64,000 bases of DNA, from contig MCFE01000169.1 of assembly GCA_002104905.1 (NCBI GenBank), positions 62,001 to 126,000 on the forward strand, given 5' to 3'. The notes beneath the pieces were generated by a model. That model saw nothing but the letters and a program-made list of their open reading frames with translations. It was not told where the DNA came from and made no database searches. Position numbers and translations under genes: made by a program. The first letter of the stretch is position 1. Each line of letters opens with the position of its first letter. The DNA is from Basidiobolus meristosporus CBS 931.73 (lineage: Eukaryota > Fungi > Basidiobolomycota). Shown in pieces: positions 1 to 64,000 of this stretch.

Positions 1-3000
1 AACACATACAATTTTTGATCCAGCCAATCAAATTAGATCTCATTTTCACAGGTGCTGCAACTATATCCACTCAGACTAAACACAAATATCAGCTTTGCAG
101 CAGATGTATGTCACATGCAATCACTTGCAGAGCTTGATCCTGCCGGGATTTCATATACATAATCCATCCAGCTATTTTTTCAGTAGAGAAACTCTCCTTC
201 TAAGATTTTAAGTACAAGATTCACAAAGTAAAGGTAGCTTTATTCATTGTATAAGTATACACCTCTGCAACAATGTAGAAGTTATTGTACGTTGGACTTT
301 AAGACTGCCTCAAGTGTTATGTTACCCTGATTTCACAAGCACAACTTTCACTGTTGAGTGTCTTAGCCTTGGTCAGCACTACTACTATTTAGTGACTGCT
401 TAGTACACAAGCGTGTCTCTAAGTTCTACAGACCAAACTACAGCTCTTCTACAGATTTTGGCCTTGTTTGGTTTGATAGAAAAGTCCCCTTTGGGTGACC
501 TAATTATGTTAAAGAAACTCCTTTAGACACCTCTTTGGGTGTAAAGTCCTCATTAGAAGCCTTCTACAGCAGGCCTATGTGAGATCTCTTTAAGAAATCC
601 TCAAGGTTAATGCAGAGTTGGGAATTTTCAAATAAGGAAGCTTGTTTCCAGTAAAGATATTTATTTGCAAATAAGGAATTTGTAGATTGTAGGAAATAAG
701 CCAATTTGTCAAGAAACATCTAATAATAGCTAGCAGAGCAATTTACAGCACTTCTCAGCTGAAATTCATAAAGTACACTGAAAGTGAAAGTATTATCTTC
801 CATCAAAGTATTAAAACTCCTTAATTACATGAAATCCAGTATACAGATATAGGAAGTTGTAAATTTTCAGATTAGTGTCAAAGGACTTATTTACATTCTA
901 GCATTTTACTAGCTACTTGCTACTGCTATGCCACTTGTTGGGAACTGTCTGCCACACCAGAGTCAGGCTCTTTATAACTTAACATTTCCTTATATAATGT
1001 TCCTGGTTTACTGTCTTGGATAGTGTCTATACTTCATAAGATATTTTCAAAGTAATTAATGCCAGCCCAGGACCAGTTTGCATGCCTGAATCCAGGATAG
1101 TATGAATGAAGCTGCTCTAGTACCAGATGTTTTTCTTTGGGGGGCTCATTGTCCAAACCCTTTTCCAATCCTTACACAATATCATATCTAATATCAGGAG
1201 TCTTCTCAATACTAGTCTTCTCTTTATCATTGCATTTAAAGGCATCTTGTGTATTCAATATCTTGTGATATCTGGGCTTGGGTATGTATACTATTCTCTC
1301 TACTGCCAAAGCAAGCTTCTGAATTACTGAACTTTGATTTATGCAGGTTATGGTGCTTGGCTCTGATGAATCTGGCTTTCAAATTCTTTTTAGTAGAATA
1401 TATAGGCTAATGAGGCAAAATAATAGAGTATAGTGGGATTAGTAATTTGATGGGAGGTGCAACAAGCCTATATAAATTGTTTACTATGGGTTAAAGTCAA
1501 CCCATCTAGGCTTTATAAGAAACCAATGACTTGTACATGAGAATATCCAAGCCTGCAACAACTCAGCTAAAAACAATATATCAGCACCATTGTGCTGATC
1601 ATGAAATAAATTACCCTCATGAACACAGCTGCTTTAACAAAATAGCAAAGACAAATAGAGAAAAGACTTATCAAAAGTTCCTGCCCCTGGAATAGTGATC
1701 CAATACAAAAATAGAGATTTAGGATGGGCCTAGAGTGAAGTGGCTGACTTCAAGGACCTGGGCATAGTGATGCCAGCTCAGATCTACCTTGGTCCTGGTG
1801 ATAAATTTTGGGATCTAAAACCTTTATCAAGGTGCCAAGAATTTTGATCATGCATATTGCTCCATGTAACAACAGTGGAAGTCCAGGGCCTAGGCAAGGT
1901 AATGTAAATGAGATATAGAGCCTTGGTCTAGATGCTGAAGGTTGTAATATTGAATATTGCTCAATCTCATGAGAATTGAGATCTAAAACTTGGGTCCAGG
2001 TGCTGAAAGTTGTAACTATGCATATTGCTCAATGTAACAAAACTGGGAGTCCAGTGCCATGGCATTATGATGCAAGTTGAGACCTCAGACCTGAGTCCAT
2101 GTGCTGAAAGTTGTGATCATTGACATTGCTCAATATTATGAAAGTTAGTATTTAGGACTTGCACCAGGTAATATAAAATGATATCAAGGACCTTAACTAA
2201 GGTGCTCAAAGTTGTAATCTTGGATATTACTCAATGCAAGGTTAGTTGATCTCCAGGACCTTTGCATAGTGATGAAGGGTGGCATCTAACAACTTGGTCC
2301 AGCTGCAGAATGTTAAAATACTGGATATTGCTCAATTTCTTGAGCATACATATTCAGGACCAGGGCATGTAATGTAGGTTTAAATCTAAGAAATAGTCCA
2401 GTTGCTGAAAGTTACAATCTTACATACTGCTCAATGTAATGAGGATTGATAGCCAGGACCTTAGCTGAGGCAATAAGAGCCAAGATCTAAGACTTAAATA
2501 CAGGTGATAAAAGTTGTGATGTTGTACCTGGGCTCAAGGTGTTGAAAGTTGTGTTGTTGGATGTTACTTTTCTTAATGAGACTTGATATCCAGGACTTGT
2601 GAATAGCAATACAAGCTAAGATTTAGCACTTGGGTCCAAGTGTTAAAAGTTGAGGTCTAGGACCTGGGTGCTGCAAGCTGTAGTTGATGATACTGCCCAA
2701 TGTTTTGAGGGCTAGTATCCAGAACCTTGGTCAAGGTGCCAAAAGTTGACATCTAGGGCCTGGACTCAGGTGATGAAAGTAAAGATGTAGGACCTGGGCT
2801 CAAGGTGCTGAAAGTTTAACTGACTTTTGCTTAATTTAATGAGAGTAAATATTGAGGAACTGGGCATAATAATGCCAGCTAAGATCTAGGACCTGAATCC
2901 AAGTGATGAAAGCTGGGATCAACAACCTTGGTAAGGGTACAAAAAAGATTATCTTGTATATTGCTCCATCCCATGATAGTTGATATCAAGGACCTGCACA

Positions 3001-6000
3001 TAGTTATCAATGACAATTAGCCTGGGTCCAGGTGATAAGTGTCAAGATATACAACCTTTGTCAAGGTGGGGAAATTTTTAATTTTGGATACTGCTCATTG
3101 TAGCTAATAGAGAATTCTATAACCTAGTCAAAGTGATGCAATTTAAGATGTAGAACCCTAGTTAAGAGCCTGACAATTGTAATTTTGAAAATTCCTCAGT
3201 ATCATTAAATTTAAGATCCTAGACCTGCAAAAGGTGATATATGATGAGATCCAGGACTAGGTTCCAGTTGTTTCAAGGTGTTGAAAGTTGTGTTGTTGGA
3301 TGTTACTTATTATAGTGAGATTTGATATGCAGGACCTGTGAATAGCAATACAAGCTAAGATTTAGAACTTGGGTCCAAGTGTTAAAAGTTGAGGTCTAGG
3401 ACCTGGGTGCTGTAAGCTGTAATTGATGACACTGCTCAATGTTTTGAGGGCTAGTATGCAGAACCTGGGTCAAGGTGCCAAAAGTTGACATATAGGGCCT
3501 GGATTCAGGTGATGAAAGTTGAGATGTAGGACCAGGGCTCAAGGTGCTAAAACCCAAATTGTTGGATATTGCTCAATTTAATGAGATTTGGTATCCAGGA
3601 AATGGACATAGTAATGCAAGCTAAAATCTAGGACCTGGGTCCAAGTGAGGAAGGTTGAGACTTACAACTATGGCCAAGGCACTAGAAAAAGTTATCTTAT
3701 ATACTGCACCACTCAATGATAGTTAATATCACAGCTGAGGACATAATAATAATGCAACAGATCTACCTGGGTACCAATGATTAATGTTAGATCTATAACT
3801 CTGTCAAGATGGTGAAAGTTTTAATCTTTGATACTGCTCATTATAACAAGTATATACCAGACATAGCCAATTTGTTGCAATCTAAGATATAAAATCTTGG
3901 TCAAGATGCTGAAAATTATAATAATGGATATTCATAGACCTAGGCAATGTGATATATTGTTAGATCTACAATTGGAGTCAAAGTGTGTAATGTTAAGATT
4001 ATGCATATTGCTCAATGCAATAGGTGCTAATATCCAAGACCAATGTCAAGGTGGTGAAAGTAGATATCTAGGATCTGAGCAGGCATGATGATAGGTAAGA
4101 TCTTGAGCTGGGGTCCGGGTGACAAAATTTGATATGTACAACCCTTGTTCAAGTAGCTGAAAGTTGAAATTGTGGATATTACTCAATAAAATGAGGGTTG
4201 ATATCAAGGACAGGGTTAAGGTGCTTAAACTTCATATCCAAGACCTGGGCTTAGATGATCACAGCTAGGATCTTGAACCTGTGTATATGTACGCTGAGAT
4301 ACAAGACCAGGTCTGAAGGTGCTAAAAGCTAAGCTGTTGAATATTGCTCAATGTATTGACATTTTGTACCTAGAACCTGAGCTTGGTAATGCATGCTAAG
4401 ATCCCAGACCAGGTTTCAAGGTGATAAAAGCTAAGCTGTTGAATATTGCTCAATGTAATGACATTTTGTACCTAGAACCTGAGCTTGGTAATGCAAGCTA
4501 AGATCCCAGACCTGGGTCCAAGTGATGAAAGCTGAGATGCAGGACCAGGGTCTGGGTGCTGAAAGTTTGGGATATTACTTGATACAATGAGGGTTACTAT
4601 CCAGGACCATGTTAAAGGGTTGAAGGTAGATATCTGGTACCTGGGTATAGATGATGATAGCTAATATCCTAAGCCTGGGCCCAGGTCATGAAACTTGACA
4701 TGTGAGACCTGGGTTCAAGATGTTGAAAGTTGTAATGTTAAGTATTGCCCAAATCAATCAGGGTTGATATCCAGGATTTAGACATGGCAGTGCAGGCTAA
4801 GATTTAGAACCTTGGTCCAAATTATGAAAGTGGAGATATAGGATGTGGGTCCAGGTGCAGAAAGCAAAGCTTTGGATATTTCTCCACAAAATGTGGGTTG
4901 TCTTCCAGGACCTTTGTCCAAGTGATGAGGGCATTGATGTAGAACCTGGTTTAAGGTGATGAAAGTAGGAATGTAGGACCTGGGCTCAAGGTACCTAAAG
5001 TTATAATGTTGGATATAGTGCAATTTAATTATATTTCATTTCTAAAACCTGAGCATGGTAATGCAAGCTAATAACATGGACCTGGGTCTAAGCAATAAAA
5101 GGTCATATATAAAACCTATGTTCAATTTGTGAAATTTGAAATTTTGAATATTGCTTATTAAATAAGGGTTGATATCTGGACCAGGATCAAGGTGCTGAAG
5201 GTGGATATCTAGGACCTGGTTATAGGTGATAATAGCCAAGATTGTGAACCTATGTTGGGGTGATAAATGTAAAGATGTAGGACCTGAGTTCAAGGTGCCA
5301 GAAGGTGAAATATTCAATATTGCTCAGTTTAATCAGAGTTGATATCCAGAACCCAGATATGCTAATGCAACCTAAGATCCAGGACCTGGGTTGAAGTGAT
5401 GAAAGTTTAGATCTAGGACCTGGGTCCAGGTGCTGAAAGTTAAAACCTTAGATATAGTTCCACAAAATGAGGATAGTCATCCAGGACCTTAGTGCAGAAG
5501 ATGAGGGCAAGGGTCTAGGAACCTGACTCATGTGATGAAGGCAAAGATTTGGAACCTGGGCATGATATTGCATGCTAATGCTTATGAGCTGTGTCCAAGT
5601 GCTGAAAGCATTAAATTAGGACTGGGGTCCAGGTGCTGAAAGTTGAAACTTTTAGTATTGCTCAATGAAATAAGGGTTGAAATCTGGGACCAGGGGCTAG
5701 GTGCTATAGGTGGATATCTAGGACCTGGTTATTGGTGATAATAGCAGAGATCTTGAACCTGTGTCCAGATGATGAAATAAACAATGTAGGACCTGGGCTC
5801 AAGGTGCTAAATATTCTAATATCATATATTGCTCAATTTAAGCAGAGTTGGTATCCTGAACCTGGGTCCAAGTGATGAAAGTTGAAGTTTTGGATACTGC
5901 TTGAGGAAATGAGTGGTGTTACACAGGACTTGGGTTCAGGTGATGAGGGCAGATATCTAGAAGCTGGGTCCAGGTATTAAAAGCTGAAACATTTGACATT

Positions 6001-8899
6001 ACTTAATGAATGAGTGTAGCTATCCAGGAGCTTGGCCTAGGTGGTAAGGGCAAGGATCTGAGGCCTAGGCCCAGTTGATGAGGTCAAAGGTATAGGTCTT
6101 GTGTCCAGGTGATGAGGGTGAAGATCTAGAACCTGGTTCAAGGTGATTAAAGCTGGGATGTAAAACCTGGGCTCAAGACAGCAAAAATTGTAATGTTGGA
6201 TGTTGTTTAATTTGATGAAATATGATACCCAGAACCTGGGCATACAAATGCAAGCTAAGATCTAGGCCCTGTGTCCAAATAGTGGATGTTAAGATATAGA
6301 ACCTGGGTCTAGGTGCTCAAAGATGAAATCTTGAATTTTGCTCAATGATACCAGGGATGATATCCAGGACCTGGGTACAAGTGTTTAAACATAGAATATA
6401 GAACCTGGGTCCAGGTAATGAAAGCATTAAATTGGATAGTGCCCAATGAAATAAGAGTTGATATCTGGGACCAGGGTCTAGGTGTTGAAGGTGGATATCT
6501 AGGACCTAGCAATAGGTGATAATAGTTAAAATCATCAACCTGGGTCCAGGTGATCAAAAATAAGATGTAGGATCTGGGTTGAAGGTGTGAAATGTTGTAA
6601 TGCTGGATATTTCTAGATTTAATCAGAGTTAACATTCAGGAACCAGGAATAATAATTCAAGCCAAGATCCAGGATCTGAGTTTAATTGATGGAAGTTTAG
6701 ATCCAGGACCTGGGTCCAGATACTGAAAGTTGAGATCTAGGACCTGGGTACAAGTGCTGAAGTTTGAGGTCTAGGACCTGGGTCCAGGGGCTGAGAGTTG
6801 AACTTTTTGACATTGCTGAATGAAGTGAGGATTGTTATCTAGGACCTTGGACTAGGTGATGAGGACAAAGAGCTAGGGCCTGGTTCAGGGTGATGGTAGT
6901 CAAGATGTAGGACATGGTCTCCAAGTGCCTGAAGTTTTGATATTAGATATTGCTCAATTTACTGAGTCCTGATATCCAGGACCCATGTCCAAGGGCTTAA
7001 ATTTGATATTAGGAGCCTGGGTGCATGTGCTGAAAATTGAACTTTTGGAAATTGCCCAATCAAATGAGGGTTGTTATCCAGGACATTGGACCAGGTGATG
7101 AGGGCAAAGAGCTAAGGCCTAGCTCAAGGGGATAGGGGGTTAAGATGCAAGGCTTGGGCTGTAGGTCCCTGAAGTTTTGATGTTAGATATTGCTCAATTT
7201 AATGAGTCCTTATATCCAAGACCTGTGTCCAAATGCTCAAATGTGAGATCTGGGGCCTAAGTCCAGGTGCTGAATGTTGACAAATTTGACTCTGCTCAAG
7301 AAATTGAGGAGTATCATCCATAACCTAGGTGTAGATGATAAGGAAAGAGATTTCAAACCTGGGCTCAAGATGCTGGATGTTTACATGTCAGATACTGCCC
7401 TATTAAATGAGATTTGTTATCCAGGACCTAGGTACAGGTGCTGAAGGTTGACATCCAGGACCTAGACCAAGGTTCTGAAGGTTGAGATATAGGACCTGGG
7501 TCCAGGTGCTAAAGGTTGAATTTTAGATATAGCTACATAAAACGAGGGTTGTCATCCAGGACCTGAGACCAGGTGATGAGTGCACTAACTAATGCCTGGT
7601 GCAAGGGGTTAATATTAAGCTTCACCGGGGTCCTGGTGCTGAAGGATGGGACCTAAGACCTGGGTGCAGGTGCTGAAAGATGAATTTCAGGACTTGAATT
7701 GGTCTGAAGGATAACATCTAGGACCTGGGTCCAGGTGCTGATGGTTGAAGTCTACAACCTGGGTCTAGGTGCTGAAGGATGAGATCTAAGACCTGGGTCC
7801 AGGTGCTGAAAGTTGAGATCTAGGACCTTTGTCCAAGTGCTTAAATTTGAGATTTAGGGCCTGGGTCCAGGTGCTGATGGTGGACATTTTGAACATTACT
7901 CAAGAAAATGAGGAGTTTCATCCACAACCTAGGTCTGGGATATAAGGGAAGAGGCTTAGAACCTGGGCCCCAGATGCCAGAGGTTGTCATGTCACATATT
8001 GATCTACTAAATGAGTTTTGTCATCTATGATCTAGGTCCCAGTGATCAAAGTTGAGTTCCAAGACCTGAGTCCAGGTGCTGAAGCTTGAGATCCATGATG
8101 TGGTTCCAGGTGCTGAGGCTTGAGATCTAGGACCTTGGACCAGGTACTGAAAGCTGAGATCTAAGACCTGGGTGTAGGTGCTGAAGAACAAGAGCCATGA
8201 CCTGGATCCAGGTGCTGAAGGATGAGATCTAGGTCCCAGGTGCTGGTGCTGAAAAGTTAATCTACAACCTGGGACCAGGTATTGAAGGATGAGACCTAAG
8301 ACCTGGGTCAAGGTGCTGAAGGATAAGATCCATGATGTGAGTTCAGGTGCTGAAGCATTAGATCTTAGACCTAGGTTCAGGTGCTGAAGGACAAGAGCCA
8401 TGACCTGAGACCATGTGCTGAAGGATGAAACCTAGGAGCTTGGTACCGGTGCTGAAAGTTGAGAACTAGGACCCAGGTCCAGGTGCCAAAGGTTAAGATC
8501 TAGGTCCTGGGTCCTGGTGTTGAAGGAAGTAATTTGAGACCTGGGTCCAGCTGCTGAAGGATAAAATCCATGATTTGGGTCCAGGTACTGAAGGTTGAGA
8601 TCTAGAACCTGGATCCTGGTGCTGAAGGTTGAGATCTACAACCTGCATCTTGGTAACCCAGACCTTTGTCCAAGTTCTTAAATTTGAGATTTAGGGCCTG
8701 GGTCCAGATACTGATGGTGGACATTTTGGACATTGCTCAAAAAAATGAGGAGTTTCATCCACAACCTAGGTCTGGGAGATAAGGGAAGAGACATGGGCTC
8801 CAGATGCCAGAGGTTGTCATGTCACATATTGCTCTACTAAATGAGACTTGTCATCCATGATCTAGGTCCAAGTGAACAAAGTTGAGATCCAAGACCTGA

Positions 8900-11800
8900 G
8901 TCCAGGTGCTGGAAGTTGAGATCTAGAACCTAGGTCCAGGTGCTGAAAGTTGAGATCTAGGACCTTGGTCCAGGTGCTGAAAGCTGAGATCTAGGACCTG
9001 GGTCCAGGTGCTGACGGATGAGATATAGGACTTGTGTCCAGGTGCTGAAGGTTGAGATCAACAACCTGTGTCCAGGTGCTGAAGGTTTAGATCAACAACC
9101 TGTGTCCAGATGCTCAAGGTTGAGATCAACAACCTGGGTCCAGGTGCTGAAAGTTGAGATCTAGGACCTGGTCCCAGGTGCTGAAAGTTGAGATCTAGGA
9201 CCTGGTCCCAGGTGCTACAAGTTGAGATCTAGGACATGGGCCCAGGTGCTAAAAGTTGAGATCTAGGACCTGGGCCAAGGTGCTGAAAGTTAAGATCTAG
9301 GACCTGGGTCCAGGTGCAGCAGGATGAGATCTAGGACCTGTGTTGAGGTGCTGAAAGCTGAGATCTAGGACCTGGGTACAGGTGTTGCAGGATGAGATAT
9401 AGGACTTGTGTCCAGGTGCTGAAGGTTGAGATCAACAATCTGTGTCCAGGTGCTGAAGGTTGAGATCAATAACCTGTGTCCAGATGCTGAAGGTTGAGAT
9501 CAACAACCTGGGTCCAGGTGCTGCAGGATGAGATCTAGGACCTGTGTCCAGGTGCTGAAAGCTGAGATCTAGGACCTGGGTCCAGGTGTTGCAGGATGAG
9601 ATACAGGACTTGTGTCCAGGTGCTGAAGGTTGAGATCAACAACCTGTGTCCAGGTGCTGAATGTTGAGATCAACAACCTGTGTCCAGATGCTGAAGGTTG
9701 AGATCAACAAGCTGGGTCCAGGTGCTGAAAGTTGAGTTCAACAACCTGGGTCCAGGTGCTGAGAGTTGAGATCTAGGACCTGGTCCCAGGTGCTAAAAGT
9801 TGAGATCTAGGACCTGGTCCCAGGTGCTAAAAGTTGAGATCTAGGACCTGGTCCCAGGTGCTAAAAGTTAAGATCTAGGACCTGGTCCCAGGTGCTAAAA
9901 GTTGAGATCTAGGACCTGGGCCCAGGTGCTAAAAGTTGAGATCTAGGACCTGGGCCCAGGTGCTGCAGGATGAGATCTAGGACCTGTGTCCAGGTGCTGA
10001 AAGCTGAGATCTAGGACCTGTGTCCAGGTGCTGAAAGCTGAGATCTAGGACCTGTGTCCAGGTGCTGAAAGCTGAGATCTAGGACCTGGGTCCAGGTGCT
10101 GACGGATGAGATCTAGGACCTGGGTCCAGGTGCTGACGGATGAGATATAGGACTTGTGTACAGGTGCTGAAGGCTGAGATCAACAACCTGCATCCAGGTG
10201 CTGAAAGTTGAGATCTAAGACCTGGTCCCAGGTGCTGAAAGTTGAGATCTAGGACCTGGGTCCAGGCACTGCAGGATGAGATCTAGGACCTGTGCTCAGG
10301 TGCTGAAAGCTGAGATCTAGGACCTGGGTACAGGTGTTGCAGGATGAGATCCATCAGGTGGGTCCAGGTTGTGAAGCTTAAGATCTAGGACCTAGGTTCA
10401 GGTGCTGAAAATTGAGGTCTAGGACCTGGATCCAGGTGTTGCCGGATGGGATACATCAGGTGGGTCCAGGTGCTGAAAGCTGAGATCTAGGACCTGGGTC
10501 CAGGTGCTGAAGGATGAGATCAACAACCTGTGTCCAGATGCTGAAGGTTGAGATCAACAACCTGGGTTCAGGTGCTGAAGGATGAGATAAAGGACTTGGG
10601 TCCAGGTGCTGAAGGATGATATCTAGGATCTGTGTCCAGGTACTGAAGGTTGAGATCAACAACCTGGGTCCAGGTGCTGAAGCTTGAGATCTAGGACATG
10701 GGTCCAGGTGCTGAAAGTTAAGATCTACAACCTGGGTCCAGGTGCTGCAGGATGAGATCTAGGACCTGTGTCCAGGTGCTGAAAGCTGAGATCTAGGACC
10801 TGGGTCCAGGTGTTGCAGGATGAGATCCATCAGGTGGGTCCAGGTGCTGAGAGTTGAGATCTAGGACATGGGTCCAGGTGCTGAAAGTTAAGATCTACAA
10901 CCTGGGTCCAGGTGCTGCAGGATGAGATCTAGGACCTGTGTCCAGGTGCTGAAAGCTGAGATCTAGGACCTGGGCCCAGGTGTTGCAGGATGAGATCCAT
11001 CAGGTGGGTCCAGGTGCTGAAGCTTGAGATCTAGGACCTAGGTTCAGGTGCTGAAAATTGAGGTCTAGGACCTGGGTCCAGGTGCTGACGGATGAGATAT
11101 AGGACTTGTGTACAGGTGCTGACAGATGAGATATAGAACATGTTTACAGGTGCTGAAGGTTGAGATCAACAACCTGTGTCCAGGTGCTGAAGGTTGAGAT
11201 CAACAACCTGTGTCCAGATGCTGAAGGTTGAGATCAACAACCTGTGTCCAGATGCTGAAGGTTGAGATCAACAACCTGTGTCCAGAAGCTGAAAGTTGAG
11301 TTCAACAACCTGGGTCCAGGTGCTGAGAGTTGAGATCTAGGACCTGGTCCCAGGTGCTAAAAGTTGAGATCTAGGACCTGGGCCCAGGTGCTAAAGGTTG
11401 AGATCTAGGACCTGGGCCCAGGTGCTGAAAGTTAAGATCTAGGACCTGGGTCCAGGTGCTGCAGGATGAGATCTAGGACCTGTGTCCAGGTGCTGAAAGC
11501 TGAGATCTAGGACCTGTGTCCGGGTGCTGAAAGTTAAGATCTAGGACCTGGGTCCAGGTGCTGCTGGATGAGATCTAGGACCTGTGTCCAGGTGCTGAAA
11601 GCTGAGATCTAGGACCTGGGTCCAGGTGCTGATGGATGAGATATAGGACTTGTGTACAGGTGCTGAAGGCTGAGATCAACAACCTGTGTCCAGGTGCTGA
11701 AAGTTGAAATCTAAGACCTGGTCCCAGGTGCTGAAAGTTGAGATCTAGGACCTGGGTCCAGGTGCTGAAAGCTGAGATCTAGGACCTGGGTCCAGGTGCT

Positions 11801-13050
11801 GACGGATGAGATATAGGACTTATGTACAGGTGCTGAAGGCTGAGATCAACAACCTATGTCTAGGTGCTGAAAGTTGAGATCTAAGACCTGGTCCCAGGTG
11901 CTGAAAGCTGAGATCTAGGACCTGGGTACAGGTGTTGCGGGATGAGATCCATCAGGTGGGTCCAGGTGGTGAAGCTTGAGATCTAGGACCTAGGTTCAGG
12001 TGCTGAAAATTGAGGTTTAGGACCTGGGTCCAGGTGTTGCAGGATGAGATCCATCAGGTGGGTCCAGGTACTGCAGGATGAGATCCAGGACCTGTGTTCA
12101 GGTGCTGAAAGCTGAGATCTAGGACCTGGGTCCAGGTGTTGCGGGATGAGATCCATCAGGTGGGTCCAGGTACTGCAGGATGAGATCCAGGACCTGTGTT
12201 CAGGTGCTGAAAGCTGAGATCTAGGACCTGGGTCCAGGTCGTTGCGGGATGAGATCCATCAGGTGGGTCCAGGTGCTGAAGGATGAGATATAGGACTTGT
12301 GTTCAGGTGCTGAAGGTTGAGATCAACAACCTGGGTCCAGGTGCTGAAAGTTGAGATCTAGCACATGGGTCCAGGTGCTGAAAGTTAAGATCTACAACCT
12401 GGGTCCAGGTGCTGCAGGATGAGATCTAGGACCTGTGTCCAGGTGCTGAAAGCTGAGATCTAGGACCTGGGTCCAGGTGTTGCAGGATGAGATCCATCAG
12501 GTGGGTCCAGGTGCTGAAGCTTGAGATCTAGGACCTAGGTTCAGGTGCTGAAAATTGAGGTCTAGGACCTGGGTCCAGGTGCTGACGGATGAGATATAGG
12601 ACATGTGTACAGGTGCTGAAGGTTGAGATCAACAACCTGGGTCCAGGTGCTGAAAGTTGAGATCTAGGACCTGGTCCCAGGTGCTGAAAGTTGAGATCTA
12701 GGACCTGGGTCCAGGTGCTGCAGGATGAGATCTAGGACCTGTGTTCAGGTGCTGAAAGCTGAGATCTAGGACCTGGGTCCAGGTGTTGCAGGATGAGATC
12801 CATCAGGTGGGTGCAGGTGCTGAAGCTTGAGATCTTGGACCTAGGTTCCGGTGCTGAAAATTGAGGTCTAGGACCTGGGGCCAGGTGCTGAAGGATGAGA
12901 TATAGGACTTGTGTACAGGTGCTGAAGGTTGAGATCAACAACCTGTGTCCAGGTGCTGAAGGATGAGATAAAGGACCTGTGTCCAGGTGCTGAAGGTTGA
13001 GATTAACAACCTGGGTCCAGGTGCTGAAGTTTGAGATCTAGGACCTGGGC
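8900..13050 (+). repeat. Homogeneous core of the forward array, built from a few recurring monomer variants
   Basis: Variants (..GAAGGTTGAGATCAACAACC.., ..GCAGGATGAGATCTAGG.., ..GAGATCCATCAGGTGGG..) recur in ordered blocks, e.g. 10742 vs 10912 (offset 170 = 5x34). Confidence 0.9.
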
Positions 13051-14829
13051 CCAGGTGCTGAAGAACAAAAGCCATAATCTGGATCTAGGTGCCAAAGGAT
13101 GTGATTTAGGTCCTGGGTGCAGGTGCTGAAAGATGAAATAGAGGACCTGGGACCAGGTGTTGAAAGATGAGACCTGGAACCTAGGTCCAGCATCTGGGTC
13201 CAGGTGCTGAAATTTGAGTTATAGGACCTGGGTGTAAGTGCTGAAGGACAAGGTCCATGACCTGGATCCAGGTGCTGAAGGATGAGATCTAGGTCCTGGG
13301 CACAGGTGCTGAACAATAAGAATAATGACCTGGGACCAGGTGCTGAAGAATGAGATCCATGACATAGGTCCAGGTGCTGCAGCTTGAGATCTTGGACCTA
13401 GGTCCAGGTGTTGAAGGATAAGGGCAATGACCTGGAACCAGGTGCTAAAGGATAAGACATAGGACCTGGGTCCAGGTGCTGAAAGTGATGATCCATGGCC
13501 TGGTTCCAGGTGCTCAAAGTGGAGATCCATGACCTGGATCCAGGTGCTGAAGGATGAGATCTAGGTCCTGGGCACAGGTGCTGAACAATAAGAATAATGA
13601 CCGGTGACCAAGTGCTGCCGCTTGAGATCTTGGACCTAGGTCCAGGTGTTGAAGGATAAGAGCAATGACCTGGAACAGGTGCTGAAGGATAAGACCTGGG
13701 ACCTGGGTCCAGGTGCTGAAGGTTGAGATCTACAACCTAGGTCCAGGTGCTGAAGGATGAGACCTAGGACCTAGGTCCAGGTGCTGAAGGTTGAGATCTA
13801 CAACCTGGGTCTTGGTAACCAGGACCTTTGTTCAAGTGCTTATATATGAGATCTAGGGCTTGGGTCCAGGTGCTGAAGGATGAGAGCCATGGCTTGGGAC
13901 CAGGTGCTGAAGGATGAGACCTAGGATCTGGGTCCAAGTGCTGAAAGTTGAGATCAAGGACCTAGGTCCAGGTGCTGAAGGATAACAGATTTGACCTGGG
14001 TCCGGGTGCTGAAGGTTGAGATCTACAACCTAGGTCAAGGTGCTGAAAGAAAAGATCCATGATGTTAGCCCAGGTGCTGAAGCTTCAGATCTTAGACCTA
14101 GGTCCAGGTGCTGAAGGATAAGAGCCATGGCTTGGGACCTGGTGCTGAATGATAAGACCTAGCACCTTAGTCCAGGTGCTAAAAGTTGGGATCTAGGTCA
14201 TGGGTCCAGGTGTTGAAGGAAGTGATCTAAGACCTGGGTCAAGGTGCTCAAGGATAAGATCCATGATGTGGGTCCAGGTACTAAAAGCTGAGATATAGGA
14301 CCTGGATTCAGGTGCTGAAGGTTGAAATCTACAACGTGGGTCTTGGTAGCCCAGACCTTTGTCCAAGTACTTAAATACGAGATAGAGGACCTGTGTCCAG
14401 GTGCTGATGATGGATTTTTTGAACATTGCTTAAAAAATCAGGAGTTTCATACACAACCTAGGTGTAGGAGATAAGTGAAGATATTTAGAATCTGGGCACC
14501 AGATGCCAGAGGTTGTCTCCAGATGCCAGAGGTTGTCATGTCACATATTGCTCTACAAAATTAGTTTGTCATTCATGATCAAGATCACGGTGATCAAAGT
14601 TGAGATTCAAGACCTGAGTTCAGGTGCTGTTGCTTAAGATCCAGGATGTGGGTATAGGAGCTGAAGGATGAGATCCAGGTCCTGTGTCCAGGTGCTGAAA
14701 GGTGAGATCTAGGACTTGGGTCCTGGTGTTGAAGGAAGAGATCTAGGACCTGGGTCCTGGTGCTGAAGGATAAGAGCCAATACTTAGGACCTGGGTATAG
14801 GTGCTGAAGACTGAGACTTAGGAACTAGA

Positions 14830-17800
14830 GCCAGCTGTTGATTGCAAATTTGATATTACTCTATTAATTCCAATACAACATCAAGGACCTGGGTTTAGGG
14901 GCTAAAGGCTGGGATTTAGGACCTAGAGCCAGGTGCTGACTGCATGTTAGATATAACTATTAATTCCAATATGACATCAAGGATCTGAGTCTAGGTGCTG
15001 ATGGCTGAGATTTAGGGGCTAGAGCTAGGTGCTGATTGCATATTGATATTACTCTACTAATTAAGAATTGTTGTTCAAGACCATGGTTCAGGTGAATATG
15101 TTCAAAGCCAGGACCTGGTTCCAGGTGTTGAAAACTGAGATTTAGGACCTAGAGCCCGGTACTGATTGCATATTGGATATCACTCTCTTAATTCCAATAT
15201 GACATCCAGGACCTGGGTTAGGTGCTTAAAGCTGAGTTTAGGTGCTGTAGGCTGTGACTTAGGACCTAGAGCTAAGTGCTGATTGCATATTAGATATTAC
15301 CCTAGTAATTCCAATATGACATCCAGGACCTGGGTCCAGGCGCTGAAGATTGAGATTAAGGACCTAGAGCCAGGTACTAATTGCATGTTGAATATTGCAC
15401 TATTAATTCCAATATGACATCAAGGACCTGGGTCCAGGTGTTAAAGGCTGAGACTTAGGACCTAGAGCCAGGTGCAGATTTCATGTTGGTTATTACTCTA
15501 TTTATTCCAGTATGACATCCAGGTACTGGGTCCAGGTGATTAAAGCTGAGATTTAGGACCTAGAGCCCAATGCTGATTGCTTGTTGAATATAACTCTATT
15601 AGTTCTGATATGATATCCAGGACCTGGGTCCAGGTGCTTGAAGCTGCAATATAGGGCCCAGAGCCAGGTGTTGATTTCATGTTTGTTAACTACTCTATTA
15701 ATTCCAGCTTATCATCCAGGACCTTGGTCTAGGTGCTGAAGGCTAAGATTTAGGACTTGGAGCCAGGTGCCAATTTCATGTTTGATATTACTATATTTAT
15801 TCCTCTATGACATCCAGGACCTGGATTCAGGTGCTTAAAGCTGTGTATTAGGACCTAGAGCCAGGTGCTGATTGCATGTTTGATATTACTCTATTAATTA
15901 CAGTATGACATCTAGGACCTGGGCCCAGATGCCTTAAGCTGAGATTTAGGACCCAGAGCCAGGTGCTGATTATATGTTTGATCATACTATACTTATTCCA
16001 GTATGTCATCTCGGACCTGATCCCAGGTGCTTAAAGCTGAGATTTAGGACATAGCGCCAGGTGTTGATTAAATGTTGCATATCACTCTATTAATTTGAAT
16101 ATGACATTCAGGACCTGGGTCCAGGTACTGAAATCAGAGATCAAGGACCTAGAGCCAGGTGAGGAATTCATGTGGGTTATTACTCTATTGATTCCAGTAT
16201 GGCATCCAGGACCTGGGTCCAGGTGCTTAAAGCTGAGATTGAGGACCTAGAGGCAGATGCTGATTGCTTGTTGAATATCACTCTATTAGTTCCAACATGA
16301 TATCCAGTACCTGGTTCCAGGTGCTTACAGCTGAGATATAGGGCCCAGAGCCAGGTGTTGATTTCATGTTTGTTTTTACTCTATTAGTTCCAGCATGACA
16401 TCCAAGACCTTGGTCTAGGTGCTGAAGGCTGAGATATGGGACCTGGAGCTAGATGTGGATTTTGTGTTTGTTATTACTCTATTAATTCCAATATGTCATA
16501 CAGGACCTTGGTCTAGGTGCTGAAGACAATTATTCAGGACCTGGAGCCAGGTGCAGATTTCATGTTTGTTATTACTCTGTCTAATCCAATATGACCTCCT
16601 GGACCTGAGTTTAGATGCTTAAAGCTAAAATTTAGGACTTGGAGCCAGGTGCCAATTTCATTTTAGATTTTACTAAATTAATTACAGTATGACATCTAGG
16701 ACCTGGGCCCAGGTGCTGAAAGCTGAGATTTATGAAATAGAGCTAGGAGTTGATTAAATGTTGCATATCACTCTATTAATTCCAATATGACATCCTGGAC
16801 CTGGGTCCAGGTGCTTAAAGCTGAGTATTAGGGCCTAGAGCCTGGTGCTGATTGCATGTTTGATATTACTCTATCAATTACAGTATGACTTCTAGGACCT
16901 GGGCCCATATGCCTTAAGTTGAGATTTGGGACCCAGAACCAGGTGCTAATTTTATGGTTGTTATTACTCTATTAACTCCAGTATGTCATCTATGACCTGG
17001 GCCCAGGTGCTGAAAGCTGAGACTTAGGACCTAGAGCCAGGTGCTGATTGCCTGTTTGATATTACTCTGTTGATCTCAGGATTACATCCGGGACCTGGGT
17101 CCAGGTTCTGAAGGTCAAGATTTAGGACCTAGAGCCAGGTGCTGATTGCATGTCTGATATTACTCTATTAATTCCAGTATGACATTCAGGACCCGGTTCC
17201 TGGTGCTGAAGGTGGAAATTTAGGACATAGAGCCTGATGAGGATTTCATGTTGGTTATTACTCTATTAATGCCGGTATGATATCCAGGATTTGGGTCCAG
17301 GTGCTTAAAGCTGAGATTTAGGACCTAGAGTCAGATGTCAATTGCTAGTTGAATATCACTCTATTAGTTCCAATATGATATCCAGGTCCTGGGTCCAGGT
17401 GCTTGAAGCTGAGATTTAGGGCCCAGAGCCAGGTGTTGATTTCATATTTGTTTTTACTCTATTAATACCAGTATGTCATCCAGGACCTTGGTCCAGGTGC
17501 TGAGGACTAATAATTATGACCTGGAGCCAGGTGCAGATTTCATGTTTGTTATTACTCTGTCTAATCCAATATGACCTCCTGGACCTGGGTTTAGGTGCTT
17601 AAAGCTGAGATTTAGGAACTGCAGCCAGGTGCCAATTTCATGTTTGATAATACTATACTTATTCCAGTATGACATCAAGGACCTGGATCCAGGTGCTTAA
17701 AGCTGAGTATTAGGACCTAGAGCCAGGTGCTGATTGCATGTTGCATATCACTCTATTAATTCCAATATGGCATACAGGACCTGGGTCCAGGTGCTGAAAG

Positions 17801-18110
17801 CTGAGATCAAGGACCTAGAGCCAGGTGAGGACTTCATGTTGGTTATTACTCTATTAACTCCAGTATGCCATCTAGGACCTTGGTCTAGGTGATAAAGGCT
17901 GAGACTCAGGACCTAGAGCCAGGTGCTGATTGTATGTTTGATATTACTCTGTTGATTCCAGTATTACATCTAGGACCTGGGTCCAGGTTCTGAAGGTTGA
18001 GATTTAGGACCTAGAGACAGGTGCCAATTCCATGTTTGATATCAATCTATTAATTCCATTATTACTTCCAGGACCTGGGTGCAAGTTCTGATGGTTGAGA
18101 TTAGAACCTG
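14830..18110 (+). repeat. 98-bp higher-order repeat (34-bp monomer plus 64-bp long monomer)
   Basis: Period measured at 98 (ATCCAGGACC 15321 vs ATCAAGGACC 15419). The long monomer carries about 30 extra AT-rich bases (..TGATATTACTCTATTAATTCCAGTAT..). Confidence 0.9.
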
Positions 18111-21100
18111 CGTCCCAGTACTGAATGATGAGCTTTTGGATAAAGCTCAATGAAATGAGGGATGTCATACAGGACACTGGACCAGTTTGTGAGGGCAAAG
18201 AGCTAGGGCCTTGTTCAAGGGAATGAGAGTCAAGAAACAGAACTTGGGTTCTAGTTGTCAGAAGTTTTACTGTTAGATATTGCTCTATTCAATCAGTCCT
18301 GGTATCCAGGATCCTTATCCCAGTGCTGAAAGTTGAGATCTATGACCTAGGTCCAGGTGCTGGAAGTTGACATATTGGACACTGAGCAGGGTGATGAAGT
18401 GTATTATCCACAAGCATAATGTAAGTACTCAGGGTAGCTATTGAGAACCTGGGCTCAAGCTACCAGATGTTCTCATGTTGGATGTTACTCTATTAATCTA
18501 AACTAGATATCCATGGCATTGCTCCAAGTGCTAAAAGTTGAAATCTAGGACCTGGGTCCAGGTGCTGCAAGTTGAACTTCTGGATGTTGCTCAATAAGAT
18601 GAGGGTTGCTTTCCAGGACCTTGGACCAGGTGATGAGGGCAAAGTACTAGGGCTTGGTTCAAGGGGAAGAAACTTCAGATGCAGGACCTGGGCTCTAGAT
18701 GACAGTAGCTTTAACGGTATATATTGCTCAATTTAATGAGTCTTGAAATCCAGGACTTGTGTTAAAGTGTTCAAAGCTGAGATTTAGGACCTATGTCCAG
18801 GTGCTGAAAGTTGATATTTTTGACATTGCTCAAGGTAGTGAGTTAGGACCTAGGTCCAGATGCACAAAGTTTATCACTTGGATATTGCTCTGCAAAATTA
18901 GGATTGTCATCCGGAAACTTGGTCCAGGTGATGAGTGCAAAGAACAAGGAACTGGCCCAGGTGATGAGGGCAAATAAGTAGAGCCTGGTTCAAGGTAGTG
19001 AAAGTTGGGATATAGGACCAAGTCTTAAGCTGGAAAGCTTGTAATATTAGATATTGTTCAATATGATGCAATTTGATGTTTAGGATGTGGGTATGAGAAT
19101 GCAAGCTAAGTTGAAATCTTGAATATTGCTCAAGAACATGAGGTGCGTTATCTATGACTTGGGTGCTGGTGATAGTACAAAAATTGACCACCAGATCAAG
19201 GATTTTAAAGCCGGGATGTAGGGCCTGGGCTCAAGCCATAAAAAGTTGTAGTGTTGGATATTACCTCATTTAGTAGAATTTAGTATCCAGGATCTGAGAA
19301 ATGTAATGCTAGCTATGATTCAAAACCTGAGTCAATGTACTAACAGTATAGATCCAGGAAATTGGGGCAGATGCAGGAAGGTGCGATCCAGGACCTGGAT
19401 CCAGGTGCCTAAGGTTGAGATCTAGGATCAGGTTCTAGGTGCTGAGAAGTGCAATCTAGGACCTGTGTCCAGCAGCTGAAAGTTGATACTTGGCATATTA
19501 CTTGTTGATATTAGAGTTTTTATCTAGGACCAGGGTCAAGTTGCTGAATGTTGATATCAAGAAACTGTGTATAGGTGATAGTAGCAAAGATCTTGAACCT
19601 AGGTCCAGGAGATGAAACCTAAGATATAGAACCTAGGCTCAAGATGCTAAAAGTTGTATTGTTGTATATGACTCAAGTTGATGGAAGTCAATACTAGGTC
19701 CTAAGAATAGTAATGCAAGTTGAGGTTAATGACCTGAGTCCAGGTCCTGAAAGTCAAAATGTAGGATATTGCTCAAGGAAATGTAGGGTATCATCCAGGG
19801 CTTGGGTCAATGTGATAAGGGTCAAGATCTAGAACCTGGACTTAGGTAATTTAAGCTGAGATATATGACCTGGGCTCAAGGTGCCACTACGTGAAGTTAA
19901 ATATTGTTCAATTTAATCAGAGTTCATATCCAGTACTTGGGCATGGTAATTCAAGCTAAGATATGGAGACTTGGGCCACAATTGATGAAAGGTTAGATGT
20001 TGGACCTGGGTCCAGGTGCTGAAAGTTGAAATATTGGACATTGATTAAGGGAATGAGGAGTGTCATCCAGGACTCAGGTCTAGGAAATCAGATCATACAT
20101 CTAAAACCTGGATCTAGGTTATCCAAGCTGAGATGTAGAACCTGGGCTCAAGGTTCCTGAAGCTTTAATGTTAGGTATTGCTTAATTCTAAGAGATTTAA
20201 TATTAAGGATCTTGGCTTGAAAATACAAGCTAAGATTCAGGACCTGGGCTCAATTGACTAGAGTCAAGATTTCGGACCTGGGTCCAAGTGCTGAAAGTTA
20301 AAAACCTGTATATTGCTCAATGATACAATGGGTGTAATCAAGGACTTGGGTCTGGTAACCAGGGTTGATATCTAGAACCAGGATCAAGGCTATTAAAGCA
20401 GAGATGTAGGACCTTAGCTCAAGATGAAAAAGTTGTATTGTTGGATATTGCCTCATATAATGATATTGAATATCCAGGAGCTGGGCTAAATAATGCAAGC
20501 TAGTACCAAGGGCCTGGGTCAATGTAATAAAAGTTTAGATCTAGGACACAGGTCTAGATGCTGCAAGCTGAGATTTTTGATATTCCTTAATGAAATGAGG
20601 ATTGAGATCCAAGAACAGGGTCAATTTGATAAATATGATATCCAGGACCTGAGTAAAGGTTATAATAGCTAAGATACTGAGTCTAGGATCAGGTGATGGA
20701 ACCTGAAATGTAAGGACTGGGATCAAGGTGCTATAACTTGTACTATTTTATACTGCTCGACTTAATAAGAGTCAATATTAAGGACCCTGGCATGGTAATA
20801 TATGCTAAGATCATGAGCCTAAGGCCAAGGGAGTAAGGTTGAAGTCTAAGACCGGGGTTTAGGTGGCAAAAGATGAAATTTGGGTATTACTCAATGAAAT
20901 AATGCTTGATATCCCAGAAAAGGGTAAAGGTACCAAGATTTGATACTTACAATCTGGGTGAAGGTGATGATAGCTGGGATCTTGATCCTGGGTCCACGTG
21001 ATGAAGCTTCTCATATAAGGCATAGGTTTAATGTGCCAGAAGTTATAATGTTAAAAGTTGTTGAATTTAATGAGTGTTGATAACCTGAACCTGTGCATGG

Positions 21101-21650
21101 TAATGCAAGCTAAGGAGTAGGAACTGGGTCCAAGAGATGAAAGTTGAGACTTAGGTCTTAGTCTCAAGTGTTGACAGTTGGAAATTTGGATATTTCTCAA
21201 TGAAATCAGAGTTGCCAATCAGCACCTTGGTCTAGTTGATAAGGGCAAAGATCCAGAACCTACATCCAGTTGATGAGAGCCATGAGCCATAACCTGGATC
21301 AAGCAAAGACCACTGAGATGTAGGACATGGGTTTAAGGTGCAAAATGTTGTAATGTTGGATATTGCGCCATTTAATAAGATTAGATATCCAGGACTGGGC
21401 CATGGAAATGCTAGCTGAGGGCTAGCCCTCACATTCAAAAGATGAATGATAAGATCTATGGCATGGGTCCATGTGCTGAAGATTGAAATTTTGGATATTA
21501 CTCATTGAAATGAGGGCTTTCATGCAAGACCTTGGTCCAGGTGATAAGGGAAAAGAACTAAGGCCAGGACCAGGTGATGAGGGTAAACATCTAAAACCTG
21601 GTTCAAGGTGATGAAAGTAGGGGCGTGGGACATGTGCTCAAATCATCAAA

Positions 21651-22016
21651 TGTTACAAGTCTTGGTATAAGAGTTGTAGAGGAATAGGGAGTTTAGCCAG
21701 TATTGTATTCACTAAAACTTGAACTGATCTTTATTAAGGTTCCAGCAGCTCCTTATATATATTTTGCCAGATTAATTGCTGATTAATTGAGTTTCCTAAT
21801 GTAGGTTGTGGCTGCTGACTCATTTGATTGCATCATCACCCAATAAAGTCCTACTTAATATATCTAATTCGGTCTGATAAGGATCTGCTGATTTATTTGC
21901 TAACTAATGTTACTGATATGATAGATAATACTGATATACTGATAACCTAATCATATAACTAATTGATTTGAATAAAAACTGATCTAATTTAAACATTCAA
22001 GTGGCAGATCATAACA
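21651..22016 (+). mobile_element. Solo LTR (366 bp) inserted in the satellite
   Basis: Termini TGTTA...TAACA, 4-bp target-site duplication CAAA on both sides (21647-21650, 22017-22020), internal TATATATA and AATAAA (21971). Satellite sequence resumes across the insertion. Confidence 0.85.
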
Positions 22017-25000
22017 CAAAAATTGCAAGTTGGAAACTGCTCAATTTGATGATATTTTATATTGCGGACCTGCGAATTTTTATGCAGGCTAAGATCCAGG
22101 ATCTGGGTCTAAGTGATGAAAGTTTTGATCCAGTGCCTGGGTCCAGGTGCTGAAAGTTGAAATTTTTGATATTCCTCTACAAAATGGGGGGTGTCAATAA
22201 GATCTTGAATCAGTTCATGAGAGCAAAGATATAGGACCAGAGTCCAAGTGATGAGGGCAAGAATCTATAATCTCTCAAGGTGATGAAAGTTAGGATGTAG
22301 GACCTGGTCTCTAGCTGGGAAACATGTAATGCTGAATATTGCTCAATATCATGATACTTCATAGTAAGGACCAGGGCATGATAATGCAAGCTAGCACCCA
22401 AGAACTGGGCCCAGGTGATGAGTGCACAGATCAAGAACCGGGAATAGGTTGATAAAAGCTGAGATATAAGACCTGGGATCAAAGAACAAAAAGTTACAAT
22501 GCTGGAAATTACCCAAGTTACTGAGTGTTGATATCCAGGACCTGTGTGTAGTGATGCATGCTGAGGCCCAGGACCTGGGTCCATGGGTTGAAAGTTGACA
22601 TGTAGAACCTGGGTCCAGATACCAAAAGTTGAAACTTTAGATATTACTCAATGAAATGAGAGTAGGCATCCAGGACCTTGGTCCAGATGGTGAAGGCAAA
22701 ATCTACAATCTGGCTCAAAGGGCTGACTGTTGAGATGCAGGACTTGGACTCAAGATGCCAAGAATTGGTATGTTGGATAATGCTCACTTGAATGAGATCT
22801 GATATACAAGACCTGGTCAAGCTACTGCAAGCTAAGATTCAAGACCTGGGCTCTAAATGATGAAAGGTGAGATATTGGACCTGAATCCAGTTGACAAAAG
22901 TTGAAACTCTGAATATTGCTATTTGAAATACTGCTGTAAAGTGAAACCTTGATATTGCTCCATCAAATAAGGATATATATATAGAACCAGGGTCAAGGTG
23001 CTGAGAGTTGATATTTAGCAACTGGTTACAGGTGATGATAGCTAAGATTGGAATCTAGGTCCAGGTGTTGAAACAGAAGATGTAGGACCTGGTTCAAGGT
23101 GCCAAACATTATAATATTAGATTATGGTCAATTTAATCAGACATGATACCCACAAACAGGGCATGACAATATATGCTAAGACCTAATACCTGGGTCCATG
23201 TGGTGAAATTACAAGTCAAAGAACTGCATAATGGAGCTCAAAGTTGTAATTTTGGATACTTCTCAAGGAGTTGGGAGGTGTCATTAGGACCTTGGTCCAG
23301 GTGATGAGGGCATTGATATAGGACCTGGGTCCAGGTGATGATGGCAGAAATCTGGAAGGTGGGCTAATGTGATGAAAGATGAGATGTGGGTTATTGCTTT
23401 GTTTGATATTACTTGACTTAATAAGTTCTGGTATCAATGACCTGGGCATGGTGATACATGCCAAGATCTACATCCTTGGCCCTAACTGATTAAAGGTGAG
23501 ATTTTGGACCTTGGTCTTGGTGCTGAAAGTTGAAACTTTGAATTTTGCTTGTTGAAATGAGGGTGGTCATCCATGAACTTGGTCCTGGTGATGAGGGCAC
23601 AGGTCTGAAACCATTCAGGATCCAGGTCCAAGTGATGAAAGGTGAGTAATAGAACCTGAGGCCAGCAGATGAAAATTGAGATATGGGTTTTGGGTCCGGT
23701 TGCTGATAGTTAAAACTATGCGTATTGCTCAGTGAAATGATAGTTGACATCCAGATCCTTGGTCTAGCTAATGAGGGATAAGATCTTGAACATGGTTCAT
23801 GATGATGAAGGTTCAGATGCAGGACTTGGGCTCAAGGTTCCAAATGTAATGTGGAATATTACCTAACTTAGTGAACTTTGATGCATAGGACCTGACCATG
23901 GTAATGCATGCTACAGTACAGGACCTGGGTACAGGAGATGAATGGTGTGATCTAGGATCTGGATCCAGGTGCTAAAGTTAAACTACTGATATTATCCAAT
24001 AAAATGAGTGTTATCATTTAGGACCTGAGTCAAGGTGCTGAGAGTTGATACATAGGACCTGAGGTCAGGAGATTAGTGCAAAGATCTAGAGCTTGGGTCT
24101 AGGCGCAGTTGAGATGTAGGATCTGTGCTCCAGGAACTGAAAGTGTAGTGCTGACTATTACTCAATTCAAGGACAGTCAATATTCACAACCTGGGTAAAA
24201 TAATATAAACTATGATGTATATTCTGGATCTAAAAGATGGAAGCTGTGATCCAATATCTTGGTCAAGGTGCTAAAAGTTGTAATCTTGTGTACTGCTACA
24301 CCAATTGATAGTTGACAGTGAAGTCCTGGGCATGGTAATTCAAGACAAGATTAACCTTGCTACAGGGAGTATATTTTAGGGTCTACAACCTGTATTAAGA
24401 TACTGTAAGTTTCAATCTTGGTTGTTGCTCAAGGTAGCAAAAATAAAAGTCCAATACCTAGGCAATTTGATCTAACTTGAGATATAAGTCCTTGGTAAAT
24501 GTGCTTAATGCTGCAATTTTATATATTTCTTAATACCTAGAGATCAGAGAACCCAGTCCCAAGCAAGGTAATATAATGACCTGAGTCTAGGTGCTGAAAA
24601 TTGTAGTGTTAGATAATATTCAATTCAAAGAGAGTTTATATCTAGAACTTTGGTACAATGATTTAAGTGAGGATCTAGAACCCACTTCCAGGTGTAGATG
24701 GCTGTAATCTTTGATTTTGCTAAAGATAATCACAGTTGACATCTACGGCCTAGGTCTTGGTGATTTAGGTGGTGATCTAAGACCTAGGTCAAGGTACGGA
24801 AATTTGATATCCAGGTCCTAGGAGCAGGTAAAGAGAGCCACAATCTGGAACCAGTACCCTAATGATAAAAGTCAAGATGCTGAACCTAGCCCAAGATGTT
24901 GAAAGTTGTAAACGTGAATATTACTCAATGTTTTGAGAGTTGGTATTGGGACTTGGATAGAGATGCTGAGAGTAGAAATCTTGGATATTGGTATAGGTGA

Positions 25001-28000
25001 GGATAACAATGATCTAAGATATGGGTCCAGCCAATGAATGCTGAGATGTAGGACCTGGGCTCAAGGTGTTTAAAGTTGCGATTATAGGTATTTAATATAA
25101 ATAGAAGTCCAGGACCTGAACAAAGTGTCAAATGCTAAGACCTGGGAATTGGATTCAGACGCTGAAAGTGATATTCTTGATTATTCCTCAATTTTATTGG
25201 AGCGGATATCCACAACCTAGACACAGTAATATAAACTCAAACTCTGGGCCTTGATCTGGTGGATGAAAGTTGAGTTGTAAGGCCTTATTCAAAGTGCTGA
25301 AAGTTGTATTATTGAATATTGCATAATTTGACTCAAGTTGACTGCCAGAAGTATGGTCCAGGTGATAAATATTGAGATACAAGACCTGAATTGAAGGTGC
25401 TCAAAGTAGTGGTGTTTGATAGAGCTAAATTGGAAGAGAGATGATACCCAAGACCTGGGCATGGAGGTGTAAATTGGGTTCCAGGATTTGGGGCCATGTG
25501 CTGATTGTTGTAATCCTGAATATTACTCAATGTAATGATAGATCTTATTCAGAACCTGTGAACAGACAATTTAGGTTGAGATCCAGGACCTTGGTGCAAG
25601 AGTTGAAAGCTAAAGTCCCAAACCTCAGTGCAGGTGATTCAAGTTGTAATCTGGGACCTGAGTACAAGTGATAATAGCTGCATACCTGAGCCCATGCCCA
25701 GATGATGAAGGCTGAGAATTATGACCTTACTGAATGTGCAAAAAGTAGTAATATTAGACATTGCTCTATATCATAAGAGCTGATATACAGGACATGGAAC
25801 CAGGTAGCATCAGTTGGAATGTAACATTAAGGTAAAGGTGCTGGAAGTTAGAATCTTTGAAATTGCCCACAGTCACATGAGCTAATATCCACGGCCTAAG
25901 TGTAGGTGATTTAGGTATTGATCTTGGGCCTTGGTGTTGTGCATCAACATTCAAACCATAGTTAAGTTTGCTAATTCAGGAAATCAAGTGCCCTAACTGA
26001 TTTGTCCAAACCCAAAAATAACCAATGTCACCTGGTTTTATTTTTATCCCATCTAAGAATCAGTTTTTAGCTATTGCATCTAACCTATTTTTGTTTGATT
26101 AGCACATCATCAATTGATCTGCCAAGCCTACCTAGGTGAATACTCATATAAGACTTATCCAATACCTTGTCACTTGCCTAGACATCATCTGATGGATAAT
26201 GCAATTTTAACTTATCTTATCTACCATTCAGCACCTGAAAAATTTCCATTAGAAATCCAGCATATTGGTGCTTACTAATTCACATTGATCAGAAAAGTAT
26301 AAATAAAACTTGAATAACCATCTGGCATAGTGTATTTTCCAGAAAAATCAAGATTGTTACTCAATAACATTGAGAGTTCAACAATTCCTTTCTAGCTTCT
26401 TTGCAAGCCTAGTACATCTACCACTTTAAGAGCACTAAGCCTAGGCTGCATAGCAAATCTACTGCATTGTCTTTATAGCTAAGTCAGCAATATTTAATAC
26501 AAGTATTTGACCAAAACCTTACTTTCACTACTTTAGCCACTTCCTGACACTTCTAGAATAAATTCTCACTTGTCTCTATGATCTAGTAAAACCGTTGAAA
26601 AGTTTTTATCACACTTCTCTCTTGCATATAACACTTGGTCAGGTGCAGAATGTAGAAATCTTGGACATTACTTAATAGACTTATTCTGTTGGATAGTGCC
26701 ACATTGAGCCACAAGTGCCAAATGATGCCATAGTGTGCCAGGGAGGCCTAGCGCAAATGTTCAACAACTTTCTTTTGGACCTTTGTAATATATCATAATA
26801 CAGGATGAATACATATGTTATGGTTATCCAATTTTTCTGTTAACCTTGACCAGCAGATGAAAAACTAGAATTGGGACTTTGTAAGCAAGTAAGAGTTATA
26901 CCAGTATACATGTAATGGTTGCCTATTAACCTGGATATTAACATACAATAGAGTATAAGAACAAGCATTTTAGGCAATGGCATCAAAACTGTGCCCATGA
27001 TCAGAGTCTACAAATATCAAGTAAATTCAGAACTGGTGTCAGAAGTAATCAAACATCAAGCTCATGACAATAACTACTGATTTAAGTACAGATGAAGCAA
27101 CTTTCAAAGGTAGTTAAATGCCACATTGGGATCTATAGCTAAGATCATTGGATTCTAGATTCAGGTCCTAGGCCAGGTTAATTCAGAGATCTTAGACACC
27201 TGTTTGGTTTGCTACATATAAGCCATACCTTTCAATACTATTGTAAACTTCCAGCATTTCCACATGCCATTGGTTAACTCTCATCTGATGAGTGTATCAG
27301 AACAGCTATTATTGTAATCATAAGTGACTGGCATTACTTTGGCATATTTACTTAACAAATAAACACATCAGATTGTCCAGTCTAGATGTCAGTAGCAGGC
27401 ATCTATGGCACAAAAAAACCCTTCATATTGCTAGTTGCACTGTACCTAACAATTGTGCACTTTTGATTTTGTGGAACTTGCTACATAGATATCATCAATA
27501 CTCTCAATATTAAAACACTGGATTGTTTTGTGTCATTCAGAAGTTTAATTTTTATAGCAGTTTTACACAGGATTGGTGTATGTAGGGCCTACATTTGGTT
27601 TACTTTGCCCCTTTCCATCATTTAGGATCATATGATTATTTCTGTTTTAGAAATCAAGTGTGCGGTTTAAAATCACTAGCATAAAAGTTCCACTATACAC
27701 TCTTGAATAAATGGTGGGGCACTTGGCATTGTTTTACGCTATATTTCTTCTGCAGAGGTGCATATACTTGGCTGCCATTCTTATGAGCAATAACTTGATC
27801 TATATTCACTTTTGCTTGTGCATTCTTGCACATCCAGATACCTCTTTGACTTCCATGGCAAATGTAGGAAGTTTCTTTCAAGCCAGGATGGATTAGGTAT
27901 GAATCTTTCTTCAGGATGGTGAACACATCTTTGGGTGGCTAACCAGTTGTTGAAGCATCTTTCCAATTCATTATGAGCATCTAATGAGGATAATATGTGC

Positions 28001-28430
28001 AACATATATGACATACATATCTATGTGTAAACCTGCTGTCTCTTTGGTTGCTATGATTCCTCCTGAATTTTTAACCAATTGTCTTGTACACTTACAATAT
28101 CAAAAATCCACATAAATACTCATTGTGGCAGTAATAGTATTTTGACCATTTAAACACAATAATTTGCTTTCATCTGAAACTAACCATATTTCTGAGTGTT
28201 TTCATGAGTCACATGGACTAAAGCCAAAACTTAAACAGCTAGTGATAGAGTGTTGGTGGATCAAAGCTTGCATTTGAGGCAATTTCCAATGATAAAACCT
28301 ATTTGGTCCATATTGATTTATTATTTATCAGCTTACTTAGTAAAAGCAAATTCAGGCCCTATTCAACAGACTTGCTACTTGGAGTAACTAACAGCACTTG
28401 GTCAGTCTTGTTAAAAATTGCAGCTCCATT

Positions 28431-28617
28431 TGGTACAATCTACCACTTATTTTATTAAATTTGATCTAGCATTAGTCAAGATATTTAGCAATAAATATTA
28501 GCCTAACAGTATATAAGTATTATCTGTCAGATCAGTATCATGTGTTACCAGAAGAAACCGCAATTCCTTTTCATCATCTAATCAAAATACTATATCTCAA
28601 CTGATGTCACTGTGACA
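28431..28617 (-). mobile_element. Diverged, shorter LTR related to the 21651 solo LTR, followed by a PBS-like TGGAGCTGC; probable 5' end of a decayed LTR retroelement running leftward
   Basis: Minus strand reads TGTCACA...GTACCA and aligns by eye to the 3' part of the solo LTR (CTACCACTT/CTGCCACTT, CAGTATATAAGTATTATCTGTCAGATCAGT vs CAGTATATCAGTATTATCTATCATATCAGT). TGG begins 2 nt after the terminal CA. Confidence 0.55.
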
Positions 28618-28619
28618 TT

Positions 28620-31600
28620 GGTCATGATATTCAGCTTTTGTCACCTTAAACCAAGACCCAGATGTTTGCTATTTTAATCTTTACCCAGGTCCTAGATATG
28701 TGCTTTAATAACCTTAACCAAGGTCCTAGTACCACCCATCATTGTCTTGACATAGGTATTGAATCTTGACAATCACTTTACTTTATCCTTTTTTTCAATA
28801 TTCAGTACCTTCAACCAATTTGCTGATCCCAACTTTTATCACATGACCCAGGTCCTAGATCTCAACTTTGAATACCTTAACCTGGTTCTAGATCTTAGCT
28901 TTCATCACCATCTCCCAGGTCCTAGATCTCAGCTTTCATCACCAATACTGAGATTCTAGTTCTTAACTTCCATCACCAATACCCTGGTCCTAGCTCTCAA
29001 CATTGATCACCTTAGCCCAGATCCTAAATGTTAACATTCATCACCTTAGCCCAGGTCCTAGATCTCATTTTCCATCACCTTAGCCCTGGTTCTCAATCTA
29101 AACTTTCATCACCTTAGCCCAGGACCTAAACTTCAACATTCATCACCTTGGCCCAGGTCCTAGATCTCAACATTCATCACCATGACCCAGGTCCTATATA
29201 TCATTTTCCATGACCGTAGCCCATTCATCACCTTAGCCCAGGTCCTCAATCTCAACTTTCATCACCTTGGCCCAGGTCCTAGATCTCAACTTTCATCACC
29301 TTGGCCCAGGTCCTAGATCTCAACATTCATCACCATGACCTGGGTCCTGGATCTCAACTTTGATTACCTTGGCCCAGGTCCTCAATCTCAACTTTCATTA
29401 CCTTAGCCCAGGTCCTAGATCTCAACTTCCATCACCTTGACCCAGGTCCCCAATCTCAACTTTCATCACCTTAGCCCAGGTCCTAGATCTTAACTTTCAT
29501 CACCTTAGTCCAGGTCCTAGATCTCAACTTTCATCACCTTGGCCCAGGACCTAAACTTCAACATTCATCACCATGACCCAGGTTCTAGATCTTAACTTTC
29601 ATCACCTTAGTCCAGGTCCTAGATCTCAACATTCATCACCTTAGCCCAGGTCCTCAATCTCAACTTTCATCACCTTGGCCCAGGTCCTAGATCTCAACAT
29701 TTATCACCATGACCTGGGTCCTAGATCTCAGCTTTGATTACCTTGGCCCAGGTCCTCAATCACAACTTTCACCATGTTAGCCCAGGTGCTAGATCTCAAC
29801 TTTCATCAACTTGGCCTAGGTCCTTAATCTCAACTTTCATCACCTTAGCCCAGGTCCTAGATCTCAACATTCATCACCATGACCCGGGTCCTAGATCTCA
29901 ACTTTCATCACATTGGCCCAGGACCTAAACTTCAACATTCATCACCATGACCCAGGTCCTAGATCTTAACTTTCATCACCTTAGTCCAGGTCCTAGATCT
30001 CAACATTCATCACCTTAGCCCAGGTCCTCAATCTCAACTTTCATCACCTTGGCCCAGGTCCTAGATCTCAACATTCATCACCATGACCCGGGTCCTGGAT
30101 CTCAACTTTGATTACCTTGGCCCAGGTCCTCAATCTCAACTTCCATCACCTTGACCCAGGACCTAAACTTCAACATTCATCACCATGACCCAGGTCCTAG
30201 ATCTTAACTTTCATCACCTTAGTCCAGGTCCTAGATCTCAACATTCATCACCTTAGCCCAGGACCTAGATCTCAACTTTCATCACCTTGGCCCAGGTCCT
30301 AGATCTCAACATTGATCACCATGACCCGGGTCCTAGATCTCAACTTTGATTACCTTGGCCCAGGTCCTCAATCTCAACTTCCATCACCTTGACCCAGGTC
30401 CTCAATCTCAACTTTCATCACCTTAGCCCAGGTCCTAGATCTTAACTTTCATCACCTTAGTCCAGGTCCTAGATCTCAACATTCATCACCTTAGCCCAGG
30501 TCCTCAATCTCAACTTTCATCACATTGGCCCAGGACCTAAGCTTCAACATTCATCACCATGACCCAGGTCCTAGATCTTAACTTTCATCACCTTAGTCCA
30601 GGTCCTAGATCTCAACATTCATCACCTTAGCCCAGGTCCTCAATCTCAACTTTCATCACCTTGGCCCAGGTCCTAGATCTCAACTTTCATCACCTTGGCC
30701 CAGGTCCTAGATCTCAACATTCATCACCATGACCTGGGTCCTGGATCTCAACTTTGATTACCTTGGCCCAGGTCCTCAATCTCAACTTTCATCACCTTAG
30801 CCCAGGTCCTAGATCTTAACTTTCATCACCTTAGTCCAGGTCCTAGATCTCAACATTCATCACCTTAGCCCAGGTCCTCAATCTCAACTTTCATCACCTT
30901 GGCCCAGGACCTAAACTTCAACATTCATCACCATGACCCAGGTCCTAGATCTTAACTTTCATCACCTTAGTCCAGGTCCTAGATCTCCACATTCATCACC
31001 TTAGCCCAGGTCCTCAATCTCAACTTTCATCACCTTGGCCCAGGTCCTAGATCTCAACTTTCATCACCTTGGCCCAGGTCCTAGATCTCAACATTCATCA
31101 CCATGACCCGGGTCCTGGATCTCAACTTTGATTACCTTGGCCCAGGTCCTCAATCTCAACTTCCATCACCTTGACCCAGGTCCTCAATCTCAACTTTCAT
31201 CACCTTAGCCCAGGTCCTAGATCTTAACTTTCATCACCTTAGTCCAGGTCCTATATCTCCACTTTCATCACCTTGGCCCAGGACCTAAACTTCAACATTC
31301 ATCACCATGACCCAGGTCCTAGATCTTAACTTTCATCACCTTAGTCCAGGTCCTAGATCTCAACATTCATCACCTTAGCCCAGGTCCTCAATCTCAACTT
31401 TCATCACATTGGCCCAGGACCTAAACTTCAACATTCATCACCATGACCCAGGTCCTAGATCTTAACTTTCATCACCTTAGTCCAGGTCCTAGATCTCAAC
31501 ATTCATCACCTTAGCCCAGGTCCTCAATCTCAACTTTCATCACCTTAGCCCGGGTTCTAGATCTCAACTTTCATTACTATTACCCAGGTCCTAGATCTCA

Positions 31601-34600
31601 TTTTCCATCACCTTAGCCCAGGTTCTCAATCTAAACTTTCATCACCTTAGCCCAGGACCTGAACTTCAACATTCATCACCTTGGCCCAGGTCCTGGATCT
31701 CAACATTCATCACCATGACCCAGGTCCTAGATCTCATTTTTCATGACCTTAGCCCAGGTCCTGGATCTCAACTTCATTACCTTGGCCCAGGTCCTCAATC
31801 TCAACTTTCATCACCATGACCCAGGTCCTAGATCTCAACTTTCATCAACTTGGCCCGGTCCTGGATCTCATTTTCCATCACCTTAGCCCAGGTCCTAGAT
31901 CTGACCCAGGTCCTAGATCTCATTTTCCATCACCTTAGCCCAGGTTGCAGATCTCAACTTCCATCACCTTGGCCCAGGTCCTCAGTCTCAACTTTCATCA
32001 CCATGACCCGGGTCCTAGATCTCAATTTCCATCACCTTAGCTCAGGTCCTAGATCTCAACTTTCATCACCTTGGCCCAGGTCCTAGATCTCATTTTCCAT
32101 CACCTTAGCCCATGTCCTAGATCTCAACTTTCATCACCTTAGCCCAGGTCCTAGATCTCAACTTCCATCAACTTGGCCAAGGTCCTCATTCTCAACTTTC
32201 ATCACCTTGGCCTAGGTCCTAGATCTCATTTTCCATCACCTTAGCCCAGGTCCTAGATCTCAACATTCATCACCTTAACCCAGGTCCTGGATCTCAACTT
32301 TGATTACCTTGGTCCAGGTCCTCAATCTCAACTTTCCTCACCTTAGCACAGGACCTAAACTTCAACATTCATCACCATGACTCAGGTCCTAGATCTCAAC
32401 TTTGATTACCTTGGCCCAGGTCCTGGATCTCATTTTCCATCACCTTAGCCCAGGTCCTAGATCTGACCCAGGTCCTAGATCTCATTTTCCATCACCTTAG
32501 CCCAGGTTGCAGATCTCAACTTCCATCACCTTGGCCCAGGTCCTCAGTCTCAACTTTCATCACCATGACCCGGGTCCTAGATCTCAATTTCCATCACCTT
32601 AGCTCAGGTCCTAGATCTCAACTTTCATCACCTTGGCCCAGGTCCTAGATCTCATTTTCCATCACCTTAGCCCATGTCCTAGATCTCAACTTTCATCACC
32701 TTAGCCCAGGTCCTAGATCTCAACTTCCATCAACTTGGCCAAGGTCCTCATTCTCAACTTTCATCACCTTGGCCTAGGTCCTAGATCTCATTTTCCATCA
32801 CCTTAGCCCAGGTCCTAGATCTCAACATTCATCACCTTAACCCAGGTCCTGGATCTCAACTTTGATTACCTTGGTCCAGGTCCTCAATCTCAACTTTCCT
32901 CACCTTAGCACAGGACCTAAACTTCAACATTCATCACCATGACTCAGGTCCTAGATCTCAACTTTGATTACCTTGGCCCAGGTCCTGGATCTCATTTTCC
33001 ATCACCTTAGCCCAGGTCCTCAATCTCAACTTTCATCACCTTAGCCCAGGTCCTAGACCTCAACTTTGATCACCTTGGCCCAGGTCCTAGATCTCATTTT
33101 CCATCACGTTAGCCAGGTCCTAGATCTCAATTTTCATCACTCTTACCCAGGTCACAGTTCTCAACCTTCATCACTATTATCCAGGTCCTAGATCTCAATT
33201 TTCAACTTTCAACACCTTGGCCCAGGTCCTGGATCTCATTTTCCATCACCTTAGCCCAGGTCCTCAATCTCAACTTTCATCACCTTAGCCCAGGTCCTAG
33301 ATCTCAACATTCATCACCATGACCCAGGTCCTAGATCTCATATTCCGTGACCTTGGCCCAGGTCCTAGATCTCAATTTCCATCACGTTGACCCAGGTCCT
33401 CAATCTCAACTTTCATCACCTTAGCCTGGGTCCTAGATCTCAACTTTCATCACCTTGGCCCAGGTCCTAGATCTCATTTTCCATCACCTTAGCCCAGGTT
33501 CTCAATCTAAACTTTCATCACCTCAGCCCAGGACCTAAACTTCAACATTCATCACCTTGGCCCAGGTCCTCAATTTCAACATTCATCACCATGACCCAGG
33601 TCCTAGATCTCATTTTCCATGACCTTAGCCCAGGTCCTAGATCTCAACTTCCATTACCTTGCCCCAGGTCCTCAATCTCAACTTTCATCACCATGACCCA
33701 GGTCCTAGATCTCAACTTTCATCACCTTGGCCCAGGTCCTGGATCTCATTTTCCATCACCTTAGCCCAGGTCCTAGATCTGACCCAGGTCCTAGATCTCA
33801 TTTTCCCTCACCTTAGCCCAGGTCGCAGATCTCAACTTCCATCACCTTGGCCAAGGTCCTCAGTCTCAACTTTCATCACTATGACCCGGGTCCTAGATCT
33901 TAACTTTCATCACCTTAGTCCAGGTCCTATATCTCAACTTTCATCACCTTGGCCCAGGACTCAAACTTCAACATTCATCACCATGACCCAGGTCCTAGAT
34001 CTTAACTTTCATCACCTTAGTCCAGGTCCTTGATCTCAACATTCATCACCTTAGCCCAGGACCTAGATCTCAACTTTCATCACCTTGGCCCAGGTCCTAG
34101 ATCTCAACATTCATCACCATGACCCGGGTCCTAGATCTCAACTTTGATTACCTTGGCCCAGGTCCTCAATCTCAACTTTCATCACCTTAGCCCAGGTCCT
34201 GGATCTCAACTTCCATCAACTTGGCCTAGGTCCTCAATCTCAACTTTCATCACCTTAGTCCAGGTCCTAGATCTAAACATTCATCACCTTAGCCCAGGTC
34301 CTCAATCTCAACTTTCATCACCTTAGTCCAGGTCCTAGATCTAAACATTCATCACCTTAGCCCAGGTCCTCAATCTCACCTTTCATCACCTTGGCCCAGG
34401 TCCTAGATCTCAACATTCATCACCATGACCCGGGTCCTAGATCTCAACTTTGATTACCTTGGCCCAGGTCCTCAATCTCAACTTTCATCACCTTAGCCCA
34501 GGTCCTGGATCTCAACTTCCATCAACTTGGCCTAGGTCCTCAATCTCAACTTTCATCACCTTAGTCCAGGTCCTAGATCTAAACATTCATCACCTTAGCC

Positions 34601-37260
34601 CAGGTCCTCAATCTCAACTTTCATCACTTTGGCGCAGGACCTAAACTTTAACATTCATCACCTTGGCCCAGGTCCTAGAACTCAACTTTGATTACCTTGG
34701 TCCAGGTCCTCAATCTCAACTTTCATTACCTTAGCCCAGGACCTAAACTTCAACATTCATCACCATGACCCAGGTCCTAGATCTCAACTTTGATTACCTT
34801 GGTCCAGGCCCTAGATCTCAACTTTCATCACCTTGGGCCAGGTCCTAGATCTCAACTTTCATCACCTTGTTCCAGGTCCTCAATCTCATTTTCCATCACG
34901 TTAGCCAGGTCCTATATCTCAATTTTCATCACTCTTACCCAGGTCATAGATCTCAACCTTCATCACTATTATCCAGGTCCTAGACCTCAATTTTCAACTT
35001 TCAACTCCTTGGCCCAGGTTCTAGATCTCAACTTTCATCACCTTGGCCCAGGTCCCAGATCTCATTTTCCATCACCTTAGCCAGGTCCTGGATCTCAATT
35101 TTCATCACTCTTACCCAGGTTATAGATCTCAACCTTCATCACTATTATTCAGGTCCTAGATCTCAATTTTCATCACTCTTACCCAGGTCCTAGATCTCAA
35201 CTTCCACAACCATTACCCATGTCCTAAATCTCTACTTTCATCACCTTAGCCCAGATCCTAGATCTCAACTATGATCTCTATTACCCAGGTCCTAGATCTC
35301 AACTTTCTTCACCATTACCTAGGTCATAGATCCCAACTTTCATCACCTTAGGCCAGGTCCTAGATCTCAACTATCATTGCTATTACCCATGTCCTAGATA
35401 TCAGCTTTTATCACCTAGGCTCAGGTCCTAGATCTCAACTTTCATCACTATTACCCAGGTCCTAGATCTCAACTTTCATTATTATTACCCAGGTCCTATA
35501 TCTCAACTTTCATCACTCTAACCCAGGTAATAGATCTCAACTTTCATCACAATCACCTAGGTCCTAGATCCCAATTTTCTTCATTCTTACCCAGGTCTTA
35601 GATTTCAACTTTCATAACCATTACCCAGGTCATAGATCTCAGCTTTCATCACTATTACCCTGTTCCAAGATCTCAACTTTCATCACCATTGTGCAGGTCA
35701 AAGATCTCAACTTTTATCTCCTTAGCCCAGGTCTTAGATCTTAATTTTTATCACCTTAATCCAGGTCCAAGATCTCAACTTTCATCACCTTAGCCCATGA
35801 TCTAGATCTCAACTATCATCACTATTACCCAGTTCCAAGATCTCAACTTTCATCACCATTGCCCAGGTCAAAGATCTCAACTTTCATCACCTTAGTCCAG
35901 GACTTAGATCTTTATTTTTATCACCTTAAGCCAGGTCCAAGATCTCAACATTCATCACCTTAGCCCAGGTCCTGGATCTCAATGTTCTTCTCCTTTGTCC
36001 AGGTTCTAGATCTCAACTTTCATCACCATTACCTGGGTCCTAGATCTCAACTTTCATCACCCTTACCCATCTCCTAAATCCCAACTTTAGCAACTATTAT
36101 CCAGGTCTTAGATCTCAAATATCATCACCATTATCTAGGTCCTAGATCTCAACTTCCTTCACCATTACCCAGGTCCTAGATCTCAACTCTCATTACTATT
36201 ACCCAGGTCCTAGATCCCAACTTTAATACTCATGTGCCAGGCCTTAGATCTCAACTAGCATCACAATAACCCAAGACCTAGATCTGTACCACCATGACCC
36301 AGGTCCTAGATCTCATCTTTCATCACTATTATCCAGGTCCTAGATCTCAACTTTCATCACCTTAACCTGGTCCTTGATATCAACCATCATCACCATATAT
36401 GCAAGCCCTCGGCATTGACTTTCATCACCATAACTTAGGTCATAGATTTCAGCATTAATCACCATAATCCAGGTCCTATATCTCAGCTTTCATAACCTTA
36501 ACCTGATCCTAGATCTCCACTGTCATTACTGTATACAAAAGCCCTAGGCATCAACTCTCATCACCATAACTTAGGTCATAGATCTCAACATTAATCACCA
36601 TAATCCAGGTCCTAGATCTCAACATTCATAGCCTTGATTCAGGCCCTAGAACTCAACTTTCATCACCCTTATGCAGGCCCCACATCTCTACTTACTTCAC
36701 CTTAACAACATCCTAGATCTAATTTGCTTCATCTTGACTGCAGTCCTAGATCTCTACTTTCTTCACCTTGACTTCAGTCCTAGATCTCTACTTTCTTCAC
36801 CTTGACCACCATCCTGGATCTCAGATCTTATCACCTTGATCCAGGTCCTAGACTTTGACTATCATCACCATCCCCTTAGCCCAAGTCCTAGATCTCAGCT
36901 TACATCACAATTCCCCAGGTCCTAATTCTCTACTTTCTTCACCTTTACCCACATCCTGGTTCTCAACTCCCATCACCATGATCCAGGTTCTATATCTCAG
37001 CTTTCATCATCATTGCCCAGGTCCTAGATCTCTGCTTTCTTCACATTGGCCCACATCCTGGATCTTATCTCTCAACACCTTGACCCAGGTCCTAGATCTC
37101 AACTTTCACTGCCATTACCCAGATGCTAGATCTCTGTTTTGCACCTTGACCCACATCCTGGATCTCAACCTTCATCACCTTGACCCTGGATCTATATCTT
37201 AACAATCAACACCTTGACTCAAATCTTAGATGTCAGCTTTGTGATCCTGACCTAGGCTCT
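28620..37260 (-). repeat. 34-bp satellite array, reverse orientation; plus-strand consensus CCCAGGTCCTAGATCTCAACTTTCATCACCTTGG
   Basis: Reverse complement GGACCTGGGCCAAGGTGATGAAAGTTGAGATCTA matches the forward monomer at about 30 of 34 positions. Homogeneous from about 29030 to 35100. Confidence 0.95.
31845..33020. repeat. Near-perfect 562-bp tandem duplication within the reverse array (16 monomers plus one 18-bp truncated monomer)
   Basis: Diagnostic ATCTGACCCAGG at 31899 and 32461 (offset 562), with rare variants (CAGGTTGCAG, CTCAGTCTC) repeated at the same offset. Partial third copy near 33730-33900. A 306-bp (9x34) duplication also occurs at 34144/34450. Confidence 0.85.
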
Positions 37261-37399
37261 GGATGTGAGCTTTTATACAAGAATTCAAGTATGCTAAAGC
37301 ACCCAAGATCAAATACATGCCAGTACTCTGGAGATTTCATGGAGCAAGTAGAAGATTTACCATTATATCAAATAAGTCTTTTGTAAGCTAGGATGTAAG

Positions 37400-38060
37400 T
37401 CAATAGTGAACCAAAGCTGGCTCTAGGCCATGCATGTTGTAATTATCAAGTTCAAGACTAGATATTCATGCTTACTTATTTACATAGGTCTTAGGCAGTG
37501 ATTATTGCTGAAATGGTGCTAGGCTTCTCACCCATAGCTGCATGTTAGGATGCTTTCCCATGTATAGCTCATCAATTGTTATGATATTTCCTTCATAGTC
37601 ATGTAATGCCAGGAGTCTTACATGGTGGTTTTTGTACCTGGCCAGAAAAAAGTCTCTTTGGCTTCTTTTGGGCCTTCTAATCCTGACTGGAACAGCATCC
37701 AAGATATTTCTAATACCAATCTTGTCAGGGAATACTCCTTGGAATGGCAAAGTGCTGCTGGTCCAATATTTTGCTTACTAAGCCTGCTCCATGTCATTCA
37801 TTCTGGAAGCTAAACAATCCTCACCAGTTTGAATCTGAGTGTATAGATGTTAATATTTGGTAGTGCCATAAATGACTGGCTGGAATCAAGAATGTCCCAC
37901 AAGTACTTTCCAGATGCTGTTAAGTGTGAAAACTTCTGTTGTAACCTTTGAGATATTAATTTTGGCAGCAGAATGTTTATGCATAGGTTAGAACAATCCA
38001 ATCATGTCTTAACAAGTGCCAAAGGACTTTCCCACCACTTAAATCCTTACAATGGCACAT
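37400..38060 (-). mobile_element. PIF/Harbinger-ISL2EU-like (DDE_Tnp_4 type) transposase pseudogene
   Basis: Minus-strand LDAVPVRIRRPKRSQRDFFLARYKNHHVRLLALHDYEGNIITIDELYMG resembles the IDGT.I.I.RP....Q..YYS.K..H..K....D..G.I core. Upstream frameshifted LWHLLRHDW..YA.TF/ISKVTTEVF resembles the HTH. Stops and frameshifts present. Confidence 0.6.
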
Positions 38061-40199
38061 AATGCAGATATGTGGGCATTAATACTACAGGTGGCTTTAA
38101 GCAAGGAAAACAAGACTAAAACCTGTTTGAGCCATATTATAACAATACTTGGGCATGGACAATGGTGCAGTCAGTTATATGCAAGAGGCTCTACCATAAA
38201 ACAACTACTGTGAAAAGAAGCAATCTTCTTAAAGCAGCAATGAGTCTAAAAAGGCAAAAGAACAGCCCCAACCCATTTTACTAGAAGCATATTCTGTTAT
38301 AAACCAATTGCCTGTTTATTTTGCCCATCATACCATGGATACTCCACATATAGTTTGAATAAAATAATACTATTGGGTTTTCTCAATTTGCCTTTATATA
38401 TGCACATACCTGCTGCAATTGGCACACTTCTGTTACCTCTAGTTGCCAGTATTTCCACTTGATGCCTGCATAGTAGCCATATTCATTATATGCTTGGTAG
38501 CAGATGTACTTGGCTAACATATGCAATATGTTGGCCACCTTTGCCATTATCAGCTATTTGATATCCACAAAGTACCAGTTGATTTTCAGCCATTTCTTTC
38601 CTTCTGCTTGCTGGACATTAGTCCCCCACCTGTTTGTTATTCCTCTTTCCTTCTGGTGGATATCATACCAAGAGGTGTAGTGTTAACCTGTTGTACATGC
38701 TTTTGGCAGACTTGTCTTTGTTGTCCTATTTCCATATTTATCTCCATGTGTGCACCTGTGTTCATTTTCTTTCATTACTTCTTCAGCATACTCTACATGA
38801 CAACTCATCACATCTATTACAGATGTTGATGTTATATTCTTGATCAGGCTTGTATATGAAATTGCTTGCAATTTAGCCCTTCTTTCCATCTCCTCACACA
38901 TCCACTCCATTGGAAACTTGCAGAATGTAAATCATGGCCCTATAGTCTTCACACTATTTGCCAGGCAAAAGAGAGAGTGGATACTATAGTTGCGAAAGTA
39001 TGCATATTATGGCCTGTGCCTGTAAAAGACCTGGTTGTATCTTACTACAAAGTCCTCATATAGTAGCTGTAGATGCATCAAGGTGGCATTGGTGCACTGC
39101 TTTACAAGGAATACTCTATTAGAAGTCTGAGTAACAATCCTACCAAAGGGCCATTGCCAAATTAATATTACATAAGTGAGGGGTCATATATCTACAAGGA
39201 TCCCATATATAATCTGCTAGAAAAGAATTGCACCCTAATTATGGTGAACACTAAGTCATATTCTGACTATCTATTACCCTTCATATCTTCATTGATTGGT
39301 TATTATTCTTGTCTCTTACTTCCTGATTTTGCACTCTCAGTATTCTGCTACTATTACTGCTTGTTCATTGGCCATCTTATATTGGTCATGCTCCTGCTTC
39401 TTGAGCTCTTATTACTCCCTCAATATTCCTGTATGCTCATAGCTTACTTTATCACAATCCTCAGTTGTTTCTCAATACTTTTATGTATGGACTAGTACAT
39501 AAGTCCAATAGCTCTATCATCCCCTTCCCCAATTTTACACTGTATCAGTTGTCCCATTAAAACCCACCATTCAAGTAGTGTTCATTGCAAGCATCTATCC
39601 TCCAATTGTTTGGTTGTCTCCAAACAGTCTTGTGCCAGCTATTATTCACGCATTCCCATACATTCTGGTGCATTGAGGATTCCTTTATTTAGCAATGCTT
39701 TAGCTAGTTCCTCCATTAACTCTCCACCATAATTGTAGGCACCTATGCTCTCATCTCCATTAAAGGTCTTCTGGAGTGATATGGCATGCATTATTGACCT
39801 ACAAAAATCTACCAAGATCATTTATATCAATTTGCATATTTAGTGGTGCTGCTTTGTAAGTGGGTGAGATCTCTACACAACTGCCTGTAGTAGGCTTGTT
39901 CTGAATCTCCACAGGTTCCTCAGCATCTTCAGGCAATTGCTTGAAGGGCCATGTTGCTGCACCTGCTGTAATACCCTTGATCTTCTTGGTGTTTCTTCTT
40001 GTCTCTCTAGAGATTTGGAGCTTTGTTGCATCAGAGTATTGGCTACTACAAAATATTGTGTTTCTTAGGCATTTCTCTGATTTCCTCTTAGAGGGACTTC
40101 CCTTACTTTCTCTTTGCCTTTCCTTCTACTATTATCACCATTGCTGCTATCACTTGGTTTTCTGCCTCCAATAGCATTTAATATTCTTCAGATATTTTT

Positions 40200-40560
40200 A
40201 GAATAGTTCAATACCAGCCCAGGACCCATTTGCATGCTTGAATCCAGGATACTGTGAATGAAACTCATTAAGTGCCATATGCTTCTCTTTGGGGGCATAT
40301 GGACCCAATCTATGCCATTCCTTGGACAACTTTGTGTCATTTTCTTATGGTCTCCTGCTCAATGCTATTATATATGTGACAATGTATAGAAATTATTCTA
40401 CAAATGATATTTGCTCATCTTGTCTCTCTCTTGCTTCCTGATGACTTTTGACCACTGCATCTAAGCAATCAACACTCTATTCATTGTCACCATCATTGTG
40501 CTGTTGTGTCCTGCCAGCATAGTCTCAATTAAATGTGATGATACAGATGGGGTTACCTGA
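40200..40560 (-). other. Decayed ORF relic of an unassigned repeated element; a related copy lies at about 1060-1190
   Basis: CCAGCCCAGGACC..TTGCATGC..GAATCCAGGATA..TGAATGAA is shared between about 1064 and 40214. Minus frame reads ..LSKEWHRLGPYAPKEKHMALNEFHSQYPGFKHANGSWAGIELF*KYLK.. with scattered stops. Confidence 0.4.
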
Positions 40561-43500
40561 TGGACATTGGTTGGATATGGTGCAGTTCCTACATCTTCTT
40601 CTGCCTTCACTCATGACTTTGGCAGGAATTCTATGGATTTATGCCATGGTTTTGTTACTGGTTCCCATAGGTCCTGATCTGCTACAATTGCAAGATCTAG
40701 CACCTCATCTGGCAGTCTTTGCAATAAGTCCTTACAACATTTAGGTCATTTAGCAAATACTGCCAATGAAGAGGTGCTGCAAAATTTTGGTATGCATATT
40801 TATATTGCAAGATTCTGCTGCAAGCATTATCATAGTTTACTGATTTCTTGATGTTGTTGTTTTGCCCATCAGAGGGATCTCTGCTTTGTAAACAGTGCAG
40901 GATGTAGAAGCTGCAGTGTACAAATTGCCTTTTCCTACAAACTTGCCTACTTCAATGGAGTCTGGCTCAGAGGGCCACACCTTCACCTTTTTTGTGAATA
41001 GCTGTTGTCTTGTCCACATTTCTTCTTGGCAATTATGAGATTTAGTCTCAGAATGAAAATAAATGGTTGTGTGGGTTGAACTGATCTATATCAGCCATCA
41101 GAATCCTACAATGAAAACGTTACTTGGACAGAACATTGTAAATGTTGACTCAAGTCACAACCTTATGGTGGAATTGGGACTGTGTTCTGCTGTAATTGTG
41201 CAAAACAGAGTAACCAGCTGGACAGCACTTGAACAATCTTTTTGCATGGCTTGTATGGCATTCAGATTGTATTAAAGTAGTCTTTGATTGTATAAGCAGA
41301 TGTTACAAGCCAGAAGAGTATCTGCTATTCAAAATACTTCTCACAAACTGCAATAGTTATTAATCAGAATATGCAACAATGCAAATGCAAGAATTGTATG
41401 AGCTGGATATATATTATTCAAGTGGTCTTCTCTAGCAAATTCTTTCCAGTAAACATTGGAGGCATTGAAGTCAAATGTTGACATTATGATAATATGTATG
41501 CAGGAGTGGATCATCTACAGCTTTTATGCAAGGAATTTGTGATGGGAGTTGTGTGGTTATACCGCAAGCATAAATCTGCATGTTTAGACCTCTGCTGCTA
41601 CTGTATCTAGTAGCTATTCTATCTTGCTTGGTGAGCAAAGAACATTATACTTTATATCATGTTTTGGGAGTTTCCCATAGAAGGATATGCAGACATCCCT
41701 TCCAGGGGAAGACTGGGCCTACCAGCACTCATACCAATTTGGTTATTAGCTGCTTATTATTTTACCAAAGATTGCAAACAAAAACTTAAAGCTGCATCAC
41801 CAACTGACTTCCAGCAAAATAATATAAGAATACCAGCTAATTACCAGTTAGAAATTCAATGAACTCTAACTTTTTTATTTCTGCAAGGACAGGAAGCAAT
41901 TAACAAGATTAATGATTTCACACCCACATTTATTAGGATTAAGTTCAGGAACTTTGAAGATAGTTTTTAACCTGTATAATTGATTACTTACAGTTGTTCA
42001 AAACAAAAGGACCATGACTTGGTAACATCTAATGGCACACATGATATTCACATTCCAAGTTGGTACAATATACTGTTCCAGCTTCATTGTGTCAGATTAT
42101 GCCATAGTGCACAAGATTGTCCCACACAGTGCAAAATCATCCATGAGCAATCCTGCTTACTGGTAGCTATATTACTACTCCCAATTGTACTTGGAGACCA
42201 TCAAATGCCCAACACACCATGCCACAGTACAATAGAACAAGTTTAATAGACTTGTTATACTGTGCCAGTACTCATAGTCTCAGGTAGTGCTGTATAATTA
42301 GCTAATAATTTGTATTTCAGAGTCATATGCATGTAAGTTTTGATCCTAATCTTGCACAACACATCATGTTGTGGCACTCTGTGATGCTATGATCAGCTCA
42401 AATGAGTGGAATAAATTATATAGAGACCAATATTTCCTATTAGGTGAGTGCATCCTTAAGTATGCCAAGCACTAAGGAAGATCATGGGCTGTGTTTTTGC
42501 AAGGTGGTCTTGGTCAGCATTTTGATGCTAAGTAATATCTGAGCTTCAATTGCTTTGCCAGAGAAAACTGAATATTGACCTTCTATTGCAGTGACTATTA
42601 ACAATGAATTGTAAAGCACAATAGTAACTGAAGGCCTAGTTGATTGGTTGCAGATCAATAACACTCTGAACTATATTTTCAGATCATACAGAATACCCAT
42701 AATCAAGCTTCCTGTAGATATGCAGCTGAAACACCGGAGTGACTTTGCTACTAAGTGTTTCCATTAAATAGGGCTCAGATCTACTGTGACAGTAGTCCTG
42801 AAATGTCTTGGTGCTGAGAAAACAACAAATAAGAGTGAAGTGTAAATCTCATGGAATTCCTACTCAGAGTACCATTTAGGAGTATTATTACTGGCCCAAT
42901 ACAGCATGAGCAGATTGTTCTCAGCCAATTCAGTATTTTTCATGCCGTGACATTGTGAGACCCTGAAAGAAGCCTATGTTAGACCAGGTAAACACTGAGC
43001 ATATCCTTTGTAAGAAAAGCACCAGCTTGGAGATCCATCCTATGTATTGATTTTTAAGGCAGCCATGTTTCTACTTATACTCTCCCCCTTGATTGAAGGC
43101 AGCATTTCACATGAAATATGTTGTTCTACAGAAAGGTGAAGTGCACCTCCAAGTGACCTACACCATAACAGCTGCAAGAAGAATCTTGCACAGATGGTCC
43201 CTACTTTTCATGCAACATTTCAGCAAAGAATTTGTGTGGAAGTGTTATTAGTGGTATCAGCAGCCAATGCAGATGGGCTTGGCACACTACAACTTGCTTA
43301 AGGAATAATAGAGCATAGAACCCAACATCCAATCCTTCAAAGCCCCATGTTGATTAAGAAGCTTAAATGCCAATACAAATTCATTGACATCAGGGTGTGC
43401 ACCAGCAGAAGACATGCTTTTGAATGGATTTGTGATATTTGATACAAACAACAAATTGGAATCAGAAGTTTGTCTGAGCATGACAAACAATTCAGAATGA

Positions 43501-44649
43501 AAGACACTAGGCCAGCTTGTAGAAAAGTGAGTGAATCTGCCTGATTCCAACCAAAAGGTCTAGTCAGAATACTAGCTATTATGCAAGGTATCATTTATTG
43601 ATGCGTAACTAGCAACCCTTTAGTTCCAAACCATGATGGCTACCAAATCAGAAAGCATTACACGTGGTGTCCAGTGCATATGTATTCTACTGCAAAGATA
43701 TATATTTACCTGTAGCTTTGTACCAGTAAATACTTTATATATTACTAAAGGTCCTTCATTGTCATCAGAATCCAAGTGAGTAGGGCATTGAGTGACACTG
43801 TATATTGGGCAATGCTCTAATGCATCAAAGCTGCACTATATATTTGCCTCTTTGTTGCATCTGGACATCCTTGAAGCGTTGATTGGGTGACATGTCTTTA
43901 TTTCCAAAGTGCTAAAATAAGCATGGACAGCAAAGCACATATTCCATAACTTGAATTATGGGACATAATTCACTTGGTCTGTTGCCTCTAGTGCTGTTGG
44001 CAAAGCGGCTTCTTTGGCAACAGAGATTTCAAACAGAGAAGTTGCATTCCAGGTACTGGCAGTGCCTGGTGGAGTTTGGGGCTTTCAGCATATTGATGAC
44101 ACCATTGAGGTGTGGAGTCAAGGAGATATGTGTTATAAGTGCCAAACCGGAGTGATATTTCAAATGAGGAAATGTGTAGTGCCTTTACCAATGATAAAGT
44201 TGTAGCTAAGTGCAAGAAAAAGGCAAGAACTAAGCAACCCCCAGGCTGAGATGCCACCTACACCAGTGGTCCAGCCTTGACTGATGCAATGCAAATACCC
44301 CCAGTCCCAAGTAGCAGCGCAGTCCCTAGCAGCATATCCCCAACCCCTAGTTGCAGCATATTGCCTTGTGTGCAAGATGACAACAATACAACCAAAGGAA
44401 TGAATACCCTACCAGAGTGGTTGCACAACTGGGTGACTACCAGCAAAGCTGAGGCAGATGGCAGCGTACTCAACCATGAGTATCATTGTGTGATTCAATT
44501 TATTGAAGACCTCTGTATGGTGATCAACAAAGGAAGCCAAAAACAGGTTTGTTGCACACCTATTGTGGATATCAGCTTGATGGCTCAACATAGGTACCAT
44601 ATCAGTGATAGGACAGAAGATCCCATTGAGGCAATGTTGAATCTGGGTG

Positions 44650-44946
44650 AAGAATAAACCTCACTTTATATACAGTGATGCCTTTGTGATATTATGTTAA
44701 TGGAGTACTGTGCATATGGGGGCTTGCAAAATGTACTGCAGCTTTGCAAAACACACAGGTGTTTTCTTTAATTGATCATCCAGAATTCAAGTCTCAATAA
44801 GCACACCAGATGTTCTCTACAGCCAAGCCAGGTGTGGAGCATATTTGTGCAGGTTGTTTGTGCAGTTCATTGGTGTCATGTTGGGTACAGACAGCAGAAT
44901 GGTGCCATCCTCATCCATTGCAACATCAAACCAGAGAATAGTAAGT
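44650..44946 (+). pseudogene. NIMA/Nek2-like Ser/Thr kinase fragment with introns and a destroyed catalytic loop
   Basis: MEYCAYGGLQNVLQLCKTH (from 44700), 51-nt GT..AG intron 44759-44809, then RCSLQPSQVWSIFVQVVCAVHWCHVG..ILIHCNIKPEN, then donor GTAAGT at 44941. HRD is replaced by HCN. Confidence 0.7.
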
Positions 44947-45604
44947 GTGAAGTGAGGGTTTTACTACAATGCTAAATCTGTATTGTACATTTGGGTTGAA
45001 TAAATAGTATAAGTTGATGGTTCACAGTGTTCAACATTAAATCTCAAATGCAGCATAATAGAGCAATTATTGGTCACCCAAGCTGCCCACTGCACCAGCA
45101 CTCCATGGTGACACACTGGATGTTTATTGGAACTTTCTGCATCAAGTCAACAATGAGAGTGACTCCAGCAATCAACCATCATGTAGACGTTGCCAACAAT
45201 GCCAATGAAGCCATATATGGAGGCAGATATTAATTGACCCTTTTACATGTTAAAGCTAGTTTGAATAAAATAAGGAAATTGTTTAAGCTTAATTATGGTT
45301 GTCTACACCAAGCGTATTTATCATTAGCTCTTTGAGTATTAAGAATATCTGGTATCAGCCCGTAAACAATTGCAGTGTATGTCAGCTATATTTGGAGGGC
45401 GGCACTACTATTGTGTTATCTTAAAATGTGTATTAAGAACAGTGATCAAACGTCAATGCTAGTTGAAGTGCAGATGAGCTTTGACAGTACTCAATGGTGG
45501 TTACTGCCTCAAATTGCTCATACCAGTTGTTGTACTTAGCACTCTTCACCTGCATCAGCATTTTTGCATAGCAAAAGCAAGAGGCTATGTTTATCTCTTT
45601 GGTG

Positions 45605-45880
45605 CTCACCAAACACAAGCATATTCCCATCATCCGTGCATTCCTAATGGTCTGAAGATTTTAGTATGGACTCAGGTGCAGCCAAAGGATACCAATGGGG
45701 CAAGTGCCTTCATCTCTTCCTCAAAGCCTGAGAGATGTACATAGGTCCCAGCCAACCAAGGATGAAGACGCTTGTGCCAGAAAGGGCAGGGCAAATATTG
45801 GTGGTGACAACGTCACAAGTGCTATGGTGGTTGTTGGAAATATGGAGGATTTGTATGGAATTATAGGTGTGTTTTGAATT
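45605..45880 (+). pseudogene. Highly decayed relic related to the family A Gly/Arg-rich prepropeptide
   Basis: By-eye similarity to 52970-53419 and 52422-52604 (CTAATGGTC; GTGCCTTCATCTCT; GCCAACCAAGGATGAAGACGCT; AGGGCAG..GCTATGGTGGTT). No ATG; multiple stops. Confidence 0.55.
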
Positions 45881-46962
45881 ACTAACCTACCACGTTGTAC
45901 TGTTAAGCTTACTTGCAATATTGCCATCCTCTACAGCTTTGAAGAGATGCTCAATAAGTGTCATTTATGCATACTCTTGCTGCTTGCCCACTCGTATTTG
46001 TTTACGTGAGCAATATTCGACAATTTCACATAAGAATCTCTCTGCTATGGCTAGCTTAGTCGCTTATTGCTGTGGAAGACAGAAGGAAAAGTGGTTGTAT
46101 GCTAGCTGCGGTGTTTGCCTCCAAAATACACAACATCATTCGACTGAAACCCACCAATTCCGAGAAGTTTCATGGATGGGATTTCAATCAACCTCCATCT
46201 TGGCCGAAAACAGTGCTAAGCTTTATTCGAGCAATCAACAGTCACTAGTTACGTCCAGTCGAGCTGGACATTAATTACATACTAATTTGAGCTGACTCGC
46301 AGGCTAAGAAAGAGTGAATGGCTATGGGTATCTACTGATGCTGTCTGCTCATAGCGGATAAGACTTTACTAGTGCCATGGTGAGCAAAGATCAAGTGATA
46401 TAGTTGCGCTTTCTTTACAACCATAAATGTTAGGCCGGATTGAATGCATGCATAGTGTGATGAAGGGCCATGGTAGTTGTTAGAAATCTCTTTGCTCGAC
46501 TTGATTTAATATAGGAATCTCTTTGCTTGACTTGCATTGTGATTTGTTTTCATGAGCGAGTGTTTGTGCAGTGGTTGTTTCCGGAATGTACTACATCATT
46601 TGACTGCATATCAATTAGCCATGTATATAAGCTAATGTCGAGCATTCAATATTCTCAATTTACTGTCAACTCACCGTTCTGTTCACAACAGCAAGCCCCT
46701 CTCCAACAGAACGGTGACTCAGCTCCCACGCCCCAATTGGCTCAAGCTATATAAATAAAATTCAGCATCATCATTACTTGGCATGTAACTTGAACGGGAT
46801 TGCCTCATATGGTTGTTGGCATATTATCAATACTAAACAATGGTTGAAACAATGGTTGAAATCCAGTTTTAATTGAACTTACAAAGGGCCATTGTTCGAG
46901 CCGTCATCTGATCATATTGGAGTGAAGTTTTCGCTATAAAGGGACAATGGCTTGACACTGTT

Positions 46963-47250
46963 ATGCAAACCATGGTGCAAGCCCAGGACCGTATCTATAG
47001 AGAAAGAGCCATGCTGGTTCTTCGCGTGGTGTGCGAGGTATTCTCAGCAACACATGGGCTGCAGGAGCTAACGATGGAGAATGGTGAAGTAGTAGCAAAG
47101 TTTAAAGGGAAGCCAGCTATGCGTAGGAATATAGACTCACCTCTGGAGACTTCGCCTGCTTGTGAAGCCTTGACAGCCATTGTGTTTGAACCTAAAGCTA
47201 GCACATCCCAAGCTGGCTTGGGCAAATGAATAAACATCCTGTTGCAGAAG
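46963..47250. other. Coding-like segment of unknown identity, duplicated at about 60110-60320
   Basis: Plus frames THGLQELTMENGEVVAKFKGKPAMRRNIDSPLETSPACEAL and THGLQKLMLENGKVSIKFKGKPVMCRNLNKPLETSPACEAL differ at many third positions. An overlapping minus ORF shares the same wobble positions, so strand is unresolved. Confidence 0.4.
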
Positions 47251-47559
47251 GAACAGCGTTGTGTTTATTAGAATTCACAAAGTGTTATAAAGGTGCGTGC
47301 CCAGCGAGGTATAAGGCATTCTCGGGTAGCTTAATCTGTAATACGTATAGATAGTGTGTACACATAGTATGTATAGATAGATGCAATTTAAGTATCACAA
47401 TATAGCGATTAAATAGTATGACGACTCAGCCACAATTGATTCAACATCATAGTTGGGCTGTACTTGAATCCTATTGATAAGAAACAACAGTCAAAATTCT
47501 GATTTAATTCGTGAACTTACCACAACATAATGGTCACTTTAGCTGCGACTTGTGGTGTT

Positions 47560-47700
47560 ATATACTGGTTACATACTTAGTAGTGCACCAGAGGATTGTG
47601 CTGAAGTTGGCTGATGAATAAGGTGAACATTACAAGCGATTTTATATGGAATTAGCCCGGCTTGTAAGGAAAAACAGGCTGAGCTATCATGATGCTGAAG
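47560..47700 (-). pseudogene. Family B relic: intron donor, 3' part of exon 1 and promoter; start codon deleted
   Basis: GTTACATACTTAGTAGTGCACCAGAGGATTGTGCTGAAGTTGG matches 51730-51770 and joins directly to the promoter block (..GCGATTTTATA..TTAGCCCGGCTTGTAAGG). Confidence 0.7.
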
Positions 47701-48274
47701 CGGAATATCTTATATTTATACCATAATATTGTATTCACCCCGAATATAAGCACTGGTGAGCGCGATCTAGGTGTAAATAAAGCGTCGTAGTTTCTGTTAC
47801 ACTGAGGCTATTAGTATTAAGTGCATACATAGTTTGTTCGGGGTATAAGGATGAAGGATAATATTGAGCGGTTACATAAGTATCGCCCATGTGTTCATCT
47901 CTTAGTGGTAGTGAAAGAACACGATAACCAGTATGTGATTGATAACGAAAAGATATACAAGAGGTATCCTTTAGTTATGCAAGATATAGGCCAATTTTTG
48001 AGGCTCTCTTTTGAGGCTCTCGCTGCATTTCTACACATTTCCGTTTACTAGAAAAATACTAGCCACTTTCATATAACATGGTATAGGAATCTCTCTACCA
48101 TCACCAGCATTATGGTGACAGAAATCACGTGTTTGTACTTCGAAATATACTACATTGTTCGGCTGACGCCCATCAATTTCGTGAAGCTTCCTAAATGCGA
48201 TGTCTGTTAACCTTCATCTCGTATCTGTATATAAAGGCTGGTGCTGAGCTTTATTGGATTGCTCAACATTCACA

Positions 48275-48711
48275 ATGTACAACCATTTTACCGCAGCTTG
48301 TGCTCTATTGATGGTCGTCAGTGCCTTTGGAAGTCCCGTAGATGTGTCAAGCACAAATGTAGCGAGCGCATCCATCTCCGATAGGAACAAGTGGTGAAGA
48401 GGTTCTCGTCCAACAAGGAAGAGGAGGCGCAGAATATTCGGCACTATATTGATGGCATTCTCGGCCAGATGTCAAGGAATATTTTCGACCAGACTCTCTC
48501 GGATAAGCAAGACGCCGACCAAGATGTCGAGGAAGAGGAGGGCAATCCAGAAGAGGCCCAGCTATGGGGGAGATACGGTGGATACGGGCGGCGGAGGGGC
48601 AGATACTGGGGACGAGGACGCTACGGTCGCTACGGTGGTTATGGAGGTCGATGGGGATATGGACGCTACGGGGGATATGGAGGGTATGGTGGATGCGACT
48701 GGGGTTGCTGA
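48275..48711 (+). pseudogene. Family A copy 1: frameshifted by a 13-nt deletion near 48388; downstream pro-region and mature peptide frame intact
   Basis: ATG 48275 gives MYNHFTAACALLMVVSAFGSPVDVSSTNVASASISDRNKW* (stop 48395-48397). Second frame 48391-48711 is intact. TATATAAA at 48228-48235. Confidence 0.8.
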
Positions 48712-48836
48712 ATAATAAGAATCAAGGCTTTTATTCACTCCAACAACACCACTTGTCTGTGTGCTTAAATAAAGTACCGTTGCATTTTGTCTATTGATAG
48801 TGAATGGCCATGTGATTATGACTCTTATTGAGAGTG

Positions 48837-49116
48837 CTAGCTGGCAGAGACTCTCACTGCTCCAACGGTCACTTCTTTTCCGTACTTCGCGATGTGTATC
48901 TCGAGTTGTTTGGAGGTAATTGTAGCAATCCTGTTCCTTTTACGGTTGCAATCCTGTATGGAAGGGTACCTGATCGCTTTGGCGAAGGTGCTGGGAGGTC
49001 CGGAAGTGATGCTTGCGGTATCTACCGGTTCGCAGATCACGTGCTGATATGAGCCGAGGTTGATATGCGGGTTGGCAGTGCCATGGTCAAGGAGCAGAAA
49101 CGGTATTGAATCGCAT
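48837..49116 (-). pseudogene. Family B copy with a 146-nt internal deletion (intron plus flanks) and frameshift
   Basis: ATG at 49116. Exon-2 remnant ICEPVDTASITSGPPSTFAKAIRYPSIQDCNRKRNRIATITSKQLEIHIAKYGKEVTVGAVRVSAS* is out of frame with the start. Confidence 0.75.
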
Positions 49117-49630
49117 TGTGTGTTTTTCTGTGTGTATGTCTGATGAAGAAGGTGAGCATTGCAAGCGATTTTATAGGAAATTATCCCGGCTTGTAAGGAG
49201 AGACAGGCTGAGCTACCATGATGAAGCAGAATATTCTATACTATTTGCCAAATTCGCTTTGCGCTAAGCACTTTATTTTTAAGGAGAAACTAGTGAACTC
49301 AAGTGATGATCCTTGTATTGTTCGATTGCACCAGGATGACTAGTGTTGGCCTGCATATGTGGCACGGATGATATGTGGCACGGATGCGTTGCCTCCTCAC
49401 TTCCATTAGTATCGTAACGCCAAATATGGTGAGTGCAATTTAGGCTTAAATAAAGTGATGTGGTTTCTGCTACACTTCAGCATGCTTAGTATTGCCCATT
49501 TGTAGCTCACTCATTCATCTCCTGATGAAGGAAGACAGATAGTGGTGGTCAAAGAAAAAGAGGACCAGTATGGGATTGATAACGTAAAAGACACACAAGA
49601 GGAGGCTCCATCTATCCTTTGGTATTCACC

Positions 49631-49768
49631 ATGCGCAAGCACTTTTCCATCGTCCTTATGCTTTTAAATTCCGGTTCAGTCAATGTGGTAAGTGTGTTCA
49701 TCTCTTCTCCAAAGCCGGGAAATGGTGTGTGGGTTCCAGCCAACCAGAGAAGATGCTCTCTTGTTTGA
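49631..49768 (+). pseudogene. Truncated MRKHFSIVL-type paralog (45-aa ORF) related to family A
   Basis: MRKHFSIVLMLLNSGSVNVVSVFISSPKPGNGVWVPANQRRCSLV*. Paralogous to 52422-52604 but lacks the Gly-rich tail. Confidence 0.55.
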
Positions 49769-50161
49769 GCTGCTAATCCATTACATCATGCTGTTAAGCT
49801 TACTATTAATACTGTCATCAAACACAACTCTAAATCATGCAAAATAAAGGCCGATTTTTGCGGCACTCTTTGGAGGCTCTCGCTACTTTTCTACCCATTT
49901 CCGGTTATGAGAGAAGTACCTACCACTTTCATGAAACACAGTATAGGCATCTTTATACCATGACTAGCATTGTTTATTGCGGTAGAAGGCAAACAGAAAT
50001 CGAGTATTTATACTTCAGCTGCGGTGGTTGCCTCCGAAATATACTACATCATTTGACTGAAGCTTCCTAGATGCGATATCTATAAGCCTCCGTCTTGTCC
50101 AAATGCTGTATCTGTATATAAAGGCTGGTGCTGAGCTTTATTAGAGTATTCGACTTTCACA

Positions 50162-50598
50162 ATGTACAAACAACTTACCGCAGCTTGTGCTCTATTAACG
50201 GTCGTCAGTGCCTTTGGAAGTCCCGTGGATGTGTCCAGCACAAATGTAGCGAGCGCATCCATCTCCGGTAGGAACAAGTGGTGAAGAAGTTCTCGTCTAA
50301 CAAGGAGGAGGATGCGCAAAATATTCGGCACTACATCGATGGCATTCTTGGCCAGATGTCAAGAAATGCGTTCGATTGGACCCTCTCGGATAAGCAAGAA
50401 GCCGACCAAGGAGTCGAGGAAGAGGAGGGTAATCCTGAAGAGGCCCAGCTATGGGGGAGATACGGCGGATATGGGCGGCGGAGGGGCAGATACTGGGGAC
50501 GAGGACGCTACGGTCGCTACGGTGGTTATGGAGGTCGGTGGGGATATGGACGCTACGGGGGATATGGAGGGTACGGTGGATGCGACTGGGGTTGCTGA
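50162..50598 (+). pseudogene. Family A copy 2: same 13-nt deletion and frameshift as copy 1; mature peptide frame intact
   Basis: ATG 50162, stop 50282-50284 (40 aa). Frame 50278-50598 is intact. TATATAAA at 50115-50122. Confidence 0.8.
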
Positions 50599-50722
50599 AT
50601 AACAAGGATCAAGGCTTTCATTCACTCCAACAACACAGCTTGTCTGTGTGCTTGAATAAAGTACCGTTGCATTTTATCTATCGTAGTGAATGGCCATGTG
50701 ATTATGACTCTTATTGAGAGTG

Positions 50723-51003
50723 CTAGCTGGCAGAGGCCCTCACTGCTCCAAAGGTCACTTCTTTTCCGTTCTTCGCGATGTGTATCTCGAGTTGTTTGGA
50801 GGTAATCGTAGCAATCCTGCTCCTTTTCCTGTTGCAATCTTGCAGAGAAGGGTACAGGATCGCATTGGCGAAGGTGCTGGGCGGTCCGAAAGTGATGCTT
50901 GCGGTATCTACCAGTTCGCAGATCACGTGTTGGCATGAGCCGAGGTTGATATGTGGGTTAGCAGTACCACGGTTAAGGAGCAGAGAACGGATTTGAATTG
51001 CAT
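50723..51003 (-). pseudogene. Family B deletion copy
   Basis: MQFKSVLCSLTVVLLTHISTSAHANT* then out-of-frame exon-2 remnant. Same deletion junction as the 48837 copy. Confidence 0.75.
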
Positions 51004-51398
51004 TGTGTGTGTTTCACCGCTGAATTGAATATTGAAGAGGATTGTATAAAGCTATAAGGAGATAAGCACGGTTGGCAAGGAGAGACAGGCAGAGTTACCA
51101 TGACAATGAAGGGGAATATTTGATTATTGGAAGAACGAATATGATGCCAATTCATCACGCTTACTTCAGTTTCTAGCCAAGAGAGCCCGTGCCTTGCTAT
51201 TAGTATCACAAAGACGTTGCGGTTGCTACGGAGGATACACTCCATTCACCTTTTGCTGGATAATCATAATGATATGTAGGCATATTCTAGGCTTTCGTTC
51301 ACTAGTCTGTTACAGTTGCTCTTTCATTCTGGCTGTGTATATCTAATGGGATGCATTCTTTGTAACTCCTGACTGAACAATGCGGTTTATTGAGGATG

Positions 51399-51825
51399 CT
51401 AGCTGACAGATACTCTTACTGCTCCAACAGTCACTTCTTTTCCGTTCTTCGCGATATGTACCTCGAGTTGTTTGGATGTTATAGCAGCAATCCTGTTCCT
51501 GCGATTGTTACAATCTTGCAGAGAAGGATACAAGATGGCTTGGGCAGAGGTACTGGGTGATTCAGGGGTGATGCTGGCAGTATCCACCGGTCCAAAGGTC
51601 ACGCGTTGGCATGAGCCAGCTGAGAATGGTAGTTGTTGTGCAGTATCTTCAGGAGTATTCACCAATTCTACATTGTAAGTATTTGGTTAGTAAGGCTCAC
51701 TGGTTGCGGCTAGTTGAGTTATATACTGATTACATACTTAGTAACGCACTAGAGGATTGTGCTGAAGTTGTTGTGCAGGCTAGTAGTGCCATGGTCAAGG
51801 AGCAGAAAACGGTACTGAATCGCAT
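51399..51825 (-). CDS. Family B intact gene: 118-aa small secreted protein, two exons (51825-51738, 51667-51399), two Cys in the mature part, unknown function
   Basis: Spliced product MRFSTVFCSLTMALLACTTTSAQSSSALLKLVNTPEDTAQQLPFSAGSCQRVTFGPVDTASITPESPSTSAQAILYPSLQDCNNRRNRIAAITSKQLEVHIAKNGKEVTVGAVRVSVS*. Exons of 88 + 269 nt give 119 codons. N-terminus is signal-peptide-like; TATA lies upstream; intron position is conserved in the 62529-62943 paralog. Confidence 0.8.
51668..51737 (-). other. 70-nt spliceosomal intron
   Basis: Donor GTATGT (51737-51732), branch point TACTAAC (51692-51686), acceptor TAG (51670-51668). Splicing restores one open frame. Confidence 0.85.
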
Positions 51826-51891
51826 TGTGTGTGCCTCGGTGTGTGTGCTTCTGTGTGTACGTCTGATGAACAAGGTGAGCATTGTAAGCGA

Positions 51892-51914
51892 TTTTATAGG
51901 AAATTAGCCCGGCT
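51892..51914 (-). promoter_or_regulatory. Family B TATA box (TATAAAA, 51898-51892) with adjacent palindrome AGCCCGGCT (51906-51914)
   Basis: About 70 nt upstream of the ATG. The block recurs at 47641-47662, 49170-49191 and 62992-63013. Confidence 0.6.
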
Positions 51915-52421
51915 TGTAAGGAGAGACAGGCTGAGCTACCATGATGAAGCGGAACATCCTGTACTATTGTATTCACTCCGAAATTTCCGAATTCGCTTTG
52001 GGCTAAGCATTTTTTTTAAAAGGAGAAACTATCGAACTCAAGCGAAGCTCCTTGTATTGTTCGATTACACTGGGATGACTAGTGTTGGCTTGCATATGTG
52101 GCACGGATGCGTTGCCTGCTCACTTCCATTAGTATCGTAACGCCGATTATGGTGAGTGCGATCTAGGCGTAAATAAAGCGTTGTAGTTTCTGTTACACTT
52201 CAGCTTTAAATTTTGAGTACATGCTTAGTATTGAGTGTTACACATAGGTATTACCCATTTGTAGCCCACTCATTCATCTCCTAGTGAAGGAATCAGATGG
52301 TGGTGATGACTTCTGGTGAAGAACGGCAAATGGTGGTGGTCGAACAAAAAGATGACCAGTGTGGGATTGATAACGTAAAAGATACACAAGAGTAGGCTCC
52401 GTTTATCCTTTGGTGCTCACC

Positions 52422-52604
52422 ATGCGCAAGTACTTTTCCATCGTTCTAATACTTTTTAATGTGACAAGTGTATCCATCTCTTCTCCAAAGCCAGGAAACG
52501 GTGTGTAGGAAGAAGGTGCTCGCACCAGAGAGGGCAGGTGACGAGGTCGTTATGGTCACTTCGGGGACTATGATGGTCGCTGGGAACTTGGAGGGTTTGC
52601 TTGA
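52422..52604 (+). pseudogene. MRKYFSIVL-type paralog of family A with two in-frame stops
   Basis: MRKYFSIVLILFNVTSVSISSPKPGNGV*EEGARTREGR*RGRYGHFGDYDGRWELGGFA* (61 codons). The tail resembles RGRYGRYGGYGGRW. Confidence 0.65.
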
Positions 52605-52922
52605 GCTGCTAATTTAATACATCATGCTGTTAAGCTTACTACCAATATTGCGATCATCCACAACTCTAAATCATGCAAAATAAATGACAATTTTTGAGGC
52701 TCTCTTTTGAGGCTCTCGCTGTTTATCTACCCATTTCCGTTTACGAGATAAATACTTGCCACTTTCATATAACATAGTATAGAAATCTCTATACCACGAC
52801 TAGTGTTGTTAACAGAAATCGAGTGTTCGTACTTTGGCTGCGGTGGTTGCCTCCGAAATATACTACATCATTTGACTGAAGCTTCTTAGATGCGATATCA
52901 ATCAACCTCCATCTTGTATGTG

Positions 52923-52930
52923 TATATAAA
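52923..52930 (+). promoter_or_regulatory. TATA box of the intact family A gene
   Basis: TATATAAA ends 40 nt before the ATG, with the same spacing at 48228, 50115 and 56425. Confidence 0.7.
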
Positions 52931-52969
52931 GACTGGTGCTGAGCTTTATTTGAGTATTCAACATTCACA

Positions 52970-53419
52970 ATGTACAAACAACTTACCGCAGCTTGTGCTC
53001 TACTAATGGTCGTCAGTGCCTTTGGAAGTCCCGTAGATGTGTCAAGCACAAATGTAGCGAGCGCATCCATCTCCGATAGGGATCCACAAAGTGGCCAAGT
53101 GGTGAAGAGGTTCTCGTCCAACAAGGAAGAGGATGCGCAGAATATTCGACACTACATCGACGGCATTCTCGGCCAGATGTCAAGAAATACGTTCGATCAG
53201 ACCCTCTCGGATAAGCAAGACGCCGACCAAGATGTCGAGGAAGAGGAGGGCAATCCAGAAGAGGCCCAGCTATGGGGGAGATACGGTGGATATGGGCGGC
53301 GGAGGGGCAGATACTGGGGACGAGGTCGCTACGGTCGCTACGGTGGTTATGGAGGTCGATGGGGATATGGACGCTACGGGGGATATGGAGGGTATGGTGG
53401 ATGCGACTGGGGTTGCTGA
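52970..53419 (+). CDS. Family A intact gene: 149-aa intronless secreted prepropeptide (signal about 1-19, acidic pro-region about 20-99, Gly/Arg/Tyr/Trp-rich cationic C-terminal peptide about 100-149 ending CDWGC)
   Basis: Full ORF with hydrophobic N-terminus ending AFG-SP, a KR site in the pro-region, an upstream TATA and a downstream AATAAA. Paralogs conserve the peptide. Confidence 0.9.
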   Translation: MYKQLTAACALLMVVSAFGSPVDVSSTNVASASISDRDPQSGQVVKRFSSNKEEDAQNIRHYIDGILGQMSRNTFDQTLSDKQDADQDVEEEEGNPEEAQLWGRYGGYGRRRGRYWGRGRYGRYGGYGGRWGYGRYGGYGGYGGCDWGC

Positions 53420-53475
53420 ATAATAAGAATCAAGGCTTTCATTCACTCCAACAATACAACTTGCCTATTTGCTTG

Positions 53476-53481
53476 AATAAA
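53476..53481 (+). terminator. Polyadenylation signal AATAAA
   Basis: About 57 nt after the stop. AATAAAGTA is conserved after the copies at 48.7, 50.6, 55.2 and 56.9 kb. Confidence 0.55.
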
Positions 53482-53544
53482 GTACCGTTGCATTTTATCT
53501 ATTGATAGTGAATGGCCATGTGATTATGACTCTTATTGAGAATG

Positions 53545-53807
53545 CTAGTTGGCAGAGACTCTCACTGCTCCAACGGTCACTTCTTTTCCGTACTTCGCGA
53601 TGTATATCTCGAGTTGTTTAGAGGTAATCGTAGCAGTCGTGTTCCTTTTACGGTTGCAATCTTGCAGGGAAGGGTACAGGATTACTTTGGCGGAGGTGCC
53701 GGGTGGACCGGAAGTGATGCTTGTGATATCTACCGGTTCGCAGGTCACGTGTTGACATGAGCTGATGTTGACACGGTTAAGGAGCAGAGAAGGGTATTGA
53801 ATCGCAT
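53545..53807 (-). pseudogene. Family B deletion copy
   Basis: ATG at 53807, the shared TCAGC/TCATG junction, and exon-2 remnant TCEPVDITSITSGPPG..GAVRVSAN*. Confidence 0.75.
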
Positions 53808-54974
53808 TTTGTGTGTTTCACCACTGAATTGGATACTGAAGAGGACTGTATAGAGCTTTAAGGGGATAGGGACGGTAGGCAAGGAGAGATAGGCAGGGTT
53901 ACCATGGCAATGAAGGGGAATATTTGATCACTCCTGGGTGTATTACCCTTACTTCAGTTTCTAGCCAAGCGAGCCCATTCCTTGCTACTAGTAACATAAT
54001 AAAGCTTAAGTCAAGTGAAGTACGGGCGCTACAATTTTATAGTATGAGTAGCTTGTTTTAGTGTGTGTGACTTGAATTTCTATTCGCTGTAAGTGTAAAA
54101 CCGGATTGAATGCATGTATATATATTCGTAGAGTGAAATAACTCACTGGCTCGTGGTAAAATTTATTCAAAACACAAATCTTTATAGCCTTTCCATGACT
54201 GATAGTGGTGGTGAAAGACACGCCCGGTTGGTACGTAGATTAGGTGAAAGGCTTTACCAGCTTAGGTATTTATCCCAAGTGACATGTAGGTATTACTGCT
54301 TAGTGAAAGGTTGCACGAGGTCGGGCTAGAGACGTGGGGACGAAACTGGAGAGATACGCGATAAGAGACGGGGATTAAGCCCTATTGAACCTCCATCTCT
54401 CTCTACAACGGCTTCCATACAAGGATTCTGATTCAACCTCTCGTCTGCCCTACAACACGGATAAGATCTTGTGACCCTCTGATCTTTGTGGAGAATATCT
54501 TTTGAGCGTTTGCTTAATAACCATGATGGATATGGTAGATAAATACACTCATGTTGGAGTATCTATCACGTGAAGCTGGCAGCATTCTACTTGTCAAGTT
54601 ATTACTGACTGATACTTATAAGGTTCATTGCAGTCACACTCAAAAATTATTATCAGCACCTACAATGAAGTTACTTGCAAGCAAGCTATATGCACTGTTA
54701 GATAAGTACAGAAGTATACTAATTTCTATATTATAGCATCCTAACTTTAAGCTTATTTATTCCTCGTTCAGCTGACCTATACTTGAGGATGTATTGCGGC
54801 AGGTTGACTGTATGCGTAACTGACTAGGAATAAACACTGGAGTTGGATGTAGCTAGATAGGTTCAAGAGATGTGATAAATGTTTCGATCAACCATGCCAC
54901 CCTTTAATGAATATGATTAGTGGTAGCAACGGAAGGGGATACGGTGATAGGATACATTGGTACATGGAGATGGC

Positions 54975-55158
54975 GAATGCTGACCAAGGAGTTGAGGAAG
55001 AGGAAGGCAATCCCGAAGAGGCCGAGCTATGGGGGAGATACGGCGGGTATGGGCGGTGGAGGGGCAAATACTGGGGACGAGGACGTTACTGTCGCTGCGG
55101 TGGTTATGGAGGTTGGTAGGAATATGGAGGGTATGGTGAATGCAACTGGGGTTGCTGA
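54975..55158 (+). pseudogene. 5'-truncated family A copy with premature stop
   Basis: NADQGVEEEEGNPEEAELWGRYGGYGRWRGKYWGRGRYCRCGGYGGW*EYGGYGECNWGC*. No signal peptide or TATA. Confidence 0.8.
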
Positions 55159-55262
55159 ATAATAAGAGTCAAGGCTTTCATTCACTCCAGCAACGAATAA
55201 AGTAATGTCGCATTTTATCTATCGATAGTGAATGGTCATATGTATAACTCTGATTGTGAATG

Positions 55263-55497
55263 CTACTTGGCAGAGACTCCTACTTCTTTTCCGTTATTTG
55301 GAAGCAGTCGCAACAATCCTGTTCCTTTTCCTGTTGCAATCTTACAGAGAAGGGTACATGATTGCTTTGGCGGAGGTGCTGGATAGTCCAAAAGTGATGC
55401 TTGCGGTATCTACCGGACACGTGTTAGCATGAGCCGATGTTGATACGCGGGTTAGCAATGCCACGGTTAAGGAGCAGAGAACGGCATTGAATCGCAC
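55263..55497 (-). pseudogene. Family B deletion copy with further deletions; ATG mutated to GTG
   Basis: Aligns by eye with 50723-51003. Confidence 0.7.
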
Positions 55498-56054
55498 TGT
55501 GTGTGTTTTACCGTCAAATCGAATATTAAAGAAGATTGTATAGAGCTATAAGGGGATAAGCACGGTGGGCAAGGAGAGACGGGCAGTGAAGGGGAATATT
55601 CTATTAGAGTACTTTTTTCAGTCTTGGGAGTACGCATATGATTACTTCAGTTTCTAGCCAAGAGAGCCCGTTCCTTGCTACTAAAATCACAAAAAGACTT
55701 GAATCACTACAATTTTATCGTGTATGCCTTGTTATAGTGTGTGTGGCTTGGGTTCATATATGTAAACAACTGCAATAGTGGCTATAAGTGCAAAACCTGA
55801 TTAAATGCATGCATATATTTGTAGAGTGAAATAACTCATTGAAATCTCTATAGTCTTACCGTTAGGCATATGACTGATAGTAGTGGTGAAAGATGATGCC
55901 CCGTTGATGCCCCGTTGATGCGTAGATAAGCCTTTCATACGAGGATTCTGTTTCAATATTGTCTGCCTCAAAACACGGATTTTTAAGATTTTTTACCCTC
56001 TGAGCTTTGTGGAGTGTATCATTTGAGCGTTTGTTTAATAACAAAGACACTGAC

Positions 56055-56118
56055 TCTGAAGAGGCCGAGCTTTGGGGTAGATATGGTGGCTATGGAAGGT
56101 GGGGGAGCAGATACTGGC
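56055..56118 (+). pseudogene. Short family A fragment
   Basis: SEEAELWGRYGGYGRWGSRYW. Confidence 0.7.
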
Positions 56119-56471
56119 TAATCTTCCATGAATGCCGTCTATAGCTTTCTTATATTCATGTGGTGCTGTCGACCTGGACTGTACAAACCATTTTGCTTTA
56201 CATTCTGCTTTCTATAGTATCTAATGGTCTGACTACTACTAATATGACGATTAATTAGTATATACTATATGGTGACACTATTCTAGAGGCTCTTATTGTA
56301 TCTTCCTAATGCCTGTAGAATAGATGCAAAATATAATATATCGTTCGTCCGAAACCCATCAATTTCGCGAAGCTTCCTAGATGTGATGTCTATAAACCTC
56401 CGTCTTGGCCAAAAGCTGTCCCTGTATATAAAGGCTGGTGCCGAGCTTTATTGGAGTATTCAACATTCACC

Positions 56472-56864
56472 ATGTACAAACAACTTACCGCAGCTTGTGC
56501 TCTACTAATGGTCGTCAGTGCCTTTGGAAGTCCCGTGGATGTGTCAAGCACAAATCTCCGATAGAAACCCACAAAGCGGCCTAGTGGTGAAGAAGTTCTT
56601 GTCCAACAGGGAGGAGGATGCGCAGAATTTTCGACACTACATCGATGGTATTCTCAGCCAGATGTCAAGGAATACGTTCGATCAAGCAAGCAAGGCGCCG
56701 ATCAAGGAGTTGAGGAAGAGGAGGGCAATCCAGAAGAGGCCGAGCTATGGGGCAGATACTGGGGACGAGGACGTTACGGTTGCTACAGTGGTTATGGAGG
56801 TCGATGGAGATATGGACGCTACGGGGGATATGGAGGGTATGGTGGATGCGACTGGGGTTGCTGA
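56472..56864 (+). pseudogene. Family A copy with several deletions
   Basis: ATG 56472 gives MYKQLTAACALLMVVSAFGSPVDVSSTNLR* (17-nt deletion at AT microhomology). Further deletions follow FDQ and fall in the start of the mature peptide. Ends ..GGCDWGC*. Confidence 0.85.
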
Positions 56865-57015
56865 TTACGCTCCATTCGCAGTTTTTTCAATCGTAAGAAC
56901 CAATGCTTTCATTCACTCCAGCAATGAATAAAGTACTGTTGTATTTTATCTATTGATAGTGAATGGTCATGTGTATAATTCGATGGGATGTACAACTCTT
57001 ATTGTGAATGCAATG

Positions 57016-57208
57016 CTAGCTTCAATGGTCACTTCTTTTCCGTTGTTTGGAGGTAATCGCAGCAATCCTGTTCCTTTTCCTGTAGTTATCTTGCAGAGAA
57101 GGGTGCAGGATTGCTTTGGCAGAGGTGCTGGGTGGTCACGTGTTGGCATGAGCTGAGGTTGATACGCAGGTTAATGGTTAAAGAGCAGAGAACGGTATTA
57201 AATTGCAC
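57016..57208 (-). pseudogene. Family B deletion copy, degraded
   Basis: Same junction (CCTCAGCTCATGCC on minus), ATG mutated to GTG, additional deletions. Confidence 0.65.
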
Positions 57209-57484
57209 TGTGTGTGTCTCACCGTTGAATTGAATATTAAAGAAGATTGTATAGAGCTATAAGGGGATAAGCATGGTTGGCAAGGAGAGACAGGTAGAGT
57301 TACCATGACAATGAAGGGGAATACTTGATTATTGGAAGAACGGATGTGACACCAATTCATCACGCTTATTCAAAGTCCTATAGAATATTAACCATATGGT
57401 TGGAGAGTGACAACATTGATAACTTTATTATGGGAGGTATTATAATAGGGGAGTAATATATATATGGTAATTATACTCATGTAG

Positions 57485-58510
57485 CTATCTATTCCAGAAG
57501 CAGCTAGCCCATGGATCAAATATTTCATCAATAGTGAATATTTCAAATTCATCTGTTTCAAACTCTTTGCAAAATGAGTTTGGCATATTAGGGTTTTGTG
57601 CAAAATATCTGTAAAGATATTGCAAATTCTCAGATTTCATCTCAGCTAATCGGTTAGCTGAAAATATTGTAGGGTAGGACAAAATACCAGTGCCTAAGAA
57701 GTTTGTGATCATATATACTGGCCCAGCACGGTCCAGAGTGTGCTTAAAACAGTTATAGTTAAAATGAGGATATTGCTGACGTATTGTAAACCATAATGCG
57801 CGTAGAATGATCTTGCTGGCCCCAAGAGCAGTTCAAATTGTGGATGGTTGGTGGTTTGTCAGTGTCATTCTTGCAAAGGTACTATAGCAGCTGTAAAGGT
57901 TATAGTAAAATGCATTGGATGCTCCGGTGGCTGCTTCTTCCATAATTCTGCACTGATGTACATCCTTTGATAACATGCGCAAGAATCCTAATATTGATAT
58001 TGGCATTTGTTGACTACCGTAGCCATACGCACCAGATTCTTGTGTTTCTGAAGGTGAGCAGCCAGCATCCTTTGCTAGCTGCTTGACCAATCTGAACTTT
58101 GTTGTGTATTGCTGAATGTTGCAAATGAATTGGGATACCTTTGGATTCTGAATATTGCTAATATTTCCAGTGTTAAGCTCTGTTGCAGTGGAAAAGGGCG
58201 TAATGTTGTAGCTATTTGCTGCTTGAATAGAATTCAGCAGTAAATGGCTAGTTGCATGCTCAAGAAACCTCAAATCATCCTCCATTGAAGTTCCATCGCA
58301 ATAAACAGTGGTAAATATGCCACCTGATGAAGTTGATGTAATTTTGAAGCGATGAAGAATTGCCTTGACAGTTGATATTATTCTGTGGGCCTCTTGCCAG
58401 CTTCTGACCTCCAAGCAGAGCTTTACAGCACTAGCAACTGTAGGGTGCTCATTGGTCCATTCAAGGAGGGTTTGCATATTCCCATAATAGCTTTGTTTTC
58501 AGGTGGGGTT
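57485..58510 (-). mobile_element. Possible hAT-like transposase 3' remnant
   Basis: ORFs 57833-58477 and 57485-57712 are in one frame separated by a single TGA (40 open codons between). PT*KQSYYGNMQTLLEW, WQEAHRIISTVKAILHRFKITS and LWFTIRQQYPHF..ANRL loosely resemble the TRWNS, W..L..F...T and dimerisation motifs. Family call is weak. Confidence 0.4.
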
Positions 58511-58849
58511 TAAATCTCCACCTGGAGACAAAGCAATCAAAGCTCTGTGCATGGTAAACAAAGAGTTTTATAAACAAGAAGCCATAGACAAGCCAGCAAA
58601 AATAAATACACATAAATTTTCAAGTTTAATATATAATGAGTGGTGAATTGGCAACTTTGCCAAACTTGAAAAGTCCAATACATCCCTAGGCAGGTGGATA
58701 ACTGGTTATCATATTGACAGTGTAACCTATAGACTCAATCTATATGCGTGTTAATACACAATCATATTGCAAATAAACTTGTAGAAGTCTATTACTGTTG
58801 TGATAGAATATTGGTAAGTTGAAGCTTATAGAGAGGTGATTGCTTCCAA

Positions 58850-59100
58850 ATTATACAATGGCAACTCCAGTCTGACAAGGAGGAAGATGCGTGTAATATT
58901 TGAGGCTACATTGATGGCCTTCTTGGCCAAATATAAAAGGGTACATTCATAAATACTGTCTCTAATTAAGGAGCCTCAGAGGAGGAGGAAAGTGATCTAG
59001 AAGCCCAGTTGTGGGGGGGATACAATAGAGAGGCAGGCATTGGGGATATGGATGCTACAGTGGATTTGGAGGTAACAGTGGGTGCAATTGGTGCTGTTAA
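58850..59100 (+). pseudogene. Old decayed family A copy
   Basis: DKEEDACNI*GYIDGLLGQI*..EEEESDLEAQLWGGY / RGRHWGYGCYSGFGGNSGCNWCC*. Confidence 0.75.
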
Positions 59101-60109
59101 TCTACCACCCCCTACACCATAATGCCTAATAAACTAATGACTACATTTTTTGTTCTAATCCTTCAAGCATCAATATGGGAGTCTATTACAAGCACTCCAT
59201 ATTCTTGTCAATCACTACATATGGTCATAGATCATATATTGCTTTGAACTAAGCCTACACTTACTGCTTCTACTCTCTTTGCAATGTATACAAGCTATGG
59301 TTGAAGAATGGTTGCTTCCTCAATATTTCTGTAGGAAGAAAGTGCTTGTCTCTGCAGAGAATATTGGACATACTAGTTGAGGGAGACAATTACTGCTCCT
59401 ATAGATATTGAATTATACTTGGCACTCTACAAGAAAAATGATCCATTTGCCATGAATGTATACTGAATAAATTTCATCCAACTGATTTACACTTTGCCTA
59501 CTTATAAGAATGATGTGTGGGTAATAAGCAATATTTAATGTGAGCAACAGTGGAATCCAACAATGTTTGATTAATAATAATGAGGCCAAAGTTTACTTGT
59601 ATTCCTTGTCTGAGTTGTTGGTATCCCCAATACAGTTGTAATACTGGTGTAGCAGCTGATGAGTTATAGTTGCACTTTGATCAAAGTTGTGCTGTTTATT
59701 GGGAATGTTAATTGACGGAGATTCTTAAAGCCCCTACAGTCACCAGGTGTTTGTTGATTGTATTGTACTTCAAGTGATCATTATGACACATACAATGTGG
59801 TAAGTAGTTCTATCTGAGATAACAACTAGCATTCACAATGGTGGGAGCATAGATGTTTGATAATAAATATGTTGATCATGCAATCAACATGGTAGTTGTA
59901 AGAAACCTGTATGGTGGCTAAAAAATCATAACAGCTTTATAAATATTTTATTAGCACTTCAAGGTGACAAGATTCTTATCCAACCAAGTGAATATATATA
60001 CAAATCCATTCAATATCATCTGTGCATATCTAGGGCTTAAATGCAATCACCTGCTATTGTTGTTAGTTTCTTATTAGGTATGAGCCCATCCAGGATAAAG
60101 TATTCTTGG

Positions 60110-60320
60110 TAACCCATGGGTTGCAAAAGCTAATGCTGGAGAATGGCAAAGTAAGCATAAAGTTTAAAGGAAAGCCAGTTATGTGTAGAAATCTGAACAA
60201 ACCCCTGGAGACTTCACCTGCTTGTGAAGCCTTGTTAGCCACTCTGTTTGGACATGAGCACTATATGGACAACTGATTTCTAGGCTCAGAAGATGCTTCT
60301 CACAAATGAATACACATCCT
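60110..60320. other. Diverged duplicate of 46963-47250
   Basis: Shares AAGTTTAAAGG.AAGCCAG and CTGGAGACTTC.CCTGCTTGTGAAGCCTTG, plus downstream AAATGAATA.ACATCCTGTTG. Confidence 0.6.
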
Positions 60321-61004
60321 GTTGGAGACTGAAGTACACTGTATCTTGAGTGCTAAAGAAGCCTAATATATTATATAAATTGAATATCTAGCTTAAAAGA
60401 TAATAGATGTGTATACTTTCTATTCTTCAACAAACCCAGGGGTGATGTTAGCGGTGTCTACATGAGCCAGCTGTTATTCTTCAACTCTGTGTTGCCACTT
60501 CTTGGCTAGTAAGATCCCATTCAAGTAATACGCTTATTACAAACTTAACAATGTATGAGCTTCAGCTGATATACAGTCCAGCAAGGAGAAAACAGTATTG
60601 AGTTGCACCGTAGTGTTTGATGGTTGGTTTGTACGTGGAAGCCAATTCAGTAGAGCTGTGAGGAGATAAGTTACTGTGGCAATATTGGCTAATTTGTACT
60701 ATTTTAGCCAATCAATACAAAAGCCAGCATGTGTCATTGATGATGGGATTGACACAGAATCAAAGCATTATAGTGGTGGCTGAGCATTGATGCTGGACTT
60801 GATTAAATGCATATATCTATATACATCAGCAATACATCAGTAACCAGCCAATAAGAGAGCATTCACAATAGTGACAATGAAGAAGGAGTAAGCAAATCTA
60901 TCATGCATTCAAATGACACAGTGGACATTGTCAGCTTCTTCTGGACTCCAATATATAGTCAAGGCAGCAGCATCTACAATGTACAAGCTCTTAAGCAGAT
61001 TTGT

Positions 61005-61260
61005 ATAGCTTTATTTGAGCATTCAATACTCACAATACATAATAATCTTACATGAGTCTGCCTTGGGAAACAATGCTCATTTATCTTTGATAGGGGCCCA
61101 CAATGTGGTCAAGTGATCAACAGGAAAAAGATGCTTGGAATATTTGCCCCTACAAATGTCCAGGAATAGGTTTGATCAGACTCCCCCAGGCAAGCAAGAT
61201 ACTAACACAGGAGTCAAGAAAAAGGAAAGCAGTCCTGATACAGAGAGGGCAACGCTGTCC
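61005..61260 (+). pseudogene. Decayed family A 5' and pro-region relic
   Basis: GCTTTATTTGAGCATTCAATACTCACAATA matches the 5' UTR with ATG changed to ATA. GATAGGGGCCCCACAATGTGGTCAAGTG and GAAAAAGATGCTTGGAATATT match the pro-region. Confidence 0.6.
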
Positions 61261-61566
61261 AAAATATCTTGAGGAGTATTCTCCAGCACTGTGCAGCAGC
61301 TTTTTGGTTAGTAAGACTCAATTGAAACAATATGCTGAATACATATTAATTGGGCTAGAAATCATTGGATCTTGCTATGCAAGTTGTTCCATGTTCAATA
61401 TCTCAGTAGTAGGCTCATACTTCTCTATTGATAGACAAGAGAACCTTCACAATTGTGCATATTGTAAACTTGAAAGATATGGTGGACATCTTTATCAAAC
61501 TCCATCATAGGTTTTGGTTGTCCTGGCATACACACCTAAGGCAGGAGGCCATGTACAGCATTCACA

Positions 61567-61988
61567 ATGAGCAAGTACCTCTTGATCATCTGCACACTCT
61601 CAATGACTTCATATGTAGTTGCAATTCCTGTAGAGCAAACCAACACCAATGTAGCAAGCGCCACCATCTCTGTTCAAGATCCTCAAAGCAAAGAGATGAT
61701 AACAAAGCTCCAGTCTACTGAGACAAAGATGCTTGTGCCACTCTTGATGACATATTCAGCCAAATGTCAGGCAATGAGCTTGCGAATAAACAAGCAGCCT
61801 CCACTAATGAAGATGTCAACTTGGAAGAAGCCAAGCTATGGGGAAGATATGGCGGGAGATATGGTAGCTACATGAGCAGAAGGGGCAGGTACTGGGGACA
61901 AGGACACTATGGTTGCTATGGTGGTTATTGGGGACGTTAGGGATACAGTTGCTACGGTGGGTATGGCAGGTGCAACTGGGGTTGCTAA
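61567..61988 (+). pseudogene. Diverged full-length family A copy with a frameshift, a stop and CpG decay
   Basis: MSKYLLIICTLSMTSYVVAIPVEQTNTNVASATISVQDPQS.., frameshift near 61720, then DKDACATLDDIFSQMS..EEAKLWGRYGGRYGSYMSRRGRYWGQGHYGCYGGYWGR*GYSCYGGYGRCNWGC*. Confidence 0.8.
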
Positions 61989-62344
61989 ACACTTGAAATC
62001 AGTCACATAGTACAGGGTAATTCAAATTTGTTGGTTCCAAGTAACCAAGAATGTCAGCATGCAAATACTTGGATGTATATGTTTTCCATACTTGTACTTG
62101 GTTGTATGAGGCTAAGCTACCAGTAGCACTGCACATATTCACTTGAACAGCTTAGTGACAGTGGAAGGCAGACAAGCAACTAGTGTTTGAATTTGGTGAG
62201 TTATGGTTGTTACGGAGTGAGTTGTGGTATCTTTGCCGCAGTAAGTATAGAAGACACTGGGTTGCTTATTTACCATGCCAAGCCTTACAACTACATTAGA
62301 CAACCACATAGCTGCCATAGCTCTTGATTGATGAAATCATGCAA

Positions 62345-62510
62345 CTATATTGTGTGCTCTACTTGAGGCTGCCAGTGCCTTTGGAAACCCTTTGCAGGTA
62401 ACAAGCACAAATCTTGCAGGTTCATCCATCTCTGGTAGGGACCCACAAAGTGGATAAGTGGTAAAGAAGTTCTTATCCAGCATGGAAGAAAAGGTTCAAA
62501 ATATTCACTA
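62345..62510 (+). pseudogene. Family A N-terminal half relic fused to the family B 3' flank
   Basis: GTGCCTTTGGAAACCC..AGCACAAAT..TCCATCTCTGGTAGGGACCCACAAAGTGG..AAGAAGTTC matches the copy-3 N-terminal half; the tail is deleted. Confidence 0.7.
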
Positions 62511-62528
62511 TGCATTTTATTTTGAATG

Positions 62529-62943
62529 TTAGTAGACAGAGACCCTTACTGCCCCTAGAATTACAGTTTTTCTGCTCCTTGCAATGTACACCTCCCCTTG
62601 TTGAGAGGATATCATTGCAATTTTGTTCCTTCTATTGTGTCAATCTTGCATAGAAGGATACAGGATAGCATGGGCAGAGGTGTTTGGGGATTCAGGGGTA
62701 ATACTGGCAGTATCCACTGGCCTAAATGTTACTTGTTGGCACAAGCCAGCTGGGAATGGAAGCTACTGGGTGGTATCTTGGGGCTTATTCTCCAGCTCTA
62801 GATTGCAAATTGTTGATCAGTAAGGTTCATTCAAATATACATTGAACACATACTTAATAGTGGAATTGGAGGATTGGGCTTCAGTCAATGCACAGCCTAG
62901 TAATGCCATTTGCTAATGAGGAGATACCAGTATTGAAGTTCAT
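62529..62943 (-). pseudogene. Diverged full-length family B copy that retains the intron
   Basis: ATG 62943, two +1 insertions in exon 1, GTATGT..TACTGAT..TAG intron, exon 2 LENKPQDTTQ*LPFPAGLCQQVTFRPVDTASITPESPNTSAHAILYPSMQD*HNRRNKIA..GAVRVSVY*. Confidence 0.8.
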
Positions 62944-63330
62944 TGTGTGTGTTTGATGGTTGTATTGTACATGGATCCCAGTTTTATAGGACTGGAAGAG
63001 GATTAGCCCGGCTGGTAAAGGGCAGCAGGCTGAGTTGCCATAACAGAAACTGGCCCCCTTCTACTGTTTCTCATGGTGCTAATTTTATTGGATTAGCCAA
63101 TTGATTCCAATTACTTCATCTTATACTCAAGTCTATGAACAATTGTGGAAGGCAGCCAGATAACTTGTGTATATATGCATGTTTGGCACAGTGCCCATTT
63201 GGCTATGATGCTATTCACGTTAATTTGTTCCTAGTAAGAATGACATTATATCCATCAGTGAGCAATACTATTTTAGCAATGCTACTGATCTGGGGTTGAA
63301 AAGGCTAAATCAATCAATACAGATGAGTAC

Positions 63331-63450
63331 AGCTACATGGATCAAGGATGGCATAGGTGCAGCTATGTGGATTAAGGGTGGCATAGGTGCAGCGACATGG
63401 ATTAAGGGTAGCATAGGTGCAGCTACATGAATTAAGGGTGGCATAGTTGC
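63331..63450. repeat. 30-bp minisatellite, 4 copies
   Basis: AGCTACATGGATTAAGGGTGGCATAGGTGC units start at 63331, 63361, 63391 and 63421. Confidence 0.9.
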
Positions 63451-64000
63451 TATGGCCATCTGATATTGGCATAAACAAAGCATTCCTATCAATGAATGCT
63501 GATGGTAATTTCTTTGAGTAAATTTGAGCTATAAATACCCAAGCCATTACAATATAGTCTAGCAATGCAATGGCTACTAAGGAAGTAACAGTATTGCTGG
63601 TTTATTGCACATGGAAGGCTGAGTTATTATACCTTTCATATTATATTTAGTCTGACCACTTTATCTGATTGTTCCTGAAGATGCTTGATGTAAGAGCTAT
63701 TACAACAGTTGCAATGAAGGAGAAATAAATCATTGAAGCCAAACCGCATCTTTGGTGACAGCAGTTTTGTATGTATATACAGTACATGTAGAGAGTATAT
63801 ATAGACAGTTGGTGAGCAGGATTCATTTAGCAAGAGCAGAGATTGAATGCTGGAGTAAGTGGTAACATGCGTATTATATTGTCTGAGGCAGCAACTCCCT
63901 ACCTCTCCTGGTAGTCGCAAACTGGTCCATAGAGACATATTGTGCATGAGAGCCATTGCTACAATGCCAATGAAAGAGCAATAAACTATCCTGGCATAGC

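Follow-up and report, generated by a model that had tools for sequence, protein, structure and literature searches.

A family of secreted-type precursors with an acidic pro-region, a conserved junction and a cationic glycine-rich tail in Basidiobolus meristosporus: proposed masked peptides with a possible antimicrobial role

Introduction

Known fungal antimicrobial peptides are built on cysteine-stabilized folds (defensin-like, AFP/PAF), are non-ribosomal peptaibols or are Kex2-cut toxins such as candidalysin, and we know of no fungal family of linear, charge-masked peptides rich in glycine, arginine and aromatic residues, i.e. of the animal or plant type. The closest described systems belong to other organisms. 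NLP-29/31 and the caenacins of C. elegans are Gly/Tyr(/Arg/Trp)-rich peptides that carry Gln or Glu at the N-terminus, ahead of an aromatic residue and a Gly. The mussel adhesive Mfp-3, with about 45–50 residues, is a secreted, disordered and cationic protein rich in Gly, Arg, Tyr and Trp, which relies on the conversion of Tyr to DOPA. Plant glycine-rich proteins (GRPs), shepherins and Pg-AMP1 possess both a signal peptide and a Gly-rich stretch of low complexity, and several act as antimicrobials, while in indolicidin, tritrpticin and synthetic (RW)n peptides it is the content of Arg and aromatic residues that drives binding to the membrane interface.

Here we analyse a stretch of 64,000 nucleotides (in the following ‘the window’, whose positions are used throughout) from B. 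meristosporus CBS 931.73, a frog-gut fungus. It contains a gene for a 149-amino acid precursor in which an acidic pro-region is followed by a strongly cationic tail, as well as several decayed copies of this gene. The best explanation, to which we assign a probability of roughly 0.45, is a secreted disordered prepropeptide, whose acidic pro-region masks the cationic tail until the latter is released, probably as an antimicrobial peptide. Judged from its sequences, the family seems to represent a cationic, glycine-rich secreted-precursor design with an unusual non-basic junction in a fungal lineage without described cases; full-text literature searches on Basidiobolus yielded nothing on a glycine-rich secreted or antimicrobial-peptide family of this type.

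Results

An intact gene in a gene-poor and satellite-rich region

The gene and its signals are the following.

52970..53419, + strand: intact intronless gene, ATG to TGA, 149 codons plus stop, encoding 149 amino acids
52923..52931, + strand: TATA box TATATAAAG, 39–47 bp 5' of the ATG, read from the sequence
53476..53481, + strand: AATAAA polyadenylation-type signal, 57 bp 3' of the stop

The annotation of B. meristosporus CBS 931.73 includes exactly this product (P0030), and an identical 149-residue protein is encoded on MCFE01000394.1 and MCFE01000829.1 of assembly GCA_002104905.1, with the segment on MCFE01000829.1 being 98.8% identical to positions 49470–54145. The window thus represents a further paralogous or allelic segment of this genome. 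It is extremely gene-poor, with a single open reading frame (ORF) of more than 150 amino acids in 64 kb, and the 149-amino acid ORF ranks second in length. The block that includes the TATA box, TGTATATAAAG, is unchanged across four aligned paralogous copies, and over the 3' 100 bp the identity to A1 and A2 (listed below) amounts to 92%. Taken together, its rank in length, the invariant TATA box, the AATAAA signal and the purifying selection among intact paralogues (see below) show that this ORF is not due to chance. Rfam and tRNA scans of the 64-kb window gave no hits.

Two other genes or ORFs in the vicinity deserve mention.

51399..51825, − strand: family-B gene for a small secreted-type protein, two exons with one GT..AG intron, head-to-head with the intact gene (A3)
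57833–58477, − strand: longest ORF of the window, 214 amino acids, no Pfam family

The family-B protein has two Cys and no Pfam domain, and AlphaFold gave no confident model for it (pLDDT 37.1). Genes of our family, here termed A, alternate with family-B genes, with decayed B copies located behind the remaining A genes. Gene B has an orthologue of 76% identity in B. ranarum (P0056, locus L009). The five neighbouring ORFs that were scanned against Pfam produced no significant match (best E 0.15). Segment 57017–59073, which includes the longest ORF, is 97% identical to L002 5775–7831, where a 239-amino acid gene is annotated.

The array of A and B genes is embedded in satellite DNA, with large arrays of a 34-bp unit located at 7624–14342, 15240–18109 and, in opposite orientation, at 28825–37186. 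These also show higher-order units of 98 and 102 bp, with about 160–245 copies and a match of 74–78%, and they account for GC skews of +0.3 and −0.47 as well as for spurious ORFs rich in Pro, Gly and Ser. The same satellite also lies beside another family copy at L003 1–1649.

The protein might also be read as a signalling peptide or host-directed effector, for instance pheromone-like or directed at the animal gut: it is a small, secreted and processed-type precursor in a repeat-rich and gene-poor region, a setting typical of effector compartments, it is restricted to one lineage, and its gene is paired with another one for a small secreted protein. A low-complexity sequence with a charge of +9 and dozens of near-identical copies would, however, be unusual for a specific ligand, and there was no sign of a receptor or a mating locus nearby; we consider this reading improbable.

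Architecture of the precursor

The protein is organized in the following parts.

52970..53026, + strand: predicted signal peptide, residues 1–19, with Lys3, a hydrophobic core and A-F-G before the predicted cut
53027..53266, + strand: pro-region, residues 20–99, net charge −11, with the conserved motif NVASASIS
53105..53110, + strand: Lys46-Arg47, the sole dibasic (Kex2-type) site of the pro-region
53219..53266, + strand: acidic 16-mer DADQDVEEEEGNPEEA, residues 84–99, 9 of 16 residues acidic (6 E and 3 D by script count)
53267..53416, + strand: cationic Gly/Arg/Tyr/Trp tail, residues 100–149, with degenerate 9- and 18-bp repeats
53402..53416, + strand: C-terminal C-D-W-G-C (C-x3-C), a candidate small disulfide loop

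In the N-terminus, the highest 12-residue Kyte–Doolittle mean is 2.47, and an AxG/AxA sequence occupies one common alignment column in the 149-residue, 139-residue and WGR subfamilies (for these, see below), from which we infer a signal peptide of about 19 residues. The prepropeptide layout that the original prediction had proposed, i.e. a hydrophobic N-terminus followed by an acidic pro-piece and a cationic tail, thus appears to be conserved in three subfamilies. Its numbers were also reproduced: counting the 50 C-terminal residues by script yields G21 R10 Y10 W4 C2 Q1 L1 D1 with a net charge of +9, exactly as claimed for Gly, Arg, Tyr, Trp and Cys, and the 16 residues that precede the tail do contain nine acidic ones. 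Of six family representatives, five have a corresponding 16-mer charged −7 to −9, while that of P0005 is at −4.

That the precursor is charge-balanced, as also proposed, stands as an approximation within the Gly/Arg/Tyr (GRY) family. Here, pro-regions of −7 to −11 and tails of +6 to +9 roughly cancel in four members, and the charge of the whole chain is between −3 and +2 (−2 for the present protein minus its 19-residue signal segment), but the balance fails in some precursors of a sister family, where whole-chain charges are +2 to +11. The KR at residues 46–47 is KR or KK in the 149-residue subtype and KR in the WGR_HK lineage, but TR or TQ at the equivalent position of the 139-residue subtype, and hence is not conserved. 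The tail itself consists of Gly to 42% and, apart from a single Leu, is devoid of aliphatic hydrophobic residues and is not classically amphipathic; it includes an RRR that is missing from the 139-residue subtype. The terminal C-D-W-G-C is unchanged in all intact members and reads C-N-W-G-C in two decayed copies, and its two cysteines may form a disulfide, possibly closing a small loop. A GPI or wall-anchor signal at the C-terminus was not found.

Structure prediction with AlphaFold2 on the family alignment returned no confident fold (mean pLDDT 44.7, pTM 0.18). The model shows only a weak hairpin and, in the pro-region, a weakly predicted helix (residues 53–84), and the tail had a pLDDT of about 40. 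This low-confidence model is consistent with a disordered peptide.

The main rival of an antimicrobial role is an adhesive or wall-matrix role, i.e. a structural, adhesive or coacervating extracellular protein, in which either the tail alone or the entire chain as a diblock polyampholyte becomes part of a cross-linked matrix. Cross-links could be of the cation–π or dityrosine/DOPA type, and candidate sites are the adhesive of the capilliconidial beak or a wall layer of conidia or zygospores. Composition and size resemble Mfp-3 and Gly/Tyr-rich matrix proteins, a total charge near zero (−3 to +2) favours self-coacervation, and the disordered model suits a matrix protein as well; moreover, capilliconidia of Basidiobolaceae carry adhesive material on their apical beak (PMC13370150). 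On the other hand, the C-terminus lacks an anchor signal, the Pfam GRP family is not matched (see below), and no tyrosinase, laccase or peroxidase gene was seen among the window ORFs of at least 100 amino acids, five of which were scanned against Pfam and gave no match.

Amplification and decay of gene copies

Besides the intact gene A3 (52970–53419), the window contains six broken family copies, i.e. about seven in total.

48275..48711, + strand: paralogue A1, with a 13-bp deletion after the signal peptide that leads to a frameshift and stop; tail intact
50162..50598, + strand: paralogue A2, with a 13-bp deletion identical to that of A1; tail intact
54979..55586, + strand: partial decayed copy, acidic stretch and tail with internal stop, ending in C-N-W-G-C
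56472..56864, + strand: paralogue A5, frame lost past the signal peptide by indels, 26 bp missing at the start of the tail
61567..61989, + strand: diverged third-type copy with frameshift and internal stop, tail starting with K-LWGR and ending in C-N-W-G-C
62353..62506, + strand: N-terminal fragment of a further copy, with in-frame stop

An intron that would rescue the 13-bp deletion in A1 and A2 can be rejected, as plausible splice sites are absent. DNA identity of A3 to A1 and A2 rises from 69–88% in the flanks to 92–95% in the pro-region and 97–99% in the tail, and the tails of A1 and A2 still encode the tail peptide of A3 with zero amino acid changes. This gradient suggests gene conversion among copies alongside selection, or very recent inactivation.

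Genome-wide, there are at least 24 distinct intact paralogues (counted as full-length sequences, from a signal-like start to the C-D-W-G-C end, among the family proteins retrieved), which have only nine tail variants. The distinct annotated sequences fall into two 90%-identity clusters of 28 and 11, and two subtypes can be discerned, one with 149 residues and a tail starting with Q or E, the other with 139 residues and a tail starting with E. With a total of roughly 40–60 copies and frequent decay, the family is a clear case of birth-and-death evolution in a satellite-rich genome compartment. Several annotated ‘hypothetical proteins’ (P0002 and P0006–P0013) derive from pseudogene copies with a frameshift; when the Gly-rich tail is read in its +1 frame, the result is an Asp/Thr/Gly/Val-rich artefact that ends in ..DATGVAE.

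Selection on the tail

Between the 149- and 139-residue subtypes, the tail differs by 16–18 synonymous changes on about 36 synonymous sites and by only 4–6 non-synonymous changes on about 114 sites, which corresponds to a dS of 0.66–0.82, a dN of 0.036–0.055 and an omega of 0.05–0.07 (Fisher p = 1e-8 for purifying selection). In the pro-region, the same comparison gives a dN of 0.40 with dS being saturated. The tail is thus the most constrained part of the protein-coding gene, and a constrained tail next to a diverged pro-region is the pattern expected of a precursor whose active product is the tail, with an accessory role for the pro-region.

These data also bear on whether the ORF has a function at all. 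With six of seven window copies broken, a setting rich in satellites and repeats, and frameshifted A1 and A2 tails that are 97–99% identical to that of A3 and point to gene conversion, A3 could be a non-functional passenger of segmental or repeat amplification that stayed intact by chance or by conversion. Conversion alone, however, cannot produce a tail omega of 0.05–0.07 with about 17 synonymous changes, and many copies are intact and have conserved TATA and poly(A) signals, such that we consider a passenger ORF highly improbable. As to the matrix reading, near-invariance of the tail and high copy number would suit a bulk material.

A conserved junction shared with a (WGRGR)n sister family

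The transition from pro-region to tail is marked by a distinct motif.

53258..53287, + strand: junction motif EEAQLWGRYG, residues 97–106, a candidate processing signal at the acidic-to-basic switch

In an alignment of four subfamilies, EEA-[QE]-LWGR-[YWF]-G is the best-conserved window of 10 residues (8 of 10 identical), with E97, E98, L101, G103 and R104 being invariant, whereas apart from the junction cross-family pairs are only 37–41% identical or less. This alignment includes precursors from the same genome (P0017, P0018 and P0058) that have (WGRGR)n tails with neither Tyr nor Cys. Both families have in common a signal peptide with AxG/AxA in the same column, closely followed by A-x-A-S-[IV]-S, as well as a strongly acidic segment and the junction [ND]-P-E-E-A-[QE]-L-W-G-R-[YWF]-G. 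Sister-family genes also occur in tandem arrays, with five copies at L004 4.9–10.2 kb (4924–10246) and others on L010 (43–3666); some copies are frameshifted in the tail. In the WGR_HK lineage of this family, a second PEEAQL is found upstream, again where acidic sequence gives way to basic, and it precedes a long (HHKK)n block rich in Lys and His. The comparison thus yields a junction motif that links two families and is duplicated in one lineage.

A motif that is kept amid change and recurs where the charge flips looks as expected for a processing signal and supports the idea, put forward in the original prediction, of cleavage at EEA/Q. This support is comparative, from the conservation of the junction and the duplicated PEEAQL, and as the conserved block spans both sides of the junction, a cut may lie at this point or next to it. 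The alternation of Q and E at the first position of the tail is compatible with a pyroglutamate. A canonical dibasic site is absent from the junction, and Kex2 cutting at KR46–47 was rejected as a general mechanism, as this site is missing in the 139-residue subtype. Stepwise trimming by dipeptidyl-peptidases, the precursor route of melittin and alpha-factor, was rejected too, as it would require an alternating pattern of Ala or Pro, which the pro-region lacks.

Chemically, the Arg/Trp repeats of the sister tails are typical of membrane-active peptides and therefore strengthen the antimicrobial reading. They also weaken the matrix alternative, because here both the junction and the positive charge are retained without Tyr or Cys, and Tyr cross-linking thus is not a conserved feature. 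On balance, we regard an adhesive or matrix protein as rather unlikely, even though it is the foremost competitor.

Search for relatives and for modified or repeat-type precursors

A word-based protein search produced 13 matches, all from B. meristosporus CBS 931.73. A HMMER profile of eight intact members, run against 1.84 billion representatives with a cut-off of E ≤ 1e-3, also gave 13 matches, 11 of which are from B. meristosporus and none of which is a named relative from outside this species. The other two are metagenome proteins of similar layout (P0019 and P0020, E 2e-4 to 3e-4), which we treat as compositional look-alikes. The family therefore seems to be so far undescribed and, within these searches, seen only in B. 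meristosporus. In the annotated proteome of B. ranarum no match was found, which is weak evidence of absence given its fragmented assembly; this proteome is covered by the database, since gene B retrieves its orthologue there, and on the 3.4-kb B. ranarum contig with the gene-B orthologue an A-type gene is absent.

As a separate observation, P0020/P0022 is an unrelated-looking 136-residue protein, encoded at 6001–6411 of L005, L006 and L007 (metagenome and Logan contigs), that has the layout of our family, in which a signal-like N-terminus and a long spacer are combined with a basic tail rich in Gly, Trp and Arg. It lies about 1.3 kb from a gene for 876–983 amino acids with a faint tyrosinase match.

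The original prediction was to be given up in case of a clear match to a known structural cell-wall family of glycine-rich proteins that stays unprocessed, and such a match did not emerge. Pfam holds no fitting family, NCBIfam has no match for the window protein, and membership in Pfam GRP (PF07172) was rejected with 12.9 bits (E = 0.18, residues 82–144 only) against a gathering cut-off of 30. Likewise, an oomycete ‘glycine-rich protein’ cluster of the ESM Atlas was discarded, as its score of 0.83 is within the chance range.

Two family proteins, P0037 (ORX77630.1) and P0041 (ORX77023.1), have the UniRef name ‘RSAM-associated Gly-rich repeat protein’. This name would fit the precursor of a ribosomally synthesized and enzymatically modified peptide (RiPP), and a related possibility is a Kex2-processed repeat protein (KEP), a class in which B. 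meristosporus tops 1461 surveyed fungi (PMC7329392). NCBIfam, however, gives no match for either protein at E ≤ 1, such that the UniRef name looks like a compositional false positive. Furthermore, a radical-SAM or DUF3328 gene was not seen in the window, whose ORFs do not exceed 214 amino acids and where five neighbours are Pfam-blank; repeated cores separated by dibasic sites, as in a KEP, are absent, and six family accessions are not found in the part of the supplementary text of PMC7329392 that was available. Modified or repeat-type precursors are the least probable of all readings considered, and together with the plant-type GRP and the junk ORF they are disfavoured after testing.

Discussion

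A charge-masked peptide and its possible release

In our preferred reading, i.e. a masked cationic peptide, the precursor would be exported by means of its signal peptide of about 19 residues, with the acidic pro-region, whose charge peaks in its last 16 residues, neutralizing the +9 tail throughout synthesis and transport. An endoprotease of non-dibasic specificity would then cut at or beside EEA-[QE]-LWGR and thereby free the tail, which may in addition acquire an N-terminal pyroglutamate and the C-x3-C disulfide. The free peptide, being cationic and rich in aromatic residues, would most likely act on microbial envelopes and could serve competition in gut, dung and soil, with the many near-identical gene copies potentially providing dosage.

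Several findings speak against this reading. Since the junction has no dibasic site and KR46–47 is not conserved, no known fungal convertase fits. The tail, with its near lack of aliphatic hydrophobic residues, is not amphipathic in the usual way. It is near-invariant within the family, in contrast to the fast diversification of many antimicrobial peptide genes, and a make-up of Gly, Tyr, Arg and Trp would suit an adhesive or matrix protein just as well. Finally, six of the seven window copies are broken.

A wider version of the masked-peptide reading, which is tentative and in our view somewhat doubtful, takes both families as a modular system of linear cationic peptides. PEEA-[QE]-L would then be a non-dibasic signal at each acidic-to-basic switch that frees chemically different peptides, i.e. 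the Gly/Arg/Tyr tail with its C-x3-C loop, the (WGRGR)n repeats and the Lys/His-rich block. If true, this would be the first animal-type arsenal of gene-encoded linear cationic antimicrobials described in a fungus and would imply a new specificity of a pro-peptide convertase.

The conserved junction would hint at a processing protease not described so far. If active, the family would offer new peptide antimicrobials and shed light on the competition between bacteria and an early-diverging fungus that lives in the gut; alternatively, the family could represent a new natural underwater-glue sequence.

Comparison with known systems

The original prediction had presented the likeness to NLP/caenacin peptides and to Mfp-3 as compositional and not as homology, and this is in accordance with our profile search, where such relatives did not appear. 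Genes for Gly/Tyr-rich peptides of the nlp and cnc type in C. elegans are clustered and diversifying (PMC2453101). The Basidiobolus family is NLP/CNC-like in kind only, that is by small Gly/Tyr-rich secreted-type precursors and by tandem clusters that expand and decay; homology to the C. elegans precursors is not indicated, as no named nematode protein was matched among the 1.84 billion representatives. Apart from animal standing against fungus, only Basidiobolus has the long acidic pro-piece and the EEA-[QE]-LWGR junction, and the nematode precursors are without the terminal C-x3-C.

In predicted disorder as well as in size, composition and cationic charge, the tail seems similar to Mfp-3, but there is no homology, Mfp-3 has no acidic pro-region, and the Basidiobolus sister family has no Tyr. 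Plant GRPs, shepherins and Pg-AMP1 differ in pro-region, junction and C-terminal motif. The (WGRGR)n sister tails and, in part, the GRY tail with its 4 Trp and 10 Arg resemble indolicidin and tritrpticin; this likeness is one of composition only, and the GRY tail, in which Tyr dominates and Gly makes up 42%, has a far greater length.

With respect to the order of its parts, the precursor corresponds to those of frog dermaseptin-type peptides and alpha-defensins, where a signal peptide is also followed by an acidic spacer and then a cationic peptide. There is no homology to these precursors, whose processing occurs at Lys-Arg or at other defined sites, whereas no basic residue marks the Basidiobolus junction, and the Basidiobolus tail is near-invariant within a subfamily instead of hypervariable. 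In both cases, however, peptide and pro-piece come close to balancing each other in charge, and as in those animal precursors, a conserved pre- and pro-part with its junction precedes cationic tails that are very different from each other, i.e. GRY-CDWGC in one Basidiobolus family and WGRGR repeats in the other.
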